From IMG/VR virus record IMGVR_UViG_3300034358_000003: a stretch of DNA of 36,997 nt; one strand, 5' to 3'. The position numbers were made by a program, and so were the translations under genes. Below are positions 1 through 36,997 of the stretch, in pieces. The DNA is from an uncultured virus (IMG/VR IMGVR_UViG_3300034358_000003). Lineage: Duplodnaviria; Heunggongvirae; Uroviricota; Caudoviricetes. How positions within the stretch are numbered: the first letter of the stretch is position 1; every line of letters starts with the position of its first letter. The notes beneath the pieces were generated by a model. That model did not search any database. It saw only the letters and a list, made by a program, of their open reading frames with translations, and had not been told where the DNA came from.

Positions 1-2
1 GC

Positions 3-323
3 AGCAATATGTCCAAGCGACTTCAACAGTCTGGTCGTTGCCGAACTTCCCTTGAGTATGTCAAGGAACACGGCCTTCATACCTTTAGCCATGTAAAACT
101 GATTCATGTTCTCAGAGAACGTATCAGACATGAAAGGTCTTTGTGGGTTGTGCACAGTACCGAATTCGTTGTAAGCAGCTACAGTAGCTACAGGCAAGTT
201 ATGATTCTCGGGGCCATATCTGTCCTCTTCAAAGAATCCAACTTCGACTTCCATACCATCTAATTTGTCCAGCCTCTTTATGAGAGCTGGGATTTTACTT
301 TCGAACTTAAAACTGAAGCCCAT
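3..323 (-). CDS. Neck/tail-completion (virion morphogenesis) protein, N-terminal part; runs off window start
   Basis: Manual translation from ATG 323: MGFSFKFESK...VEVGFF...VAAYNEFGTVHNPQRPFM; EFGT..P.RPF motif typical of neck proteins; follows head genes. Confidence 0.7.
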   Translation of the reverse strand, partial: MGFSFKFESKIPALIKRLDKLDGMEVEVGFFEEDRYGPENHNLPVATVAAYNEFGTVHNPQRPFMSDTFSENMNQFYMAKGMKAVFLDILKGSSATTRLLKSLGHIA

Positions 324-786
324 GACCTGATCCTACACCGTAGCCATTAAGCTGATCGTAGTTGTACTGCCAGTTGCCACACCCAATACGGATAGGACGC
401 TCAGTAGCCAACAGAACAGAGTTGTTGTCAGTGTTAATACGGTTGTTGTGCATGTCCTCACGACTAATACCACCAGCGTAAGGCATAGCCAAACTGATAG
501 CTGCGTTAGGGTCTTTAAGCATCAATTCCAAAGCTCTGTAGAAGTTGCTGAAGATGTCTCCACCATAAACCTCAATGTCGCCTGTACGTTCACGTGTGAA
601 GCGGGACAGGGTAAACAGAAGTGTACGAGCAGCATCTAACGTAGCACGGTTCTCATTGCCGTTATATTTGTCAATGAAATACTGATAATCTTCATCATGC
701 AGCAATTCCATATCTGGCCAAATGTCACCTACGTTCAAACGAACGCGGTCAGTGGCAGAGCCAGCAGGGTTATTCGTGTATGGCAT
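307..786 (-). CDS. Head-tail adaptor/connector protein
   Basis: 159 aa, D-RVRL-VGD N-terminal motif, directly after major capsid gene. Confidence 0.65.
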   Translation of the reverse strand: MPYTNNPAGSATDRVRLNVGDIWPDMELLHDEDYQYFIDKYNGNENRATLDAARTLLFTLSRFTRERTGDIEVYGGDIFSNFYRALELMLKDPNAAISLAMPYAGGISREDMHNNRINTDNNSVLLATERPIRIGCGNWQYNYDQLNGYGVGSGHGLQF

Positions 787-803
787 GTTCTAGGCTCCTA
801 AGC

Positions 804-827
804 AAAGAAAGGGGGCACGAAGCCCCC
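804..827 (-). terminator. Intrinsic terminator after major capsid gene
   Basis: Minus strand GGGGGC-TTCG-TGCCCCC hairpin followed by TTTCTTT. Confidence 0.75.
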
Positions 828-835
828 AATTCTAA

Positions 836-1891
836 TTAGGCACCAACGATGCCTTTGATAACCAACTGTGGACGGCGAAGCACGTTCAGGAAGTTGGATT
901 CAGTTTGGATTTCGATCATCTGACCACGGTTGTCGCCGTACTCGAAAGCGTACAGTTCTTGACCTTCAGTGTTAACGAAGTCGAAGTGGTCGGCTGGGCC
1001 GAAGTATTGCACGAAGTTATCGCTGCCCATGTCGCTTGGCAGGAAGTAGCATTCGTTTGCTGGGATGTGACGGTTGCCTTCTGGATCGATACCACGGTTT
1101 TCGATGTACGTGATGTTGCCGATTGTGAACTCGCGGTAACGAGAATCATAACCACTAGCAACCATACGGTCACGAAGAATCTGTGGAGCTTGGCTGTAAG
1201 CCATCCATAGCGCCTTAACGCTTGGGTGAGAGGTCAGCTTCTGGAAGAACTCTGGCGATGCAACAGCCCAGATTTCGCCACGTACAGAACCATCGTGAGC
1301 GTTGTCTTGCATTGCTGCGAATACTTGCTCAGTTTTAACGATGATGTCAGTTGTAGCAACGTTCAGTTGGAAGTCAACAACAACACGGCTAGCACCAAAC
1401 TCGGTGTACCAGTCGTAAGTTACGTTACCGTTAGGAGCGTAAGCAGTACCAGTACGGATGGTGTGCCAGATAGAGGCTTCGTGTGTAGCAGCCCAAGACT
1501 TACGGATCACTTCAAGCTTACGTGCACGCACGGCAGCAATAGTTTCCAGTTGGTCAACACCGAAAGCGCGTTTACCTTGGATGTCACGTGGAGTAATAGA
1601 AGCGTCCAGTGTGAAGTGAGGGATCGCAAATGCGTGCATTTTACGAGTTGGGTCACTGATCACAGTGTGACGTGCACCACGGTGAACATCTTTGATCAAG
1701 CCGTAGCCAGTCTTGATTTCTTCAACAGTGATGGTTTCTTGAGATGTTGTGTCTTTACCGAAGATTCCCAATTGAGTTCCAAGGAACCAATCGTTCGGGA
1801 TAATCATCAGTGGAGCGGACAGGTCGGTGTACTCGTAGTTGTTGTTAGCGTAGCTACGAACGGCCTGTTTAGCGAGTTGAACTTGAGACAT
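836..1891 (-). CDS. Major capsid protein (lambda gpE-like, HK97 fold)
   Basis: 351 aa; IPHF, FGPAD and TESN..RP motifs of the gpE-like family; GGAGG RBS; position after decoration gene. Confidence 0.9.
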   Translation of the reverse strand: MSQVQLAKQAVRSYANNNYEYTDLSAPLMIIPNDWFLGTQLGIFGKDTTSQETITVEEIKTGYGLIKDVHRGARHTVISDPTRKMHAFAIPHFTLDASITPRDIQGKRAFGVDQLETIAAVRARKLEVIRKSWAATHEASIWHTIRTGTAYAPNGNVTYDWYTEFGASRVVVDFQLNVATTDIIVKTEQVFAAMQDNAHDGSVRGEIWAVASPEFFQKLTSHPSVKALWMAYSQAPQILRDRMVASGYDSRYREFTIGNITYIENRGIDPEGNRHIPANECYFLPSDMGSDNFVQYFGPADHFDFVNTEGQELYAFEYGDNRGQMIEIQTESNFLNVLRRPQLVIKGIVGA

Positions 1892-1904
1892 TGAGTCCTC
1901 CTAA

Positions 1905-2291
1905 TTAGACGTTGTTGTAAGTAAGTTGATCAACTGCGAAGATGTTCTTCAGAGCCAGTTTATCAGTTGCTGTTTTGCGTTGAACGTCAGTAGTAACGTC
2001 AGACCCAAAGATCAGGGCAGCCTTACCAACTTTCGCATGACCGCGAGCCAGTACCAACACCTTGGTGTATTCGGCAGCAGCAGGACGTGTCAGGTCGTCA
2101 ATAAGAATGTATGTAGCGTCGGCCAGAGTAGCAGCAACAACTAGAGCACCAGTGCTGTCAAGAACAGAACCAGTCTTTGTTGCGTTAACAGCAGACTTCA
2201 GCAACACTTCACGTGTAACGCCAGAACCAGCTTCTTCTTCGTATACCAGCCAGTTGCTTAGACGTTGTACATCAGCAGCGTATTGTGCCAT
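1905..2291 (-). CDS. Head decoration protein
   Basis: 128 aa, Ala/Val-rich, VLARGHAKV motif, between scaffold and capsid genes. Confidence 0.75.
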   Translation of the reverse strand: MAQYAADVQRLSNWLVYEEEAGSGVTREVLLKSAVNATKTGSVLDSTGALVVAATLADATYILIDDLTRPAAAEYTKVLVLARGHAKVGKAALIFGSDVTTDVQRKTATDKLALKNIFAVDQLTYNNV

Positions 2292-2323
2292 TTGTGTTTC
2301 TCCTAATAAGAATTGGGGTTAGA

Positions 2324-3262
2324 TTACTTAGCAGCTTTAGGGGCGTACTTAGCTTTCAGGATTGCAGTAGTGCGGTCAACTTCTTCTTGCGATTCAGCAC
2401 CTGCACCAGCAACGCCAGTTTCGGTCATCATTTCGGAAGCATCAACAGCAGAAGACAGAGCCTTCATTGTTTCAACAGTTGCAGCGAAAGCTTCGTCGTC
2501 AAGGGCAGACAGAGACTTCAGAACAGCTTCTACTTTATCAGCAGACACTTTAGCGTCGGTCAGTGCAGCTTTGCGAGCTTCAACTTTTGCAGTAGCAGCA
2601 GCAGCTTTGAAAACTTCCAGTTCAGCACTGGCTGCTTTCAAGAGTTCAACTTGTGCGTCAAGAGACTTCTGGACTTCTGCAACAGCAGCAACACCAGCAG
2701 CTTTCTCAACAGCAACAGCGCCAGCTAGGGCTTCTAGGTGAGCGGATTTCAGGATTTGTTCCATTGGGATAACTTCCTCATGTTTGATTTTGGTTTGTTC
2801 TGGAACACTCTCCAGAGCTTTCTCTAGCAGAGCCTGATCATTCAGGATAGCCAGTGTTTGTTCTGGAGTAAGGTCGGATAGAGCCTTCTCCAAGTTTTGG
2901 GATAGGTAAACAGATTTGAGGATGTTGATAGATTCAACACGCTTGTCGATCCAGTCTTTAACTTCTTCGACTTCCTCTTCATCATCTTCGTACTCAGTAC
3001 GACCATAACCCATCGCTACAGAAAGGACTTCTGCATCGTCCCAGTAGAGTCCAAAGAACCTACGCAGGAATTCTGGGAACTGCATCTCAACGGTTACTGT
3101 TGTAGCCTTCTCGATTTGTTCTTGTGTGATGTTGTTTGTTGCTTTAGTAATCAGTGTGGTGACACCATTAGCTGGCCCACCTTGATGCTTACTAACAAGT
3201 GCAACGTGAGCACCTTCATGCTCAAACTTGATATCTGTTAGACGACGTTTTGCAATAGTCAT
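2324..3262 (-). CDS. Capsid scaffolding/head maturation protein
   Basis: 312 aa; N-terminal HVALV..GPANG motif, acidic Ala/Glu/Lys helical C-terminus; ATGA overlap with upstream protease gene. Confidence 0.7.
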   Translation of the reverse strand: MTIAKRRLTDIKFEHEGAHVALVSKHQGGPANGVTTLITKATNNITQEQIEKATTVTVEMQFPEFLRRFFGLYWDDAEVLSVAMGYGRTEYEDDEEEVEEVKDWIDKRVESINILKSVYLSQNLEKALSDLTPEQTLAILNDQALLEKALESVPEQTKIKHEEVIPMEQILKSAHLEALAGAVAVEKAAGVAAVAEVQKSLDAQVELLKAASAELEVFKAAAATAKVEARKAALTDAKVSADKVEAVLKSLSALDDEAFAATVETMKALSSAVDASEMMTETGVAGAGAESQEEVDRTTAILKAKYAPKAAK

Positions 3263-3711
3263 TCTAGTTCCTCGGCAACCGCCATAGCACCAATGGACAC
3301 ACCATTGATTTCACCGGATTTAACACCTTGCCACAAAGACTCACCAGTTTCTGTTTCAGGGAAGTGCCACCATTGCAGCCATGTACCTTTCTGGACTTCA
3401 ACACCATTGTCAAGTGTGAATGTCGCAGGAGAGATAAACGATTGAACAACAGTTGCTTCCGATGTTTCTACTTGGTGGAATAGGTTTGCGACACGGCAAT
3501 GTTCATTGTAGTTATCACAAGCTTTCTCAACTTCTTGAGCAGTGTATGTGTCGCCATGTAGGTCAACAACATCTGGCTCAAGTACGACGAACAAAGCCTT
3601 GCGGTCTTCTTCATCAAGAGACTTAGTAACTTCTACTTCCACTTTAGGAAGCTCTTGCGAGCCCCCAAAGTGCTTTTGAATCAATTGTGCAAGAGCTTCA
3701 GTAAAGTTCAT
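3259..3711 (-). CDS. XkdF-like prohead serine protease
   Basis: VVLEPD.VDLHGD, NLFH, GTW and W..VKSGEINGVSIG motifs. Confidence 0.8.
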   Translation of the reverse strand: MNFTEALAQLIQKHFGGSQELPKVEVEVTKSLDEEDRKALFVVLEPDVVDLHGDTYTAQEVEKACDNYNEHCRVANLFHQVETSEATVVQSFISPATFTLDNGVEVQKGTWLQWWHFPETETGESLWQGVKSGEINGVSIGAMAVAEELE

Positions 3712-3719
3712 GGATTCTC

Positions 3720-5189
3720 CTATGCGTTATTTGCAGCAGCGTTGTCACGACCGGAAGACTTCTTAGATGCACCGTTACCACCACCTGCTGCCATTCCGTC
3801 ACCTGCTTGGCTATCGCCTCCCATGATTTCTTCTTTGTCAACTGGTTCATCTGGTTTCTTCGGTGTTACTTTAATGCTTTCACGAATCTTGTTAGCCATT
3901 GGACGGTCAAGTTCAAGAGCACCAACACTACCCATACGTTGAATTGCTTTAGAGAATTCATCCAAGTCAACTTCGTCAAGATCGCCATACTGCAACTTAG
4001 GCAGTTCTTTCGCTGTCAGGATTTCTCCATTCAGAGCGAAGAGTTGTGGGATCAGATCGTTGTTGAGTACGTCTTGAATCTCTTTCAGGCGGGCTTCAAT
4101 AGCCATAGCCATGATGTTTGTTTTTGCACCAGCAAGCGAGTAACTACCAACTTGATCCTGACCCATCTTCAACATGTCAGCAAACAACACCATCAGGATT
4201 TTGTTATCCCAACGCTTGATGATTGTGTCTGTGTCGTACATCTTTCCACCTTGGGTAGAAGTCAGTTCGAACTTGAAGAGTGGTTGACGACTCTCTGGGT
4301 CAAATGCTTGAGGCAAGATCAAACCAGATTGTTCGTTCATTTGGATGTTGCGGATAACGTTCTTGTAGTATTCGAAGATTGCCTTCTCACTATCAGATGC
4401 GTCTTCACTCATGTAGCGTGGTGGAAGATACAAGGTTGGCATACCGTTCATGTCACGGGTAACACCAATAGCTTCTTGTTCTTCAATCTGTCTACGGAAG
4501 AGCCATGCGTTGTAGCAGCCACGTAGAGGCGAGTTGCCTTCTGGGCTATCACGCTTAGCGTCCACACGGAACAGCATAAATTTCTTACGAGGGATTTGGA
4601 TAATGCCGTCAGCGTTCAAAGCTACGATGTTCGAATAACGATCACCACCCTGTACGCCCGCTAGGTTCTGTTCCAGCCCGATCAGGTCACGACCGTCATC
4701 ACTGAACACCCAACGGCTGATCGTGTCCTGAGAGCGAACTGGGAGCTTCTTGATGCCAATCTTGTTGTCATTGTAAGAAGAGCCAGCCTCAAAGGTACGA
4801 CGACGGTAAACCTTCTCGTTAACACAGAAGCCGTATGTGTACATGCTGGTAACTTCACGGATGAAGTCATCGAAGCTATGTTCCATGTCGTGGATAACGC
4901 TCTCAAGGAACTCACCACGGGCTTTCATAGTTGCGTCAGGTTCGATACCCAAATCAACACTCCAATCAACACGACTAATCATCATCTCAACGAGAGAGAT
5001 AGCAGAACGGATTGTAGCGTCTTGTCCCATTGTGCGGTAAGTACGGCAGGCTTCAGGGAACCTAAGTTCACGTCTGTTTTCTTCTGCAATGTTACCACCA
5101 TATTGTTTTAGTCCAACTACACCCATCTCACCAAGACGCAGACGAGGCATAGGAGCGGCTACTTTTTCGATCTTAGTTCTCTTAGCCAT
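3720..5189 (-). CDS. Portal protein (DUF935/Mu gp29-like)
   Basis: 489 aa directly after TerL; P.G.SPLR, GSYSL and N..LIPQL..LN motifs. Confidence 0.85.
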   Translation of the reverse strand: MAKRTKIEKVAAPMPRLRLGEMGVVGLKQYGGNIAEENRRELRFPEACRTYRTMGQDATIRSAISLVEMMISRVDWSVDLGIEPDATMKARGEFLESVIHDMEHSFDDFIREVTSMYTYGFCVNEKVYRRRTFEAGSSYNDNKIGIKKLPVRSQDTISRWVFSDDGRDLIGLEQNLAGVQGGDRYSNIVALNADGIIQIPRKKFMLFRVDAKRDSPEGNSPLRGCYNAWLFRRQIEEQEAIGVTRDMNGMPTLYLPPRYMSEDASDSEKAIFEYYKNVIRNIQMNEQSGLILPQAFDPESRQPLFKFELTSTQGGKMYDTDTIIKRWDNKILMVLFADMLKMGQDQVGSYSLAGAKTNIMAMAIEARLKEIQDVLNNDLIPQLFALNGEILTAKELPKLQYGDLDEVDLDEFSKAIQRMGSVGALELDRPMANKIRESIKVTPKKPDEPVDKEEIMGGDSQAGDGMAAGGGNGASKKSSGRDNAAANNA

Positions 5190-5190
5190 G

Positions 5191-6663
5191 TTATCCTCTG
5201 TAGAATGCGAAAGGGTTAGCTTGAGTCATAGTTGGAACCGAGAAGTCAGGAAGGTATTGTTCAGAAGAGAGTGCGTGGAAGGCATCAGATGTGGCGTCCA
5301 CTTGGTCATCTTTGATGTTCTTACTACCATCGAAACGTTCAAGTTCCATCAAGTAGTCCTTAGTCCAATCAGCTTCCATAATCTCAACAGACCCTGCTTC
5401 ACATGTTGCAGCGAAGGGAGCGAATCGAGTGACTTTGGATTTGTTTGTTGTTTTCATACGGGCGTAGAAGCCTTGGTCCGCTAAGTCACGAATGAGTTGA
5501 GCGGCATAAGCTTTACCAGCAGCACCCGGATCGCAAGGGATAATGATTTGAACATCGTCACCATCGTGTCTTGCAGTTTCCAGAATAAGTTCAAATACAC
5601 CACCATGACGGCGACGATCACGAACAACATCTTCAACTGTATAGATGCCCATCTTGTTTCTGCTCATGAGAACACCAGCAGTCCAGTCAGGGTTACGGTT
5701 TGTCTCAGACGGCACAGAGCCGCTGATATCCCAAGCACGGACACGCTTCACAGAAGCCATGTCACGGATATGTACTTTATTACACCAGTGCTCTTTGAAG
5801 AACCCTGTACCCTCAGCACGTGCTAGCCACGATCCATAAAGCAGACGTTCTTTTTCAACACGCCCAAGACCTTCAAGCCAACCAACATATTCGGGTTGAG
5901 CTTCACAGAGAACTGGGTTGTCGTAAACGTTAGCTGCAATGAACTTGAAGCTGATAGGTTTGATTTGTTTCTTATGACCACGTGGTAGATCGGGAGCACC
6001 ATACTTCTCATATAGTTCATCCAGAGTGTCACCCCAAAGCATCTTACCGTCATTCTTGATGAAGTAACGGATAACACCGTCACGCTCAGGAATAGGGATG
6101 CCAGTGTCAGGATCAAGCCACCACTCCAACCAATGACGTAGGAAACTACCATAGTCAGGGTTACAAGTGATTTTCATGTGTGGCTTAACTTCTTTGCACT
6201 TAGGGTTACGCATACGAGATGTCAAGTATGTAACCATTGCCTCTTCGAATTGTTGGCCCTCGTCCACAAGGAACTGGCTAACTTCCCAACCTTGGAAGTT
6301 GTCTTCGTCTTTTTGGTTTTCGAAGTGACGGAGGTAAACTTTAGCCCCGTTGGAGAAAAGGAAGTGGTGTTCTTTATCACGCCATCTTACCTTTGGGTCG
6401 ATAAGCTTAAAGAGTTCTTCGGCCTTTTCATGAAGACCGCCCGGACCTTTAAGTTGTGGTGTTGTACGTCTTACCATACAACCACGGAATGTGGGATACT
6501 GGATGTGTTTAAGGAAGTCCATAACACCCAGATAACTTTTACCAGCTCCAGCAGCTCCACCGAATACGGTGATGTCCGCTTCACTGTGCATGAAGTCGTA
6601 TTGCTTTTGAGACTTAGGCCCGATAACGTTAGGGTCCAAGTCAAAGACCATATCGTCAGCCAT
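5191..6663 (-). CDS. terL: Terminase large subunit
   Basis: Walker A GGAAGAGKS, Walker B FLVDE, TCNP coupling motif, nuclease AWD and DDQVDA. Confidence 0.95.
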   Translation of the reverse strand: MADDMVFDLDPNVIGPKSQKQYDFMHSEADITVFGGAAGAGKSYLGVMDFLKHIQYPTFRGCMVRRTTPQLKGPGGLHEKAEELFKLIDPKVRWRDKEHHFLFSNGAKVYLRHFENQKDEDNFQGWEVSQFLVDEGQQFEEAMVTYLTSRMRNPKCKEVKPHMKITCNPDYGSFLRHWLEWWLDPDTGIPIPERDGVIRYFIKNDGKMLWGDTLDELYEKYGAPDLPRGHKKQIKPISFKFIAANVYDNPVLCEAQPEYVGWLEGLGRVEKERLLYGSWLARAEGTGFFKEHWCNKVHIRDMASVKRVRAWDISGSVPSETNRNPDWTAGVLMSRNKMGIYTVEDVVRDRRRHGGVFELILETARHDGDDVQIIIPCDPGAAGKAYAAQLIRDLADQGFYARMKTTNKSKVTRFAPFAATCEAGSVEIMEADWTKDYLMELERFDGSKNIKDDQVDATSDAFHALSSEQYLPDFSVPTMTQANPFAFYRG

Positions 6664-6684
6664 TGCCTGTCCTCATTTTAGTTG

Positions 6685-6720
6685 AATAAAGGGCGTGGCC
6701 GAAGCCACATCCCTGTTTTT
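6685..6720. terminator. UUCG hairpin in terL leader, T-rich on both sides
   Basis: Minus: GGGATGTGGC-TTCG-GCCACGCCC then TTTATT; plus: followed by TGTTTTT. Confidence 0.55.
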
Positions 6721-6751
6721 CTTGTTGAGAATGTTTCTCTCTATGTATGAT

Positions 6752-6779
6752 ATTGTACATCGGAATTGATGGTTGTCAA
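6752..6779 (-). promoter_or_regulatory. sigma70-type promoter upstream of terL
   Basis: TTGACA-16 nt-TACAAT. Confidence 0.7.
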
Positions 6780-6811
6780 CCCCTTAGAGTAACATTTCTT
6801 CAAATTACTTG

Positions 6812-7033
6812 TCAAGCAGTTTTCAAAGCTGTAATTACAGCATTCAACTTCGTCTTGATTTCATTCACAAGCGTCAGTGCTGTAGGCAGGTCAGTAGCGT
6901 TTGGAGACGTTACAGCAGCCAGAGCAGCGATAGCAGCGGCGTTAGCAGCAGAGTCAGTGAAGGCTCCAGCTTTGATCCCTTCGATCAAGCCAAGCTGTGC
7001 AATCAGTTGGTATTGTGCAGTAGTAGAAAGCAT
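6812..7033 (-). CDS. Small Ala-rich hypothetical protein (possibly virion-associated)
   Basis: 73 aa, GAGGA RBS, amphipathic helical C-terminus. Confidence 0.65.
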   Translation of the reverse strand: MLSTTAQYQLIAQLGLIEGIKAGAFTDSAANAAAIAALAAVTSPNATDLPTALTLVNEIKTKLNAVITALKTA

Positions 7034-7079
7034 TTTGATTCCTCATGTATTAGATTGGTGCCAGAATGGCAGAAACGAG

Positions 7080-7099
7080 AAAACCCTCACAAGGAGGGT
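7080..7099 (-). terminator. Probable terminator at distal end of tRNA array
   Basis: ACCCTC-CTTGT-GAGGGT followed by TTT. Confidence 0.5.
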
Positions 7100-7164
7100 A
7101 ATCTGACAAGACAGACTGCTTGGGTAGCACGTAGCTACATAGAGGTGGGTCAGTTGTCTGTGTT

Positions 7165-7238
7165 TGGTTGAAGATACCCTCACTGGATCGCAAGTCACAC
7201 GATTAGGTGCTTGGGGCCGGGGTTTAACCGCCATCTTC
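7165..7238 (-). ncRNA. CCA-ended non-cloverleaf RNA (tRNA-sized)
   Basis: GAAGATG/TATCTTC 7-bp terminal stem, then AACCA; internal ATCGTG/TGCGAT hairpin; no T-loop. Confidence 0.4.
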
Positions 7239-7242
7239 TAAT

Positions 7243-7318
7243 TGGTGCATTCTCATGGTATCGATCCATGTCATCTGGGTTTTCAAGCCAGTGCTTCTAC
7301 CTAGTTAGCTTAGAATGC
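7243..7318 (-). tRNA. tRNA-Phe(GAA)
   Basis: GCATTCT/AGAATGC acceptor, loop TTGAAAA, encoded CCA; C31-C39 mismatch. Confidence 0.85.
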
Positions 7319-7322
7319 GAAT

Positions 7323-7416
7323 TGGTGGCCCATTCAGTTCATTGTGCTTTCGTCGTCTCAAGGAACGCTGTATAACACAAACATCTGCCAGATGCTGAAT
7401 ATATTATTTTAGGCCA
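7323..7416 (-). ncRNA. CCA-ended non-cloverleaf RNA
   Basis: TGGCCTA/TGGGCCA stem then CCA; inner TTCAG/CTGAA and TGTGTT/AGCACA pairings; no T-loop. Confidence 0.45.
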
Positions 7417-7421
7417 TTGTT

Positions 7422-7493
7422 TGGAGCAGAATGTCAGAATCGAACTGACCTCATCAGCTTGGAAGGCTGGGCGCTCACCTTGAGCAATCCTGC
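7422..7493 (-). tRNA. tRNA-Gly(TCC)
   Basis: Loop CTTCCAA, GTTCGATT T-loop, U73-CCA. Confidence 0.9.
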
Positions 7494-7500
7494 TTTTGTT

Positions 7501-7575
7501 TGGAGTATCTTGTTGGAATTGAACCAACCTAACCGGGTTTGCAATCCGGCACCTTAGCCTCTCGGACAAAGATAC
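7501..7575 (-). tRNA. tRNA-Cys(GCA)
   Basis: Loop TTGCAAA, GTTCAATT T-loop, U73-CCA. Confidence 0.9.
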
Positions 7576-7583
7576 ATTATGTT

Positions 7584-7661
7584 TGGTAGGGCACCTCGGA
7601 CTCGAACCGAGAAGCTCCTGATTCTAAGTCAGGAAGGTAGACCAATTCCCTTCAATGCCCC
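7584..7661 (-). tRNA. tRNA-Leu(TAG), short variable loop
   Basis: CCTGA-CTTAGAA-TCAGG; GGTTCGAGTCC; CCA; no long variable arm. Confidence 0.85.
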
Positions 7662-7676
7662 AATAGTCTTCTAAAT

Positions 7677-7749
7677 TGGTGTGAGGCTGGGTACTGACCC
7701 CAATCCTTCGTTTCACAGACGAAGTTCCTAACCATCGAACTACCTCACC
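7677..7749 (-). tRNA. tRNA-His(GTG), atypical
   Basis: TTCGT-CTGTGAA-ACGAA; T-loop GTCAGTA is non-canonical; 5' end overlaps HNH stop codon. Confidence 0.65.
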
Positions 7750-8159
7750 ATTGTTCTCAATTTGTGGTGTTCACGTCTATGACAGTTTGAACACAGCACA
7801 ATACATTTTCTTATCTCAGCACGTAAGACTTCAAGAGAACCACCAATCAACGAAGCTGGGTTGGCGTCCTTTCCATCAGGGTCTACATGGTGCAGATCAA
7901 GCACTACGGTGTCAGCTTCTCCACAGTGGGAGCACTTACACATCCGTTTATACCTGTCAACCAAACCCTTGTTACGAGCTTTAATTGTTTGCCTTGTTGC
8001 CTTGACTTTGGCTCTGCGTGTTTCAGAGCCAGCGTACCAACCAATGTTTCCAGCCTTATTGCAAGCTTTGCATCGGTTTTGATAGCCGTCAGGCTTAGAT
8101 GATGATTTATAGAACTCTGTCTTTGGTTTGTCAGTTTCACACTTACTACAGAACTTCAT
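7740..8159 (-). CDS. HNH endonuclease (free-standing, homing-type)
   Basis: CxxC pairs, LDLHHVD and LCSNCHRREH motif; embedded in tRNA array. Confidence 0.85.
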   Translation of the reverse strand: MKFCSKCETDKPKTEFYKSSSKPDGYQNRCKACNKAGNIGWYAGSETRRAKVKATRQTIKARNKGLVDRYKRMCKCSHCGEADTVVLDLHHVDPDGKDANPASLIGGSLEVLRAEIRKCIVLCSNCHRREHHKLRTMVR

Positions 8160-8304
8160 CACGCATCTTAATTTCTTCTTGAGCTTCTTTGAATGCTTGC
8201 TTATCCATCAGTTTAGGCTTCCAGTTCAAGTGATCACAACAAGGGCAGTACGAGCCATTGCGTTTCAATCTTGCTATCCTTGGCTCTCTGATTCTAACCT
8301 TCAT
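8146..8304 (-). CDS. Small basic hypothetical protein (52 aa, CPCC)
   Basis: AGGAG RBS before ATG 8304; overlaps HNH start. Confidence 0.6.
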   Translation of the reverse strand: MKVRIREPRIARLKRNGSYCPCCDHLNWKPKLMDKQAFKEAQEEIKMRDEVL

Positions 8305-8321
8305 CTTAGCACTCCTATATT

Positions 8322-8395
8322 TGGTGGACCGTCGGGGAGTCAAACCCCGCCTTCTACGGTGCAAGCGTAGCGAACTATCGAAATTCTTACAGCCC
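8322..8395 (-). tRNA. tRNA-Ala(TGC)
   Basis: CTACG-CTTGCAC-CGTAG; G3.U70 identity pair; CCA. Confidence 0.85.
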
Positions 8396-8399
8396 AAAT

Positions 8400-8473
8400 T
8401 GGTCTAGATGGGTGGAGTTGAACCACCGCCACAGGCTTCCAAAGCCAGTACGCTACCGTAACGCTTCATCTAG
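8400..8473 (-). tRNA. tRNA-Pro(TGG)
   Basis: Loop TTTGGAA, GGTTCAACTCC, CCA. Confidence 0.9.
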
Positions 8474-8495
8474 TTAAATCATTTTACATCTTAAT

Positions 8496-8584
8496 TGGTG
8501 CGTCATGGTCGGAATCGAACCACGCAGTCTTGGACACCGGGTTTACAGCCCAGCGGGAATCCCAGTCCCCATAAATCACGACGC
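8496..8584 (-). tRNA. tRNA-Tyr(GTA), irregular D region
   Basis: CTGGG-CTGTAAA-CCCGG; long variable region; GGTTCGATTCC; CCA. Confidence 0.75.
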
Positions 8585-8590
8585 TTTGTT

Positions 8591-8667
8591 TGGCAGGTAA
8601 TAGAGGATTCGAACCTCCCATCTTGTGATTAACAGTCACAGACCAACACCTAGTCAGATCATTACCT
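8591..8667 (-). tRNA. tRNA-Asn(GTT)
   Basis: TGTGA-CTGTTAA-TCACA; G73-CCA. Confidence 0.85.
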
Positions 8668-8736
8668 ATAATTCTGATAGAGACTATATTTAGACAGCAC
8701 ACTCTATCTGGCTGTACCCGTGGGGAGCACGGTGTT

Positions 8737-8792
8737 TGGAGACGGGATTAGAACGGCTCTACGTTCACATTAAGCTGGCATGTAGCCCCATC
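8737..8792 (-). ncRNA. 56-nt CCA-ended mini-RNA
   Basis: GATGGGG/TCCCGTC 7-bp stem + T + CCA; inner GAACG/CGTTC hairpin. Confidence 0.4.
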
Positions 8793-8798
8793 ATTGTT

Positions 8799-8874
8799 TG
8801 GTTGCGGACGTGAGAATCAAACTCACCGTATTCAGCTTATGAGGCTGCTGTGTCCATCAGTTCACCTGACCGCA
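8799..8874 (-). tRNA. tRNA-Met(CAT) (elongator or Ile2 type)
   Basis: Loop CTCATAA; paired 1-72 and no three G-C pairs, so not an initiator; CCA. Confidence 0.8.
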
Positions 8875-9246
8875 TTAAATCTTGTACTCCGAATATTTGT
8901 CGTTGCCAACTATGATCTGATGCTTCACTATTATCTCAGTGCTTGGTATCCAATACTCAGAACCATCAGCAGTCAATACGTACAAAATATCGCAAGAGTT
9001 ACTGTCAAAGTTTTTATGAGTGTACAGCGAAGAACTCTTCAAGTCAACCCTGTATCCACCATATTTACCTTCACATCTGGAAGTCTTTACCTGAACTCGT
9101 TTCAAACTGCCGTCATCAATAATCAAGTCATAGGACTGTGAGTCATTGAGAGGCAAGCTTACAGTGTAACCCTTCATGGTTGAAAAGGCTATACAGCGTC
9201 CCATACCAACATTACCCTGCATCTTTGTGTTTTCCTGAGACAGCAT
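8875..9246 (-). CDS. PD-(D/E)XK endonuclease (homing-type)
   Basis: P..DSQSYDLIID..RVQVKT motif; AGGAG RBS; within tRNA array. Confidence 0.8.
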   Translation of the reverse strand: MLSQENTKMQGNVGMGRCIAFSTMKGYTVSLPLNDSQSYDLIIDDGSLKRVQVKTSRCEGKYGGYRVDLKSSSLYTHKNFDSNSCDILYVLTADGSEYWIPSTEIIVKHQIIVGNDKYSEYKI

Positions 9247-9260
9247 AAGACTCCTTCATT

Positions 9261-9334
9261 TGGTCGCCAGAGAAGGTAACGCTCCTTCGTTTCGGAGTTA
9301 TCAGCTCCACGTTCTACTTTTGAACTATCCGGCA
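9261..9334 (-). tRNA. tRNA-Ile(GAT)
   Basis: TGGAG-CTGATAA-CTCCG; T-loop AGCGTTA atypical; CCA. Confidence 0.8.
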
Positions 9335-9341
9335 ATTTGTT

Positions 9342-9416
9342 TGGTAGTCACTAGTGGGATCGAACCACTCTAAAAGGCTTCGTAGACCTTTGCCTAATCC
9401 AATCGGCCAAGCGACT
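9342..9416 (-). tRNA. tRNA-Arg(ACG)
   Basis: AAGGT-CTACGAA-GCCTT; GGTTCGATCC; CCA. Confidence 0.9.
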
Positions 9417-9422
9417 ATTGTT

Positions 9423-9496
9423 TGGTGCCCCATCACAGAATCGAACTGCGTTCTCAGCGTTACAAAGGCCGAGTAATACCAATATACTAAAAGGGC
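9423..9496 (-). tRNA. tRNA-Thr(TGT)
   Basis: Loop TTTGTAA, GTTCGATT, CCA; C31-C39 mismatch. Confidence 0.85.
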
Positions 9497-9599
9497 GGAA
9501 TTTGGTTTGTTGTAGTGGGTCATTAAAGCCACTGCTGTTGTTCCAGACCAACTCACTCATCTGGCAGACTCAAGCTCCGAATTGCCTTCGGGCTGGATT

Positions 9600-9675
9600 T
9601 GGCGGCTCATAGGGAATTCGAATCCCTCCTTCCTGATAGACAGTCAAGCGTGCTAACCGCTAACACTAATGAGCC
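9600..9675 (-). tRNA. tRNA-Asp(GTC)
   Basis: CTTGA-CTGTCTA-TCAGG; G73-CCA. Confidence 0.9.
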
Positions 9676-9679
9676 ATGT

Positions 9680-9756
9680 TGGTACTCCCACAGGGATTCG
9701 AACCCTGTTCCCCTGATTGAAAGTCAGGAATCCTAGACCAGATAGACGATGGGAGC
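9680..9756 (-). tRNA. tRNA-Glu(TTC)
   Basis: CCTGA-CTTTCAA-TCAGG; GGTTCGAATCC; CCA. Confidence 0.9.
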
Positions 9757-9764
9757 ATTAATCT

Positions 9765-9893
9765 TTAGTTGCCAGAAACAGGATGCTTATCCTTGTTGCG
9801 GCCTTTGTTCGGATGACGACCTTTGCTGTCTTTCAAGCGTGTCTTGTCAACCGGAGCATGTTCTTTTGTTGCATCGTATGGACGTTGTGCCAT
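9765..9893 (-). CDS. 42-aa basic peptide (MAQRPYDATK...PVSGN), not in ORF track
   Basis: AAGGAG RBS and its own promoter; manual translation. Confidence 0.65.
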   Translation of the reverse strand: MAQRPYDATKEHAPVDKTRLKDSKGRHPNKGRNKDKHPVSGN

Positions 9894-9926
9894 CTCTTTC
9901 TCTCCTTTTGTGTAATTCATATGAGT

Positions 9927-9955
9927 ATTAAAACATGGGATTCAGTATCTGTCAA
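9927..9955 (-). promoter_or_regulatory. Internal sigma70-type promoter in tRNA array
   Basis: TTGACA-17 nt-TTTAAT with extended TG. Confidence 0.65.
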
Positions 9956-9987
9956 CCACTATTTTAAATTCTTTTGCACTATCTTGT

Positions 9988-10064
9988 TGGTAGCCCTACT
10001 TGGATTCGAACCAAGTCTATCAACTTAGAAGGATGATGTGCTAATTCCCTTACACTATAAGGCC
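9988..10064 (-). tRNA. tRNA-Arg(TCT)
   Basis: Loop CTTCTAA; GGTTCGAATCC; CCA. Confidence 0.9.
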
Positions 10065-10072
10065 ATATAAAT

Positions 10073-10150
10073 TGGCGGGCCAGCTAGGAATCGAACCCAG
10101 TCCGCAAGGATTTGGAATCCCGCATGCATTTGCCATAACAACCCAGACCC
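10073..10150 (-). tRNA. tRNA-Trp(CCA)
   Basis: Loop TTCCAAA; GGTTCGATTCC; G73-CCA. Confidence 0.8.
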
Positions 10151-10151
10151 T

Positions 10152-10382
10152 TTATTTCGTTTGTTGCACTTTGCTGATCAAGCCAAGATTTTTGTGGAGT
10201 TGATCATATCGTTGCTTCTCTTCTGCGTCCATCATATCAACGTGGTACTCTCTGCAACATTCACAGTAGAACACACTATTGAGACGGTAGCAAGCAGTTT
10301 TTAAAGCTTTCAGTCTGTGCGGTGTGAGCTTTGCCAGCTCTACTTCATCAAACTGCACATCCATTGCTTCGCTAGATTTCAT
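10152..10382 (-). CDS. Hypothetical protein (YCECC motif)
   Basis: AGGAG RBS before ATG 10382. Confidence 0.65.
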   Translation of the reverse strand: MKSSEAMDVQFDEVELAKLTPHRLKALKTACYRLNSVFYCECCREYHVDMMDAEEKQRYDQLHKNLGLISKVQQTK

Positions 10383-10495
10383 GATCAACTCCTATTAGAT
10401 TCGAAGGAGACATTTATAACACGCAGTCTCCAGTGCGTCAAGTCATGTGTTGGTTACATGACAACATCCCAAGGCGCTTGAAGCTTCAGGTTGTT

Positions 10496-10614
10496 TGGTT
10501 TGAATGACTCAAGGTTACGAGTAGTGGACACTGCCCCTCCTGTAGTCGTTCTGCTGTTTTATCTCCACAACAATAGCAGACACTTCGGCTATAAGGCAAG
10601 GCCAGTCATTCAAA
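10496..10614 (-). ncRNA. 119-nt rod-like CCA-ended RNA
   Basis: Perfect 11-bp terminal stem TTTGAATGACT/AGTCATTCAAA directly followed by CCA; nested TGCCTT/GGGGCA and TCTGCT/AGCAGA stems. Confidence 0.55.
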
Positions 10615-10616
10615 TT

Positions 10617-10692
10617 TGGAAGAGGATGCTGGAATCGAACCAGCCTAAACGGAGTCAAAGTCCGGTGCCTAACGCCAATCGGCCAACCCTCA
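10617..10692 (-). tRNA. tRNA-Gln(TTG)
   Basis: Loop CTTTGAC; GGTTCGATTCC; CCA. Confidence 0.85.
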
Positions 10693-10839
10693 ATTAATTA
10701 GATCCGAGAGCGTCATCCAGATGGCCATCCTTCAGTTGCTCTCTAGTCACGTTTCATCCGCTTTGTGAACCACACCCTTTCAGGTGCCCGCCGAGGCTTG
10801 GGAGGGAATCGAACCCTAACGCGATTACTTTGTGATGTT

Positions 10840-10913
10840 TGGTGCTTCGTGAAGGAATTGAACCTCCGTCTGCTGCGTGTAAAGCAGCGGCCCTACCATT
10901 AGACGAACGAAGC
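10840..10913 (-). tRNA. tRNA-Val(TAC)
   Basis: GCTGC-TTTACAC-GCAGC; CCA. Confidence 0.9.
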
Positions 10914-10921
10914 ATGTATCT

Positions 10922-11008
10922 TGGTGGGGATAATAGGAGTCGAACCTACATGACCTCACGGCCCACAGGGTTTGAACCTGCTGCGAATACCAGTTCCGCC
11001 ATATCCCC
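10922..11008 (-). tRNA. tRNA-Leu(CAA)
   Basis: GCAGG-TTCAAAC-CCTGT; long variable arm; CCA. Confidence 0.9.
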
Positions 11009-11015
11009 GTTTGTT

Positions 11016-11105
11016 TGGAGGCGAGTGTGGGATTCGAACCCACGGAGCCATTTCTGACTCGCTAGTTTTCTAAACTAGAGCAATCGTCCACTCTACCAAC
11101 TCGCC
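11016..11105 (-). tRNA. tRNA-Ser(AGA)
   Basis: CTAGT-TTAGAAA-ACTAG; long Ser-type variable arm; GGTTCGAATCC; U73-CCA. Confidence 0.85.
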
Positions 11106-11207
11106 GGAATTTAGATCAGCTTAATTGGGACTCTTACCCCTGCAATGCATCAAGACTCGCTGACTCATTCTTGTGCAGTTTTTCATATCGGGAGCGACCC
11201 GAGCATT

Positions 11208-11295
11208 TGGCAGTAGATGTCAGATTCGAACTGACGGGACTGTTACATCCTACGGATTAGCAATCCGTTGCTTTCGGCCTCTCAGCCAATCTACT
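11208..11295 (-). tRNA. tRNA-Ser(GCT)
   Basis: ACGGA-TTGCTAA-TCCGT; long variable arm; G73-CCA. Confidence 0.9.
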
Positions 11296-11300
11296 ATGTT

Positions 11301-11426
11301 TGGTACGACAGAGTGGAATCGAACCACCCATCCGTTCCCCGCTAAAGGAACCTTAATGCATAAAAGACCCATACCACGCCTCAACCTCGTTTCGAACCGA
11401 CGAAGGATTGTGTTGCATTCTGCCGT
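11301..11426 (-). ncRNA. 126-nt tRNA-like RNA with canonical acceptor/T arm but expanded D region
   Basis: ACGGCAG/CTGTCGT + A + CCA; GGTGG-TTCGATT-CCACT; no 7-nt anticodon loop; second GGTTCGAA motif inside. Confidence 0.65.
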
Positions 11427-11432
11427 ATTGTT

Positions 11433-11508
11433 TGGTGAAACGCCAAGGAATCGAACCTTGCAAACTCAGATTAAAAGTCTGATGCCTAAACCGATCGGCC
11501 TGCGTCTC
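11433..11508 (-). tRNA. tRNA-Lys(TTT)
   Basis: TCAGA-CTTTTAA-TCTGA; GGTTCGATTCC; CCA. Confidence 0.9.
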
Positions 11509-11514
11509 AATTGT

Positions 11515-11832
11515 TTACTTAGCGAAGTTGAAGACTGGGGCCAATGGTTTATCCGTTAGCTCATCCGGTTCATCAGTTCCTTTAGCCAGTTGAATCTTCA
11601 GTGCCACATCGGCTTTGATAAGATTCGTGTACATATCAACCAATACTTGTTTCATTCGGAAACGTTCTTTAGCTGGAATGGACTCATCATCGCTGATTTC
11701 GATCATCTTGTCAAGCGATTGTCCATAAATCTTTTTAAGAATTTTGAGTCCTGTTTCAAACTCTGTCTTTGTCACCCCACGTGCGGCCACTTCAGCCTTT
11801 GTTGGACGACCACCTTTATTCTTCTGTTCCAT
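11515..11832 (-). CDS. Putative terminase small subunit
   Basis: 105 aa, N-terminal KGGRPTK motif, helical core; same strand upstream of terL; GAGG RBS. Confidence 0.5.
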   Translation of the reverse strand: MEQKNKGGRPTKAEVAARGVTKTEFETGLKILKKIYGQSLDKMIEISDDESIPAKERFRMKQVLVDMYTNLIKADVALKIQLAKGTDEPDELTDKPLAPVFNFAK

Positions 11833-11947
11833 TGCTATACCTCATATTTAGTTGTGAGTGGTAGACTTACTACCCGAAAGGAGGAGGAAACAGGTATGCT
11901 CCACTCACGTAACTTATAAGACAGATTTCTTCCGTCTAAGTACAGTG

Positions 11948-11975
11948 AGTATACCATGATTACACAGTCTGTCAA
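11948..11975 (-). promoter_or_regulatory. sigma70-type promoter for putative terS/tRNA array
   Basis: TTGACA-16 nt-TATACT with extended TG. Confidence 0.75.
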
Positions 11976-11989
11976 CCCCTGAAAAGAAA

Positions 11990-12184
11990 TTAATTCTCTT
12001 TTAGTGGCATTGGACTTGTTGCACCATCAACTGGATATCGTCCGCACACATACTCTCGTTCTGTATATGAATTGTATACAAGAAATCTGCACACACTACA
12101 GAGGTCTTCTTCTTTCTGTGCGAGCTTATTCCAAGCCGGACTATCATTATTGATCAGCGGTACATCGCAGCACTTGCATCTCAT
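11990..12184 (-). CDS. Small Cys-rich hypothetical protein (possible Zn finger)
   Basis: CKCC...CSVC; AAGGA RBS. Confidence 0.6.
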   Translation of the reverse strand: MRCKCCDVPLINNDSPAWNKLAQKEEDLCSVCRFLVYNSYTEREYVCGRYPVDGATSPMPLKEN

Positions 12185-12280
12185 TGTTAGGTATCCTTAT
12201 ATTATTTAGGGTTATTTCATACAATCTCCTTATGAATCAGTTATTTAGGTGTTTGTATGTATTGGTTATTGTATTTGATT

Positions 12281-12570
12281 TCTCATGACGCTGAGTTTCG
12301 TATTGGAAGATAGAACTGTCCCAAGGAAAGCCATACTGGAAACCCAGCCTCGACCTACCTTGGTTCTATCTTCCCACATCTCATGACGCTTGAGATCGTG
12401 ATTGGCCTGCATTGGCAGGAGATGGCTTCCCATCAGACTCTGATCATTCCACCTTTCGGTGTAGTCGCTACGCTTTAATCAGATTAGAACTCAGCTTGCC
12501 CAGTAGCTTCCTCTTCATAGGCATGTACCCTGATGGCCGGTGAGTGCATTCGACATATCTCTCCATCAGT
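12281..12570 (-). ncRNA. Candidate ~290-nt highly structured RNA (or DNA origin element)
   Basis: About ten nested inverted repeats starting at the expected TSS of the 12577-12605 promoter; no long ORF. Confidence 0.5.
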
Positions 12571-12576
12571 TTTTCC

Positions 12577-12605
12577 ATACTAACATTACAATACGCCCAC
12601 GTCAA
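12577..12605 (-). promoter_or_regulatory. Leftward sigma70-type promoter
   Basis: TTGACG-17 nt-TAGTAT with extended TG. Confidence 0.7.
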
Positions 12606-12618
12606 GTCCAAAATGAGC

Positions 12619-12646
12619 TTGACAGAACAGGAATCTATGTTAATAT
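12619..12646 (+). promoter_or_regulatory. Rightward sigma70-type promoter (back-to-back with previous)
   Basis: TTGACA-16 nt-TAATAT with extended TG. Confidence 0.65.
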
Positions 12647-12678
12647 CGGGACTTAATCAATCAAACAAGGAGAACCCC

Positions 12679-13101
12679 ATGACCGATTATGTTGACGTAG
12701 TGGAACACAACCCCATCGTCTTCGTCAAGGCCATCACAGAAAAATTAGCTGAAGGTTACGTTGTACAGAACACCATTGCAGGTTTCCCAACCTTTGGAGC
12801 TGGTGTCAACTTCGTAAGACTCTTTAAGGGTGAGCCACGCTCTGGTGTGATCCTCCCAGAAGGCTTTACAGGCATGATTGAACACTATGAGCCAATGCCC
12901 TTCGTCCTGCTGCTTGAAAGCGCTGTACGGGCCGGATACAGGTTCAAGGATAGTGGTGCACACTTTATCGACGAACGCAGCTTCAAGAGTGTTCAGATGG
13001 AACTTGTGAAGGACGAACCAAAAACACCAGCAAAGAAAGCTGCTCCAAAGAAAGAGCTGAAAGCTGAACCAACTATTGATGAATTGAAAGGAGATGAATA
13101 A
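12679..13101 (+). CDS. Hypothetical protein
   Basis: AAGGAG RBS before ATG 12679. Confidence 0.75.
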   Translation: MTDYVDVVEHNPIVFVKAITEKLAEGYVVQNTIAGFPTFGAGVNFVRLFKGEPRSGVILPEGFTGMIEHYEPMPFVLLLESAVRAGYRFKDSGAHFIDERSFKSVQMELVKDEPKTPAKKAAPKKELKAEPTIDELKGDE

Positions 13102-13448
13102 TGTCTAAACTGACAAAAGCACAACGCGAGTTTTTCCGTGAGTTTGCTCGCAACGACCTTAGCAACACTTTGTTCCCACTTCTGGCAGGACAAGGTATTA
13201 CATTTACACCAGAGCTTGCAGCCTCGCTGTTGGATATGGTTGATCTTGAAGCGTACACAGAGATTGTTGGTGCAGCGTTCCTTGAGCGTGTTGACTTCGC
13301 CACCATCAAACGTGTTGACAAGATCATGAAGAGCGATGAGTTCAACAATGTTATCGTAGCCTCTCATCAAGTGTCTGATGCTGTACACGAAGAACGCATG
13401 CGTATCCTCGTTGCACTATCGCCAGCAGAGGACGAAGACGCAGAGTAA
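13101..13448 (+). CDS. Hypothetical protein
   Basis: AGGAG RBS, TAATG coupling. Confidence 0.75.
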   Translation: MSKLTKAQREFFREFARNDLSNTLFPLLAGQGITFTPELAASLLDMVDLEAYTEIVGAAFLERVDFATIKRVDKIMKSDEFNNVIVASHQVSDAVHEERMRILVALSPAEDEDAE

Positions 13449-13454
13449 TCTTTC

Positions 13455-13477
13455 AGGGCACTTCGGTGCCCTCTTTC
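13455..13477 (+). terminator. UUCG hairpin/weak terminator
   Basis: AGGGCAC-TTCG-GTGCCCT-CTTTC. Confidence 0.5.
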
Positions 13478-13492
13478 ATGGAGGTACAAACA

Positions 13493-14269
13493 ATGGCTAA
13501 AAGAAATCAAGCAAAGGTTATTGGTAAACGCTGGGAAGAGAAAGAAGATCGTGGTCGTGAAGTTAAGCCTAAGTTTGAAGAGGCACGTGCAGATGGACGC
13601 ACCAAAGCCAACACAACGCCGCTGAAGCCACGCAACGATAAACAAGCAGCGTATATCCAGTCTATCAAAGAAAACCCTCTCACCATCGCCACAGGCTACG
13701 CTGGCACATCTAAAACGTATATCCCAACTGTCATGGCATGTGATGCCTACCTTAAAGGTGAGATTGACAAGATTGTGTTCGTGCGTCCTAACATCTCCAA
13801 CAGTAAATCTCTTGGTATGTTTAAGGGTAGTGCAGTAGAGAAGATGGAGATGTGGCTGATGCCAGTTATCAATATCCTTAAAGATCGTCTGACACCGGGT
13901 GGACTTGAGACAGCCATTGAGAATGGTAACATTCAATATGTACCTCTTGAAGTGTTGAAAGGTTTCAGTGCTGAGAAGTGTTTCTTTATTGTTGACGAAG
14001 GCGAAGACATTAACCAAGAGGAAGCCAAGAACATCGTTACCCGTCAAGGTAAGGACTGTAAGATGGTTATCTCTGGTGATGTTAGCCAAAGTGCTCTGAA
14101 GAGCTTTAGCGGTTTGAGAATGCTTACTCGTATGGCACAGCGTCACACACACTTGCCAATTGGTTTCATTGACTTCAACCATGTAAACGACATTGAGCGT
14201 AGCCAAGCCTGTAAAGATTGGATCATCGCTTTTGAGAAGGACACCCGAGAAGGAGTTAAATATGAGTGA
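13493..14269 (+). CDS. phoH: PhoH family ATPase
   Basis: P.N.KQ..Y, GYAGTSKT, IVDEGED, TRQG, GDVSQ motifs; GGAGG RBS. Confidence 0.9.
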   Translation: MAKRNQAKVIGKRWEEKEDRGREVKPKFEEARADGRTKANTTPLKPRNDKQAAYIQSIKENPLTIATGYAGTSKTYIPTVMACDAYLKGEIDKIVFVRPNISNSKSLGMFKGSAVEKMEMWLMPVINILKDRLTPGGLETAIENGNIQYVPLEVLKGFSAEKCFFIVDEGEDINQEEAKNIVTRQGKDCKMVISGDVSQSALKSFSGLRMLTRMAQRHTHLPIGFIDFNHVNDIERSQACKDWIIAFEKDTREGVKYE

Positions 14270-14864
14270 AGATAAGCCAAACCGTATCATGGTGAACCAG
14301 CACGTTTCCAATGAGTACCACCTGCGTCTTGCACGCCCCATTACAGACATTGATGACTTTGAGGAAGAGTTCCAACTGTTTGCTGGAGCTGGAGAACGTG
14401 ATGTAATCCACATTGATATCGTTACGCCGGGTGGCTCTCTTGATACGGGCCACATGCTTCGCCGTGCTATTTCTAACACCGCTGCACACACAATCGGCTA
14501 TATTGGGCCAACCTGTGCGTCTGCTGGTACAGCCATCGCACTAGCCTGTGAAGAGTGGGAGATTGATGAGATGTCGTCTTTCATGATCCACACAGCGAGC
14601 TACGGCTACGTTGGTATGGCACCACACGTCAAAGCTCACGTCGATCACAGCGACAAGATGATTAACCGTTTCGTGCGTACCACGTATGCGGGTTTCCTGA
14701 CTGAAGATGAGATTGAACGTGTGATTGATGGTAAAGAGGTGTACTTTGAAGGTGATGAGCTTGCTCAACGTCTGTCGTCTTACGCTGTTTACCGTGACGC
14801 CATGCGTGAAGCCTACGTCGAGGAAGAGGAAGAAGGGGTTGACACAGACCCGTTCGCCCAGTAA
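14262..14864 (+). CDS. ClpP-like serine protease
   Basis: TPGGS, CASAG (Ser) and FMIH (His) motifs. Confidence 0.8.
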   Translation: MSEDKPNRIMVNQHVSNEYHLRLARPITDIDDFEEEFQLFAGAGERDVIHIDIVTPGGSLDTGHMLRRAISNTAAHTIGYIGPTCASAGTAIALACEEWEIDEMSSFMIHTASYGYVGMAPHVKAHVDHSDKMINRFVRTTYAGFLTEDEIERVIDGKEVYFEGDELAQRLSSYAVYRDAMREAYVEEEEEGVDTDPFAQ

Positions 14865-14867
14865 GAT
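14839..14867 (+). promoter_or_regulatory. sigma70-type promoter
   Basis: TTGACA-17 nt-TAAGAT. Confidence 0.6.
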
Positions 14868-14879
14868 ACGACCCCATGA

Positions 14880-14911
14880 GCCGCTTACCCAAAAGGTAGG
14901 CGGCCATTTTT
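14880..14911 (+). terminator. Intrinsic terminator-like hairpin
   Basis: GCCGCTTACC-CAAAA-GGTAGGCGGC then CATTTTT. Confidence 0.6.
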
Positions 14912-14934
14912 ATGCCTGTTGAGTGGAGGATTTG

Positions 14935-15279
14935 ATGAGTAAAGTTAGCCTAATGGAACAAGTGCTGGAAAAAATGCAGGCTAAGGAAGACATCTACACG
15001 TCTTATGTGGTTGACAAGCAAAAGATTACCGTAGTTAGTTACAAGGATTTTGCCAAGTGGGACTTCATCCCAGCGGCGACGTTCTACATCAAAGACGCTA
15101 TGGGCGATTACATCTTCGTTCACACAGCCAGACGTGCTGTAGCTCAGGAGTGGGTTGACACAGAATACGGAAAAGGGCGATACTCCGTGAACACAAGCCG
15201 CTTGCAGAAGGGCAAACCACTTGGTGAAGACAGTAAACCTGCCTTCGGAACCGCAACTCGGAGAGGACAAAAACGATGA
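14935..15279 (+). CDS. Hypothetical protein
   Basis: GGAGG RBS before ATG 14935. Confidence 0.75.
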   Translation: MSKVSLMEQVLEKMQAKEDIYTSYVVDKQKITVVSYKDFAKWDFIPAATFYIKDAMGDYIFVHTARRAVAQEWVDTEYGKGRYSVNTSRLQKGKPLGEDSKPAFGTATRRGQKR

Positions 15280-15497
15280 AAGTGCTTGAACTTATTGGAC
15301 AGTTGATCGACCTTCATAAAGCTCATGGTAATATTGAAGTAATCCTTCAGGCTGATCAGGAAGGCAATTCCTACGACGGTATCCGTGGTGCTGATTACAC
15401 CTTTGTTGACCGCGACTACCAGCAAACCTACGACAGTCAGGACGATGCAGAAGAATGCGGCGAAGTGGTCAAAGAAGTTATTGTGGTTTATCCGTGA
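15276..15497 (+). CDS. Hypothetical protein (D.EGNSY motif)
   Basis: ATGA overlap, GAGGA RBS. Confidence 0.75.
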   Translation: MKVLELIGQLIDLHKAHGNIEVILQADQEGNSYDGIRGADYTFVDRDYQQTYDSQDDAEECGEVVKEVIVVYP

Positions 15498-15898
15498 AGT
15501 ATGACAAAATGCACATGGCGACAGCCGAAGCCTACGCAAATGAATCTCATTGTCCCCGCACGCATGTGGGCTGTGCTCTCGTACTGGAGTCGGGAGTCGT
15601 GTCGGGTGGATTCAACGGGCATGCGAGTGGTGGACCTAATGAATGGGAATTCTCACCTGACGGGAATCCCGAGGTTGTACATGCGGAACTTAATAGTCTG
15701 GGCAAGTGTTTGGAGCAAGGACTTTCCACAAAGGGGGCGACGATGTTTGTTACTCTCTCGCCGTGTCTTGAGTGCTCCAAACTCTTGGTACGTGCCGGAG
15801 TGAAACGTGTTGTATATCGCGATGAATATCGCTTGACAACGGGTATCGATTATCTGAGAAAATATAACGTGGAGGTGGAGAAGTATGTTCAAGAGTGA
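15494..15898 (+). CDS. dCMP deaminase family protein
   Basis: HAE and TLSPCLEC zinc motifs, G.NG; start uncertain (GTG 15494 or ATG 15509). Confidence 0.9.
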   Translation: MKYDKMHMATAEAYANESHCPRTHVGCALVLESGVVSGGFNGHASGGPNEWEFSPDGNPEVVHAELNSLGKCLEQGLSTKGATMFVTLSPCLECSKLLVRAGVKRVVYRDEYRLTTGIDYLRKYNVEVEKYVQE

Positions 15899-16073
15899 TG
15901 ACTGGATTGGTAGGAAGTTTCGCTGTAATGAGACAGGTGTTGTGGTAGAGCTTACCGAAGAGATGGTGCATCCGCGTGCATTCATTGGTATTGGCAAGGG
16001 TGCCATAGACTTGGGAGATGGCTACTACTCTCGGCGTCTTGGCAATATCGAAGAACTGAAGGAGGTTGCATGA
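15885..16073 (+). CDS. Hypothetical protein
   Basis: GGAG RBS, overlapping operon. Confidence 0.65.
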   Translation: MFKSDDWIGRKFRCNETGVVVELTEEMVHPRAFIGIGKGAIDLGDGYYSRRLGNIEELKEVA

Positions 16074-16303
16074 GTATGACAATTGCAGCAGTAAGTATTA
16101 AAACAGAGTCTGGTGATGACTACCTGTTCCTGTATGACGAACTTGACAGCCCAAGTGAACTTGTGGAGCTTATTGAGGGGTCTATGGGTGAAGAGTTGGC
16201 GTACGCTTGGAGTATTGATGTGCAGTGCCTATATGGTGACTGTGAAGCCTATGGCGAAGCATTGCGTAGTCGTCGTGACGAACTTATGGGAGAGGACGAA
16301 TGA
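16070..16303 (+). CDS. Acidic hypothetical protein
   Basis: AGGAGG RBS, ATGA overlap. Confidence 0.7.
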   Translation: MSMTIAAVSIKTESGDDYLFLYDELDSPSELVELIEGSMGEELAYAWSIDVQCLYGDCEAYGEALRSRRDELMGEDE

Positions 16304-17457
16304 TCAAGACACTTTACGGGCTGGACAAGAAAGGCGAGATGAAGGTTTGGACGATCACAACTTCTACCGCTGGTGAAATTACCATCAGCCATGGCAAGCT
16401 TGGTGGTAAGATGATCGTCAAGAATGAGCACATCACTGAAGGCAAACAAGGCCGCTCACTTGGTGAGCAAGCCGATCTTGAAGCCAAAGCTCGCATCAAG
16501 AAGCAGGAAGACAAGAACTACCGTGATAATCAGGCTGATCTTGCTAATCTTGATATCTTGGCTATGCTCGCTGCTGACTACCGTAAACGCGGTAAGAGTG
16601 TTGAGTTCCCATGCTTCGGTTCTGACAAGTACGACGGTGTTCGTGCATTGGCGAAGAAGCGTAATGGTGTTGTGACGATTGAGTCTCGTACTTCCCAGAT
16701 TTACGATATTCCACATATCCACGAAGCTCTGACCATTCATATGCAAGACGGCGACATCTGGGATGGTGAAATCTATCTGCATGGTGAAGTGCTGCAAGAC
16801 ATTACGTCTGCTGTTGGCCGCACTAACACTCAGGCTAAGATCGACGCTGCTCAACGCAAGTATGAGAAGGCTGTTGGTGATGAGAAGATTGAACTGGCTT
16901 ATGCTGAACTTGTAGAAGCCAAGCTGATTGCTGAGATTCGCCCTAAGCTGGAGTTCCACATTTTCGATGTGCACTCTGACAAGACGTTCTATGAGCGTGT
17001 AAGTGATCTTGAAGAGCTTGCTGCGATCCCTGTAGTATCGCCTTGCATTCAGATCACCCAATACGTTTGGGTTGCTGATGAAGCTGACATGAAGGTCAAG
17101 CACGACGATTCTGTTGACCGTGGTTACGAAGGCTTGATGCTCCGCAACTTCAAAGGTGTGTACGAATCTGGCAAGCGCTCTACAGACTTGCAGAAGTACA
17201 AAGAGTTTGTAGACGCTGAGTTTGAGATTCTTGATGTACTGCCTGACAGTGATGAAGGCTCTCGATTCCTTGTGCGAAACAACTTGAACGACAGAACGTT
17301 CACTGTTACACTGGGCTCTATGGCTCAACGAGCTGAGTATCTGGCAAACAAAGAGCTTTACATTGGCAAGATGCTTACTGTAAGATACCAGTCTCGCTAC
17401 AAGAAGACTAAACTTCCCCAGTTCCCAACTGGTGTTGTAATCCGTGATTATGAATAA
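16300..17457 (+). CDS. ATP-dependent DNA ligase
   Basis: KYDGVR (motif I), WDGEIY, IFDV, YEGLMLR, GKRS..L.KYK and C-terminal PQFP. Confidence 0.92.
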   Translation: MIKTLYGLDKKGEMKVWTITTSTAGEITISHGKLGGKMIVKNEHITEGKQGRSLGEQADLEAKARIKKQEDKNYRDNQADLANLDILAMLAADYRKRGKSVEFPCFGSDKYDGVRALAKKRNGVVTIESRTSQIYDIPHIHEALTIHMQDGDIWDGEIYLHGEVLQDITSAVGRTNTQAKIDAAQRKYEKAVGDEKIELAYAELVEAKLIAEIRPKLEFHIFDVHSDKTFYERVSDLEELAAIPVVSPCIQITQYVWVADEADMKVKHDDSVDRGYEGLMLRNFKGVYESGKRSTDLQKYKEFVDAEFEILDVLPDSDEGSRFLVRNNLNDRTFTVTLGSMAQRAEYLANKELYIGKMLTVRYQSRYKKTKLPQFPTGVVIRDYE

Positions 17458-17467
17458 GGAGAAACAA

Positions 17468-17872
17468 ATGACTAAAGATTTCGAAGCGCTGGACACCACT
17501 GTTGTACAAGTTCGCTCTGTTCTGAACTTCATGTACGCACTTAACTATACCCTTGATGACGAATCCAACTCTGGTCGGTTCGTGTCTAAGAACCCACTCT
17601 TCAAGGGTAACAAATACCTGAGCTTCAGCACAGCGGCAAAACTGCACAACCTTGCAGATGAAAACTGGCTGGTTGATGAAACCACTGGTGTTGTCAAGCC
17701 TACCTGTGTTAACCTCGTAAATGGTTTCACCATCGTCGGTGTGCGACTGGCTCAAGCGTCTAAGCTTGTCAAGCAAGTCAAACTCTCGCTGAGTAAACAC
17801 GGCCAAGTGTTGACACTCGATGTAATGGTTGTTCCTCTGAACAAAGTTGTTGAAAGTCTTATCGGACTGTAA
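17468..17872 (+). CDS. Hypothetical protein
   Basis: AAGGAG RBS before ATG 17468. Confidence 0.75.
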   Translation: MTKDFEALDTTVVQVRSVLNFMYALNYTLDDESNSGRFVSKNPLFKGNKYLSFSTAAKLHNLADENWLVDETTGVVKPTCVNLVNGFTIVGVRLAQASKLVKQVKLSLSKHGQVLTLDVMVVPLNKVVESLIGL

Positions 17873-17879
17873 CTTGAAC

Positions 17880-17904
17880 GCCCTCCCACAAGGAGGGCTT
17901 CTTT
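17880..17904 (+). terminator. Intrinsic terminator
   Basis: GCCCTCC-CACAA-GGAGGGC-TTCTTT. Confidence 0.7.
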
Positions 17905-17929
17905 ATCGCTGAATTTTAAGGAGCTTCAC

Positions 17930-18376
17930 ATGTGCCTGAACAACCTCGAAACCCGTGCCATGAAATTCGCCATTGAAGCGCATGGTGATCAGATGTACGG
18001 CGATCATCCTTACAGTTACCATTTATCCCAAGTTGTGGATAACGTCCTGATTCGTAAGTTTGGCGATCCTCTTCTATCCACCTACGTTGCTGTGGCTTGG
18101 CTGCATGACACAATGGAAGACTGTGGCACTACCTTCAAGCAGATTGAGGATGAATTCGGTCTTGCTATTGCGTACTCTGTACAGAAGCTAACCAAGTGTG
18201 AAGATATTGGTTATGAATATTACCTGAAAGATATCATTGGTCACGCTATTGCACGTGAAGTGAAAATCTGCGATACTATGGCCAATCTGACGGAGAGCTT
18301 CAAGTCTGGGAACACAAAAGGCTTGAACAAGTACCCGCGACAACTGGACGTATTGATTCAAGGAGGTTTTAAATGA
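17930..18376 (+). CDS. RelA/SpoT-type HD hydrolase (small alarmone hydrolase-like)
   Basis: AH.DQ, PY..H, LHDTMED, V..LT, VK..D..AN motifs. Confidence 0.8.
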   Translation: MCLNNLETRAMKFAIEAHGDQMYGDHPYSYHLSQVVDNVLIRKFGDPLLSTYVAVAWLHDTMEDCGTTFKQIEDEFGLAIAYSVQKLTKCEDIGYEYYLKDIIGHAIAREVKICDTMANLTESFKSGNTKGLNKYPRQLDVLIQGGFK

Positions 18377-18942
18377 GCGAAATTTGGTTTACAAGTGACC
18401 TGCACTTCGGGCACAAGAATATCATTGAATATTGCGAACGTCCTTGGACTTTCGAAGAGCAAGACGATGAGATTGTTCGTCGTTGGAACTCCCGCGTTGG
18501 TCTGATGGATCAAGTGTTCCACTTGGGTGACTTCACCTTCGCTGGTCGCAAGAAGTCCAACAAGATCATTGAGTTGATCAAGAGCCTTAACGGTCAGATC
18601 ACCTTCATCAAGGGCAACCACTGCCAAGATGGCCTGTGGGAAGACATCGAAAAGGCAAATCTTGCTCACGTTCTGGAAGTATGCCACTACAAGGAAATCA
18701 CAATCGACCGTACCAAAGTCGTGATGTGTCACTATCCTTTCGAGACTTGGAACAAGGCACACCACGGTGCATGGCACCTGCATGGTCACTGTCACGGTAG
18801 TCTGCCTCCACGTGGTAAACGTCTTGACGTAGGCATTGACAACCACCCGGATCGTCAGGTATTCTCTCTGGCTGAAATCAAGATTCACATGGCAAAGCAA
18901 GAGTTTGTTGCTAACGACCATCACACAGGAGAGCGTGAATGA
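18373..18942 (+). CDS. Calcineurin-like metallophosphoesterase
   Basis: SDLHFGH, LGD, GNH, CHYP, LHGHCH motifs. Confidence 0.9.
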   Translation: MSEIWFTSDLHFGHKNIIEYCERPWTFEEQDDEIVRRWNSRVGLMDQVFHLGDFTFAGRKKSNKIIELIKSLNGQITFIKGNHCQDGLWEDIEKANLAHVLEVCHYKEITIDRTKVVMCHYPFETWNKAHHGAWHLHGHCHGSLPPRGKRLDVGIDNHPDRQVFSLAEIKIHMAKQEFVANDHHTGERE

Positions 18943-19145
18943 AAGTCTACGTTGCAGTAAATCTCGACTTGGGGTGGGACAACGTAATTGGTGTGTTCGA
19001 TTCCTACGAAAAAGCTTATGATGTTTGCCGCCCGGCACCTGAAGACCTTGAAGACCCAGAGGATGCTGAATGGTATTTGAGTCGGGTTAACGAACGAACT
19101 GGGATGTACGAGCTGCATCACATTCACACTAAGGAGGTCCAATAA
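18939..19145 (+). CDS. Hypothetical protein (LGWD family, copy 1)
   Basis: ATGA overlap, GGAG RBS. Confidence 0.7.
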   Translation: MKVYVAVNLDLGWDNVIGVFDSYEKAYDVCRPAPEDLEDPEDAEWYLSRVNERTGMYELHHIHTKEVQ

Positions 19146-19366
19146 TGGCAAGAATGACTGTTGACACAGACGCAAGAGCAGTGCCTGAAGTTCAGATGGG
19201 CACGCTTTTGTACTGGAAAGAAGACCCAACTTATGTTGTAATGTGCACTGGCATGCTGATGGGCGATGAGTTTCCGGGCGTTGCCCTCGACACTGGTGCT
19301 TATGGCGAACAGTGGATCATTGATGAATACTCTGTCTTCCAAGGCAAAGTGACTCTGGAGCAGTAA
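19145..19366 (+). CDS. Hypothetical protein
   Basis: AGGAGG RBS. Confidence 0.75.
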   Translation: MARMTVDTDARAVPEVQMGTLLYWKEDPTYVVMCTGMLMGDEFPGVALDTGAYGEQWIIDEYSVFQGKVTLEQ

Positions 19367-19368
19367 TC

Positions 19369-19542
19369 ATGAAAGTTTGGGTTGTGACAAACGTCGAGCT
19401 TGGCTGGGATTGCATCGTTGGTATTTTCGATCCAGCCAGCTTAACCAAGCAAGAAATTGAAGAAAGATTTCCCAAACGGAGTGGTTATATAGTACACTGG
19501 GGTCCGCATACAGTTCACAATGATTTTGAGGAGTTTGAATAA
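19369..19542 (+). CDS. 57-aa hypothetical protein (LGWD family, copy 2), not in ORF track
   Basis: GGAG RBS; MKVWVVTNVELGWDCIVGIFD. Confidence 0.7.
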   Translation: MKVWVVTNVELGWDCIVGIFDPASLTKQEIEERFPKRSGYIVHWGPHTVHNDFEEFE

Positions 19543-20444
19543 TGTTTGAAGCACTGATTAAGGCTGGACTGGTAAAGCAGAAGCGTTATGAGAATGGCCT
19601 TTCGGTATTCAAGTACGCTCGGAAGGTGTTCTACGACGCGCTCTGGAACACTGATCCTCTACTGTTGGAAGCCCGTGGGATTGTCATTGATGATGCTGGC
19701 AATAAGGTGATCTGGCCTTTCACCAAGGTCTTCAACTACAAAGAGAACAACGCTGGCGTAAACCTGATGATGGATACCCCAATCATCGCTCCACGTAAAG
19801 TGAACGGTTTCATGGCAGCATGTCGTTACTGGAACGGTGAGTTGATTGTTTCGACAACTGGCTCTCTGGACTCGGACTTCGCTGTTCTGGCTCGCTCTTA
19901 CATTGAGAAGTTGAACGGTATTGAGCGTGACTCGACCAATATGACACTACTCTTTGAAATCTGTGACCCTTCAGACCCTCACATTGTCGAGGAAGAAGCT
20001 GGTGCATACTTGATCGGGGCACGCCTCATGCAAGGCTGTGACCATGAAGGTGAGATGTTGAACGAAGCTCAGCTTCATGGCTACGCTGAATCACTTGGTG
20101 CTAAACGCCCTGAAGTATTCCGTGGGACGTTTGGACAGCTTTGGCATATGGTGCGTGAGTGCCGACACGAAGGTTGGATGGTGATTCTCGCTGAGACTGG
20201 TGAAACAGTGATGAAAATCAAGTCGCCACATTACCTATCCAAGAAATTCCTCATGCGAATGAGTGACAAGAAAGTGGACAACATGTTCGACTGCAAGGAA
20301 GAATTCATGAAAACGTTGGACGAAGAGTTCTACGCCATCGTGAGTTATATCACTCGCTGGTGGGACAAAGAGAAGTGGAAAAACACTTCTGAAGCTGATC
20401 GCCGTGCTGTGATCGAAAAATACTTTGAAAAGGAAGCTCAATAA
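19542..20444 (+). CDS. RNA ligase (T4 Rnl1-like)
   Basis: EARGIV, PFTKVFNY, KVNG (motif I), TLLFE, PHIV, EGW, KIKS..Y motifs. Confidence 0.85.
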   Translation: MFEALIKAGLVKQKRYENGLSVFKYARKVFYDALWNTDPLLLEARGIVIDDAGNKVIWPFTKVFNYKENNAGVNLMMDTPIIAPRKVNGFMAACRYWNGELIVSTTGSLDSDFAVLARSYIEKLNGIERDSTNMTLLFEICDPSDPHIVEEEAGAYLIGARLMQGCDHEGEMLNEAQLHGYAESLGAKRPEVFRGTFGQLWHMVRECRHEGWMVILAETGETVMKIKSPHYLSKKFLMRMSDKKVDNMFDCKEEFMKTLDEEFYAIVSYITRWWDKEKWKNTSEADRRAVIEKYFEKEAQ

Positions 20445-20860
20445 TGATGAAATTGCGTTTGGATACTGAAGGCTTACGTGCACTGATTGCCAGCAACCCT
20501 GAACTGGAAATTGAAATCGGCAAGGAGGTTATGAACAACATCACCTCTGAGCAGTTGAAGAATAAGGTTTCTGCTCGTATCGATGAAGTGTTGAAGTCTA
20601 TGGTTACTAAGGGTGGTTCTTATTACCAGCCTGTGTACGAAATCAAAGACAAGAACTTCTTGGCTGCAATCGCCGCTGCTTCGAAATCTGTTGTTGACAA
20701 AGCTCTGGACGAAGCTGTGAAGCTTCAGATTGCTGAGACTGTTCTGTCTGCTGTCGAAGCTGAGCGTATCCGTCTGCGTGCAGAGTTAAAAGCCCTGCTG
20801 AAAGAAATCGTCACCCCAGAAATGGCACGTGACATTATGCGGGAGAAAATCTTGCTGTGA
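20444..20860 (+). CDS. Helical hypothetical protein
   Basis: AGGA RBS, coupled to RNA ligase gene. Confidence 0.75.
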   Translation: MMKLRLDTEGLRALIASNPELEIEIGKEVMNNITSEQLKNKVSARIDEVLKSMVTKGGSYYQPVYEIKDKNFLAAIAAASKSVVDKALDEAVKLQIAETVLSAVEAERIRLRAELKALLKEIVTPEMARDIMREKILL

Positions 20861-21249
20861 TGCTCTATCTCGTTCGTGGCTTGCCGGGTTCTGGCAAGTC
20901 CACCTTCGCAAAAGAGTTGGCAGATGGTTTGGATTGCAATCACTTTGAGCATGACAAGTGTCTGTACACCGAGGAAGGCGAGTACCTTTGGACTGAAAAG
21001 CGAATGGCTTACGCCTATCGTCAATGTCTGCGGGATACTGAAGCGACGATGGCTGAAGGTGAGCCTGTCGTTGTCTCCAACGTGTTCCCAACGGCGAAGT
21101 CGTTAAAGAACTATCGCAAACTGGCTGAGAAGTATGGTCATCGTGTGACGTACATCGTCGTAGAGAATCGTCGTGGTGGAACCAACATCCATGATGTGCC
21201 TCAAGAGGCGTTGGACAACATGCGGGAAGCTTTCCAAGTTTCTCTGTAA
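20860..21249 (+). CDS. P-loop kinase (polynucleotide-kinase-like)
   Basis: RGLPGSGKST, VVVSNVF, HDVP motifs. Confidence 0.85.
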   Translation: MLYLVRGLPGSGKSTFAKELADGLDCNHFEHDKCLYTEEGEYLWTEKRMAYAYRQCLRDTEATMAEGEPVVVSNVFPTAKSLKNYRKLAEKYGHRVTYIVVENRRGGTNIHDVPQEALDNMREAFQVSL

Positions 21250-21255
21250 AACCAG

Positions 21256-21292
21256 TTGACACCGTGGGCCACTCCTGACAGAATGGCCCCAC
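21256..21292 (+). promoter_or_regulatory. Repeat-family promoter 1 (PRPS-like gene)
   Basis: TTGACA-17-CAGAAT-GGCCCCAC. Confidence 0.65.
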
Positions 21293-21312
21293 TTAAACAA
21301 ATGAGGTGCAAC

Positions 21313-22191
21313 ATGACTGACTTTAACGAAAACCTGTTCTACACTCTGGATGGTCGCCAACCACGAACCAGCATTTCCGTCATGACCTTTCCGGGTGGCG
21401 AAGTGGGCGTGAACATCAATACTGGTAGTTTGGACGCTTGGAATCCTCAAGCTGCGAATGTGAAATACATCGACCTGTTCGCAAAGATTCAGAACAGTGA
21501 TCAACTGATGGCGATGTTCCTTGCCACTGATGCCCTGCGTCGTGTTTACCCGTATGCAGTGATTGACCTGACGATACCCTACTTCCCGTATGCCCGCCAA
21601 GACCGCGTATGCAACGCTGGAGAGGCTTTGAGCGTCAAGGTGGTAGCTACACTCATCAACTCGATGAACTACGCCTCTGTGACCGTTGTAGACCCTCACA
21701 GCCCTGTGCTTGTAGCTGCTCTGGACAAAGTTTTTGTTGTAGAACAGTCCAAGGCATTCCAGAAGGTTAAACAAGACTGGAGCAAATGGACTATTGTCGC
21801 TCCTGATGTTGGTGCGATCAAGAAGACTGAGGACTTCGCAAAGCTGGTCGGTGCCAAGGATGTGCTTTACTGCAACAAGAAGCGTAACCTTGCAGATGGT
21901 AAGATTCTGGGCATGACTATCCTCAACCCAGAGATTCTGACTGTGGGAGCCAGCCTGCTTGTTCTTGACGACATCTGTGATGGTGGCCGCACCTTTATTG
22001 AGGTTGCCAACGCTATCCAACTGGCCTCGCCAAGAGTTGACGGTGTGATGGACTACTCCATTGAACTGGCAGTCACTCACGGTATCTTCTCTAAGGGTGT
22101 TGGGGTGTTGACAGACGTGTACGACCACGTATACACTACAGACTCACTGCCACAAATGGCACATTCCAAACTGACTGTTGTCGAACTGTAA
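21313..22191 (+). CDS. Ribose-phosphate pyrophosphokinase-like protein (probable NARP1 Adps)
   Basis: FPGGE, PYFPYARQDR, DPHS, APD.GA, DDICDGGRT, THGIFS motifs. Confidence 0.9.
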   Translation: MTDFNENLFYTLDGRQPRTSISVMTFPGGEVGVNINTGSLDAWNPQAANVKYIDLFAKIQNSDQLMAMFLATDALRRVYPYAVIDLTIPYFPYARQDRVCNAGEALSVKVVATLINSMNYASVTVVDPHSPVLVAALDKVFVVEQSKAFQKVKQDWSKWTIVAPDVGAIKKTEDFAKLVGAKDVLYCNKKRNLADGKILGMTILNPEILTVGASLLVLDDICDGGRTFIEVANAIQLASPRVDGVMDYSIELAVTHGIFSKGVGVLTDVYDHVYTTDSLPQMAHSKLTVVEL

Positions 22192-22201
22192 GGAGCTACA
22201 C

Positions 22202-23050
22202 ATGAAAAAGATTATCGCTGGTGTTCTGGGTTTGCTGATGATGGGTACGGTCGTTGTTGAAGCTGGGGCAGCATCTCGCGTCTCTTCTTCCTCACGATCC
22301 AGCTATAGTTCTTCGTCTCGGGCGTCGTCCAGTCCAAAGAGCTATTCTGCCCCAAAGTCTTATTCGGCTCCAGCGGTGTCCGCTCCGAGCCGTTCAACAA
22401 GCAGCAATCCCGGCCTAAAAGCCCTTGGCTTCTCCAAGCCTGCACCAATCCAGACGGTAAGTCGTCCAAGTGCAGGCGTGTCGTCTAGTCGTCCAACCTC
22501 GGTACAATCGACAAGTTGGTTTGGCAAGAAGTCTGTAAGCTCGGCACCTGTATCATCGTATCGTGCCCCTGCACGTCAAGTGAGTAGCCCTGTTTCGTAC
22601 CGTTCTAATCGCTCGGTGTACAGCAGCCCGCGAACGACTGTGGTGCAACGAAACTATTACAGCAATTCGTATGGAGGCTACAATGGATATAATCGGGGTT
22701 ATGGTGGTTACGGTTACAACCCTTATGGTGGGTACAACTCTGGTGGAAGCAGCTTCCTATATGGTGCTGCGGGGGCGATTGGCGGTGTAATGCTGTACAA
22801 CGCTCTGACCACGCCACATCACAATAGTGGCGTAAGCTCTGGGGCTACTGCTGCACAGATTGAACAAGCAAAAACTGACCAGCGTATAGAAGACAAACTG
22901 GACATGCAAAACCAGCTTCTGATGCAACAACGTCAACCAACGGTAGCGGCAGCTCCTGTGGTGATGCAACAGCCGCAATGCTACTTGCCACCAGATGCTC
23001 CGCTTATGATGAACCCACAATTTTACTGCGGAGTAAACAATGCTAACTAA
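22202..23050 (+). CDS. Exported low-complexity Ser- and Gly/Tyr-rich protein
   Basis: Signal-peptide-like MKKIIAGVLGLL..AGA; Ser-rich tract; YGGY repeats; Gly-zipper helix; AAGGAG RBS. Confidence 0.75.
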   Translation: MKKIIAGVLGLLMMGTVVVEAGAASRVSSSSRSSYSSSSRASSSPKSYSAPKSYSAPAVSAPSRSTSSNPGLKALGFSKPAPIQTVSRPSAGVSSSRPTSVQSTSWFGKKSVSSAPVSSYRAPARQVSSPVSYRSNRSVYSSPRTTVVQRNYYSNSYGGYNGYNRGYGGYGYNPYGGYNSGGSSFLYGAAGAIGGVMLYNALTTPHHNSGVSSGATAAQIEQAKTDQRIEDKLDMQNQLLMQQRQPTVAAAPVVMQQPQCYLPPDAPLMMNPQFYCGVNNAN

Positions 23051-23195
23051 ACGCGAAACGAATCACCTTGGTCATTTTCTGCTGACCCTATTCATCTGGC
23101 CTTGGCTGTTCGCTTGGATTATGTTCTACATGTCCAACCGTCGCCACAACGATGAAGTTGATCGAATGATCTGGCAATCGCAACAAAAAGGTTGA
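23040..23195 (+). CDS. 51-aa membrane peptide, not in ORF track
   Basis: GGAG RBS; NHLGHFLLTLFIWPWLFAWIMFY hydrophobic stretch. Confidence 0.65.
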   Translation: MLTKRETNHLGHFLLTLFIWPWLFAWIMFYMSNRRHNDEVDRMIWQSQQKG

Positions 23196-23227
23196 CACGG
23201 TGGGCCAATCTGATAAGATGGCCCCAC
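23192..23227 (+). promoter_or_regulatory. Repeat-family promoter 2 (Nampt-like gene)
   Basis: TTGACA-16-TAAGAT-GGCCCCAC. Confidence 0.7.
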
Positions 23228-23254
23228 ACAAACGAGACACAAAGGAGATTCACA

Positions 23255-24862
23255 ATGAGTAACTTCTTGATGCAACTGGCTACTGATGGTTACAAACTGG
23301 GTCACGGCCCTATGTACCGCAAAGGCACCACTGTTGTAGGCTCTAACCTGACACCACGTACTGACAAGATTCACCGCCGTAACTGCACCGCGTTCTACGA
23401 CGGCAAACTGGTTTGGGTTGGTGGTCAAGCTGCTGTACAAGAGCTGAACGAGAACTGGATTCGCACCTTCTTCACCCAGCCAAAGGCTCAAGTGATCGAA
23501 GAGTACGCTGAATTCCTGCTGGGTTATCTGGGTCGTGAGTTGCCGACCGTTGGTCAAATGGAAGCGCTGCACGATCTGGGCTACCTGCCACTGGAATTCC
23601 GTTCGCTGCCAGAAGGTTCGTTGGTTCCGATGGGTATCCCAGTACTGACCATCACAAACACGCTGCCTGAGTTCTTCTGGTTGGTTAACTACCACGAAAC
23701 TCCACTGTCCACTTCCACTTGGAAGACAGCAACCAACGCCACAATCGCACGTGAGTATCGTCTGATCTGTGAACACTATACCAAGCTGACTGGCTGCTAC
23801 GATGCCTTCACTGTTTCGGTTATGTGCCACGACTTCTCGATGCGTGGGATGAGCGGTATTGAAGACGCTGCACGTAGCGGTATCGGCCACTTGACTCAGT
23901 TCATCGGTACTGACACCCTGCCAGCAATCACCTATGCTAAGCACTACTACGATGCAACTGGCATGATTGGTATCAGCGTTCCAGCGACTGAACATGCTGT
24001 GACTTCGAACAACATTCTGTCCATTCTGGCAGAGCTGGAAGCTGGGGAGTACCAATTCCTAAGCAAAGAGCAAGAAGCCATTTACAACAAAATGGCATGT
24101 AATCTTGAAGATGATCGTCTGATTGCAGAAGTAATGTTCGTATACGATCTGATCACACGTATCGTTCCAGATGGCATTGTATCGAACGTCAGCGACACTT
24201 ACGACTTCTGGGGTATGCTCACTCGCGGGTATCCGTACCTGAAAGACGTGATCATGGCACGTGAAGGCTTTGGCCCACAACCGGGTAAACTGGTGGTGCG
24301 TCCAGACTCTGGTGATCCTGTTCTGGTTATCTGTGGTGACAAGTCGGCTCCTGTTGACAGCCCAGAGTATAAAGGTGCAATCCAGATTCTGTGGGAAACC
24401 TTTGGTGGCACTATCACTGAAACTGGTCACAAGCTGCTTGACTCGCATATCGGTCTGATCTATGGTGACTCGATTACTACCAAACGTGCTTTAGAGATTC
24501 TAAGCCGTTTGGCTGAACAGGGATACGCTGCTGCAAACGTTGTCTTCGGGGTTGGTAGCTACACCTACCAGTGCAACACCCGTGACACCTTCGGTTTCGC
24601 TGTGAAGGCAACCAACTCTGTCATCAGTGGTGACGAAGTGGCAATCTACAAAGACCCGAAGACTGACAGCAAGAAGAAAAGTGCCAAAGGTCGTCTGTTT
24701 GTCGATCTGGATCACGAACTGGATGGCTACCCATTCTCGCTGGAGGACAATGTGTCCGCTGCGAAGGAAGCTAGTGCAGAGAACATGCTGAAAGTGTTCT
24801 TCCGTGATGGCGTCTTCCTGAGCCGTGTCACTCTGGATGAGATTCGTACCCGCTCTGCATGA
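23255..24862 (+). CDS. Nicotinamide phosphoribosyltransferase-like protein (probable NARP1 Namat)
   Basis: TDGYKLGH, HDFSMRG, GTDT, SVPATEH, VSDTYD, VRPDSGDP, IYGD, TRDTFGFAVK motifs; AAGGAG RBS. Confidence 0.92.
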   Translation: MSNFLMQLATDGYKLGHGPMYRKGTTVVGSNLTPRTDKIHRRNCTAFYDGKLVWVGGQAAVQELNENWIRTFFTQPKAQVIEEYAEFLLGYLGRELPTVGQMEALHDLGYLPLEFRSLPEGSLVPMGIPVLTITNTLPEFFWLVNYHETPLSTSTWKTATNATIAREYRLICEHYTKLTGCYDAFTVSVMCHDFSMRGMSGIEDAARSGIGHLTQFIGTDTLPAITYAKHYYDATGMIGISVPATEHAVTSNNILSILAELEAGEYQFLSKEQEAIYNKMACNLEDDRLIAEVMFVYDLITRIVPDGIVSNVSDTYDFWGMLTRGYPYLKDVIMAREGFGPQPGKLVVRPDSGDPVLVICGDKSAPVDSPEYKGAIQILWETFGGTITETGHKLLDSHIGLIYGDSITTKRALEILSRLAEQGYAAANVVFGVGSYTYQCNTRDTFGFAVKATNSVISGDEVAIYKDPKTDSKKKSAKGRLFVDLDHELDGYPFSLEDNVSAAKEASAENMLKVFFRDGVFLSRVTLDEIRTRSA

Positions 24863-24868
24863 TGTATC

Positions 24869-24893
24869 GCCCCTCTTCGGAGGGGCTTCTTTT
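24869..24893 (+). terminator. Intrinsic terminator
   Basis: GCCCCTC-TTCG-GAGGGGC-TTCTTTT. Confidence 0.8.
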
Positions 24894-24907
24894 CAAAGGA
24901 GGTTAAG

Positions 24908-25033
24908 ATGGAATGGTTGTTCGGGTTGTTCGCCCTGTGTGCTGTTGGGGCTTTGATTGACGATATCCACTCAAAGTGGCACAAGCGTGAAATGGTTAAG
25001 GCTAAACACTACAAGGAGTTGATCTACACATGA
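24908..25033 (+). CDS. 41-aa membrane peptide, not in ORF track
   Basis: AGGAGG RBS; MEWLFGLFALCAVGALI. Confidence 0.6.
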   Translation: MEWLFGLFALCAVGALIDDIHSKWHKREMVKAKHYKELIYT

Positions 25034-25254
25034 AACTACTCTGCACGTACTTTGCTTCTGGCATCCGTTATCACTGGGGTCAAGAGGTTACGTTCCACAG
25101 GATTTTCCACGTAACTCATATTGGTCATGCTGATCCTGTGTGGGCTGCGAATTGGATTCAAAGTGAAGTTGAGAAGAAAGGTGGGAGCGTAGTCTTCACA
25201 CAGTTCAATATGGTTGGTGCGGCACAGGAGGTAAGTGATGACTTTGAAGTATAA
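25030..25254 (+). CDS. Hypothetical protein
   Basis: ATGA overlap, AGGAG RBS. Confidence 0.65.
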   Translation: MKLLCTYFASGIRYHWGQEVTFHRIFHVTHIGHADPVWAANWIQSEVEKKGGSVVFTQFNMVGAAQEVSDDFEV

Positions 25255-25720
25255 AGTTGGTGATATTGTGAACGCAATTCTGAGAGGTGAAGTGGTCGCA
25301 ATAGGCCATCAAGCCAACTGCTTCAACACGATGAATTCTGGTGTAGCTAAGGCCATCAAAGCTCGACTACCTTGTGCATGGGAAGCTGACCAGCTCACTT
25401 TGAAGGGTGATCTTGACAAACTTGGTGGAACCTCCATAGGCCAACTGCGTGATGAAGCTGGACAACCTACAGGATTGGTGTACAATCTCTACGGTCAGTA
25501 CAACTACGGTTACGACTCCAAAGGCTACACCAATTATGAAGCTCTACGTGGTGCTTTGATGCACATGCGTGATGACCTTCTAACTGGCAACAACCTCTGG
25601 AATGTTGGATTCCCTAAAATTGGTGCTGGACTTGGTGGTGGTGACTGGGATACAATTGCTCGCATCATTGATGAAGTATTCGATGACCGCTTCAACGTCA
25701 CCATCTACACACTGCAATAG
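25238..25720 (+). CDS. Macrodomain (ADP-ribose binding/hydrolase)
   Basis: GDI, HQANC...M.SGVAKAIK, NLYGQ, FPKIGAGLGGGDW motifs. Confidence 0.9.
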   Translation: MTLKYKVGDIVNAILRGEVVAIGHQANCFNTMNSGVAKAIKARLPCAWEADQLTLKGDLDKLGGTSIGQLRDEAGQPTGLVYNLYGQYNYGYDSKGYTNYEALRGALMHMRDDLLTGNNLWNVGFPKIGAGLGGGDWDTIARIIDEVFDDRFNVTIYTLQ

Positions 25721-25800
25721 GAGGCAAAAATGGCAACTGCAATCCTCGTAAGTCTTTCGATCTTCGCTGGCTGGCATCTTCGTAAGACGGTCAAAGGCTG

Positions 25801-25953
25801 ATGTATCGGGACGCTGTAGAATACAGACCGGGGCATTTCCTTGCCCCCGGTAGCCAAGCCTTAGAACTGTATAAGGCTGGCAAAATCAAAGAGCTTGAAG
25901 CTCTACTAAAACAAACTGACGCCGCTTGGCGTAAACTGGAGGGAAGATTATGA
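25801..25953 (+). CDS. 50-aa hypothetical protein, not in ORF track
   Basis: TGATG coupling to a 23-codon ORF (25730-25801) that has an AGGAGG RBS; overlaps next start. Confidence 0.55.
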   Translation: MYRDAVEYRPGHFLAPGSQALELYKAGKIKELEALLKQTDAAWRKLEGRL

Positions 25954-26249
25954 TCGACACCGCACTGAGTTTCCTGTTTAACTACTGGTCTGTAATTGCT
26001 GTAGCTTATGGTATTGTATACCTGACCTACGTGTTCTACTACCTGTATAGCATCCGCTTCAAAGAGGTTCGCCGTGTAACATCGCGTGACTTCAGTGAAG
26101 CCTGTGGTGAAGCTGTCTTCGGTCCATTCATCCTGCCATGCCGCATGATCGGTGACGCACTGTCCACTGTCAAGGTGAGCGTTCTGGCAATGGTGAACAT
26201 TGGTCTGCCAAAGGAAGTGGTTAAACCCGCTGACCGTTCGGTAATCTGA
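25950..26249 (+). CDS. Membrane hypothetical protein
   Basis: N-terminal hydrophobic helix; GGAGG RBS. Confidence 0.7.
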   Translation: MIDTALSFLFNYWSVIAVAYGIVYLTYVFYYLYSIRFKEVRRVTSRDFSEACGEAVFGPFILPCRMIGDALSTVKVSVLAMVNIGLPKEVVKPADRSVI

Positions 26250-26821
26250 TGAAGTGGTACACTGGGGTTGGCAGTCGTGAAACCCCAGCTAACATCCTGA
26301 AGCTGATGGAGAGCGTGGGCTTTGCCCTCGCTTCCCAAGGCTGGACACTGCGATCTGGAGGTGCTATTGGCGCTGACCAAGCTTTCGAGAAAGGAATGTT
26401 CCGCTCTGTGGGTTATGACCAGCCATACGGTTGGGTTCCTGCTGAGATTTACCTTCCTTGGGCTGGCTACGAAGACCATCACAGAGATACACATGGTGGC
26501 TTGAACATACTGCCAAGCTTTATCAAACTGGATGATGAACGTATTGCTGAAGGTATGGCAATGGCTGCTCATCCTGCATGGGAAGCTTGTAAGCAAGGTG
26601 CAAGGAAGATGCACACCAGAAACGTGTTCCAAGTCTTGGGAAAGACGCTTGACCAACCATCCAAAATGCTGATAGCATGGACACGGTTAGACAAACAAGG
26701 TAATCCAAAGGGCGGTACAGCGACAGCGATTAAGCTGGCACAAGAAAACGGAGTGGATGTCTTCAACTTGAATAAGCCTGAAGATTTCGCACGCATTGAC
26801 AAGTGGATTGGAGGTATGTGA
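26249..26821 (+). CDS. SLOG superfamily (DprA/Smf-like Rossmann) protein
   Basis: YTGVGSRETP, LRSGGA.GAD.AFE, RN..QVLG, GGT.TAI motifs. Confidence 0.8.
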   Translation: MKWYTGVGSRETPANILKLMESVGFALASQGWTLRSGGAIGADQAFEKGMFRSVGYDQPYGWVPAEIYLPWAGYEDHHRDTHGGLNILPSFIKLDDERIAEGMAMAAHPAWEACKQGARKMHTRNVFQVLGKTLDQPSKMLIAWTRLDKQGNPKGGTATAIKLAQENGVDVFNLNKPEDFARIDKWIGGM

Positions 26822-27069
26822 TGTCCCACGGTGGGATGACCGCTGAACAGGTTGAAGAGTACAGAAAATACCTTGAAAACCTCCGTGAGCAGTTCGTCCA
26901 AGGTGTCAACCTTCTGGATATGGACGACAAGCTTTATATACTCGACAAAATTGAAGAGGCTCGCTGGTTAACTGGCCCAACCTATAATCGTGGTGTACAT
27001 ATCCTATTTGATATGGTACAATATGTTGTAGAGGCGAGTTACGCCTCTCCGAATAGGAGATTCACATGA
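26821..27069 (+). CDS. Hypothetical protein
   Basis: GGAGG RBS, TGATG coupling. Confidence 0.65.
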   Translation: MSHGGMTAEQVEEYRKYLENLREQFVQGVNLLDMDDKLYILDKIEEARWLTGPTYNRGVHILFDMVQYVVEASYASPNRRFT

Positions 27070-27386
27070 CACAAAGAGTAATGGTTTACATCATCTGCCG
27101 TTTGGTGGAAGTAGCTAACGCTGGTACTGGTGCAATCGTTGATGACTGGTGGGTTGACTGTACGCAGAACGGAAGTTCTGATATTACAGCGATCAAGGCT
27201 GCTCGTAATGGTGCTGGTAACAACACCAAAACTTCTGTGACTCAGTACCACGTGTACTACGCAGATGGCGGGCACAACCGCTTCAAAGAAAGGTACTACC
27301 TAGCAGAAGAATTGGCCCTGTGGCCTTCTAACGCGTCGTTGCGTCCAGTTCCACTGGCCCCAACTCCAGAACTACTGCCAGCGTAA
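27066..27386 (+). CDS. Hypothetical protein
   Basis: AGGAG RBS, ATGA overlap. Confidence 0.7.
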   Translation: MTQRVMVYIICRLVEVANAGTGAIVDDWWVDCTQNGSSDITAIKAARNGAGNNTKTSVTQYHVYYADGGHNRFKERYYLAEELALWPSNASLRPVPLAPTPELLPA

Positions 27387-27391
27387 CACAT

Positions 27392-27421
27392 GGGCGTCCA
27401 GCGATGGGCGCCTATTTTATT
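27392..27421 (+). terminator. Intrinsic terminator
   Basis: GGGCGTCCA-GCGA-TGGGCGCCT-ATTTTATT. Confidence 0.65.
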
Positions 27422-27447
27422 GCCTAAAAGAAAGGAGCAACCATGTC

Positions 27448-27660
27448 ATGTGTAACTGCCAGCTATGCCAAGATATACGACACCTTAAAGATCGCGGTGT
27501 GTCAGAAGAATTTATGGATCGCTATCTCAATGAAGGTCTTGATGCAGAATACAACCAATCAGTGCTTGACGGCTCTTGGCCGACGAGTGTAGAATTACTC
27601 ACATCAGCACTTGAACGTGCTATCAAACGGAGAGAAGAAAATGTTTCCAGTAAAAATTGA
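27448..27660 (+). CDS. Hypothetical protein
   Basis: AAGGAG RBS; CNCQLC N-terminus. Confidence 0.65.
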   Translation: MCNCQLCQDIRHLKDRGVSEEFMDRYLNEGLDAEYNQSVLDGSWPTSVELLTSALERAIKRREENVSSKN

Positions 27661-28027
27661 AGGCAGTTTGTGGTATGAGTTCGACCAGAATAACTCCGGC
27701 GGTTACTTCGAAAGTGACGATTTTGTATCGGAGTTAGTGTATGTCCAAGCGATGAACTCTGACCAAGCTGAGGACATCATGCGTGAACTGATCGATAAGG
27801 CAGACGCTTGGAATTACTGTGAGTGCTGTGGTGAGCGTTGGAGTTTCTGGAATGTCAAGGGGCATGAAGTGCCTATGCGTTATGGGAAAGAAGTTTCTAA
27901 AGGGGTTGACCTGTTCCGTCGTGACGGGTATATTCTCTTCCACGGGCTGAATGGCCGCACACTGAAATGGAGTGGTAAACACAGTGACACCCCTACAGAA
28001 ATTGGCCGAATTGAGAAAGGAGAGTAA
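27641..28027 (+). CDS. Hypothetical phage protein (QNNSGG / CECCGERW family)
   Basis: GGAG RBS before ATG 27641. Confidence 0.75.
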   Translation: MFPVKIEGSLWYEFDQNNSGGYFESDDFVSELVYVQAMNSDQAEDIMRELIDKADAWNYCECCGERWSFWNVKGHEVPMRYGKEVSKGVDLFRRDGYILFHGLNGRTLKWSGKHSDTPTEIGRIEKGE

Positions 28028-28034
28028 ACCCACT

Positions 28035-29165
28035 ATGAGCACCGTATTCCAAAGAATGCAGACCACTGTGGCAGACTTGCCAGTACGAGGCGCTGCACCC
28101 GGCCATGCACCATCTTTTGTTGGTGTTATTGAGCCACGACACAGTGCATTCCCAGCAACAATTCGTGAAGCTGGGTTGCCAGCACGTAAGCTCCTCGTAT
28201 CTGATGAGGACATTGATCGCATCGGTGAGAACGTCTCCCGTGAGCTGGGTAACACCACTCAGAAGATCATCACCAAGATGTCTGTCGGTAAGTTTGAGGA
28301 ACTGGGTGCAATCCTGACTGTGATTGCGTCTGAAGCTGATAAGCTTGATCCTGCTTCCCTTCAGAAAGGTGGTATGGTGGGGTGGTTCCAGAATAAATTC
28401 AGTGACTTGAAGAATACTCTGACTATGCGTTTGTCGTCTGCACAGCAAGTGTTTGGTGATCTGGAAAATAAAATCTCCACGAATATCACCACTCAACAGC
28501 AGTGGATCACTGACATGGAAGGTTTGTATGGCGAGAACTACAACCACTATGGTAAGATCACCTCTGAGATGCGTGAAGTCCAAAACCTCATTGACACTTG
28601 CGAGTCCCAAGTGGCTGCGTGGCCTGAGATTGATCTTGATGGCCCTAATGCTGCAATGGAAGCTCAGATGGTGCGTGATGCTGAATCCAAGATTCACCGT
28701 CTGAAGCTGAAGCTGGACACCCTGTTGCGTCTGAAAACTATGACTGAAATCAACAGTCCACGTATTCGTCAGCAGCAAGAGTCGAGCCGTACAGCCGTCT
28801 CTACACTGAAAGGTATCATGATGAACATCCCAGTAATCATGATGGAGTTCGCTCTGTTCAAACAGACTCTGGACGTGAACACCAGCATTCAGCTTGTGAG
28901 CAATGTTCGGGATTTGACTGAAAAGTCCTTGCTTCAGGGTAGTGCTGGTGCTAAACTTGCTGCCATCAACAGTGCTAAGGCACTGGGTACTGCAACCATC
29001 TCGACTGAGACTCTGAGCACACTGCGTCAACGTGTTCTGGAGACTGTAACTGAGGTGCGTCAAATCGAGCGTGATGATGTTGCTCGATGCTCTACAGATG
29101 CAAAAGAGTTGTCGAACGGGCAGAAAAGTCTGTTGACAGCACTCAAACAAACCGGTACTATTTAA
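28035..29165 (+). CDS. Toxic anion resistance (TelA/KlaB-like) protein
   Basis: 376-aa coiled coil with PRIR.QQ...L...IP pattern; adjacent to Ter genes. Confidence 0.7.
   Translation: MSTVFQRMQTTVADLPVRGAAPGHAPSFVGVIEPRHSAFPATIREAGLPARKLLVSDEDIDRIGENVSRELGNTTQKIITKMSVGKFEELGAILTVIASEADKLDPASLQKGGMVGWFQNKFSDLKNTLTMRLSSAQQVFGDLENKISTNITTQQQWITDMEGLYGENYNHYGKITSEMREVQNLIDTCESQVAAWPEIDLDGPNAAMEAQMVRDAESKIHRLKLKLDTLLRLKTMTEINSPRIRQQQESSRTAVSTLKGIMMNIPVIMMEFALFKQTLDVNTSIQLVSNVRDLTEKSLLQGSAGAKLAAINSAKALGTATISTETLSTLRQRVLETVTEVRQIERDDVARCSTDAKELSNGQKSLLTALKQTGTI
29133..29161 (+). promoter_or_regulatory. sigma70-type promoter for vWA gene
   Basis: TTGACA-17-TACTAT. Confidence 0.6.
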
Positions 29166-29188
29166 CACATCAAAACAAAGGAGGATAT

Positions 29189-29839
29189 ATGAGTATGCCA
29201 ATGTTAGACTTGACCAAAGCTCTGGAATTGAATCTTGAGAAGGCTCAGATTTTCACACCAATCATCATGTCGGTAAAACTGGCAGTAGACAAATCTGGCA
29301 GCATGCAAGATGAGTTTGCATGTGGTTGGGTACAAGACACCCTCGACCTGTTCTTGGCTGCGGCCATGAAGTTTGACGATGACGGCAAGATGGAGATTGG
29401 TTTCTTCAACACTTCGTTTGACCGTACACCAGACATGACAGTGGACGACGCTCACACCTATATCCGTAACAAGGGTATCTCTGCTGGCGGCGGCACTAAC
29501 TTCGCAGATGCTATCGCTGGTCTGAAAGGTCAAGCAACCAAACGTGGTTTGTTCGGCTTCGGTGCGGCTAAACCTGTCACACCAACCTATCTGGCCCTGA
29601 TCACTGACGGCGAGAACAACGATAAGCGTGAATTTGAAGCTCAGCTTGATTCGCTGGAGAACACCTTCGTACAGATTGTTGCCATCGGTAACGGCTGTAA
29701 CAAGCGTTATCTGGATGCTGTGGCTGCGAAATACGACACTGTTGAAGTGCTGTATATCCCGAATCCAAAGGCTGTCGATCAGAACAAGTTTTATGAGCTG
29801 TTGCTGAACGAAGAATTTAAAGCCTTCGCAACCAAATAA
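29189..29839 (+). CDS. vWA domain protein (Ter-cluster type)
   Basis: MIDAS DKSGSM, FDDDG, GGT, ITDGE motifs; AGGAGG RBS. Confidence 0.85.
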   Translation: MSMPMLDLTKALELNLEKAQIFTPIIMSVKLAVDKSGSMQDEFACGWVQDTLDLFLAAAMKFDDDGKMEIGFFNTSFDRTPDMTVDDAHTYIRNKGISAGGGTNFADAIAGLKGQATKRGLFGFGAAKPVTPTYLALITDGENNDKREFEAQLDSLENTFVQIVAIGNGCNKRYLDAVAAKYDTVEVLYIPNPKAVDQNKFYELLLNEEFKAFATK

Positions 29840-29843
29840 ATAG

Positions 29844-29880
29844 TTGACAACATGAGGGCCAGTCGTTAAGATGGCCCCAC
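29844..29880 (+). promoter_or_regulatory. Repeat-family promoter 3 (terC)
   Basis: TTGACA-17-TAAGAT-GGCCCCAC. Confidence 0.7.
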
Positions 29881-29907
29881 ACAAACAAACTGAAAGAGGA
29901 AACAAAA

Positions 29908-30588
29908 ATGATGGAATTCTTCGCGATGCTCGACTGGGCTGCAATCTTCAAGATTACAATGATCGACTTGCTGCTTGGGTTGGACAACGCAATCGTAATC
30001 GCTCTGGCATGTGCTTCACTCGCTGTAAGTGTTCGTGGTAAGGCGATCCTTCTGGGTACTGCTGGTGCCATCGTACTGCGAGCTATCCTGTTGGTGTTTG
30101 CGACTTTCCTTCTGGGTATCCCGTTCCTGAAGTTGTTCGCTGGTGCTTACCTGATCTGGATTGGTTACTCGCTGTTGACTGGTCATGAAGAAGACCCAGA
30201 AGTTGCACAGAAATCCACAATCTGGGGTGCTGTCTGGACTATCATTGTAGCTGACTTCATGCTCTCGCTGGATAACGTAATGGCTGTAGCAGGTGCTGCT
30301 TCTAGCACTGGTGAACACTCGACTCTGTATGCAATTGCTGGTATCGTGTTGAGCATCCCAATCATTGTCTACGGTGCGAAATACCTGTCTGGTTTGATGG
30401 ATAAATTCCCAGTAATCATCTGGATCGGCGCTGCAATGTTGGGTGTGGTTGGTGCTGAAATGATTGTCTCTGATGCACACTTCGTTGAGTACATTGGTGA
30501 AGTTAACCACTGGATTGCAAAAGCTATTGGTGCTGGTATCGTTGTAGCGACTGCTTTTACTGCAAAGAAACTCAGCAAAACTGCTTGA
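29908..30588 (+). CDS. terC: TerC family membrane protein
   Basis: IDLLLGLDNAIVIA and IIVADFMLSLDNVMAVAG motifs; multiple TM helices. Confidence 0.9.
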   Translation: MMEFFAMLDWAAIFKITMIDLLLGLDNAIVIALACASLAVSVRGKAILLGTAGAIVLRAILLVFATFLLGIPFLKLFAGAYLIWIGYSLLTGHEEDPEVAQKSTIWGAVWTIIVADFMLSLDNVMAVAGAASSTGEHSTLYAIAGIVLSIPIIVYGAKYLSGLMDKFPVIIWIGAAMLGVVGAEMIVSDAHFVEYIGEVNHWIAKAIGAGIVVATAFTAKKLSKTA

Positions 30589-30621
30589 CACTCATCTGAA
30601 AAGGGGCCACAATGGCCCCAC
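30585..30621 (+). promoter_or_regulatory. Repeat-family promoter 4 (terD)
   Basis: TTGACA-17-CACAAT-GGCCCCAC. Confidence 0.65.
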
Positions 30622-30647
30622 ACAAACTACTAAAGAGGAACTTGATA

Positions 30648-31223
30648 ATGGAGCTTAACTTGAGCAAAGATACCCTGATGTTGGACCTGACCAAAGTTGC
30701 ACCTTCGCTGACCCGTCTGCGTGGCGCTCTGAACTGGAACCTGCACCCGATGGCAAGCAAAGGCCATGAATTTGACCTTGACATCTTCATGTTCCTGACC
30801 AGTAATGGCAGCATCCAAGGCGATATGAAGAACGTTTGCTTCTTCAACAACAAAGATTGCTACAATGGTGCTGTTGTTCTGCCACGTGATAACCGTAACG
30901 GTGCTGACGTTGAAGGTCAGGATGACGAAGAAATTCTGGTAGAGATTGGCAAGGTGCCAGCACACATCGACAAGATTGAACACTTCGTCTTCTTGCACGA
31001 TGCAATCACTCGGAACCAAGACTTCAGCATGATCGCTGGTGGTAGTTTTGATCTGTACGACCAAGACGACAACCTGCTGGCACAGTACAAGCTGCAACAG
31101 TTCGTAAACGGTACTGCACTTCACGTGGGTACTCTGCAACGCACTGGTAATGGTTGGGGCTTCCAGCCTGTTGGTGAGTCGGCTCAGGCCAACCCTAACG
31201 AGGTGTTGAAAGCCTTCGCATAA
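30648..31223 (+). CDS. terD: TerD family stress protein
   Basis: FDLD, FFNN, DNRNG...DDEEI, W.F..VGE motifs. Confidence 0.85.
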   Translation: MELNLSKDTLMLDLTKVAPSLTRLRGALNWNLHPMASKGHEFDLDIFMFLTSNGSIQGDMKNVCFFNNKDCYNGAVVLPRDNRNGADVEGQDDEEILVEIGKVPAHIDKIEHFVFLHDAITRNQDFSMIAGGSFDLYDQDDNLLAQYKLQQFVNGTALHVGTLQRTGNGWGFQPVGESAQANPNEVLKAFA

Positions 31224-31234
31224 CGTGTTACAAT

Positions 31235-31265
31235 AGCCCACTAGCTCACGCTCAGTGGGCTTTTT
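31235..31265 (+). terminator. Intrinsic terminator
   Basis: AGCCCACT...AGTGGGCT-TTTT. Confidence 0.75.
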
Positions 31266-31279
31266 AATAGGAGAAATAT

Positions 31280-31618
31280 ATGTTCTACACACCAGATGTA
31301 TACCGTCCAATCGGGCAAATCTCTGACTACAGCTACTGCCCTGTGATGAAGGCAAAGAGCATCAACTTCTACGTCAAAGACGTTCCAATGATCCTCGCTG
31401 AAGCCACCATGCACAACGCTCTGATGCTTTCCCTGCCTGTTGGCCTTCCTTACGGTGTTCGCACCCGTGTTTGGAGCCAGTTCTTCCCTGACACCATGTT
31501 TCTGGGTGAGATGGTGAGCTATAGCACCTACAATGAGCTTGGTGAAGCTGTTGAGCACATGATTCCGTATGCCGACTTCAACATGAAAGCTGTGCCTTGG
31601 GATGACATCATCGCATGA
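31280..31618 (+). CDS. Hypothetical protein
   Basis: AGGAG RBS. Confidence 0.75.
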   Translation: MFYTPDVYRPIGQISDYSYCPVMKAKSINFYVKDVPMILAEATMHNALMLSLPVGLPYGVRTRVWSQFFPDTMFLGEMVSYSTYNELGEAVEHMIPYADFNMKAVPWDDIIA

Positions 31619-31791
31619 CACTGCCAAGCCTTGACGAAAAACACCTCGCGGCACTGAAGAAACTACTTGCAGAAACTCACGATTTGGTAGAGAATACTGT
31701 CCACGTACAGTTTGATGCCGAAGGCCGGATGCACGTGACCGCGAAGAAAAATGGCGTAGTACGCCAAATCCAAATTGAAGGAGAGATTGAA
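31615..31791 (+). CDS. 58-aa hypothetical protein, not in ORF track
   Basis: ATGA overlap and TGAATG coupling; fills the gap exactly. Confidence 0.6.
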
Positions 31792-32186
31792 TGAAGATCA
31801 GGTCTATCGAAGAAACATCTTGGAACCGTAAAGATAGCTGGTATTCCAGCGGCTACGACGGCTTCGTTGTAACACTTGAGGATGACACCCAGATCAAAAT
31901 GGGCATCTCCAATGGACAGAACTGCTGTGAGCAGTGGGGTTATCTGATTTCAGAAGACGACCTCTCTGAGTTCGTTGGTGCTGAATACTTCAGTGTTGAA
32001 GCTGTAGGTGAGGCACTGGAACACGTAGCTGTTAAAGGTGGCTACGAAGGTGGGATTATGTTCATCAACATCAACACATCTGCGGGCGTACTTCAATTTG
32101 TGGCGTACAACGACCACAATGGGTATTACTCTCATCAAGCGGTGCTCATCGAAGATGGAACAGTCACACACTCTGAAAGTTTGTAA
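31791..32186 (+). CDS. Hypothetical protein (Q.CCE...HNGYYSH family)
   Basis: AAGGAG RBS. Confidence 0.8.
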   Translation: MKIRSIEETSWNRKDSWYSSGYDGFVVTLEDDTQIKMGISNGQNCCEQWGYLISEDDLSEFVGAEYFSVEAVGEALEHVAVKGGYEGGIMFININTSAGVLQFVAYNDHNGYYSHQAVLIEDGTVTHSESL

Positions 32187-32358
32187 CATCTGCGGGGCGG
32201 AAGAACCGCTCCCGTGGTTTGAACAACCAATGAATGAAGAGATTCGTGCTTACGCACGGTCTTACATCTCCCCAGTCAAGACATTCAACACTTCACTATG
32301 GGCTGAGCTTGAGGATTGGGGACTAACGGAGGGATTAGAACATGACAGCAATGATTAG
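32155..32358 (+). CDS. Hypothetical protein (CxxC), start uncertain
   Basis: Fills gap between neighbours, no clear RBS. Confidence 0.4.
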   Translation: MEQSHTLKVCNICGAEEPLPWFEQPMNEEIRAYARSYISPVKTFNTSLWAELEDWGLTEGLEHDSND

Positions 32359-32596
32359 TGTCAAAGCAACAACCCGTCAGGAACGCCTTGAGGCTGCTCG
32401 CACTGAGTGGATTCAAGAGGCAACCACCTATCTGTTTAAGCTTGGTGTCTACGCACCAGACGAACTTGAAGGTGCGAATGAACTGGCAGAAATCCTTTGG
32501 GATAGCTCTGACAATGAAGACTACTTCGATGACCACGCCAACTTTATGGGTGCTGTAGACGCTGTAGACGAAGAACTCACTTACTGGGGAGATTGA
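32342..32596 (+). CDS. Acidic hypothetical protein
   Basis: GGAGG RBS. Confidence 0.7.
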   Translation: MTAMISVKATTRQERLEAARTEWIQEATTYLFKLGVYAPDELEGANELAEILWDSSDNEDYFDDHANFMGAVDAVDEELTYWGD

Positions 32597-32665
32597 TATG
32601 GACGATGAGTTTTGGCTTGTGATAATGATGTGGTGGGTATTGATCCTGATCGTGGCGACCACCTG

Positions 32666-33100
32666 ATGGACACACGTAAATGCTATACAATGGAAACAGG
32701 CTACACCTCAAGCGACTTCTCGTTCTTTCGCAGAAGCCCTAACAGCCTTGAGGTGGGACGCCCCGAGTGTTATGGCCTTCAGGCTGAGGCTGGCCGTGAG
32801 AAGTGGTATCTTGTAGACACGTATACACACTACTGGAAGAGTGGTCATGGCTCTGACTACGTTCTGGTGCTGGTCAATGACAAAGGCACACAGATTGAGA
32901 CATCTGCCTTTGGTTGGAGACGTGTCACCACTGAGCACGACAAAGCCCTCAAAGAGCAGAAAGACTACAAGAAATTCATTGACGCACTAGCTGAATGTGG
33001 TAAACTCTGCCCCAACGGAGCAAGCCGCTGGTTCAATGAGGCTGTGCTTGAAAACTTCGAACACACATTTGAGGAAATACTCTACTATGGCGATGAATAG
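32666..33100 (+). CDS. Hypothetical protein
   Basis: TGATG coupling to a 22-codon hydrophobic ORF (32598-32666). Confidence 0.65.
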   Translation: MDTRKCYTMETGYTSSDFSFFRRSPNSLEVGRPECYGLQAEAGREKWYLVDTYTHYWKSGHGSDYVLVLVNDKGTQIETSAFGWRRVTTEHDKALKEQKDYKKFIDALAECGKLCPNGASRWFNEAVLENFEHTFEEILYYGDE

Positions 33101-33560
33101 TCCTTTGGACAATCTGCTTGATATCCGTGTGACACAATACCTCCCACAGACTGGCTACGGAGCTGGCGGCATGACCGTTGGCCTTACCACAAGTGGTATC
33201 ATTGTGCACCATATTCCCTCTGGAATGGGCATTTCCTGTGATAGTGAGCGTAGCCAACACGCAAACAAAGAGAAAGCTTTGATGATGCTGGAAGCTCTTC
33301 TACTCGCCATTGAGAGTGAGAAACACTTCCCGCCTCCAACACCTTATGTGGCTGGTAAAGTAATGATGATCAAAGAGGTGAGAGAGAAGACTGGCTTCGG
33401 TTTGAAGGAGTCCAAGGACGCAGTAGACAAGATGGGCACTGTTGAGGGAGCTATTCTGCACCTGACAGGCTCTGCTGGATATTGTGACCTTGGTGTGAAG
33501 TGTTGCTGTGGCGGTGACTTGCCATCTATCCGTGAGGGGTGCTACAATTGGCAGAAGTGA
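33093..33560 (+). CDS. Fusion of class-1 release-factor catalytic-domain homologue (GGM for GGQ) and L7/L12-CTD-like segment
   Basis: GAGGMTV..TTSGI...HIPSG....C.SERSQHANKEKAL matches RF1 domain 3; KVMMIKEVREKTGFGLKESKDAVD matches L7/L12 CTD; start uncertain. Confidence 0.75.
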   Translation: MNSPLDNLLDIRVTQYLPQTGYGAGGMTVGLTTSGIIVHHIPSGMGISCDSERSQHANKEKALMMLEALLLAIESEKHFPPPTPYVAGKVMMIKEVREKTGFGLKESKDAVDKMGTVEGAILHLTGSAGYCDLGVKCCCGGDLPSIREGCYNWQK

Positions 33561-33808
33561 CTATCAAGGAGAAGACGACACGCATTATCACAATGCGTCA
33601 AGCTCTCTATCAAGAGTTGGTTGCACTCCAAAAGGCTTGTCCACACAATGACAAGACAGGTAAGTACGGCTCCAACACTGGTAACTACGACCCATCTGCT
33701 GACTGTTATTGGATCAATGTGTCCTGCGAAGACTGCGGACGCACGTGGTCTATCTACAGCGATGAACCCGGCTACAGAGGGTTTGATGGGAGGATCATTC
33801 GTGACTAG
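33557..33808 (+). CDS. Hypothetical protein (CPH...CxxC, copy 1)
   Basis: GTGA overlap. Confidence 0.65.
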   Translation: MTIKEKTTRIITMRQALYQELVALQKACPHNDKTGKYGSNTGNYDPSADCYWINVSCEDCGRTWSIYSDEPGYRGFDGRIIRD

Positions 33809-33935
33809 TGTGAAAGGCGATAACCCAACAGGCTGGGTGGCCTATGTTCGCAACTTCAAAGAGAAACATCCTGATGTTGTGATCGATTACAAACAACTCA
33901 TGCAAAAATATATCAAAGGGGAGAGACCTGAATGA
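33801..33935 (+). CDS. Small hypothetical protein
   Basis: GGAGG RBS before GTG 33801. Confidence 0.55.
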   Translation: MTSVKGDNPTGWVAYVRNFKEKHPDVVIDYKQLMQKYIKGERPE

Positions 33936-34135
33936 CCAAACTACCACTACTAACTCAGAACGAAATCTACAAGATCGCTGCACGTGCTGAAGAGACAATC
34001 AAGAACACCACATCCCGTTCCTCTCACCTTATGTGTGTAGAGAACGCTGTACGTGAAGCTGTACAACTCATGATTGAGAAGCTGGATATCCAGATTGTTA
34101 GTCCATTCCAAATCGACTTGAGCAAGCCACAATGA
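33932..34135 (+). CDS. Hypothetical protein
   Basis: GGAG RBS, ATGA overlap. Confidence 0.7.
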   Translation: MTKLPLLTQNEIYKIAARAEETIKNTTSRSSHLMCVENAVREAVQLMIEKLDIQIVSPFQIDLSKPQ

Positions 34136-34419
34136 CACACGTAGTCACTCGTAAGTGGGGACTGAGTGATAAGGTATTTGAGAACGCTTATGCTGTTGGC
34201 GAGCGTACAAGATTGCAGGATCAAATTATTGCCTTAGCTGCTGAGATGGAAGAGTTAAAACTAGACTGTCCTCATAATGAAGGGTGGTTGAGACACAAAC
34301 ACCATCAGTTTAAGCATGGCTGGGGAGTGTCTTACTGGACTACTTCTGAGTGTGCAAACTGCGGCAGCATCCTACGATCCAATGATGAGACATATAGATA
34401 CCGAGTGGAGGAAGATTAA
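34132..34419 (+). CDS. Hypothetical protein (CPH...CxxC, copy 2)
   Basis: ATGA overlap. Confidence 0.7.
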   Translation: MTHVVTRKWGLSDKVFENAYAVGERTRLQDQIIALAAEMEELKLDCPHNEGWLRHKHHQFKHGWGVSYWTTSECANCGSILRSNDETYRYRVEED

Positions 34420-34556
34420 TGAGTGATTGGAAGGAAATAGAAGACCACAACCAAGACTGTGGTGATGACAATGGCTGGTGTGGGTATTGCTGGCGGTGCC
34501 GTGAGCACGCAGAGTGGCTGCATAAAGTAGCTGAATGGGAGGAAGAGGGACGATGA
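34419..34556 (+). CDS. 45-aa Cys/Trp-rich peptide, not in ORF track
   Basis: GGAGG RBS; WCGYCWRC. Confidence 0.55.
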   Translation: MSDWKEIEDHNQDCGDDNGWCGYCWRCREHAEWLHKVAEWEEEGR

Positions 34557-34777
34557 AAGAGTTTGAAATCCGTAAGACAAGAGCATTCTGCCGTCTGTGC
34601 GAGAGCACATCTGAGGATGACATGGTGGTGATTCCCTTCCGGTATGCAGGTAAGAATGCACCAATCATTCTGTGTAAGGGTTGCATCAAACACCTGAATG
34701 AAGCAGTGAATCCTGCACCCCCACTGTACAGCTCTGCTGATGACTGGGAACCAACCATGCGTTTCTTCAGGGATTGA
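34553..34777 (+). CDS. Hypothetical Zn-finger-like protein
   Basis: CRLC...LCKGC; GAGG RBS. Confidence 0.7.
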   Translation: MKEFEIRKTRAFCRLCESTSEDDMVVIPFRYAGKNAPIILCKGCIKHLNEAVNPAPPLYSSADDWEPTMRFFRD

Positions 34778-34778
34778 C

Positions 34779-34922
34779 ATGCCTAAACACACCATATATC
34801 AACTCTTCACCAAGCGGTGGATGTGCCGTGAGGCGGGAGAGTACACACAATATCGCGGCTATGGTGATACACCTGAAGAGGCTCACCAAGATTGGCTGCA
34901 CCAGATGAGGTATGAGAAATGA
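34779..34922 (+). CDS. Small hypothetical protein (GYGDTPEEA)
   Basis: Fits operon packing. Confidence 0.6.
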   Translation: MPKHTIYQLFTKRWMCREAGEYTQYRGYGDTPEEAHQDWLHQMRYEK

Positions 34923-35158
34923 GTTGGCAAGAACGAACAGCTATGATGTCTCCTGCACAGGAACGTGAGTTCTGGTTGAAGGAAGTAGAGAGCCGTATGG
35001 AGCATGGTGGATTGCTGGTCAATCGGAGGTACATGCCAAGCTTGGACAGGACACCTGTGTTGCGTAAGCTCGTTGAAGATGGTAAGCTTATACGTGTGCG
35101 TGAAGGCACATGGTTGAGCACTCATGTCCGTAGGACATTTCTGAAACTCCCAATCTAA
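34919..35158 (+). CDS. Hypothetical protein
   Basis: GAGG RBS, ATGA overlap. Confidence 0.7.
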   Translation: MSWQERTAMMSPAQEREFWLKEVESRMEHGGLLVNRRYMPSLDRTPVLRKLVEDGKLIRVREGTWLSTHVRRTFLKLPI

Positions 35159-35176
35159 TCCCCCGCCAAAAATAAC

Positions 35177-35203
35177 AGCCTCCTTTATTGGGGGCTTTGT
35201 TTT
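35177..35203 (+). terminator. Terminator ending plus-strand block
   Basis: AGCCTCC-TTTATT-GGGGGCT-TTGTTTT. Confidence 0.7.
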
Positions 35204-35222
35204 GCCTGCCAGAAATATAATC

Positions 35223-35535
35223 GTTGACAGTAGTCATTCAGTTGACAGTGATACAATCCTGTGAAAGTGGGTTCTTTGCGAGAGGTGCTTAACCTTGACA
35301 CAGGGCCACATCCCTAGCCGCTCGTAAAATGAAAATAATCTATCGAAGCACCCTCTCAAATAGACTCTCTCTATGGGCTTGACCTTGAGGGTGGGACATG
35401 ATAGTGACCGTATATCGTTGACAGTTGACAACACTCAGAGGATATGCATGTACAGCTACGCTGTGAGGGTGAGCCACACTTGAGAATGGTTATCATTGAG
35501 ATGTTCTCGCACCTACCTATAAACTCGTTGACAGT
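35223..35535 (+). repeat. Four GTTGACAGT direct repeats
   Basis: Copies at 35223, 35241, 35417, 35527. Confidence 0.7.
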
Positions 35536-36287
35536 GTGATACATGTGTGAGTGTGCATGCTGTGGGGTGTGAGCATTCATCATCAACGTAGTTGATAGTA
35601 GACTCTCTATGTATGTGTTTCATTGATACATCATGATGATGGTCTGTTCATACAGACAACCTATGAGGGAGGGTACTATGCATAGGCATGGCCTATGGGG
35701 AGGATTATTCTGGCATGTTATTTGCTAGGCTATATTCGTGCCAAGGTGGGTACTATGGGTGATGGGTTGTTACTATGGATGCTTCGCATCTGATAGAAAC
35801 ATATTTGAAGAAAGTGCTTGACATTTTAGGGAGAGTGAGATCGCTTCGCTTAGTACATCGCACCCTAACGGGCGCTCTTCCCTCACTCAGCTAGCGGGAA
35901 AGGGGTTAAGTAGTCATTTTGACCATATTCATAACGTCCGTTATGGGTAGGACAACAACCCTCTAAGCTATGTATCACGTGGCCTACAGGCCGATTAGGG
36001 ACGCTTTGAACGACAGTTCAAGGTGGGATGACACTCTATCCGTAGGATAGGTTTACAGAACGTTTTAAAGAGGTTTTGTTATAGATATTATTAATCAATA
36101 CACAAACAAAGCTAGCGCTTTTGCTATTGGTGCAAAGCTGACCTACGGTCAAGGGCAAAGCGTAAGCTTTGAGGGTTATCTCTCTATCGGTACGATAGAG
36201 CTTTACTCTCTTTGTGCTTTTTGTTACTATGTTTGTATGTATGGTCATATCACTCTAAGCTGTCGCTTAGGGGCAAAGCCTTAAGGT

Positions 36288-36316
36288 ATTGTACCTTGCG
36301 AATCGAATCACGTCAA
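36288..36316 (-). promoter_or_regulatory. sigma70-type promoter pointing into non-coding region
   Basis: TTGACG-17-TACAAT. Confidence 0.65.
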
Positions 36317-36377
36317 ATCGTTTAGATTGATAGTGCGAGCCATACTATCAGTTTGATTAATAGTAGCAATTGAGGGC

Positions 36378-36402
36378 AAAAGAAAAGCCCCGAAGGGCTT
36401 TT
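36378..36402 (-). terminator. Intrinsic (bidirectional) terminator
   Basis: AAAAGCCC-TTCG-GGGCTTTT-CTTTT. Confidence 0.8.
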
Positions 36403-36403
36403 G

Positions 36404-36625
36404 TCAATCAAGTGTTTGGGTCCAACATATAGCGTTTGCGTCGTACATTGCTTGTGCCTTTTCCCTGCTGATACGTTTGATTGTTGCCACAGGGTTGCCC
36501 TCATAACCGTAAGCCTCAGCTCGATGTTCGGCGTACCACTTTGCTTTTGCGTGGCTGACCTCCTCTAATACGATATCGTCCTGAATGTCGCCGCCATCAC
36601 GTGTAAAAGTCACTTGAAAGAACAT
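36404..36625 (-). CDS. Hypothetical protein
   Basis: AAGGAG RBS before ATG 36625. Confidence 0.7.
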   Translation of the reverse strand: MFFQVTFTRDGGDIQDDIVLEEVSHAKAKWYAEHRAEAYGYEGNPVATIKRISREKAQAMYDANAICWTQTLD

Positions 36626-36637
36626 AGTTGTCACTCC

Positions 36638-36883
36638 TTAACTGGAAACTATCTTACAGAGAAAGCCTTGAGGCATGATGAATTGAAAGGCGTATTGTTG
36701 GGCGTCTTCAAGCTGGGCAAAGCTTTGGAAGTTCCACGCAATGTCCACGCCACCACTGTTAGTGCTCACTTCCCACGATGGCACGTGAATTGCTTCCATG
36801 CCTTTCTGTGGGGTTGTTTCGAATATGCGTGCTGTCTTGTTAAGGGACAAATTGCTGTTAGTGAGGGTTTGAATGAGTTTCAT
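36638..36883 (-). CDS. Hypothetical protein
   Basis: AAGGAG RBS before ATG 36883. Confidence 0.7.
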   Translation of the reverse strand: MKLIQTLTNSNLSLNKTARIFETTPQKGMEAIHVPSWEVSTNSGGVDIAWNFQSFAQLEDAQQYAFQFIMPQGFLCKIVSS

Positions 36884-36911
36884 GGGTGTAATCTCCTTTG
36901 TGTGTAACTGC

Positions 36912-36950
36912 ATTCTACACAAACAACAAAGCCCCGTAAAGGGGCTTTTG
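36912..36950 (-). promoter_or_regulatory. Terminator hairpin overlapping a sigma70-type promoter
   Basis: AAAGCCCC-TTTAC-GGGGCTTT; TTTACG-17-TAGAAT. Confidence 0.6.
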
Positions 36951-36997
36951 TACATTCTTTATGGCATGTCACTATCAGACACTTTATCACACGTATA

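What the first reader, a model, noticed from the sequence alone, without database searches (positions are those of the whole stretch)
7056..11426. A set of CCA-terminated non-tRNA RNAs interleaved in the tRNA array
Seen: five minus-strand elements with no cloverleaf have 5' and 3' ends that pair into a 7-11 bp stem followed by (N)CCA. They lie at 7165-7238, 7323-7416, 8737-8792, 10496-10614 and 11301-11426, with a weaker one at 7056-7108. They carry the same short AAC/AAT 3' trailers as the real tRNAs and fill the slots between tRNAs almost exactly. Known: RNase P and tRNA 3'-trimming act on acceptor-like stems ending in CCA, and T4/T5 tRNA clusters yield stable non-tRNA species. Inference: the phage uses tRNA processing to release a panel of distinct small RNAs, possibly decoys or inhibitors of tRNA-targeting defences, synthetases or RelA. 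tRNA scanners would miss them. Best candidate for an undescribed system here.
Basis: partly seen in the sequence, partly recalled or inferred. Interest (0 to 1): 0.85.

Follow-up and report, generated by a model that had tools for sequence, protein, structure and literature searches.

The report
Non-decoding tRNA-like RNAs in phage array
A Pseudomonas phage carries, between its tRNA genes, several tRNA-shaped or tRNA-ended RNA genes that cannot read codons; they are new examples of the unexplained 'stable RNAs' long known in phages T4 and T5.

Summary
The window is an Otagovirus-like Pseudomonas phage with a minus-strand tRNA operon (about 11510-7050). This occurs in 5 of 8 spacers, against a mean of 0.16 (maximum 3) in 2000 shuffles.

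Three are conserved structured RNA families absent from Rfam:
- E5, 11301-11426: 10 members, 19 of 28 pairs compensatory. It is a tRNA with a hairpin inserted in the D-loop and an invariant UUAGCG loop.
- E1, 7165-7239: 5 members, a four-helix cloverleaf-like fold.
- E4, 10496-10614: 6 members, with an 11-bp terminal stem rewritten by compensatory changes.

E2 (7323-7416) and E3 (8737-8792) are orphans with no relatives found. The weak sixth element (7056-7108) is the operon terminator, and its CCA is not conserved.

Relatives' contigs lack E1, E3, E4 and E5 exactly, so these behave as cassettes. Encoded CCA is not constant within families (6/10, 2/5, 3/6).

The kind is already known: T4 rnaC/rnaD and T5 RNA1/2/3/I/III/IV are annotated stable RNAs of unknown function. 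Release by tRNA processing is inferred, and a decoy role is untested.

The parts
11301..11426 (-). E5: a 126-nt tRNA-derived RNA. It has a 7-bp acceptor stem, a 5-bp D-like stem whose loop carries an inserted hairpin with a second T-loop-like motif, an anticodon-like arm with an invariant UUAGCG loop, a 5-nt variable region, a canonical T arm, discriminator A and CCA.
   Evidence: 10 family members (alignment A3). 93.5% of cells are paired, against 37-47% when partners are slid. 19 of 28 pairs carry compensatory changes, and 0 of 500 shuffles reach this. Model R1 scores members at 84-132 bits and ordinary tRNAs at 15-32 bits. A relative's contig skips 11297-11428.
10496..10614 (-). E4: a 119-nt RNA with an 11-bp terminal stem, a long irregular arm, a small 3' hairpin, a 23-nt invariant 3' segment, then CCA.
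   Evidence: 6 full-length members in two clades. The terminal stem differs in sequence but is kept at 11-12 bp in all 6, with compensatory changes in 8 of 11 pairs. Model R2 finds only these members plus one partial copy. A relative's contig skips 10494-10614. No match in 50,697 phage records.
8737..8792 (-). E3: a 56-nt orphan with a 7-bp terminal stem (2 G-U) + U + CCA. A T-armless cloverleaf-like fold lies 0.4 kcal/mol above the MFE.
   Evidence: No homolog found by blastn or nhmmer. A relative's contig skips 8733-8794.
7323..7416 (-). E2: a 94-nt orphan with a 6-7-bp terminal stem + (A)CCA, an internal loop, a second 6-bp stem and two hairpins.
   Evidence: No homolog found. No clean indel joint in relatives.
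7165..7239 (-). E1: a 75-nt four-helix (cloverleaf-like) RNA. It has a 7-bp acceptor-like stem (A.A top pair in the window), a D-like arm with a conserved 7-nt loop, a long anticodon-like arm whose loop varies in length and sequence, and a 4-bp T-like arm, then A + CCA.
   Evidence: 5 members (A2). 24 pairs, 7 of them with compensatory changes. 96.7% of cells are paired, against 30-46% when slid. ARAGORN does not call it in any of the 4 relatives. A relative's contig skips 7164-7241.
7056..7108 (-). E0: this is not a CCA RNA. It holds the intrinsic terminator of the tRNA operon (7083-7099) plus a small hairpin that ends in CCA only in this phage.
   Evidence: Terminator scan. z-score -3.3. The first 39-44 nt are conserved, but the CCA is absent in 12 of 12 relatives.
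7243..11508 (-). The tRNA array that carries the elements. ARAGORN tRNAs. Rfam adds Phe (7243-7318) and Met (8799-8875). There are also weak Tyr-like (8496-8584) and Trp-like (10073-10150) genes. Every gene ends in CCA followed by A.

Best explanation
The five elements are RNA gene cassettes of the phage's tRNA operon. They encode non-decoding RNAs that keep a tRNA-type end: an acceptor-like stem, a discriminator, and here an encoded CCA.

They are transcribed within the polycistronic tRNA precursor. The host tRNA-maturation enzymes then cut them out: RNase P at the 5' side, and endonucleolytic cutting in the A-rich trailer plus exonucleolytic trimming back to CCA at the 3' side. The tRNA-like end serves as the processing and stability handle. 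The conserved loops are the working surfaces. These are the invariant UUAGCG loop and second T-loop of E5, and the 23-nt invariant segment of E4.

E5 and E1 descend from or mimic whole tRNAs. E4 is a rod-like RNA that borrows only the end.

They belong to the same functional kind as T4 rnaC/rnaD and T5 RNA1/2/3/I/III/IV. My best guess for their role is binding or titrating a tRNA-recognising factor of host or phage.

Shown here: the structures, their conservation, their cassette behaviour and their non-tRNA status. Inferred: the transcription, the processing, the stability and the role.
For: - The stem + CCA architecture occurs in 5 of 8 spacers, against a mean of 0.16 in 2000 shuffles and 0 of 8 on the other strand.
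- E5: 10 members, 19 of 28 pairs compensatory, loops invariant while stems vary. All 10 copies are preceded by ...CAAU with U at -1.
- Model R1 aligns true tRNAs end to end with E5.
- E1: 5 members, 7 compensatory pairs spread over four helices.
- E4: the 11-bp terminal stem is kept in 6 of 6 members despite 8 changed pairs. In L111 a copy without CCA abuts the 5' end of tRNA-Leu directly, so RNase P cleavage of that tRNA would make its 3' end.
- Contigs of relatives lack E1, E3, E4 and E5 exactly, with 5-8-nt ambiguous junctions.
- One promoter-like site lies upstream of the array (11975-11948). The only strong terminator lies at its end (7099-7083).
- T4 and T5 annotate the same kind of RNA in their tRNA clusters. 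The T5 RNAs have 5-12-bp terminal stems, and RNA3 and RNAI end in NCCA.
- Context only: the window encodes an Rnl1-like RNA ligase, an AAA_33 kinase, a metallophosphoesterase and an HD protein. This looks like a tRNA-repair set.
Against: - There is no expression or end-mapping evidence. The metatranscriptome run holds the region only as an 11.3-kb contig, which may be DNA carry-over.
- MFE z-scores are not significant.
- E2 and E3 have no homolog in 50,697 phage records or in any locus held. They rest on one sequence each.
- Encoded CCA is kept in only 6 of 10 E5, 2 of 5 E1 and 3 of 6 E4 members. CCA is therefore not the defining feature.
- The E1 structure was derived from the same five sequences on which its pairs were counted.
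- The E4 covariation comes from two clades, so it reflects few independent events.
- The shuffle criteria were chosen after seeing the elements.
- Nothing found bears on a target or a role.
Confidence: 0.65

Rival explanations
1. The elements are decaying tRNA genes or recombination debris. They would be former tRNA cassettes that lost their anticodon loops and survive only because arrays shuffle cassettes. They would be processed incidentally and have no function.
For: - E2 and E3 are orphans with no relatives.
- The E1 anticodon-like loop varies in length (5-8 nt) and sequence.
- CCA comes and goes within families.
- The arrays are mosaic and carry homing-type endonuclease ORFs: a PD-(D/E)XK ORF at 8875-9246 and annotated HNH genes in relatives.
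- A tRNA 3' fragment lies in spacer 10693-10839.
- A relative has a tRNA with a 2-nt anticodon.
Against: - E5, E1 and E4 keep their helices through many compensatory changes, while specific loops stay invariant across phages only 65-98% identical in a neighbouring protein. Neutral decay would not give this.
- E4 has no tRNA-like interior, and neither the tRNA-like model R1 nor Rfam matches it.
Confidence: 0.2
2. The elements are cis-acting processing punctuation, like the t-elements of plant mitochondria. The tRNA-like ends would exist only to recruit RNase P and 3' nucleases, so that neighbouring tRNAs or mRNAs get defined ends. The excised pieces would be by-products.
For: - The elements sit at the junctions of the array.
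- E4 lies between tRNA-Gln and a small ORF. E1 and E0 lie just before the downstream structural genes.
- The earlier notes of this scan e1-5958069 and e1-5908373 proposed this for other phages. These are unchecked leads, not evidence.
Against: - Neighbouring tRNAs carry their own RNase P determinants and are often only 4-8 nt apart without any such element.
- The ORF behind E4 has its own promoter-like and ribosome-binding sequences.
- Punctuation does not explain the invariant internal loops of E5 or the 23-nt invariant block of E4.
Confidence: 0.1
3. The stems and the CCA are chance coincidences in A/C-rich spacers.
For: Individual 7-bp stems with G-U pairs are common. Single spacers gave a hit in 1-4% of shuffles. 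MFE z-scores are weak.
Against: Five of 8 spacers gave a hit, and no shuffle out of 2000 reached 5. Three families show covariation. Relatives show exact cassette indels.
Confidence: 0.05

Closest known systems
Phage T5 stable RNAs of the tRNA region (RNA1 and RNA2 'tRNA-like stable RNA with unknown functions', RNA3 'putative tRNA-like RNA', RNAI, RNAIII, RNAIV, RNA2H; RefSeq NC_005859 annotation)
   Same: They are interleaved with tRNA genes on the same strand and are 73-172 nt long. Their 5' and 3' ends pair into 5-12-bp stems. RNA3 and RNAI end in NCCA. They do not decode, and their function is unknown.
   Different: There is no sequence or profile similarity. blastn of the elements hits no T5 record. 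R1 scores T5 RNA2 no better than ordinary tRNAs (15 bits), and R2 finds nothing. The host and phage family also differ. The T5 RNAs were seen as RNAs in infected cells according to the record's wording, whereas ours were not.
Phage T4 rnaC (species 1) and rnaD (species 2) RNAs
   Same: They lie directly behind tRNA-Arg in the tRNA cluster. rnaD is followed by an AAUUA trailer after ...CACCA. rnaC has a canonical T arm, a long hairpin where the D arm would be, and an arm with a 6-nt loop. That overall layout is the same as E5. Their function was still called unknown in 2022 (PMC9697503, passages read).
   Different: There is no homology. R1 gives 20.8 bits on part of rnaC, in the range of ordinary tRNAs, and R2 gives nothing. 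The rnaC acceptor-like stem is imperfect and no CCA is encoded. rnaD shows no terminal stem.
Canonical tRNA (Rfam RF00005)
   Same: E5 keeps the acceptor stem, a D-like stem, a 5-nt variable region, a canonical T arm, discriminator A and CCA. E1 keeps a four-helix junction of tRNA size.
   Different: Neither has a 7-nt anticodon loop. E5 has a 6-nt or 8-nt loop, and the E1 loop varies from 5 to 8 nt. E5 carries an insertion of about 38 nt in the D-loop. None of the elements reaches any score with RF00005 or ARAGORN.
Non-decoding viral or cellular tRNA mimics released by tRNA processing: murid herpesvirus 4 vtRNAs, mascRNA, plant-mitochondrial t-elements
   Same: They work alike in principle: a tRNA-like fold recruits RNase P or RNase Z, and the product is not used in decoding. 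This rests on recalled knowledge. PMC2888160 and PMC1920247 were seen only as search listings.
   Different: Those are eukaryotic systems with no sequence relation to these elements, and there the CCA is added after transcription.

Membership tests
Canonical tRNA | Detected by tRNA covariance or heuristic models (Rfam RF00005 gathering score 29 bits; ARAGORN) | tested here: not met
   None of E1-E5 is called by ARAGORN or matched by RF00005, even at E up to 10. E1 homologs are not called in 4 of 4 relatives.
Canonical tRNA | A 7-nt anticodon loop with U33 and a purine at position 37 | tested here: not met
   Covariation fixes the E5 loop at 6 nt (UUAGCG), or at 8 nt if the Y-G pair opens. The E1 loop is 5-8 nt and not conserved. 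E2, E3 and E4 have no such arm.
Canonical tRNA | A 7-bp acceptor stem + discriminator + CCA stacked on a T arm with a T-loop | tested here: met
   Met for E5 only: 7 bp + A + CCA with a GGUUCGAUUCC T arm. E1 has 6-7 bp and a 4-bp arm with a 5-nt loop. E3 has no T arm in either candidate fold.
Stable RNAs of phage tRNA clusters (T4 rnaC/rnaD, T5 RNA1/2/3/I/III/IV) | Encoded inside a phage tRNA gene cluster, on the same strand, between tRNA genes | tested here: met
   for the window. for T4 and T5.
Stable RNAs of phage tRNA clusters (T4 rnaC/rnaD, T5 RNA1/2/3/I/III/IV) | Not a decoding tRNA, but with tRNA-like or paired termini | tested here: met
Stable RNAs of phage tRNA clusters (T4 rnaC/rnaD, T5 RNA1/2/3/I/III/IV) | Accumulates as a discrete stable RNA in infected cells | not testable with these tools
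   Only assembled contigs of public runs were available, and these cannot show RNA ends or levels.
Stable RNAs of phage tRNA clusters (T4 rnaC/rnaD, T5 RNA1/2/3/I/III/IV) | Sequence or profile homology to the T4 or T5 RNAs | tested here: not met
   No T4 or T5 record appears among the blastn hits. R1 and R2 give no specific hit on L117 or L118. Membership is therefore by kind, not by descent.
tmRNA | A tRNA-like domain plus a tag reading frame, detected by ARAGORN or RF00023 | tested here: not met
   ARAGORN finds no tmRNA in the window. RF00023 gives only an 11-nt chance match at E = 10.
Any curated Rfam family (including Y RNA-like, 6S and riboswitches) | A match to one of 4227 covariance models | tested here: not met
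   No match on the minus strand for E1-E5 at E up to 10. The only overlap is a plus-strand 15.7-bit chance match at 10523-10577.

The most novel reading that the evidence does not exclude
E5 is a new, widespread family of phage tRNA mimics. It would be a tRNA remodelled by a second T-loop domain in its D-loop and by an invariant loop whose first five bases (YUUAG) copy positions 32-36 of the phage's own tRNA-Leu(UAG) anticodon loop. Its job would be to engage one specific tRNA-directed host factor. Examples are an anticodon nuclease or another tRNA-targeting defence, as a decoy or inhibitor, or a synthetase that charges it for a use outside decoding. If so, the E1 and E4 cassettes would be further members of a swappable anti-defence RNA panel. 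The 50-year-old question of what the T4 and T5 stable RNAs do would then get a testable answer in Pseudomonas phages that differ naturally by single cassettes.
Probability: 0.15. Interest if true: 0.8.

Novelty: new member of a known kind. Interest (0 to 1): 0.5.

Why it matters
Stable non-tRNA RNAs in phage tRNA clusters have been known in T4 and T5 for decades. They were still called RNAs of unknown function in 2022 (PMC9697503, passages read).

This work adds three sequence-defined families that are supported by covariation and absent from Rfam. The families are found in Pseudomonas phages and in metagenomic phages.

E5 is present in five cultured isolates (PE09, PN09, M5.1, COT4, UNO-G1W1) and is unannotated in all of them. 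Natural relatives differ by exact presence or absence of single cassettes.

Together this gives a tractable system for asking what such RNAs do. It also gives models that annotation pipelines could use, so that these genes stop being missed or read as spacers.

Tried and rejected
- **Rfam.** Searches at gathering and E-value thresholds gave nothing for the elements.
- **blastn against 50,697 phage records.** E4 and E2 had no match. For E1 and E3 only the flanking conserved blocks matched.
- **Pattern scans of viral contigs for E2 and E3.** Homologs of E2 and E3 in IMG/VR therefore remain unsearched. Coordinate-based nhmmer on all held loci found only the window itself.
- **Whole-genome search.** No genome is held for this window.
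- **Public reads.** The RNA-library run X2 covers the region with one 11.3-kb contig. This shows neither transcription nor ends. Parts without cover in X3 and X4 mean nothing by themselves.
- **Thermodynamic z-scores.** They do not discriminate.
- **Homology of E5 or E4 to T4 rnaC/rnaD or the T5 RNAs.** Rejected.
- **E5 as a decoding tRNA-Leu or a quadruplet decoder.** Considered because the loop contains UAG and can be drawn as 8 nt. I rejected it as the main reading. Covariation favours a 6-nt loop, position 37 would be a pyrimidine, and the phages that carry E5 also carry a normal tRNA-Leu(UAG).
- **E0 as a CCA RNA.** Rejected.
- **Literature.** The searches found no paper describing these elements in Otagovirus-like phages. 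The T4 genome review (PMC150520) is not held. The older T4 and T5 papers were not seen, so statements about them rest on the RefSeq annotations and on recall.
- **Earlier notes of this scan.** They were used only as leads.

Full report
**What the window is.** megablast of 7000-11600 finds 62 phage records. Sixty are Pseudomonas phages of the Otagovirus/Flaumdravirus group, including VCM, Kremar, PPSC2, M5.1, REC, PE09 and phiPsa374. None of them covers 80% of the query, so the region is mosaic. ARAGORN finds 19 tRNA genes, all on the minus strand between 7422 and 11508. Rfam adds tRNA-Phe (7246-7318) and tRNA-Met (8802-8874), and there are weak Tyr-like and Trp-like genes. One strong promoter-like site lies upstream (11975-11948). 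The only strong terminator-like hairpin on this strand inside the region lies at 7099-7083. The array therefore reads as one operon with small ORFs inside it.

**The observation.**
In each the MFE fold pairs the two ends.
- All 24 tRNA or tRNA-like genes and all five elements end in CCA followed by A.
- I used criteria written after seeing the data: a helix of at least 7 bp with at most 2 G-U, a 5' strand within 8 nt of the spacer start, then 0-2 nt and CCA. By these, 5 of the 8 non-tRNA spacers hold such an element. In 2000 dinucleotide-preserving shuffles the mean was 0.16 spacers and the maximum was 3 (2 of 2000). The plus strand of the same spacers gives 0 of 8.
- MFE z-scores are unremarkable, from -0.36 to -1.50. 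Stability alone would not have flagged these elements.
- No Rfam family matches any of them at E up to 10.

**The sixth, weak element (7056-7108).** It contains the terminator hairpin. Its first 39-44 nt are conserved in relatives. The CCA is absent in 12 of 12 relatives inspected. It is not part of the set.

**How relatives were gathered.** I fetched 13 annotated phage arrays. I fetched 21 further loci through the conserved 105-aa ORF that precedes tRNA-Lys, 10 from IMG/VR and 11 from metagenomes. Two pattern scans of IMG/VR added more loci.

**E5 (11301-11426, 126 nt).**
- *Members.* blastn finds it at 75-79% identity, unannotated, in PE09, PN09, M5.1 and COT4. The stem scan found it in UNO-G1W1 with a wholly different acceptor sequence. 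nhmmer and the pattern scan bring the family to 10 distinct members.
- *Structure.* It has a 7-bp acceptor stem. A 5-bp stem sits at the D position. Its loop starts with invariant A14 and holds an inserted hairpin with a T-loop-like GGUUCGAAAC (8 of 10 members) and an invariant GG. It then has a 6-bp anticodon-like stem closing an invariant UUAGCG loop, a 5-nt variable region, and a canonical T arm.
- *Covariation.* On this structure 93.5% of cells are paired, against 37-47% when partners are slid by 1-3 columns. Nineteen of 28 pairs carry compensatory changes, and 0 of 500 shuffles reach the observed values.
- *Relation to tRNA.* A covariance model of the family (R1) scores members at 84-132 bits and a distant one (L092) at 44.8. 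It aligns ordinary tRNAs end to end at 15-32 bits. E5 is therefore a remodelled tRNA, not a cloverleaf-less RNA.
- *Why it is not a decoder.* The loop is 6 nt, or 8 nt if the closing Y-G pair opens. The same phages also carry a normal tRNA-Leu(UAG).
- *Flanks.* All 10 copies follow a tRNA's CCA and a ...CAAU leader, with U at -1. Six of 10 encode CCA. M5.1, L014, L085 and L063 do not.

**E1 (7165-7239, 75 nt).**
- It has no match among phage records. Four IMG/VR relatives carry it.
- RNAalifold gives four helices that meet without linkers. These are a 7-bp acceptor-like stem, a 5-bp D-like arm with a conserved 7-nt loop, an 8-bp arm whose loop varies from 5 to 8 nt, and a 4-bp T-like arm.
- Seven of 24 pairs have compensatory changes. 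96.7% of cells are paired, against 30-46% when slid. One caveat: there are only five sequences, and the structure was derived from them.
- ARAGORN calls it in none of the four relatives.
- In three relatives it lies before tRNA-Phe rather than after it, and there it has no CCA. CCA is encoded in 2 of 5 copies.

**E4 (10496-10614, 119 nt).**
- It has no match among phage records. Five further full-length copies and one partial copy occur in IMG/VR contigs of 10-353 kb.
- The copies form two clades. Their 11-12-bp terminal stems have different sequences but pair in 6 of 6 copies, and 8 of 11 pairs changed on both sides. That amounts to few independent events.
- A 23-nt 3' segment is invariant.
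- The three copies that follow tRNA-Gln end in CCA. The other three do not. One of those (L111) abuts the 5' end of tRNA-Leu(AAG), and another lies about 90 nt behind tRNA-Lys.
- Model R2 finds nothing else, including in T4 and T5.

**E2 (7323-7416) and E3 (8737-8792).** No relative was found by blastn against phage records, by blastn-short, or by nhmmer against every locus held. A scan of IMG/VR for them could not be run. E3 can fold as a T-armless cloverleaf 0.4 kcal/mol above its MFE. E2 has a 6-7-bp closing stem, a second stem and two hairpins. They are candidates only.

**Cassette behaviour.**
- Contigs of relatives in two public runs skip 7164-7241 (E1), 10494-10614 (E4), 8733-8794 (E3) and 11297-11428 (E5). 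Each joint has 5-8 bases that fit both sides, which means short direct repeats at the CCA-trailer junctions. E2 shows no clean joint.
- The array also holds a PD-(D/E)XK endonuclease ORF. Relatives hold annotated HNH genes.

**Comparison with what is known.**
- The T4 RefSeq record annotates rnaD (119 nt) and rnaC (139 nt) directly behind tRNA-Arg. rnaC has a canonical T arm, a long hairpin at the D position and an arm with a 6-nt loop, which is the same layout as E5.
- The T5 record annotates RNAI, RNAIII, RNAIV, RNA2H, RNA1, RNA2 and RNA3 inside its tRNA region as stable or tRNA-like RNAs of unknown function. They have 5-12-bp terminal stems, and RNA3 and RNAI end in NCCA.
- There is no sequence or profile homology to our elements.
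- The kind is therefore known, while the families are new.
- Earlier notes of this scan describe the same kind in other phages. One of them, e1-4046105, pointed me to the T5 annotation, which I checked myself.

**Mechanism.**
- *Shown:* the structures, their conservation, their non-tRNA status, their cassette indels and their operon context.
- *Inferred from established knowledge of bacterial tRNA maturation:* co-transcription with the tRNAs, 5' cleavage by RNase P, 3' trimming to CCA, and stability through the tRNA-like end. RNase P recognises the acceptor/T stack and RCCA, and 3' ends are made by endonuclease plus exonucleases.
- *Unknown:* the role. I commit to tRNA mimicry directed at a tRNA-binding factor as the most likely role, with low confidence.
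- *Context:* the window encodes an Rnl1-like RNA ligase, an AAA_33 kinase, a metallophosphoesterase and an HD protein, which look like a tRNA-repair set. It also encodes an RF-1-domain protein and NAD-salvage genes. This shows investment in countering host attack on tRNA and NAD. It is context, not evidence.

**Verdict.** Three of them are bona fide conserved RNA families. The claim of an undescribed system does not hold, because T4 and T5 have the same kind of RNA.

Noticed in passing
window 8668-8736 (-): A 69-nt non-coding block lies directly upstream of tRNA-Asn. It is 93-100% identical in 44 phage records, including a Pectobacterium phage, which makes it more conserved than the flanking tRNAs. 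It folds into two hairpins (z-score -2.2), has no terminal stem or CCA, and is unannotated. Its 3' end would be made by RNase P cleavage of tRNA-Asn.
   Followed up: partly
window 7109-7164 (-) and 7083-7099 (-): A conserved 56-nt block (82-100% in 8 of the first 13 relatives fetched, partial in 2 more) is followed by the conserved operon terminator. In some relatives it directly follows tRNA-Phe.
   Followed up: partly
window 10693-10839 (-): The spacer between tRNA-Val and tRNA-Gln has its first 100 nt conserved at 96-98% in Kremar, phiPsa374 and PPSC2. It contains a tRNA 3' fragment (T arm plus CCCA). VCM and M5.1 annotate a small ORF in this slot.
   Followed up: no
window 9497-9599 (-): A 103-nt spacer between tRNA-Asp and tRNA-Thr ends in CCA + AAU but has no terminal stem. 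It is 98% identical in PHB09. A relative's contig skips 9498-9596.
   Followed up: no
window 17930-21249 (+): This looks like a tRNA-repair gene set: an HD-domain protein, a metallophosphoesterase, an Rnl1-type RNA ligase (19542-20444) and an AAA_33 kinase (20857-21249).
   Followed up: no
window 32997-33560 (+): A 187-aa protein carries an RF-1 (peptidyl-tRNA hydrolase, ArfB-like) domain plus a weak match to the ribosomal L7/L12 C-terminal domain.
   Followed up: no
window 21256-25720 (+): NAD-related genes: a PRPP-synthetase-like protein, an NAPRTase-family protein (556 aa) and a Macro-domain protein.
   Followed up: no
window 27972-31223 (+): A tellurite-resistance-type cluster sits in a phage: TelA, a TerF-like vWA protein, TerC and TerD.
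   Followed up: no
window 7243-7318, 8799-8875, 8496-8584, 10073-10150 (-): ARAGORN misses four tRNA genes. Rfam finds Phe and Met. The Tyr-like and Trp-like genes are only weak Rfam matches, though relatives annotate tRNA-Tyr and tRNA-Trp at the same positions.
   Followed up: partly
window 8875-9246 (-) and 7740-8162 (-): A PD-(D/E)XK endonuclease ORF and a cysteine/histidine-rich ORF with no Pfam match lie inside the tRNA array. They are likely homing-type endonucleases.
   Followed up: no
L010:938-1160 (-), phage KIL4: Rfam finds a group I intron (68.9 bits) next to the terminase region. The adjacent CDS in the record is annotated as joined from two pieces.
   Followed up: no
L014:10091-10164 (+): ARAGORN reports a tRNA of unknown type with a 2-nt anticodon between tRNA-Arg and tRNA-Ile of a close relative. 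This is another non-decoding tRNA look-alike.
   Followed up: no
L113 (IMG/VR contig of 53 kb): This locus holds a copy of only the invariant 3' part of E4. It is joined to a different 5' part that contains a T-loop-like GGGUUCGAAACC.
   Followed up: no

Follow-up and report, generated by a model that had tools for sequence, protein, structure and literature searches.

A promoter-fused, pseudoknotted leader RNA at the heads of two operons in Otagovirus-type and related Pseudomonas phages

The divergent intergenic gap of the window, that is, the whole 36,997-nt stretch of DNA analysed here, contains a large RNA with two pseudoknots and very strong comparative support that has no entry in Rfam 15. 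This RNA (12576-12281 on the minus strand, ~300 nt) is, judged from its sequence, a 5' leader beginning at +1 of a near-consensus sigma70 promoter, and it is predicted to consist of four parts, namely a 148-nt 5' module (Module I), two small variable hairpins, a second domain (Domain II) and the flanking direct repeats X1 and X2. An earlier note on this DNA had suggested an undescribed multi-branch noncoding RNA or leader at this place, and strong covariation, a strand-specific leftward fold, a sigma70 promoter ahead of the first helix (P1) and the lack of an Rfam family all bear out that suggestion.

Position, strand and promoter of the leader

The DNA of the window is that of an Otagovirus-type Pseudomonas phage, whose nearest record is phage VCM (87% identity across the region). 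The element lies in a divergent intergenic gap of 496 nt; the genes to the left of 12184 are leftward and encode a 64-aa CxxC protein, a 105-aa protein, 19 tRNAs, the terminase, the portal protein, the protease and the major head protein, and those to the right of 12680 are read rightward. Folding of the minus strand from 12572 to 12276 (297 nt) gave -101.6 kcal/mol with a z-score of -3.14, a value reached by 1 of 200 shuffles, and the plus strand over the same 297-nt stretch gave a z-score of -2.18. For the whole 496-nt gap the z-scores were -3.21 on the minus strand versus -1.75 on the plus strand.

Blastn with the gap found matches in 184 phage records at identities down to ~70%. In an alignment of 23 copies, 96.3% of the cells of the proposed pairs were able to pair and 19 of 29 pairs had changed on both sides, which was equalled by none of 500 shuffles, and slid controls gave 3-6 pairs. 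The covariance model R1, which describes Module I, gathered 70 copies, 60 of them distinct. In these 60 sequences, 96.2% of the cells pair and 26 of 34 pairs have changed on both sides (0 of 500 shuffles equal this; slid controls, 10-16 pairs), and on the window R1 found one copy only, with 169 bits and an E-value of 3e-45. These folding and covariation data indicate that the densely paired element is where the earlier note had placed it and is beyond chance. Among the proposed pairs, G-U cells outnumbered A-C cells by 100 to 0 in Module I and by 104 to 6 in the 3' half. With 204 G-U cells against 6 A-C cells in all, the fold belongs to the leftward transcript and to no other strand. The pseudoknots and GNRA-type loops are in keeping with a free RNA. 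A loose scan of column pairs over Module I and Domain II returned 184 pairs, which were mostly artefacts of relatedness, and the unbiased column scan filtered for stacks recovered the known helices and one 4-bp candidate.

A search of the whole window against Rfam 15 returned tRNAs only. Over 12100-12750, with E-values up to 10, the best hits were MIR3444 (21.3 bits against a threshold of 80) and SCARNA18 (20.3 bits against 40); the element thus has no family match, as expected of an undescribed RNA. No description of the leader RNA was found in the literature searched. The motif strings of the leader were absent from the searchable supplementary text of a catalogue that lists ~10,000 candidates for structured RNAs of viruses (PMC10690425), whose IMG/VR alignment files 1 and 2 may hold a partial entry.

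The extent of 12576-12281 is that supported by covariation, and with its promoter the unit extends to 12605. The sigma70-type promoter (12577..12605, minus strand) consists of TTGACG (12605-12600), a 17-nt spacer and a TG-extended TAGTAT (12582-12577), and the start predicted for it lies at ~12570, one base ahead of P1. Fifty of 63 distinct upstream regions carry TTGACN-16/17-TANNNT ending 7-9 nt ahead of P1, which suggests that the RNA starts within ~1 base of P1. In alignments of the copies, similarity across genera sets in exactly at the RNA start. The promoter scan of the window also predicted a second sigma70-type promoter at 12619-12646 on the plus strand. No sigma70 promoter was found ahead of 11 divergent members, and seven have a hairpin and a U-run just upstream; in one divergent relative (L133), an intrinsic terminator is also predicted ~30 nt past the RNA. 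With such terminator-like hairpins ahead of the RNA, and for L133 also past it, these relatives look more like stand-alone RNA genes.

Architecture of the leader

Module I (12430..12576, minus strand) is a 5' domain of 148 positions, defined by R1 and by covariation in the 60 distinct sequences. It begins with P1 (CUGAUGG/CCAUCAG, 12569-12563/12536-12530), within which lie invariant GAG/CUC and UG/CA pairs, the bulge ACCG and an optional hairpin that is mostly GAAA-looped. P1 is followed by the hairpin P2 (12522-12498) with the conserved loop UAUGAAGAGGAAGCUAC, by the junction J2/3 (12497-12483, AAGCUGAGUUCUAAU) and by P3 (UCUGAU/AUCAGA, 12483-12478/12444-12439), whose inner loop is UAAAGCGUAGCGAC and which encloses P3a (CACC-GAAA-GGTG, 12461-12450). 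P1, P2, P3 and P3a are each supported by compensatory changes, and the module carries a conserved GGAAUGA. The local stems read from the single sequence by the earlier note, namely CTGATGG/CCATCAG, TGCCTA/TGGGCA, TCTGATTA/TGATCAGA, CACC-GAAA-GGTG, GATGG/CCATC, CCTGC/GCAGG and the 12-bp stem GGAAGATAGAAC/GTTCTATCTTCC, are all confirmed by compensatory changes in relatives. In contrast, the long-range pairing GCUGAGUU/AACUCAGC (GCTGAGTT/AACTCAGC) that it had drawn around them fails, being complete (8 of 8 pairs) in only 4 of 34 leaders, with 68% of the cells pairing and the changes uncompensated.

The GCU of that stretch covaries instead with AGC at 12474-12472 in a pseudoknot. This pseudoknot, PK1 (12472..12495, minus strand), joins GCU of J2/3 (12495-12493) to the inner loop of P3; all three of its pairs have changed on both sides and 93.8% of the cells pair in the 60 distinct sequences. 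The second pseudoknot, PK2 (12467..12507, minus strand), is formed between GCUAC of the P2 loop (12507-12503) and GUAGC (12471-12467), and in the same 60 sequences all five pairs have changed on both sides and 89.3% of the cells pair, with GCCAC/GUGGC, GCUGC/GCAGC and GAUAC/GUAUC as variants among relatives. Both pseudoknots had been left out of the model used for alignment, and both were recovered by the unbiased scan for stacked covarying columns.

Two small variable hairpins (12406..12434, minus strand) come next, GAUGG-GAAG-CCAUC (12434-12421) and CCUGC-CAAU-GCAGG (12419-12406), with the linker UCUCC. The first occurs in the variants GACGC/GCGUC, GAGGG/CCCUC and GAGC/GCUC; in the second, 4 of 4 predicted pairs have changed on both sides (5 of 5 in the stack scan). 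Both hairpins are missing in some of the second-type (B) copies described below. Domain II (12305..12374, minus strand) is a long irregular hairpin with the 12-bp basal stem, a CCAAGG/CCUUGGG stem and a variable apical hairpin, in which AGGC and GUAUGGC are invariant and 16 of 24 predicted pairs have changed on both sides (34 leaders). According to a second covariance model, R2, Module I is immediately followed by Domain II in 58 of 70 copies; the remaining 12 belong to the divergent group, where Domain II looks related by eye.

Domain II is flanked by X1 (12380..12399, ACGAUCUCAAGCGUCAUGAG, with a small CUCA/UGAG hairpin) and X2 (12282..12301, ACGAAACUCAGCGUCAUGAG), both on the minus strand, X2 being equal to X1 less one base after CUCA. 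They contain the two copies of a CTCA-(A)GCGTCA-TGAG hairpin that had been pointed out before, which indeed are present, at 12282-12292 and 12380-12390. Across leaders, exact repeats of 9-14 nt lie inside similar stretches of ~20 nt at a spacing of 93-116 nt. The leader's own X2 was the best or joint-best partner of X1 in 21 of 25 distinct leaders, and the X1/X2 score was 10.8 within a leader versus 7.2 between leaders. The X cores thus vary widely among phages yet match within one leader, with X1 one base longer in nearly all. Between the two leaders of one genome the cores differ in VCM, XD2, NoPa and KIL and are alike in PAK_P1 and ZGC, and since they are mostly unlike within a genome, one trans-acting factor is not the reason for the match. 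A search of the leaders for stretches complementary to the X cores, with at least 7 contiguous pairs required, found none that is conserved.

Two paralogous copies and the operons behind them

Exactly two strong copies were present in 10 of the 11 related phage records tested, namely VCM (by blastn), PAK_P1, ZGC, XD2, NoPa, Y1-MI, KIL3, psageK4, PPSC2 and Bobbio; in PAK_P3 (Nankokuvirus), neither Module I (R1) nor Domain II (R2) was found. In the leader alignments, the full architecture was seen in both copies, A and B. The copy in the window corresponds to A, and by analogy with VCM the second would be expected ~34 kb to its left, outside the window. Among 12 genomes or contigs carrying A as well as B, the identity between the two was 0.56 within the same genome and 0.565 between genomes, against 0.69 among A copies and 0.63 among B copies. 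Since A and B of one genome are as far apart as those of different genomes, and further apart than copies of one type, they are paralogs of long standing, and neither homogenises the other.

The leader is also found in other contigs. R1 matched 45 of 46 viral-contig loci, the exception being L092. A 16-mer scan of viral contigs gave 35 loci, six of which (L024, L026, L034, L035, L039 and L017) had a blastn match of at least 65 nt; the other 29 gave no blastn match or one limited to the word itself, which is what chance matches would give. Only two (L130 and L133) of the 32 loci from a degenerate-pattern search of genome contigs were real, and ten more contained the pattern core only, with E-values of 0.005-0.93.

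Behind copy A, the RNA is followed by a G-poor, A/C-rich spacer with little predicted structure (12233..12281, minus strand). In the spacers of 16 A leaders, C made up 0.15-0.31 and G ~0.09-0.14 in 15, with 0.17 in KIL3; B leaders have no such spacer. The AT-rich, strand-skewed tract that the earlier note had counted as part of the element corresponds to this spacer and is real (GC 0.365 and AT skew -0.32 over 12100-12299), but it lies outside the fold and occurs in A copies only. Also outside the fold, the alignment predicts a strong Shine-Dalgarno sequence, AAGGAG, and a two-codon mini-ORF, AUG AAA UAA (12220-12212), together at 12212..12232 on the minus strand, and this pair follows the spacer in the A-copy 5' region of Otagovirus-type phages. 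The first gene behind the leader (11990..12184, minus strand) encodes the 64-aa CxxC...CxxC protein (phrog_10364) and is kept behind A leaders in Otagovirus- and Pakpunavirus-type phages, and the array of 19 tRNA genes (7422-11508, minus strand) lies behind copy A as well. By simple scan, no minus-strand terminator-like site was found in the A operon (12280-7100) except the one at its end (7099-7083, minus strand), which stands ahead of the terminase gene, as does a promoter-like site at 6779-6752 on the same strand; nor did scanning of the window reveal any site resembling an intrinsic terminator in the interval from the RNA to the genes that follow. The description of the element as a late-gene leader is therefore only loosely right: copy A does head a leftward operon, but one of two small ORFs and the tRNA array, and the terminase is preceded by terminator-like and promoter-like sites.

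The operon headed by copy B starts with small early genes, and the genes for primase/helicase and DNA polymerase come after them. In PAK_P4, gp041 starts ~200 nt past Module I of copy B and the operon reaches the primase/helicase gp054 and the DNA polymerase gp055, and early and late expression of gp041 were about equal, with a log2 fold change of -0.07 (PMC5563952). We also compared four public RNA runs as assembled contigs. The PAK_P1-type B leader of one contig (L098) was covered by RNA-library contigs from 1505 (X6) or 1528 (X12) to 1780-1785, and X6 extends into a 3115-nt contig, without cover over 1382-1504, a stretch that two other RNA-run contigs, X1 and X11 (names unrelated to the repeats), traverse. 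Because the contig starts lie 23 nt apart and DNA may be present in the libraries, this cover shows neither a start site nor expression.

Possible function and relation to known RNAs

From the fold and its strand, the fused promoter, the number and paralogy of the copies and their place in the operons, all of them observed, we infer cis action and an effect on elongation. We propose, with a probability of about one in three, that the leader may act in cis on the transcribing polymerase, by a logic like that of the put RNAs of phage HK022 and without being a member of the put family. The nascent RNA would fold on leaving the polymerase and act on the same elongation complex or transcript, keeping elongation processive, through anti-pausing, anti-termination or an anti-Rho effect, along a long operon, which for copy A would be largely untranslated. 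The logic of putL and putR would thus be executed by an unrelated, much larger RNA. That the two paralogs have long been kept apart, with a separate promoter and operon for each, argues for cis action; and with no terminator or Shine-Dalgarno trap behind the RNA, and a 4.7-kb mostly untranslated array behind copy A, control of elongation appears, on contextual grounds, the best option among cis roles. The anti-Rho variant is pure conjecture.

According to the accessible part of the HK022 literature, two diverged copies of put lie behind the early promoters, with putL paired from its third base (A3); put measures ~70 nt and forms two stem-loops arranged as a V, stem I containing a minor-groove triplex; it binds the zinc-binding domain of beta-prime, reduces pausing and termination in cis, and suppresses intrinsic and Rho-dependent termination over 10 kb (PMC9378689). 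As far as this account goes, the leader resembles put in having two diverged copies, both of which head long operons and follow a promoter read by the host polymerase, and in being structured from the first transcribed bases (A3 in putL, ~+1 for P1 of the leader) with no dedicated protein evident; no report of a dedicated antiterminator in these phages was found in the literature. It differs from the ~70-nt put, so far as put is described there, in its ~300 nt, its three-helix core of 148 nt, its two pseudoknots and its second hairpin of 70 nt, and in its hosts, which are Pseudomonas and relatives. The best match of R1 over the whole HK022 genome covered 33 nt with 5.5 bits (E = 2.3), and inspection of the early transcribed region by eye found no convincing -10-like pause hexamer of the kind seen in putL.

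Several observations count against the elongation reading. The A operon has no internal terminator, so no intrinsic terminator needs overriding; the leader is four times the size of put, with another architecture and without an R1 match in HK022; the related phage PAK_P3 has neither Module I nor Domain II; divergent members such as L133 look like stand-alone genes; and the model leaves the X1/X2 repeats, which change in concert, without a role. Lambda nut and the boxA/boxB elements of rrn operons are antitermination leaders that depend on factors. The present leader shares with them paired elements at the heads of long or untranslated operons, and X1 and X2 are likewise short hairpins after a conserved linear stretch, with what we take to be a weak resemblance of X to boxA. 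However, the A leader of a genome has another X than its B leader, a difference incompatible with a single N-like factor, and nothing in those systems corresponds to Module I or Domain II.

A stable noncoding RNA that is cleaved off the 5' part of the transcript and acts in trans, for example by binding and diverting a host protein (a defence factor, an RNase or the RNA polymerase), is unlikely. The compact, ornate fold with its many invariant unpaired bases, the position of the 5' end inside helix P1, an unstructured A/C-rich tract behind A copies that would suit RNase cutting and the terminator-like hairpins bracketing L133 like a stand-alone gene would all fit such an RNA, and candidate noncoding RNAs derived from 5' UTRs are described for other Pseudomonas phages in the available text of one study (PMC10914365). 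Yet no terminator follows the RNA in the main-group leaders examined or by scan of the window, two paralogs tied for so long to their own operon heads would be superfluous for a trans-acting product, and the RNA is absent from those annotated by RNA-seq of PAK_P4, where one phage sRNA row was found (91948-92050). The small RNAs of PAK_P3 and PAK_P4 and the 5' UTR candidates are comparable, so far as the available portions of the reports go, in being phage RNAs of the same broad group, some of them derived from 5' UTRs (PMC4933390, PMC5563952, PMC10914365). None of the annotated RNAs considered is the leader. The sequences of sRNA1 and sRNA2 of PAK_P3 lack the motif, and that phage has no R1 or R2 match; the locus of PAK_P4 sRNA1 (91948-92050) is not a leader (PMC5563952); the SrpA palindrome is, in the part of its report available, an unrelated motif (PMC5945682); and the 'sRNA' feature of YS35 is an uninformative 13-nt automatic annotation within a B copy.

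The leader shares with GOLLD, ROOL, OLE, raiA and riboswitch aptamers its size class, its pseudoknots and its many invariant unpaired bases, and one of its loops may be tetraloop-receptor-like, as in large ornate RNAs. It differs from all of these in being fused to a promoter at operon heads, in having two paralogs per genome and in lacking a match in Rfam 15.

It is rather unlikely that the leader is a cis-acting module of stabilisation or processing, in which the folded 5' end would shield the long primary transcript from 5'-end-dependent decay while the phage drives RNA turnover, and X1 and X2, as identical processing junctions, would release the ~99-nt Domain II. The start of P1 at ~+1 agrees with such shielding, and the near-constant X1-X2 spacing (93-116 nt), together with repeats that match within a leader and are unlike between A and B, points to a constraint inside the molecule; infection by PAK_P3 and PAK_P4 is moreover described, in the accessible part of the source, as massively altering host RNA metabolism (PMC4933390). 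A plain hairpin would do for protection, however, and two pseudoknots with invariant loops exceed that need. Among the contigs compared, which drop rare forms, there was no excised or joined form, just a strain indel, and a conserved pairing partner for X was not found. Also unlikely in our view, the leader could be a self-organising, ribozyme-like machine, and no passive set of regulatory hairpins, in which Domain II is cut out and the ends are rejoined at X1 and X2, or else a 300-nt fold that rides on the host polymerase as a far larger, unrelated analogue of put. In the ribozyme-like version, Module I would be the recognition or catalytic core, X1 and X2, ~99 nt apart and one base different, would be the sites of excision and rejoining, and the product would be a small stable or circular RNA, perhaps made with the help of phage RNA ligases.

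A riboswitch-like sensor, with Module I binding a small molecule or ion and setting operon expression, is improbable. Unpaired bases that never vary, set in a pseudoknotted junction where a 5' UTR begins, are typical of aptamers, and X2 abuts the Shine-Dalgarno sequence in copy B of PAK_P1, but neither a terminator nor a conserved helix sequestering the Shine-Dalgarno sequence appeared in the main-group leaders examined or in the window scans, the first gene of A copies lies more than 90 nt further on, past the unstructured tract, the downstream genes share no metabolic theme, and no Rfam riboswitch matched at E-values up to 10.

Equally doubtful is a transcription-primed replication origin, which the earlier note had also considered and for which we found no direct support. 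Replication primed by a transcript is known from ColE1 RNA II and from T4 and T7 origins, and persistent hybrids between RNA and template favour G-rich RNA. The present element resembles ColE1 RNA II, T4 oriF and oriG and the T7 primary origin in its strong promoter, its structured transcript and, in A copies only, the AT-rich tract; in addition, copy B heads replication genes, internal direct repeats (X1/X2) are present, and the cumulative GC skew has its minimum near 12.7 kb. This minimum, however, is confounded because transcription switches direction there. The RNA downstream of the fold is G-poor, the tract is missing from B copies, and an antisense regulator was not seen. The covariation of the pseudoknots, together with G-U pairs numbering more than 200, suggests an RNA that folds as a free molecule.

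A packaging signal, likewise raised before, or a stretch coding for small proteins has almost no likelihood: the element is present twice, at operon heads, and relatives reportedly have terminal direct repeats, as far as the source extends, and the short ORFs annotated over the stretch in several records vary in strand and position among records, the 55-aa ORF of the window uses an AUG missing in close relatives, and loop indels are not multiples of three.

In phages of Pakpunavirus, Otagovirus, Flaumdravirus and their relatives, the leader stands at the very front of two major operons, and this group includes many candidates for phage therapy and crop biocontrol, and its locus deserves annotation as RNA in place of the inconsistent 'hypothetical proteins' deposited so far. 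Should it instead act in trans or process itself, it would represent a new functional RNA class. If it does reprogram the polymerase, as we tentatively propose, it would be the second known class of RNA-only antiterminators, much more elaborate than the first, and would explain how these phages drive long operons from single host promoters.

Promoters, a mini-ORF and annotated genes at the leader

At window positions 12600-12624, and at the homologous loci, a leftward and a rightward promoter are arranged back to back. The -35 boxes of these two promoters make up an inverted repeat, TGTCAAG-NN-CTTGACA, in most relatives, and in the window the leftward and rightward -35 boxes are separated by 13 nt. 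The stretch that separates the leader from the first gene contains a two-codon ORF, AUG AAA UAA, behind a strong Shine-Dalgarno sequence, AAGGAG (12212-12232, minus strand), and AUG-NNN-UAA is conserved in 8 of the 16 aligned leaders of copy A, the copy that heads two small genes and the tRNA array. Short genes for hypothetical proteins have been deposited across the RNA in related phages, namely VCM_00140, REC_47, psageK4 gp052-054, PN09_052 and KIL3_0035. Their strand and position vary between the deposited records, and they are therefore probably mis-annotations.

The inner loop of Domain II

In Domain II of the leader (12305-12374), the invariant GUAUGGC is adjoined by an inner loop which consists of a C-G pair, NAG facing AU, and then a G-U pair. 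This arrangement looks like a possible 11-nt GAAA-tetraloop receptor. The optional hairpin of P1, a helix of Module I, carries a GAAA loop in most cases.

Divergent and probably misfiled relatives

In divergent relatives found on a contig of a Marinobacter metagenome-assembled genome (MAG) and on IMG/VR contigs, a hairpin with a U-run lies 5' of the RNA, and no sigma70 promoter is visible at the RNA. The hairpin and U-run occupy positions 1447-1479 at locus L133 and 1440-1480 at locus L106, and at L133 the RNA also has an intrinsic terminator behind it (1788-1815). A full leader, scoring 100 bits with the covariance model of Module I (R1) and 88 bits with that of Domain II (R2), is present together with a sigma70 promoter on a 27.8-kb contig (L130) from a Thaumarchaeota MAG bin. 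This is most likely a phage contig that was binned wrongly under an archaeal MAG.

Ligase genes and the tRNA array

The window encodes a DNA ligase (16300-17457) and an Rnl1-like RNA ligase (19542-20444). In phages VCM (L005, 40.3-41.9 kb) and PAK_P1 (L054), an RNA ligase is the second gene of the rightward operon diverging from copy B, the paralogous leader that heads the replication genes. On the minus strand at 7246-11508, ARAGORN called 19 tRNAs versus 18 by Rfam, and the two sets differ in both directions: the tRNA at 7246-7318 was called only by Rfam, while the His tRNA at 7678-7749 and the Ala tRNA at 8322-8395 were called only by ARAGORN. Two repeats that received no tRNA call, at 10072-10097 and 11300-11325, resemble tRNA 3' ends (TTGG...GGAATCGAACC) and may represent tRNA genes that have decayed or are atypical.

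What the first reader, a model, noticed from the sequence alone, without database searches (positions are those of the whole stretch)
33093..33560. Release-factor catalytic domain with GGQ->GGM fused to an L7/L12-like segment
Seen: GAGGMTVGLTTSGIIVHHIPSGMGISCDSERSQHANKEKAL parallels RF1 GAGGQHVN.TDSA.RITHLPTG..V.CQDERSQHKNK.KAL, with ATG at the catalytic Gln codon. After a Pro linker, KVMMIKEVREKTGFGLKESKDAVD resembles the L7/L12 CTD (also the EF-Ts N-terminal helices), followed by a Cys-rich tail. Known: GGQ is needed for peptidyl-tRNA hydrolysis and is methylated by PrmC, and the L12 CTD recruits translational GTPases. Inference: a catalytically altered translation-factor mimic. It could be a PrmC or ribosome decoy, an antidote to RF-like defence toxins, or a modulator of ribosome rescue.
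Basis: partly seen in the sequence, partly recalled or inferred. Interest (0 to 1): 0.75.

Follow-up and report, generated by a model that had tools for sequence, protein, structure and literature searches.

The report
Phage release-factor domain with GGM motif
A Pseudomonas phage gene joins the peptide-releasing domain of a bacterial release factor, in which methionine replaces the supposedly universal catalytic glutamine, to the factor-binding helices of ribosomal protein L12, and relatives show the change is the conserved norm and not damage.

Summary
Window 33093-33560 (+) encodes a 155-residue protein. It matches Pfam RF-1 (E 6.8e-13) and Ribosomal_L12 (E 4.6e-7), both above Pfam's cut-offs. 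GGM lies exactly on the GGQ of E. coli RF1.

The window is an Otagovirus-like Pseudomonas phage. The gene belongs to a phage family, phrog_35727, of unknown function, which GenBank labels "peptide chain release factor 1".

In an alignment of 97 family members the motif is GGM in 77 and GGQ in 8. The GGQ members are scattered over the tree. Seven members form a clade with a shorter HGNSTW loop, and the other five have SGM, GGL, GGI, GY or SNF. The gene is under purifying selection, with dN/dS about 0.19. GGM is therefore the selected state, not decay.

The "L12" part is only the helix 4-5 factor-binding motif, and it is predicted to sit in a three-helix UBA / EF-Ts-N-like bundle. A conserved four-Cys tail follows.

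My best reading (0.45) is a codon-independent peptidyl-tRNA hydrolase that needs no methylation and frees stalled ribosomes during infection. The main rival is a non-catalytic binder of the ribosomal A site. No activity or partner was shown. I rate it a new variant of a known kind.

The parts
33093..33560 (+). Whole gene, 155 codons plus stop. An alternative in-frame ATG lies at 33087. The start overlaps the stop of the upstream ORF 32612-33100.
   Evidence: phrog_35727 E 3.7e-75; 108 homologues; dN/dS median 0.19
33117..33326 (+). Release-factor peptidyl-tRNA-hydrolase domain (RF1/RF2 domain 3), residues 9-78
   Evidence: Pfam RF-1 E 6.8e-13; E. coli RF1 220-285; family profile against RF1 E 2.6e-18; Foldseek RF1/RF2 E 7e-5; VIA 1zbt_A Z 9.4, rmsd 2.4 A over 68
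33165..33173 (+). GGM tripeptide (G25 G26 M27) in the place of the catalytic GGQ; codons GGC GGC ATG
   Evidence: alignment; codons; family census GGM 77, GGQ 8 of 97
33243..33281 (+). SERSQHANKEKAL, the most conserved stretch. E52 R53 S54 Q55 N58 A62 are invariant. It matches the ERSQHKNKAKAL of RF1.
33327..33353 (+). Pro-rich linker, residues 79-87, variable in length and sequence
   Evidence: alignment; dN/dS 1.46 over 14 usable pairs; pLDDT dips here
33354..33470 (+). Three-helix UBA-like module, residues 88-126. Its first two helices carry the bL12 CTD helix 4-5 motif KVxMIKxVRxxxGxGLKExKxxVD.
   Evidence: Pfam Ribosomal_L12 E 4.6e-7; T. maritima L12 68-102 E 7.7e-5; helices 84-100, 104-114 and 117-125; EF-Ts N-domain 1xb2_B Z 5.7, rmsd 0.9 A over 41; near-invariant V90 I93 K94 R97 G101 G103 L104 K105 E106 K108 D112
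33471..33557 (+). Cys-rich tail, residues 127-155, pattern C-x5-C-x-C-x10-C plus GGDLPxIREGCxNW. Probably a metal-binding knuckle (inference).
   Evidence: 76 of 97 family members carry it; C131/C137/C139 invariant and C150 nearly so; the same tail ends unrelated proteins P0232, P0248 and P0250; no Pfam family; no fold match found

Best explanation
The gene encodes a three-module phage translation protein.

Module 1 is a minimal copy of domain 3 of a class-I release factor, the part that reaches into the peptidyl-transferase centre and triggers hydrolysis of peptidyl-tRNA. It has no stop-codon-reading domains. Module 2 is a small three-helix bundle whose first two helices are the conserved helix 4-5 surface of ribosomal protein bL12. 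On the ribosome that surface contacts IF2, EF-Tu, EF-G and RF3. Module 3 is a four-Cys knuckle.

I think it most likely works as a codon-independent peptidyl-tRNA hydrolase. The L12-like module, with the knuckle, would hold it at the ribosome's factor-binding side or on a translational GTPase. The flexible linker would let the RF domain enter a vacant 50S A site. The GG backbone and the main-chain NH of residue 27 would promote hydrolysis. Met would stand in for Gln as a side chain of similar size, and so would remove the dependence on host PrmC methylation. The phage would use the protein to free ribosomes that stall during infection, for example after host mRNA decay or after tRNA cleavage by defence nucleases.

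Shown here: the domain identities, the family-wide GGM, purifying selection, the modular build and the genomic setting. Inferred: ribosome binding, hydrolysis, the partner of the L12-like module, metal binding and the biological role.
For: - RF-1 and L12 profile matches both exceed Pfam's cut-offs. GGM lies exactly on GGQ.
- The closest relatives of the RF domain are RF1 and RF2: family profile 69.6 bits for RF1, against 46.7 for PrfH and 18.9 for ArfB.
- 87 of 97 family members keep Gly-Gly followed by M, Q, L or I. The SERSQ..NK..AL stretch shared with RF1 is invariant or nearly so.
- GGQ and GGM members are interleaved on the tree. Eight changes are needed for the eight GGQ rows, and at least three are forced by starred branches. 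P0097 (GGM) and P0101 (GGQ) are sisters at 99*. Q and M therefore look interchangeable.
- dN/dS is 0.16 for the RF domain, 0.23 for the L12-like module and 0.24 for the tail, against 1.46 for the linker.
- Passages of PMC4691834 state that the two glycines are indispensable, that the Gln main-chain amide coordinates the water, that Q-to-P abolishes release, that a Q-to-E mutant keeps reasonable activity, and that N5-methylation raises RF2 kcat about 10-20-fold.
- A passage of PMC6753160 says bL12 helices 4-5 bind IF2, EF-Tu, EF-G and RF3. The family keeps this motif almost letter for letter.
- The same phage arm carries 19 tRNA genes, a T4-Rnl1-like RNA ligase and an AAA_33 kinase. This is a tool-kit for keeping translation running.
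Against: - No assay exists for any member.
- A monophyletic clade (7 of 97, support 100*) has a shorter HGNSTW loop with no Gly-Gly, yet keeps every other invariant residue of the RF domain and stays 81% identical within the clade. Two further members (SNF, GY) also lack GG. At least in these members the selected function cannot be GGQ-type hydrolysis.
- In one positional orthologue (L009, with P0133 of the same kind) the whole RF domain is replaced by an unrelated Cys-rich domain, while the L12-like module and the tail stay. The constant part may therefore carry the core function.
- Surveys of RF-type domains treat versions without the Gln as inactive (passages of PMC6514570).
- There is no ArfB-like basic tail and no codon-reading domain, so it is unclear how stalled ribosomes would be told from working ones.
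- I did not see Met tested at this position in any paper.
Confidence: 0.45

Rival explanations
1. It is a non-catalytic A-site or PTC binder. The RF-like head docks in the 50S A site but does not hydrolyse. The hydrophobic Met (or the HGNSTW loop) occupies or shields the site, and the L12-like module tethers the protein to the factor-binding region or to a GTPase. The effect would be to pause, protect or re-programme ribosomes. For example, it could block host release or rescue factors, or hold ribosomes for phage messages.
For: The HGN clade and two other members lack Gly-Gly but keep the rest of the domain under conservation. Hydrophobic residues recur at this position in other phage RF-like ORFs: SGM in L012 and L014, GGF in L015-L017 and L019. 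Surveys call Gln-less RF-type domains inactive binders, for example Dom34 (passages of PMC6514570).
Against: Gly-Gly is kept in 87 of 97 members, and the third residue is restricted to M, Q, L or I. That constraint is hard to explain if only occupancy mattered. GGQ members, which should be catalytically competent, are interleaved with GGM members. A general A-site blocker would also hit phage translation.
Confidence: 0.3
2. The working part is the C-terminal half, the L12/EF-Ts-like module plus the Cys knuckle. It targets a translational GTPase or another host protein. The N-terminal head is an exchangeable accessory, so the RF domain and its GGM are secondary.
For: L009 and P0133 keep the C-terminal half with a different N-domain at the same genomic position. 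The helix-pair motif occurs alone in dozens of unrelated phage ORFs (L020-L068). The Cys tail ends unrelated small proteins (P0248, P0250, P0232). The predicted fold is closest to the EF-Ts N-domain as seen in EF-Tu/EF-Ts complexes.
Against: The RF domain has the lowest dN/dS of the three modules (0.16) and is present in all 108 homologues found. 21 of 97 members lack the four-Cys tail, so the tail is dispensable. The fold matches are weak (Z below 8, Foldseek E above 0.3).
Confidence: 0.12
3. It is a PrmC decoy. The GGM loop mimics the substrate or product of the RF glutamine methyltransferase, cannot be methylated, and so titrates PrmC and weakens host termination.
For: Met cannot be methylated at N5. 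The flanks of the loop resemble those of RF1. PrmC binds RF1 (entry 2b3t is listed).
Against: Eight family members have GGQ and would be substrates, not inhibitors. Nine members lack the motif altogether. The fused bL12-type motif points to the ribosome or its GTPases, not to PrmC. No test was made here.
Confidence: 0.05
4. It is a decaying or mis-called remnant of a captured prfA gene with no function of its own.
For: GenBank records simply call it peptide chain release factor 1. It is only 155 residues long.
Against: There are 108 homologues on phage-sized contigs. dN/dS is 0.19. Residues are invariant in all three modules. It has a PHROG family of its own.
Confidence: 0.02

Closest known systems
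Domain 3 (GGQ domain) of bacterial class-I release factors RF1/RF2
   Same: It is the best sequence and fold match. The Gly-Gly, the SERSQ..NK helix start and the beta-beta-beta-alpha layout are shared.
   Different: It has no domains 1, 2 or 4 and no PxT/SPF codon reader. Met replaces the Gln. It is fused to an L12-like module and a Cys knuckle. It scores far below the prfA and prfB equivalog cut-offs, 49 bits against 423 and 370.
ArfB (YaeJ) / ICT1, stand-alone GGQ-domain rescue factors
   Same: The overall logic is the same: a lone hydrolase domain, a flexible linker and a C-terminal targeting part. This is what I think the phage protein works like.
   Different: The ArfB model scores only 12.9 bits against a cut-off of 100. 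The phage domain is nearer to RF1/RF2. The C-terminal part is a UBA-like bundle plus a Cys knuckle, not the basic helix that enters the mRNA channel.
Phage stand-alone GGQ mini-proteins (about 70 residues)
   Same: These are phage-borne copies of RF domain 3 without codon readers. I saw them in L008, L010, L011 and L013 with GGQ and as viral Atlas clusters of 71-253 members.
   Different: They have no C-terminal modules. Those I saw mostly keep GGQ. They are untested as well.
Phage proteins carrying a bL12 domain (Mizuno et al. 2019, PMC6375957, passages read)
   Same: The paper reports bL12 domains placed at varying positions within larger phage proteins that retain the residues contacting uL11, EF-G and EF-Tu. 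It proposes that they offer interfaces for translation factors.
   Different: The terms 'release factor' and 'Pseudomonas' do not occur in that paper's main text. Here only helices 4-5 are kept, in a three-helix bundle.
Gln-less RF-type domains (Dom34/Pelota and the others listed in PMC6514570)
   Same: These are RF-type domains that have lost the catalytic Gln yet act on ribosomes.
   Different: Those families lose conservation of the whole loop. Here Gly-Gly-Met is itself conserved and alternates with Gly-Gly-Gln.

Membership tests
Class-I release factor RF1/RF2 (prfA/prfB) | RF-1 (PF00472) hydrolase domain | tested here: met
   49 bits against a cut-off of 35, E 6.8e-13; fold match to RF1 and RF2
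Class-I release factor RF1/RF2 (prfA/prfB) | Full-length architecture with codon-recognition domains (PCRF; PxT or SPF motif) | tested here: not met
   The protein has 155 residues. Pfam reports only RF-1 and L12. TIGR00019 scores 48.9 against 423, and TIGR00020 scores 49.3 against 370.
Class-I release factor RF1/RF2 (prfA/prfB) | Gly-Gly-Gln catalytic tripeptide | tested here: not met
   GGM aligns on GGQ. 77 of 97 relatives also have GGM.
ArfB / ICT1 | Match to the ArfB equivalog model | tested here: not met
   NF006718 scores 12.9 bits against a cut-off of 100. ArfB chains give E 0.29 and E 0.01 with the family profile.
ArfB / ICT1 | Basic C-terminal helix that senses the empty mRNA channel | tested here: not met
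   The C-terminal part is predicted as a three-helix bundle plus a Cys-rich tail. No such helix is present.
PrfH | Match to the release_prfH equivalog | tested here: not met
   TIGR03072 scores 33.2 bits against a cut-off of 166.65
Ribosomal protein bL12 | C-terminal domain profile (PF00542) | tested here: met
   30.5 bits against a cut-off of 25.9, but only profile positions 11-38 of 67 (helices 4-5) are matched
Ribosomal protein bL12 | N-terminal dimerisation / uL10-binding domain and the full alpha/beta CTD fold | tested here: not met
   There is no Ribosomal_L12_N match. TIGR00855 scores 23.9 against 84.4. The models show three helices and no sheet.
EF-Ts N-terminal / UBA-like three-helix domain | Three-helix fold superposable on the EF-Ts N-domain | tested here: inconclusive
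   1xb2_B gives Z 5.7-5.8, rmsd 0.9 A over 41 residues. The top Foldseek rows are EF-Ts, but with E 0.35-0.9. By sequence, E. coli EF-Ts gives E 1.1. Z below 8 may reflect only a common arrangement.
phrog_35727 (phage family, unknown function) | Full-length profile match | tested here: met
   E 3.7e-75, residues 9-155 on profile positions 5-162 of 162

The most novel reading that the evidence does not exclude
This is a natural, widespread family in which the 'universal' catalytic Gln of the release-factor GGQ motif has been replaced by Met while peptidyl-tRNA hydrolysis is retained. The result would be a release factor that needs no methylation and reads no codon, brought to the ribosome through a borrowed bL12 factor-binding surface and used by phages to recycle stalled ribosomes. 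Repeated switching between Q and M within the family would then be a natural experiment on what the Gln side chain is for.
Probability: 0.4. Interest if true: 0.8.

Novelty: new variant of a known kind. Interest (0 to 1): 0.66.

Why it matters
GGQ is treated as invariant in all release factors, and the role of its Gln side chain and of its methylation is still argued. A conserved family with GGM, a few GGQ members and one clade with a different loop offers ready-made variants for testing that question. It also points to a phage strategy aimed at the A site of host ribosomes. The fusion links two things phages are known to carry separately: bare GGQ domains and bL12 pieces. More than 40 sequenced phages of Pseudomonas syringae and its relatives, several of them proposed for crop biocontrol, carry the gene under the misleading name "peptide chain release factor 1".

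Tried and rejected
- Complex prediction of residues 80-155 with P. syringae EF-Tu gave no verdict (score 0.05 against a mark of 0.32, controls not run). It says nothing for or against binding.
- No whole genome is held for this window, so the rest of the phage could not be scanned.
- The search for longer relatives scored none of 487 candidates. The search for shorter ones found 3 fragments. Both are weak evidence that no other fused or split forms exist.
- Foldseek on the C-terminal model found no match at E 0.001 or better. VIA-align found none at Z 8 or above. The Cys tail matched nothing, and at about 30 residues it is barely testable.
- Neighbouring small ORFs gave only PHROGs of unknown function. 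PHROGs found nothing for the N-domain of L009, and Pfam found only the L12 module in the related P0133.
- Earlier-findings look-ups by place and by sequence returned nothing.
- Literature searches found no paper that describes this family, a GGM motif or an RF-L12 fusion. The PHB09 genome paper lists the homologue only in a table. I did not find data on a Gln-to-Met substitution. Shaw and Green 2007 and Mora et al. 2003 are not in the library; I know them only through citing passages and from memory.
- I considered whether the ATG might serve as an internal start. Six of 109 public ORF calls begin at it, and GGAG lies 8 nt upstream. I rejected it as the main explanation because the 26 residues before it are conserved and other phage RF-like ORFs have F, L or I at this position.
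Full report
**What is there.** Window 33093-33560 (+) is an open frame of 155 codons. A second in-frame ATG lies six bases upstream, and the 157-residue form starting there is the one held in the public protein collection (P0002). The start overlaps the stop of the upstream ORF 32612-33100. Pfam reports two domains, both above its curated cut-offs. RF-1 (PF00472) scores 49 bits against 35, E 6.8e-13, over residues 22-78. Ribosomal_L12 (PF00542) scores 30.5 bits against 25.9, E 4.6e-7, over residues 88-115. Against solved structures the best hits are E. coli RF1 residues 220-285 (E 1.5e-9), and the printed alignment puts GGM on GGQ. The Met codon is ATG at 33171-33173.

**Whose gene it is.** The window carries capsid, portal and terminase genes and 19 tRNA genes, followed by a long plus-strand block of auxiliary genes. 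That block includes PhoH, a ClpP-like protease, dCMP deaminase, DNA ligase, a T4-Rnl1-like RNA ligase, an AAA_33 kinase, PRPP synthase, NAPRTase, a Macro domain, and TelA, vWA-TerF, TerC and TerD. DNA and protein searches place the window among Otagovirus-like Pseudomonas phages such as VCM, phiPsa374 kin, 16Q, COT4 and PHB09. The best DNA match over the 3-kb query (window 32000-35000) is 86% identical over 59% of it. By tblastn 56 phage records hold a match, 41 of them Pseudomonas phages. Where annotated, the gene is called "peptide chain release factor 1" or hypothetical. PHROGs places it in phrog_35727, function unknown (E 3.7e-75). Terminator-like sites at 31243-31261 and 35177-35196 bracket a run of small plus-strand ORFs that includes this gene. 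All the neighbours fall in PHROGs of unknown function.

**Is GGM an accident?** It is not.
- The word-indexed search found 108 homologues at E 0.001 or better among 131 candidates, mostly on contigs of 95-99 kb.
- In all 109 sequences (the 108 plus the query) the residue at the Gln position is M in 88, Q in 10, N in 7, and L, I, Y and F in one each. Six of the M rows are ORF calls that begin at this very Met.
- I then dropped 12 rows: the duplicate P0002, those six truncated calls and five short fragments. This left alignment A1 of 97 rows.
- In A1 the tripeptide is GGM in 77, SGM in 1, GGQ in 8, HGN in 7, and GGL, GGI, -GY and SNF in one each.
- On a tree built without the loop columns (quick IQ-TREE, 147 columns, many forks unresolved), the eight GGQ rows need eight changes. 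At least three of these are forced by starred branches. The GGQ label is no more clustered than in shuffles (500 of 500 shuffles were as low). P0097 (GGM) and P0101 (GGQ) are sisters at 99*.
- Q is followed by H, Q or M, and M mostly by T, S or Q. In DNA the two states seen are ATG ACC and CAG CAT. The switch takes at least two base changes, so it may travel by recombination between phages. That is inference.

**Selection.** I computed Nei-Gojobori dN/dS on 14 genes: the window, VCM, six IMG/VR contigs and six GenBank phages, giving 91 pairs.

| Region | Median dN/dS | Usable pairs |
|---|---|---|
| Whole gene | 0.19 | 78 |
| RF domain | 0.16 | 61 |
| L12-like module | 0.23 | 62 |
| Cys tail | 0.24 | 50 |
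| Linker | 1.46 | 14 |

Synonymous sites are near saturation (median dS 1.1-1.8), so the ratios are rough. Still, all three modules are clearly constrained. E52, R53, S54, Q55, N58, A62, L66 and D112 are invariant in A1.

**The RF module.** The AlphaFold model has mean pLDDT 78. The GGM loop, residues 21-30, is below 50. The model shows strands 11-15, 36-40 and 45-49 and a helix at 55-77. Foldseek gives 26 PDB matches at E 0.001 or better. The listed ones are RF1, RF2 and mitochondrial RF chains, best 7.2e-5. VIA-align gives RF1 1zbt_A at Z 9.4, rmsd 2.4 A over 68 residues, then mtRF1, RF1, PrfH, RF2 and mtRF-R at Z 7.7-8.7. The family profile scores RF1 at 69.6 bits, RF2 at 61-66, PrfH at 46.7, C12orf65 at 32 and ArfB at 18.9. 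The domain therefore derives from a class-I factor and not from ArfB. It fails the equivalog cut-offs for prfA, prfB, prfH and ArfB by wide margins. It is not a release factor in the annotated sense, because it has nothing with which to read a codon.

**The L12-like module.** Sequence similarity is to bL12 helices 4-5 only. T. maritima L12 residues 68-102 give E 7.7e-5 with the single sequence, and the family profile gives 5.9e-7. The motif KVxMIKxVRxxxGxGLKExKxxVD is nearly invariant in the family, with V90, I93, K94, R97, G101, G103, L104, K105, E106, K108 and D112 each in 90 or more of 97 rows. [quoted passage not shown] From memory, not from any call, the mutagenesis papers name V66, I69, K70, R73, L80 and E82 of E. 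coli L12. By my own reading of the shared motif (no call printed an E. coli L12 alignment), all of these have identical counterparts here.

The predicted fold is not the L12 alpha/beta domain. It is three helices (84-100, 104-114, 117-125). Modelled alone (pLDDT 77), its nearest solved structures are UBA-type domains and the N-terminal domain of EF-Ts as seen bound to EF-Tu: 1xb2_B at Z 5.7, rmsd 0.9 A over 41 residues, and 2dal at Z 5.7. Seven chains reach Z 5 or more and none reaches 8. The top Foldseek rows are EF-Ts chains at E 0.35-0.9 and L12 1ctf at 0.78, none significant. The fold assignment is therefore a lead and not a result.

**A modular build.**
- A scan of viral contigs with the family alignment returned 67 loci. 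Reading the ORFs showed six full family members (L002-L007). It also showed roughly 70-80-residue ORFs that are the RF domain alone, with GGQ in L008, L010, L011 and L013 and with SGM in L012 and L014. Larger ORFs carry an RF-like stretch with GGF (L015-L017, L019). Some 45 unrelated ORFs carry only the L12 helix pair, and these include genuine phage bL12 genes (L024, L064, L066).
- L009, from a 98-kb contig, shares flanking genes with the window (the ORFs matching window 32342-32596 and 33932-34135). It is a positional orthologue in which the RF domain is replaced by a different Cys-rich domain, while the L12-like module and the Cys tail remain. P0133 is of the same kind.
- An exhaustive HMMER search with residues 80-155 found 581 proteins at E 0.001 or better. 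Most of the best 150 carry two to six tandem copies of the helix pair.
- Of the 12 proteins I scanned with Pfam, eight gave Ribosomal_L12 above the cut-off, P0133 scored below it, and three gave nothing. By my reading of their sequences, two of these proteins (P0116, P0130) also begin with a hydrophobic, membrane-anchor-like segment.
- Those three (P0232, P0248, P0250) share only the Cys tail.
- Within the family, 76 of 97 members have the C-x5-C-x-C-x10-C tail, 7 have a different CxMPQGHPxHCGC tail, and 14 have neither.

So the RF head, the L12 helix pair and the Cys knuckle are three separable modules, and the tail is optional.

**How it most likely works.** The head keeps what an RF domain needs to sit in the peptidyl-transferase centre: the Gly-Gly and the SERSQ..NK helix start. 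Passages of PMC4691834 say that the two glycines adopt a backbone no other residue can, that the main-chain amide of the Gln coordinates the water, and that Q-to-P abolishes release. They also say that a Q-to-E mutant keeps reasonable activity, that the side chain mainly packs the pocket, and that N5-methylation raises RF2 kcat about 10-20-fold. A reference title seen says Gln substitutions in eRF1 do not entirely abolish activity.

Met is about the size of Gln, is hydrophobic like the methylated form, and needs no PrmC. I therefore favour a codon-independent hydrolase that works without methylation and is tethered by the L12-type surface to the factor side of the ribosome or to a GTPase. It would clear stalled ribosomes during infection. 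The same genome arm holds 19 tRNA genes, an RNA ligase and a kinase, which fits a programme for keeping translation going. I put this at 0.45.

**What speaks against it.** Seven members form one clade (support 100*) with a loop four residues shorter, HGNSTW, and no Gly-Gly. They still keep H40, P42, G46, SERSQ, ANKE and AL, and they are 81% identical to each other in the RF core. Their RF core differs more from the GGM members (56% identity) than GGM members differ among themselves (70%). Their L12-like module is no more divergent (64% against 59%). That looks like a changed function and not decay. It shows that the family can do something useful without GGQ-type chemistry.

The L009 swap points the same way. 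Surveys treat Gln-less RF-type domains as inactive binders (passages of PMC6514570). That paper's main text mentions neither phages nor L12. A non-catalytic A-site binder is therefore a serious rival (0.30). So is a reading in which the C-terminal half is the business end (0.12). A PrmC decoy (0.05) fits poorly with the GGQ and GG-less members. A dead remnant (0.02) is excluded by the conservation.

**Partner test.** One complex prediction, residues 80-155 with P. syringae EF-Tu, returned no verdict. It carries no weight either way.

**Novelty.** Mizuno et al. 2019 (PMC6375957, passages read) reported bL12 domains embedded in larger phage proteins, but "release factor" and "Pseudomonas" do not occur in its main text. 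The PHB09 genome paper lists the homologue in a table only. Eight literature searches turned up no description of this family, of a GGM motif or of an RF-L12 fusion. Papers outside the library could not be checked. Earlier notes of this scan record bare GGQ mini-proteins and a "dead" RF fragment in other phages, all untested. My loci L008-L014 and the Atlas clusters agree that such mini-domains are common in phages. I class the finding as a new variant of a known kind, the stand-alone RF-type hydrolase domains. Its interest lies in the conserved replacement of a residue regarded as universal.

Noticed in passing
window 7422-11508 (- strand): There is a cluster of 19 tRNA genes covering 17 amino acids (two each for Leu, Arg and Ser). 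A PD-(D/E)XK endonuclease-like ORF lies among them at 8878-9246.
   Followed up: no
window 17930-21246 (+): An HD-domain protein, a metallophosphoesterase, a T4-Rnl1-like RNA ligase (19542-20441) and an AAA_33 kinase (20857-21246) lie together. This looks like an RNA/tRNA repair set.
   Followed up: no
window 21256-25717 (+): A PRPP-synthase-like gene, a NAPRTase-family gene (23192-24859) and a Macro-domain gene lie together. They may form an NAD+ salvage / ADP-ribose module.
   Followed up: no
window 27972-31220 (+): Tellurite-resistance-type genes TelA, vWA-TerF, TerC and TerD lie in a row just upstream of the small-ORF block. They are also annotated in phage VCM.
   Followed up: no
window 33539-33808 and 34132-34419 (+): Two small Cys-rich ORFs flank the region downstream of the gene. 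Each carries a CPHN...C..C pattern, and both hit phrog_4837, of unknown function.
   Followed up: partly
L009 2204-2731 (and protein P0133): This is a positional orthologue in a related 98-kb phage contig. An unrelated Cys-rich N-domain replaces the RF domain, while the L12-like module and the Cys tail are kept. PHROGs found nothing for the L009 N-domain, and Pfam found only the L12 module in P0133.
   Followed up: partly
proteins P0111-P0257: Hundreds of non-ribosomal proteins carry two to seven tandem copies of the bL12 helix 4-5 motif. Two that I read (P0116, P0130) begin with a hydrophobic, membrane-anchor-like segment, and one (P0112) has LRV repeats. Part of the motif is also caught by Pfam DUF6793.
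   Followed up: partly
proteins P0232, P0248, P0250: The tail GxCxxGxxCxCGGDLPxxREGCxNW ends otherwise unrelated proteins of 68-240 residues. It has no Pfam family, so it is an undescribed small Cys module.
   Followed up: partly
L015-L017, L019; L012, L014: Other phage ORFs with an RF-like stretch also have a hydrophobic residue where Gln should be: GGF in L015-L017 and L019, SGM in L012 and L014. L018 has no Gly-Gly at all.
   Followed up: no
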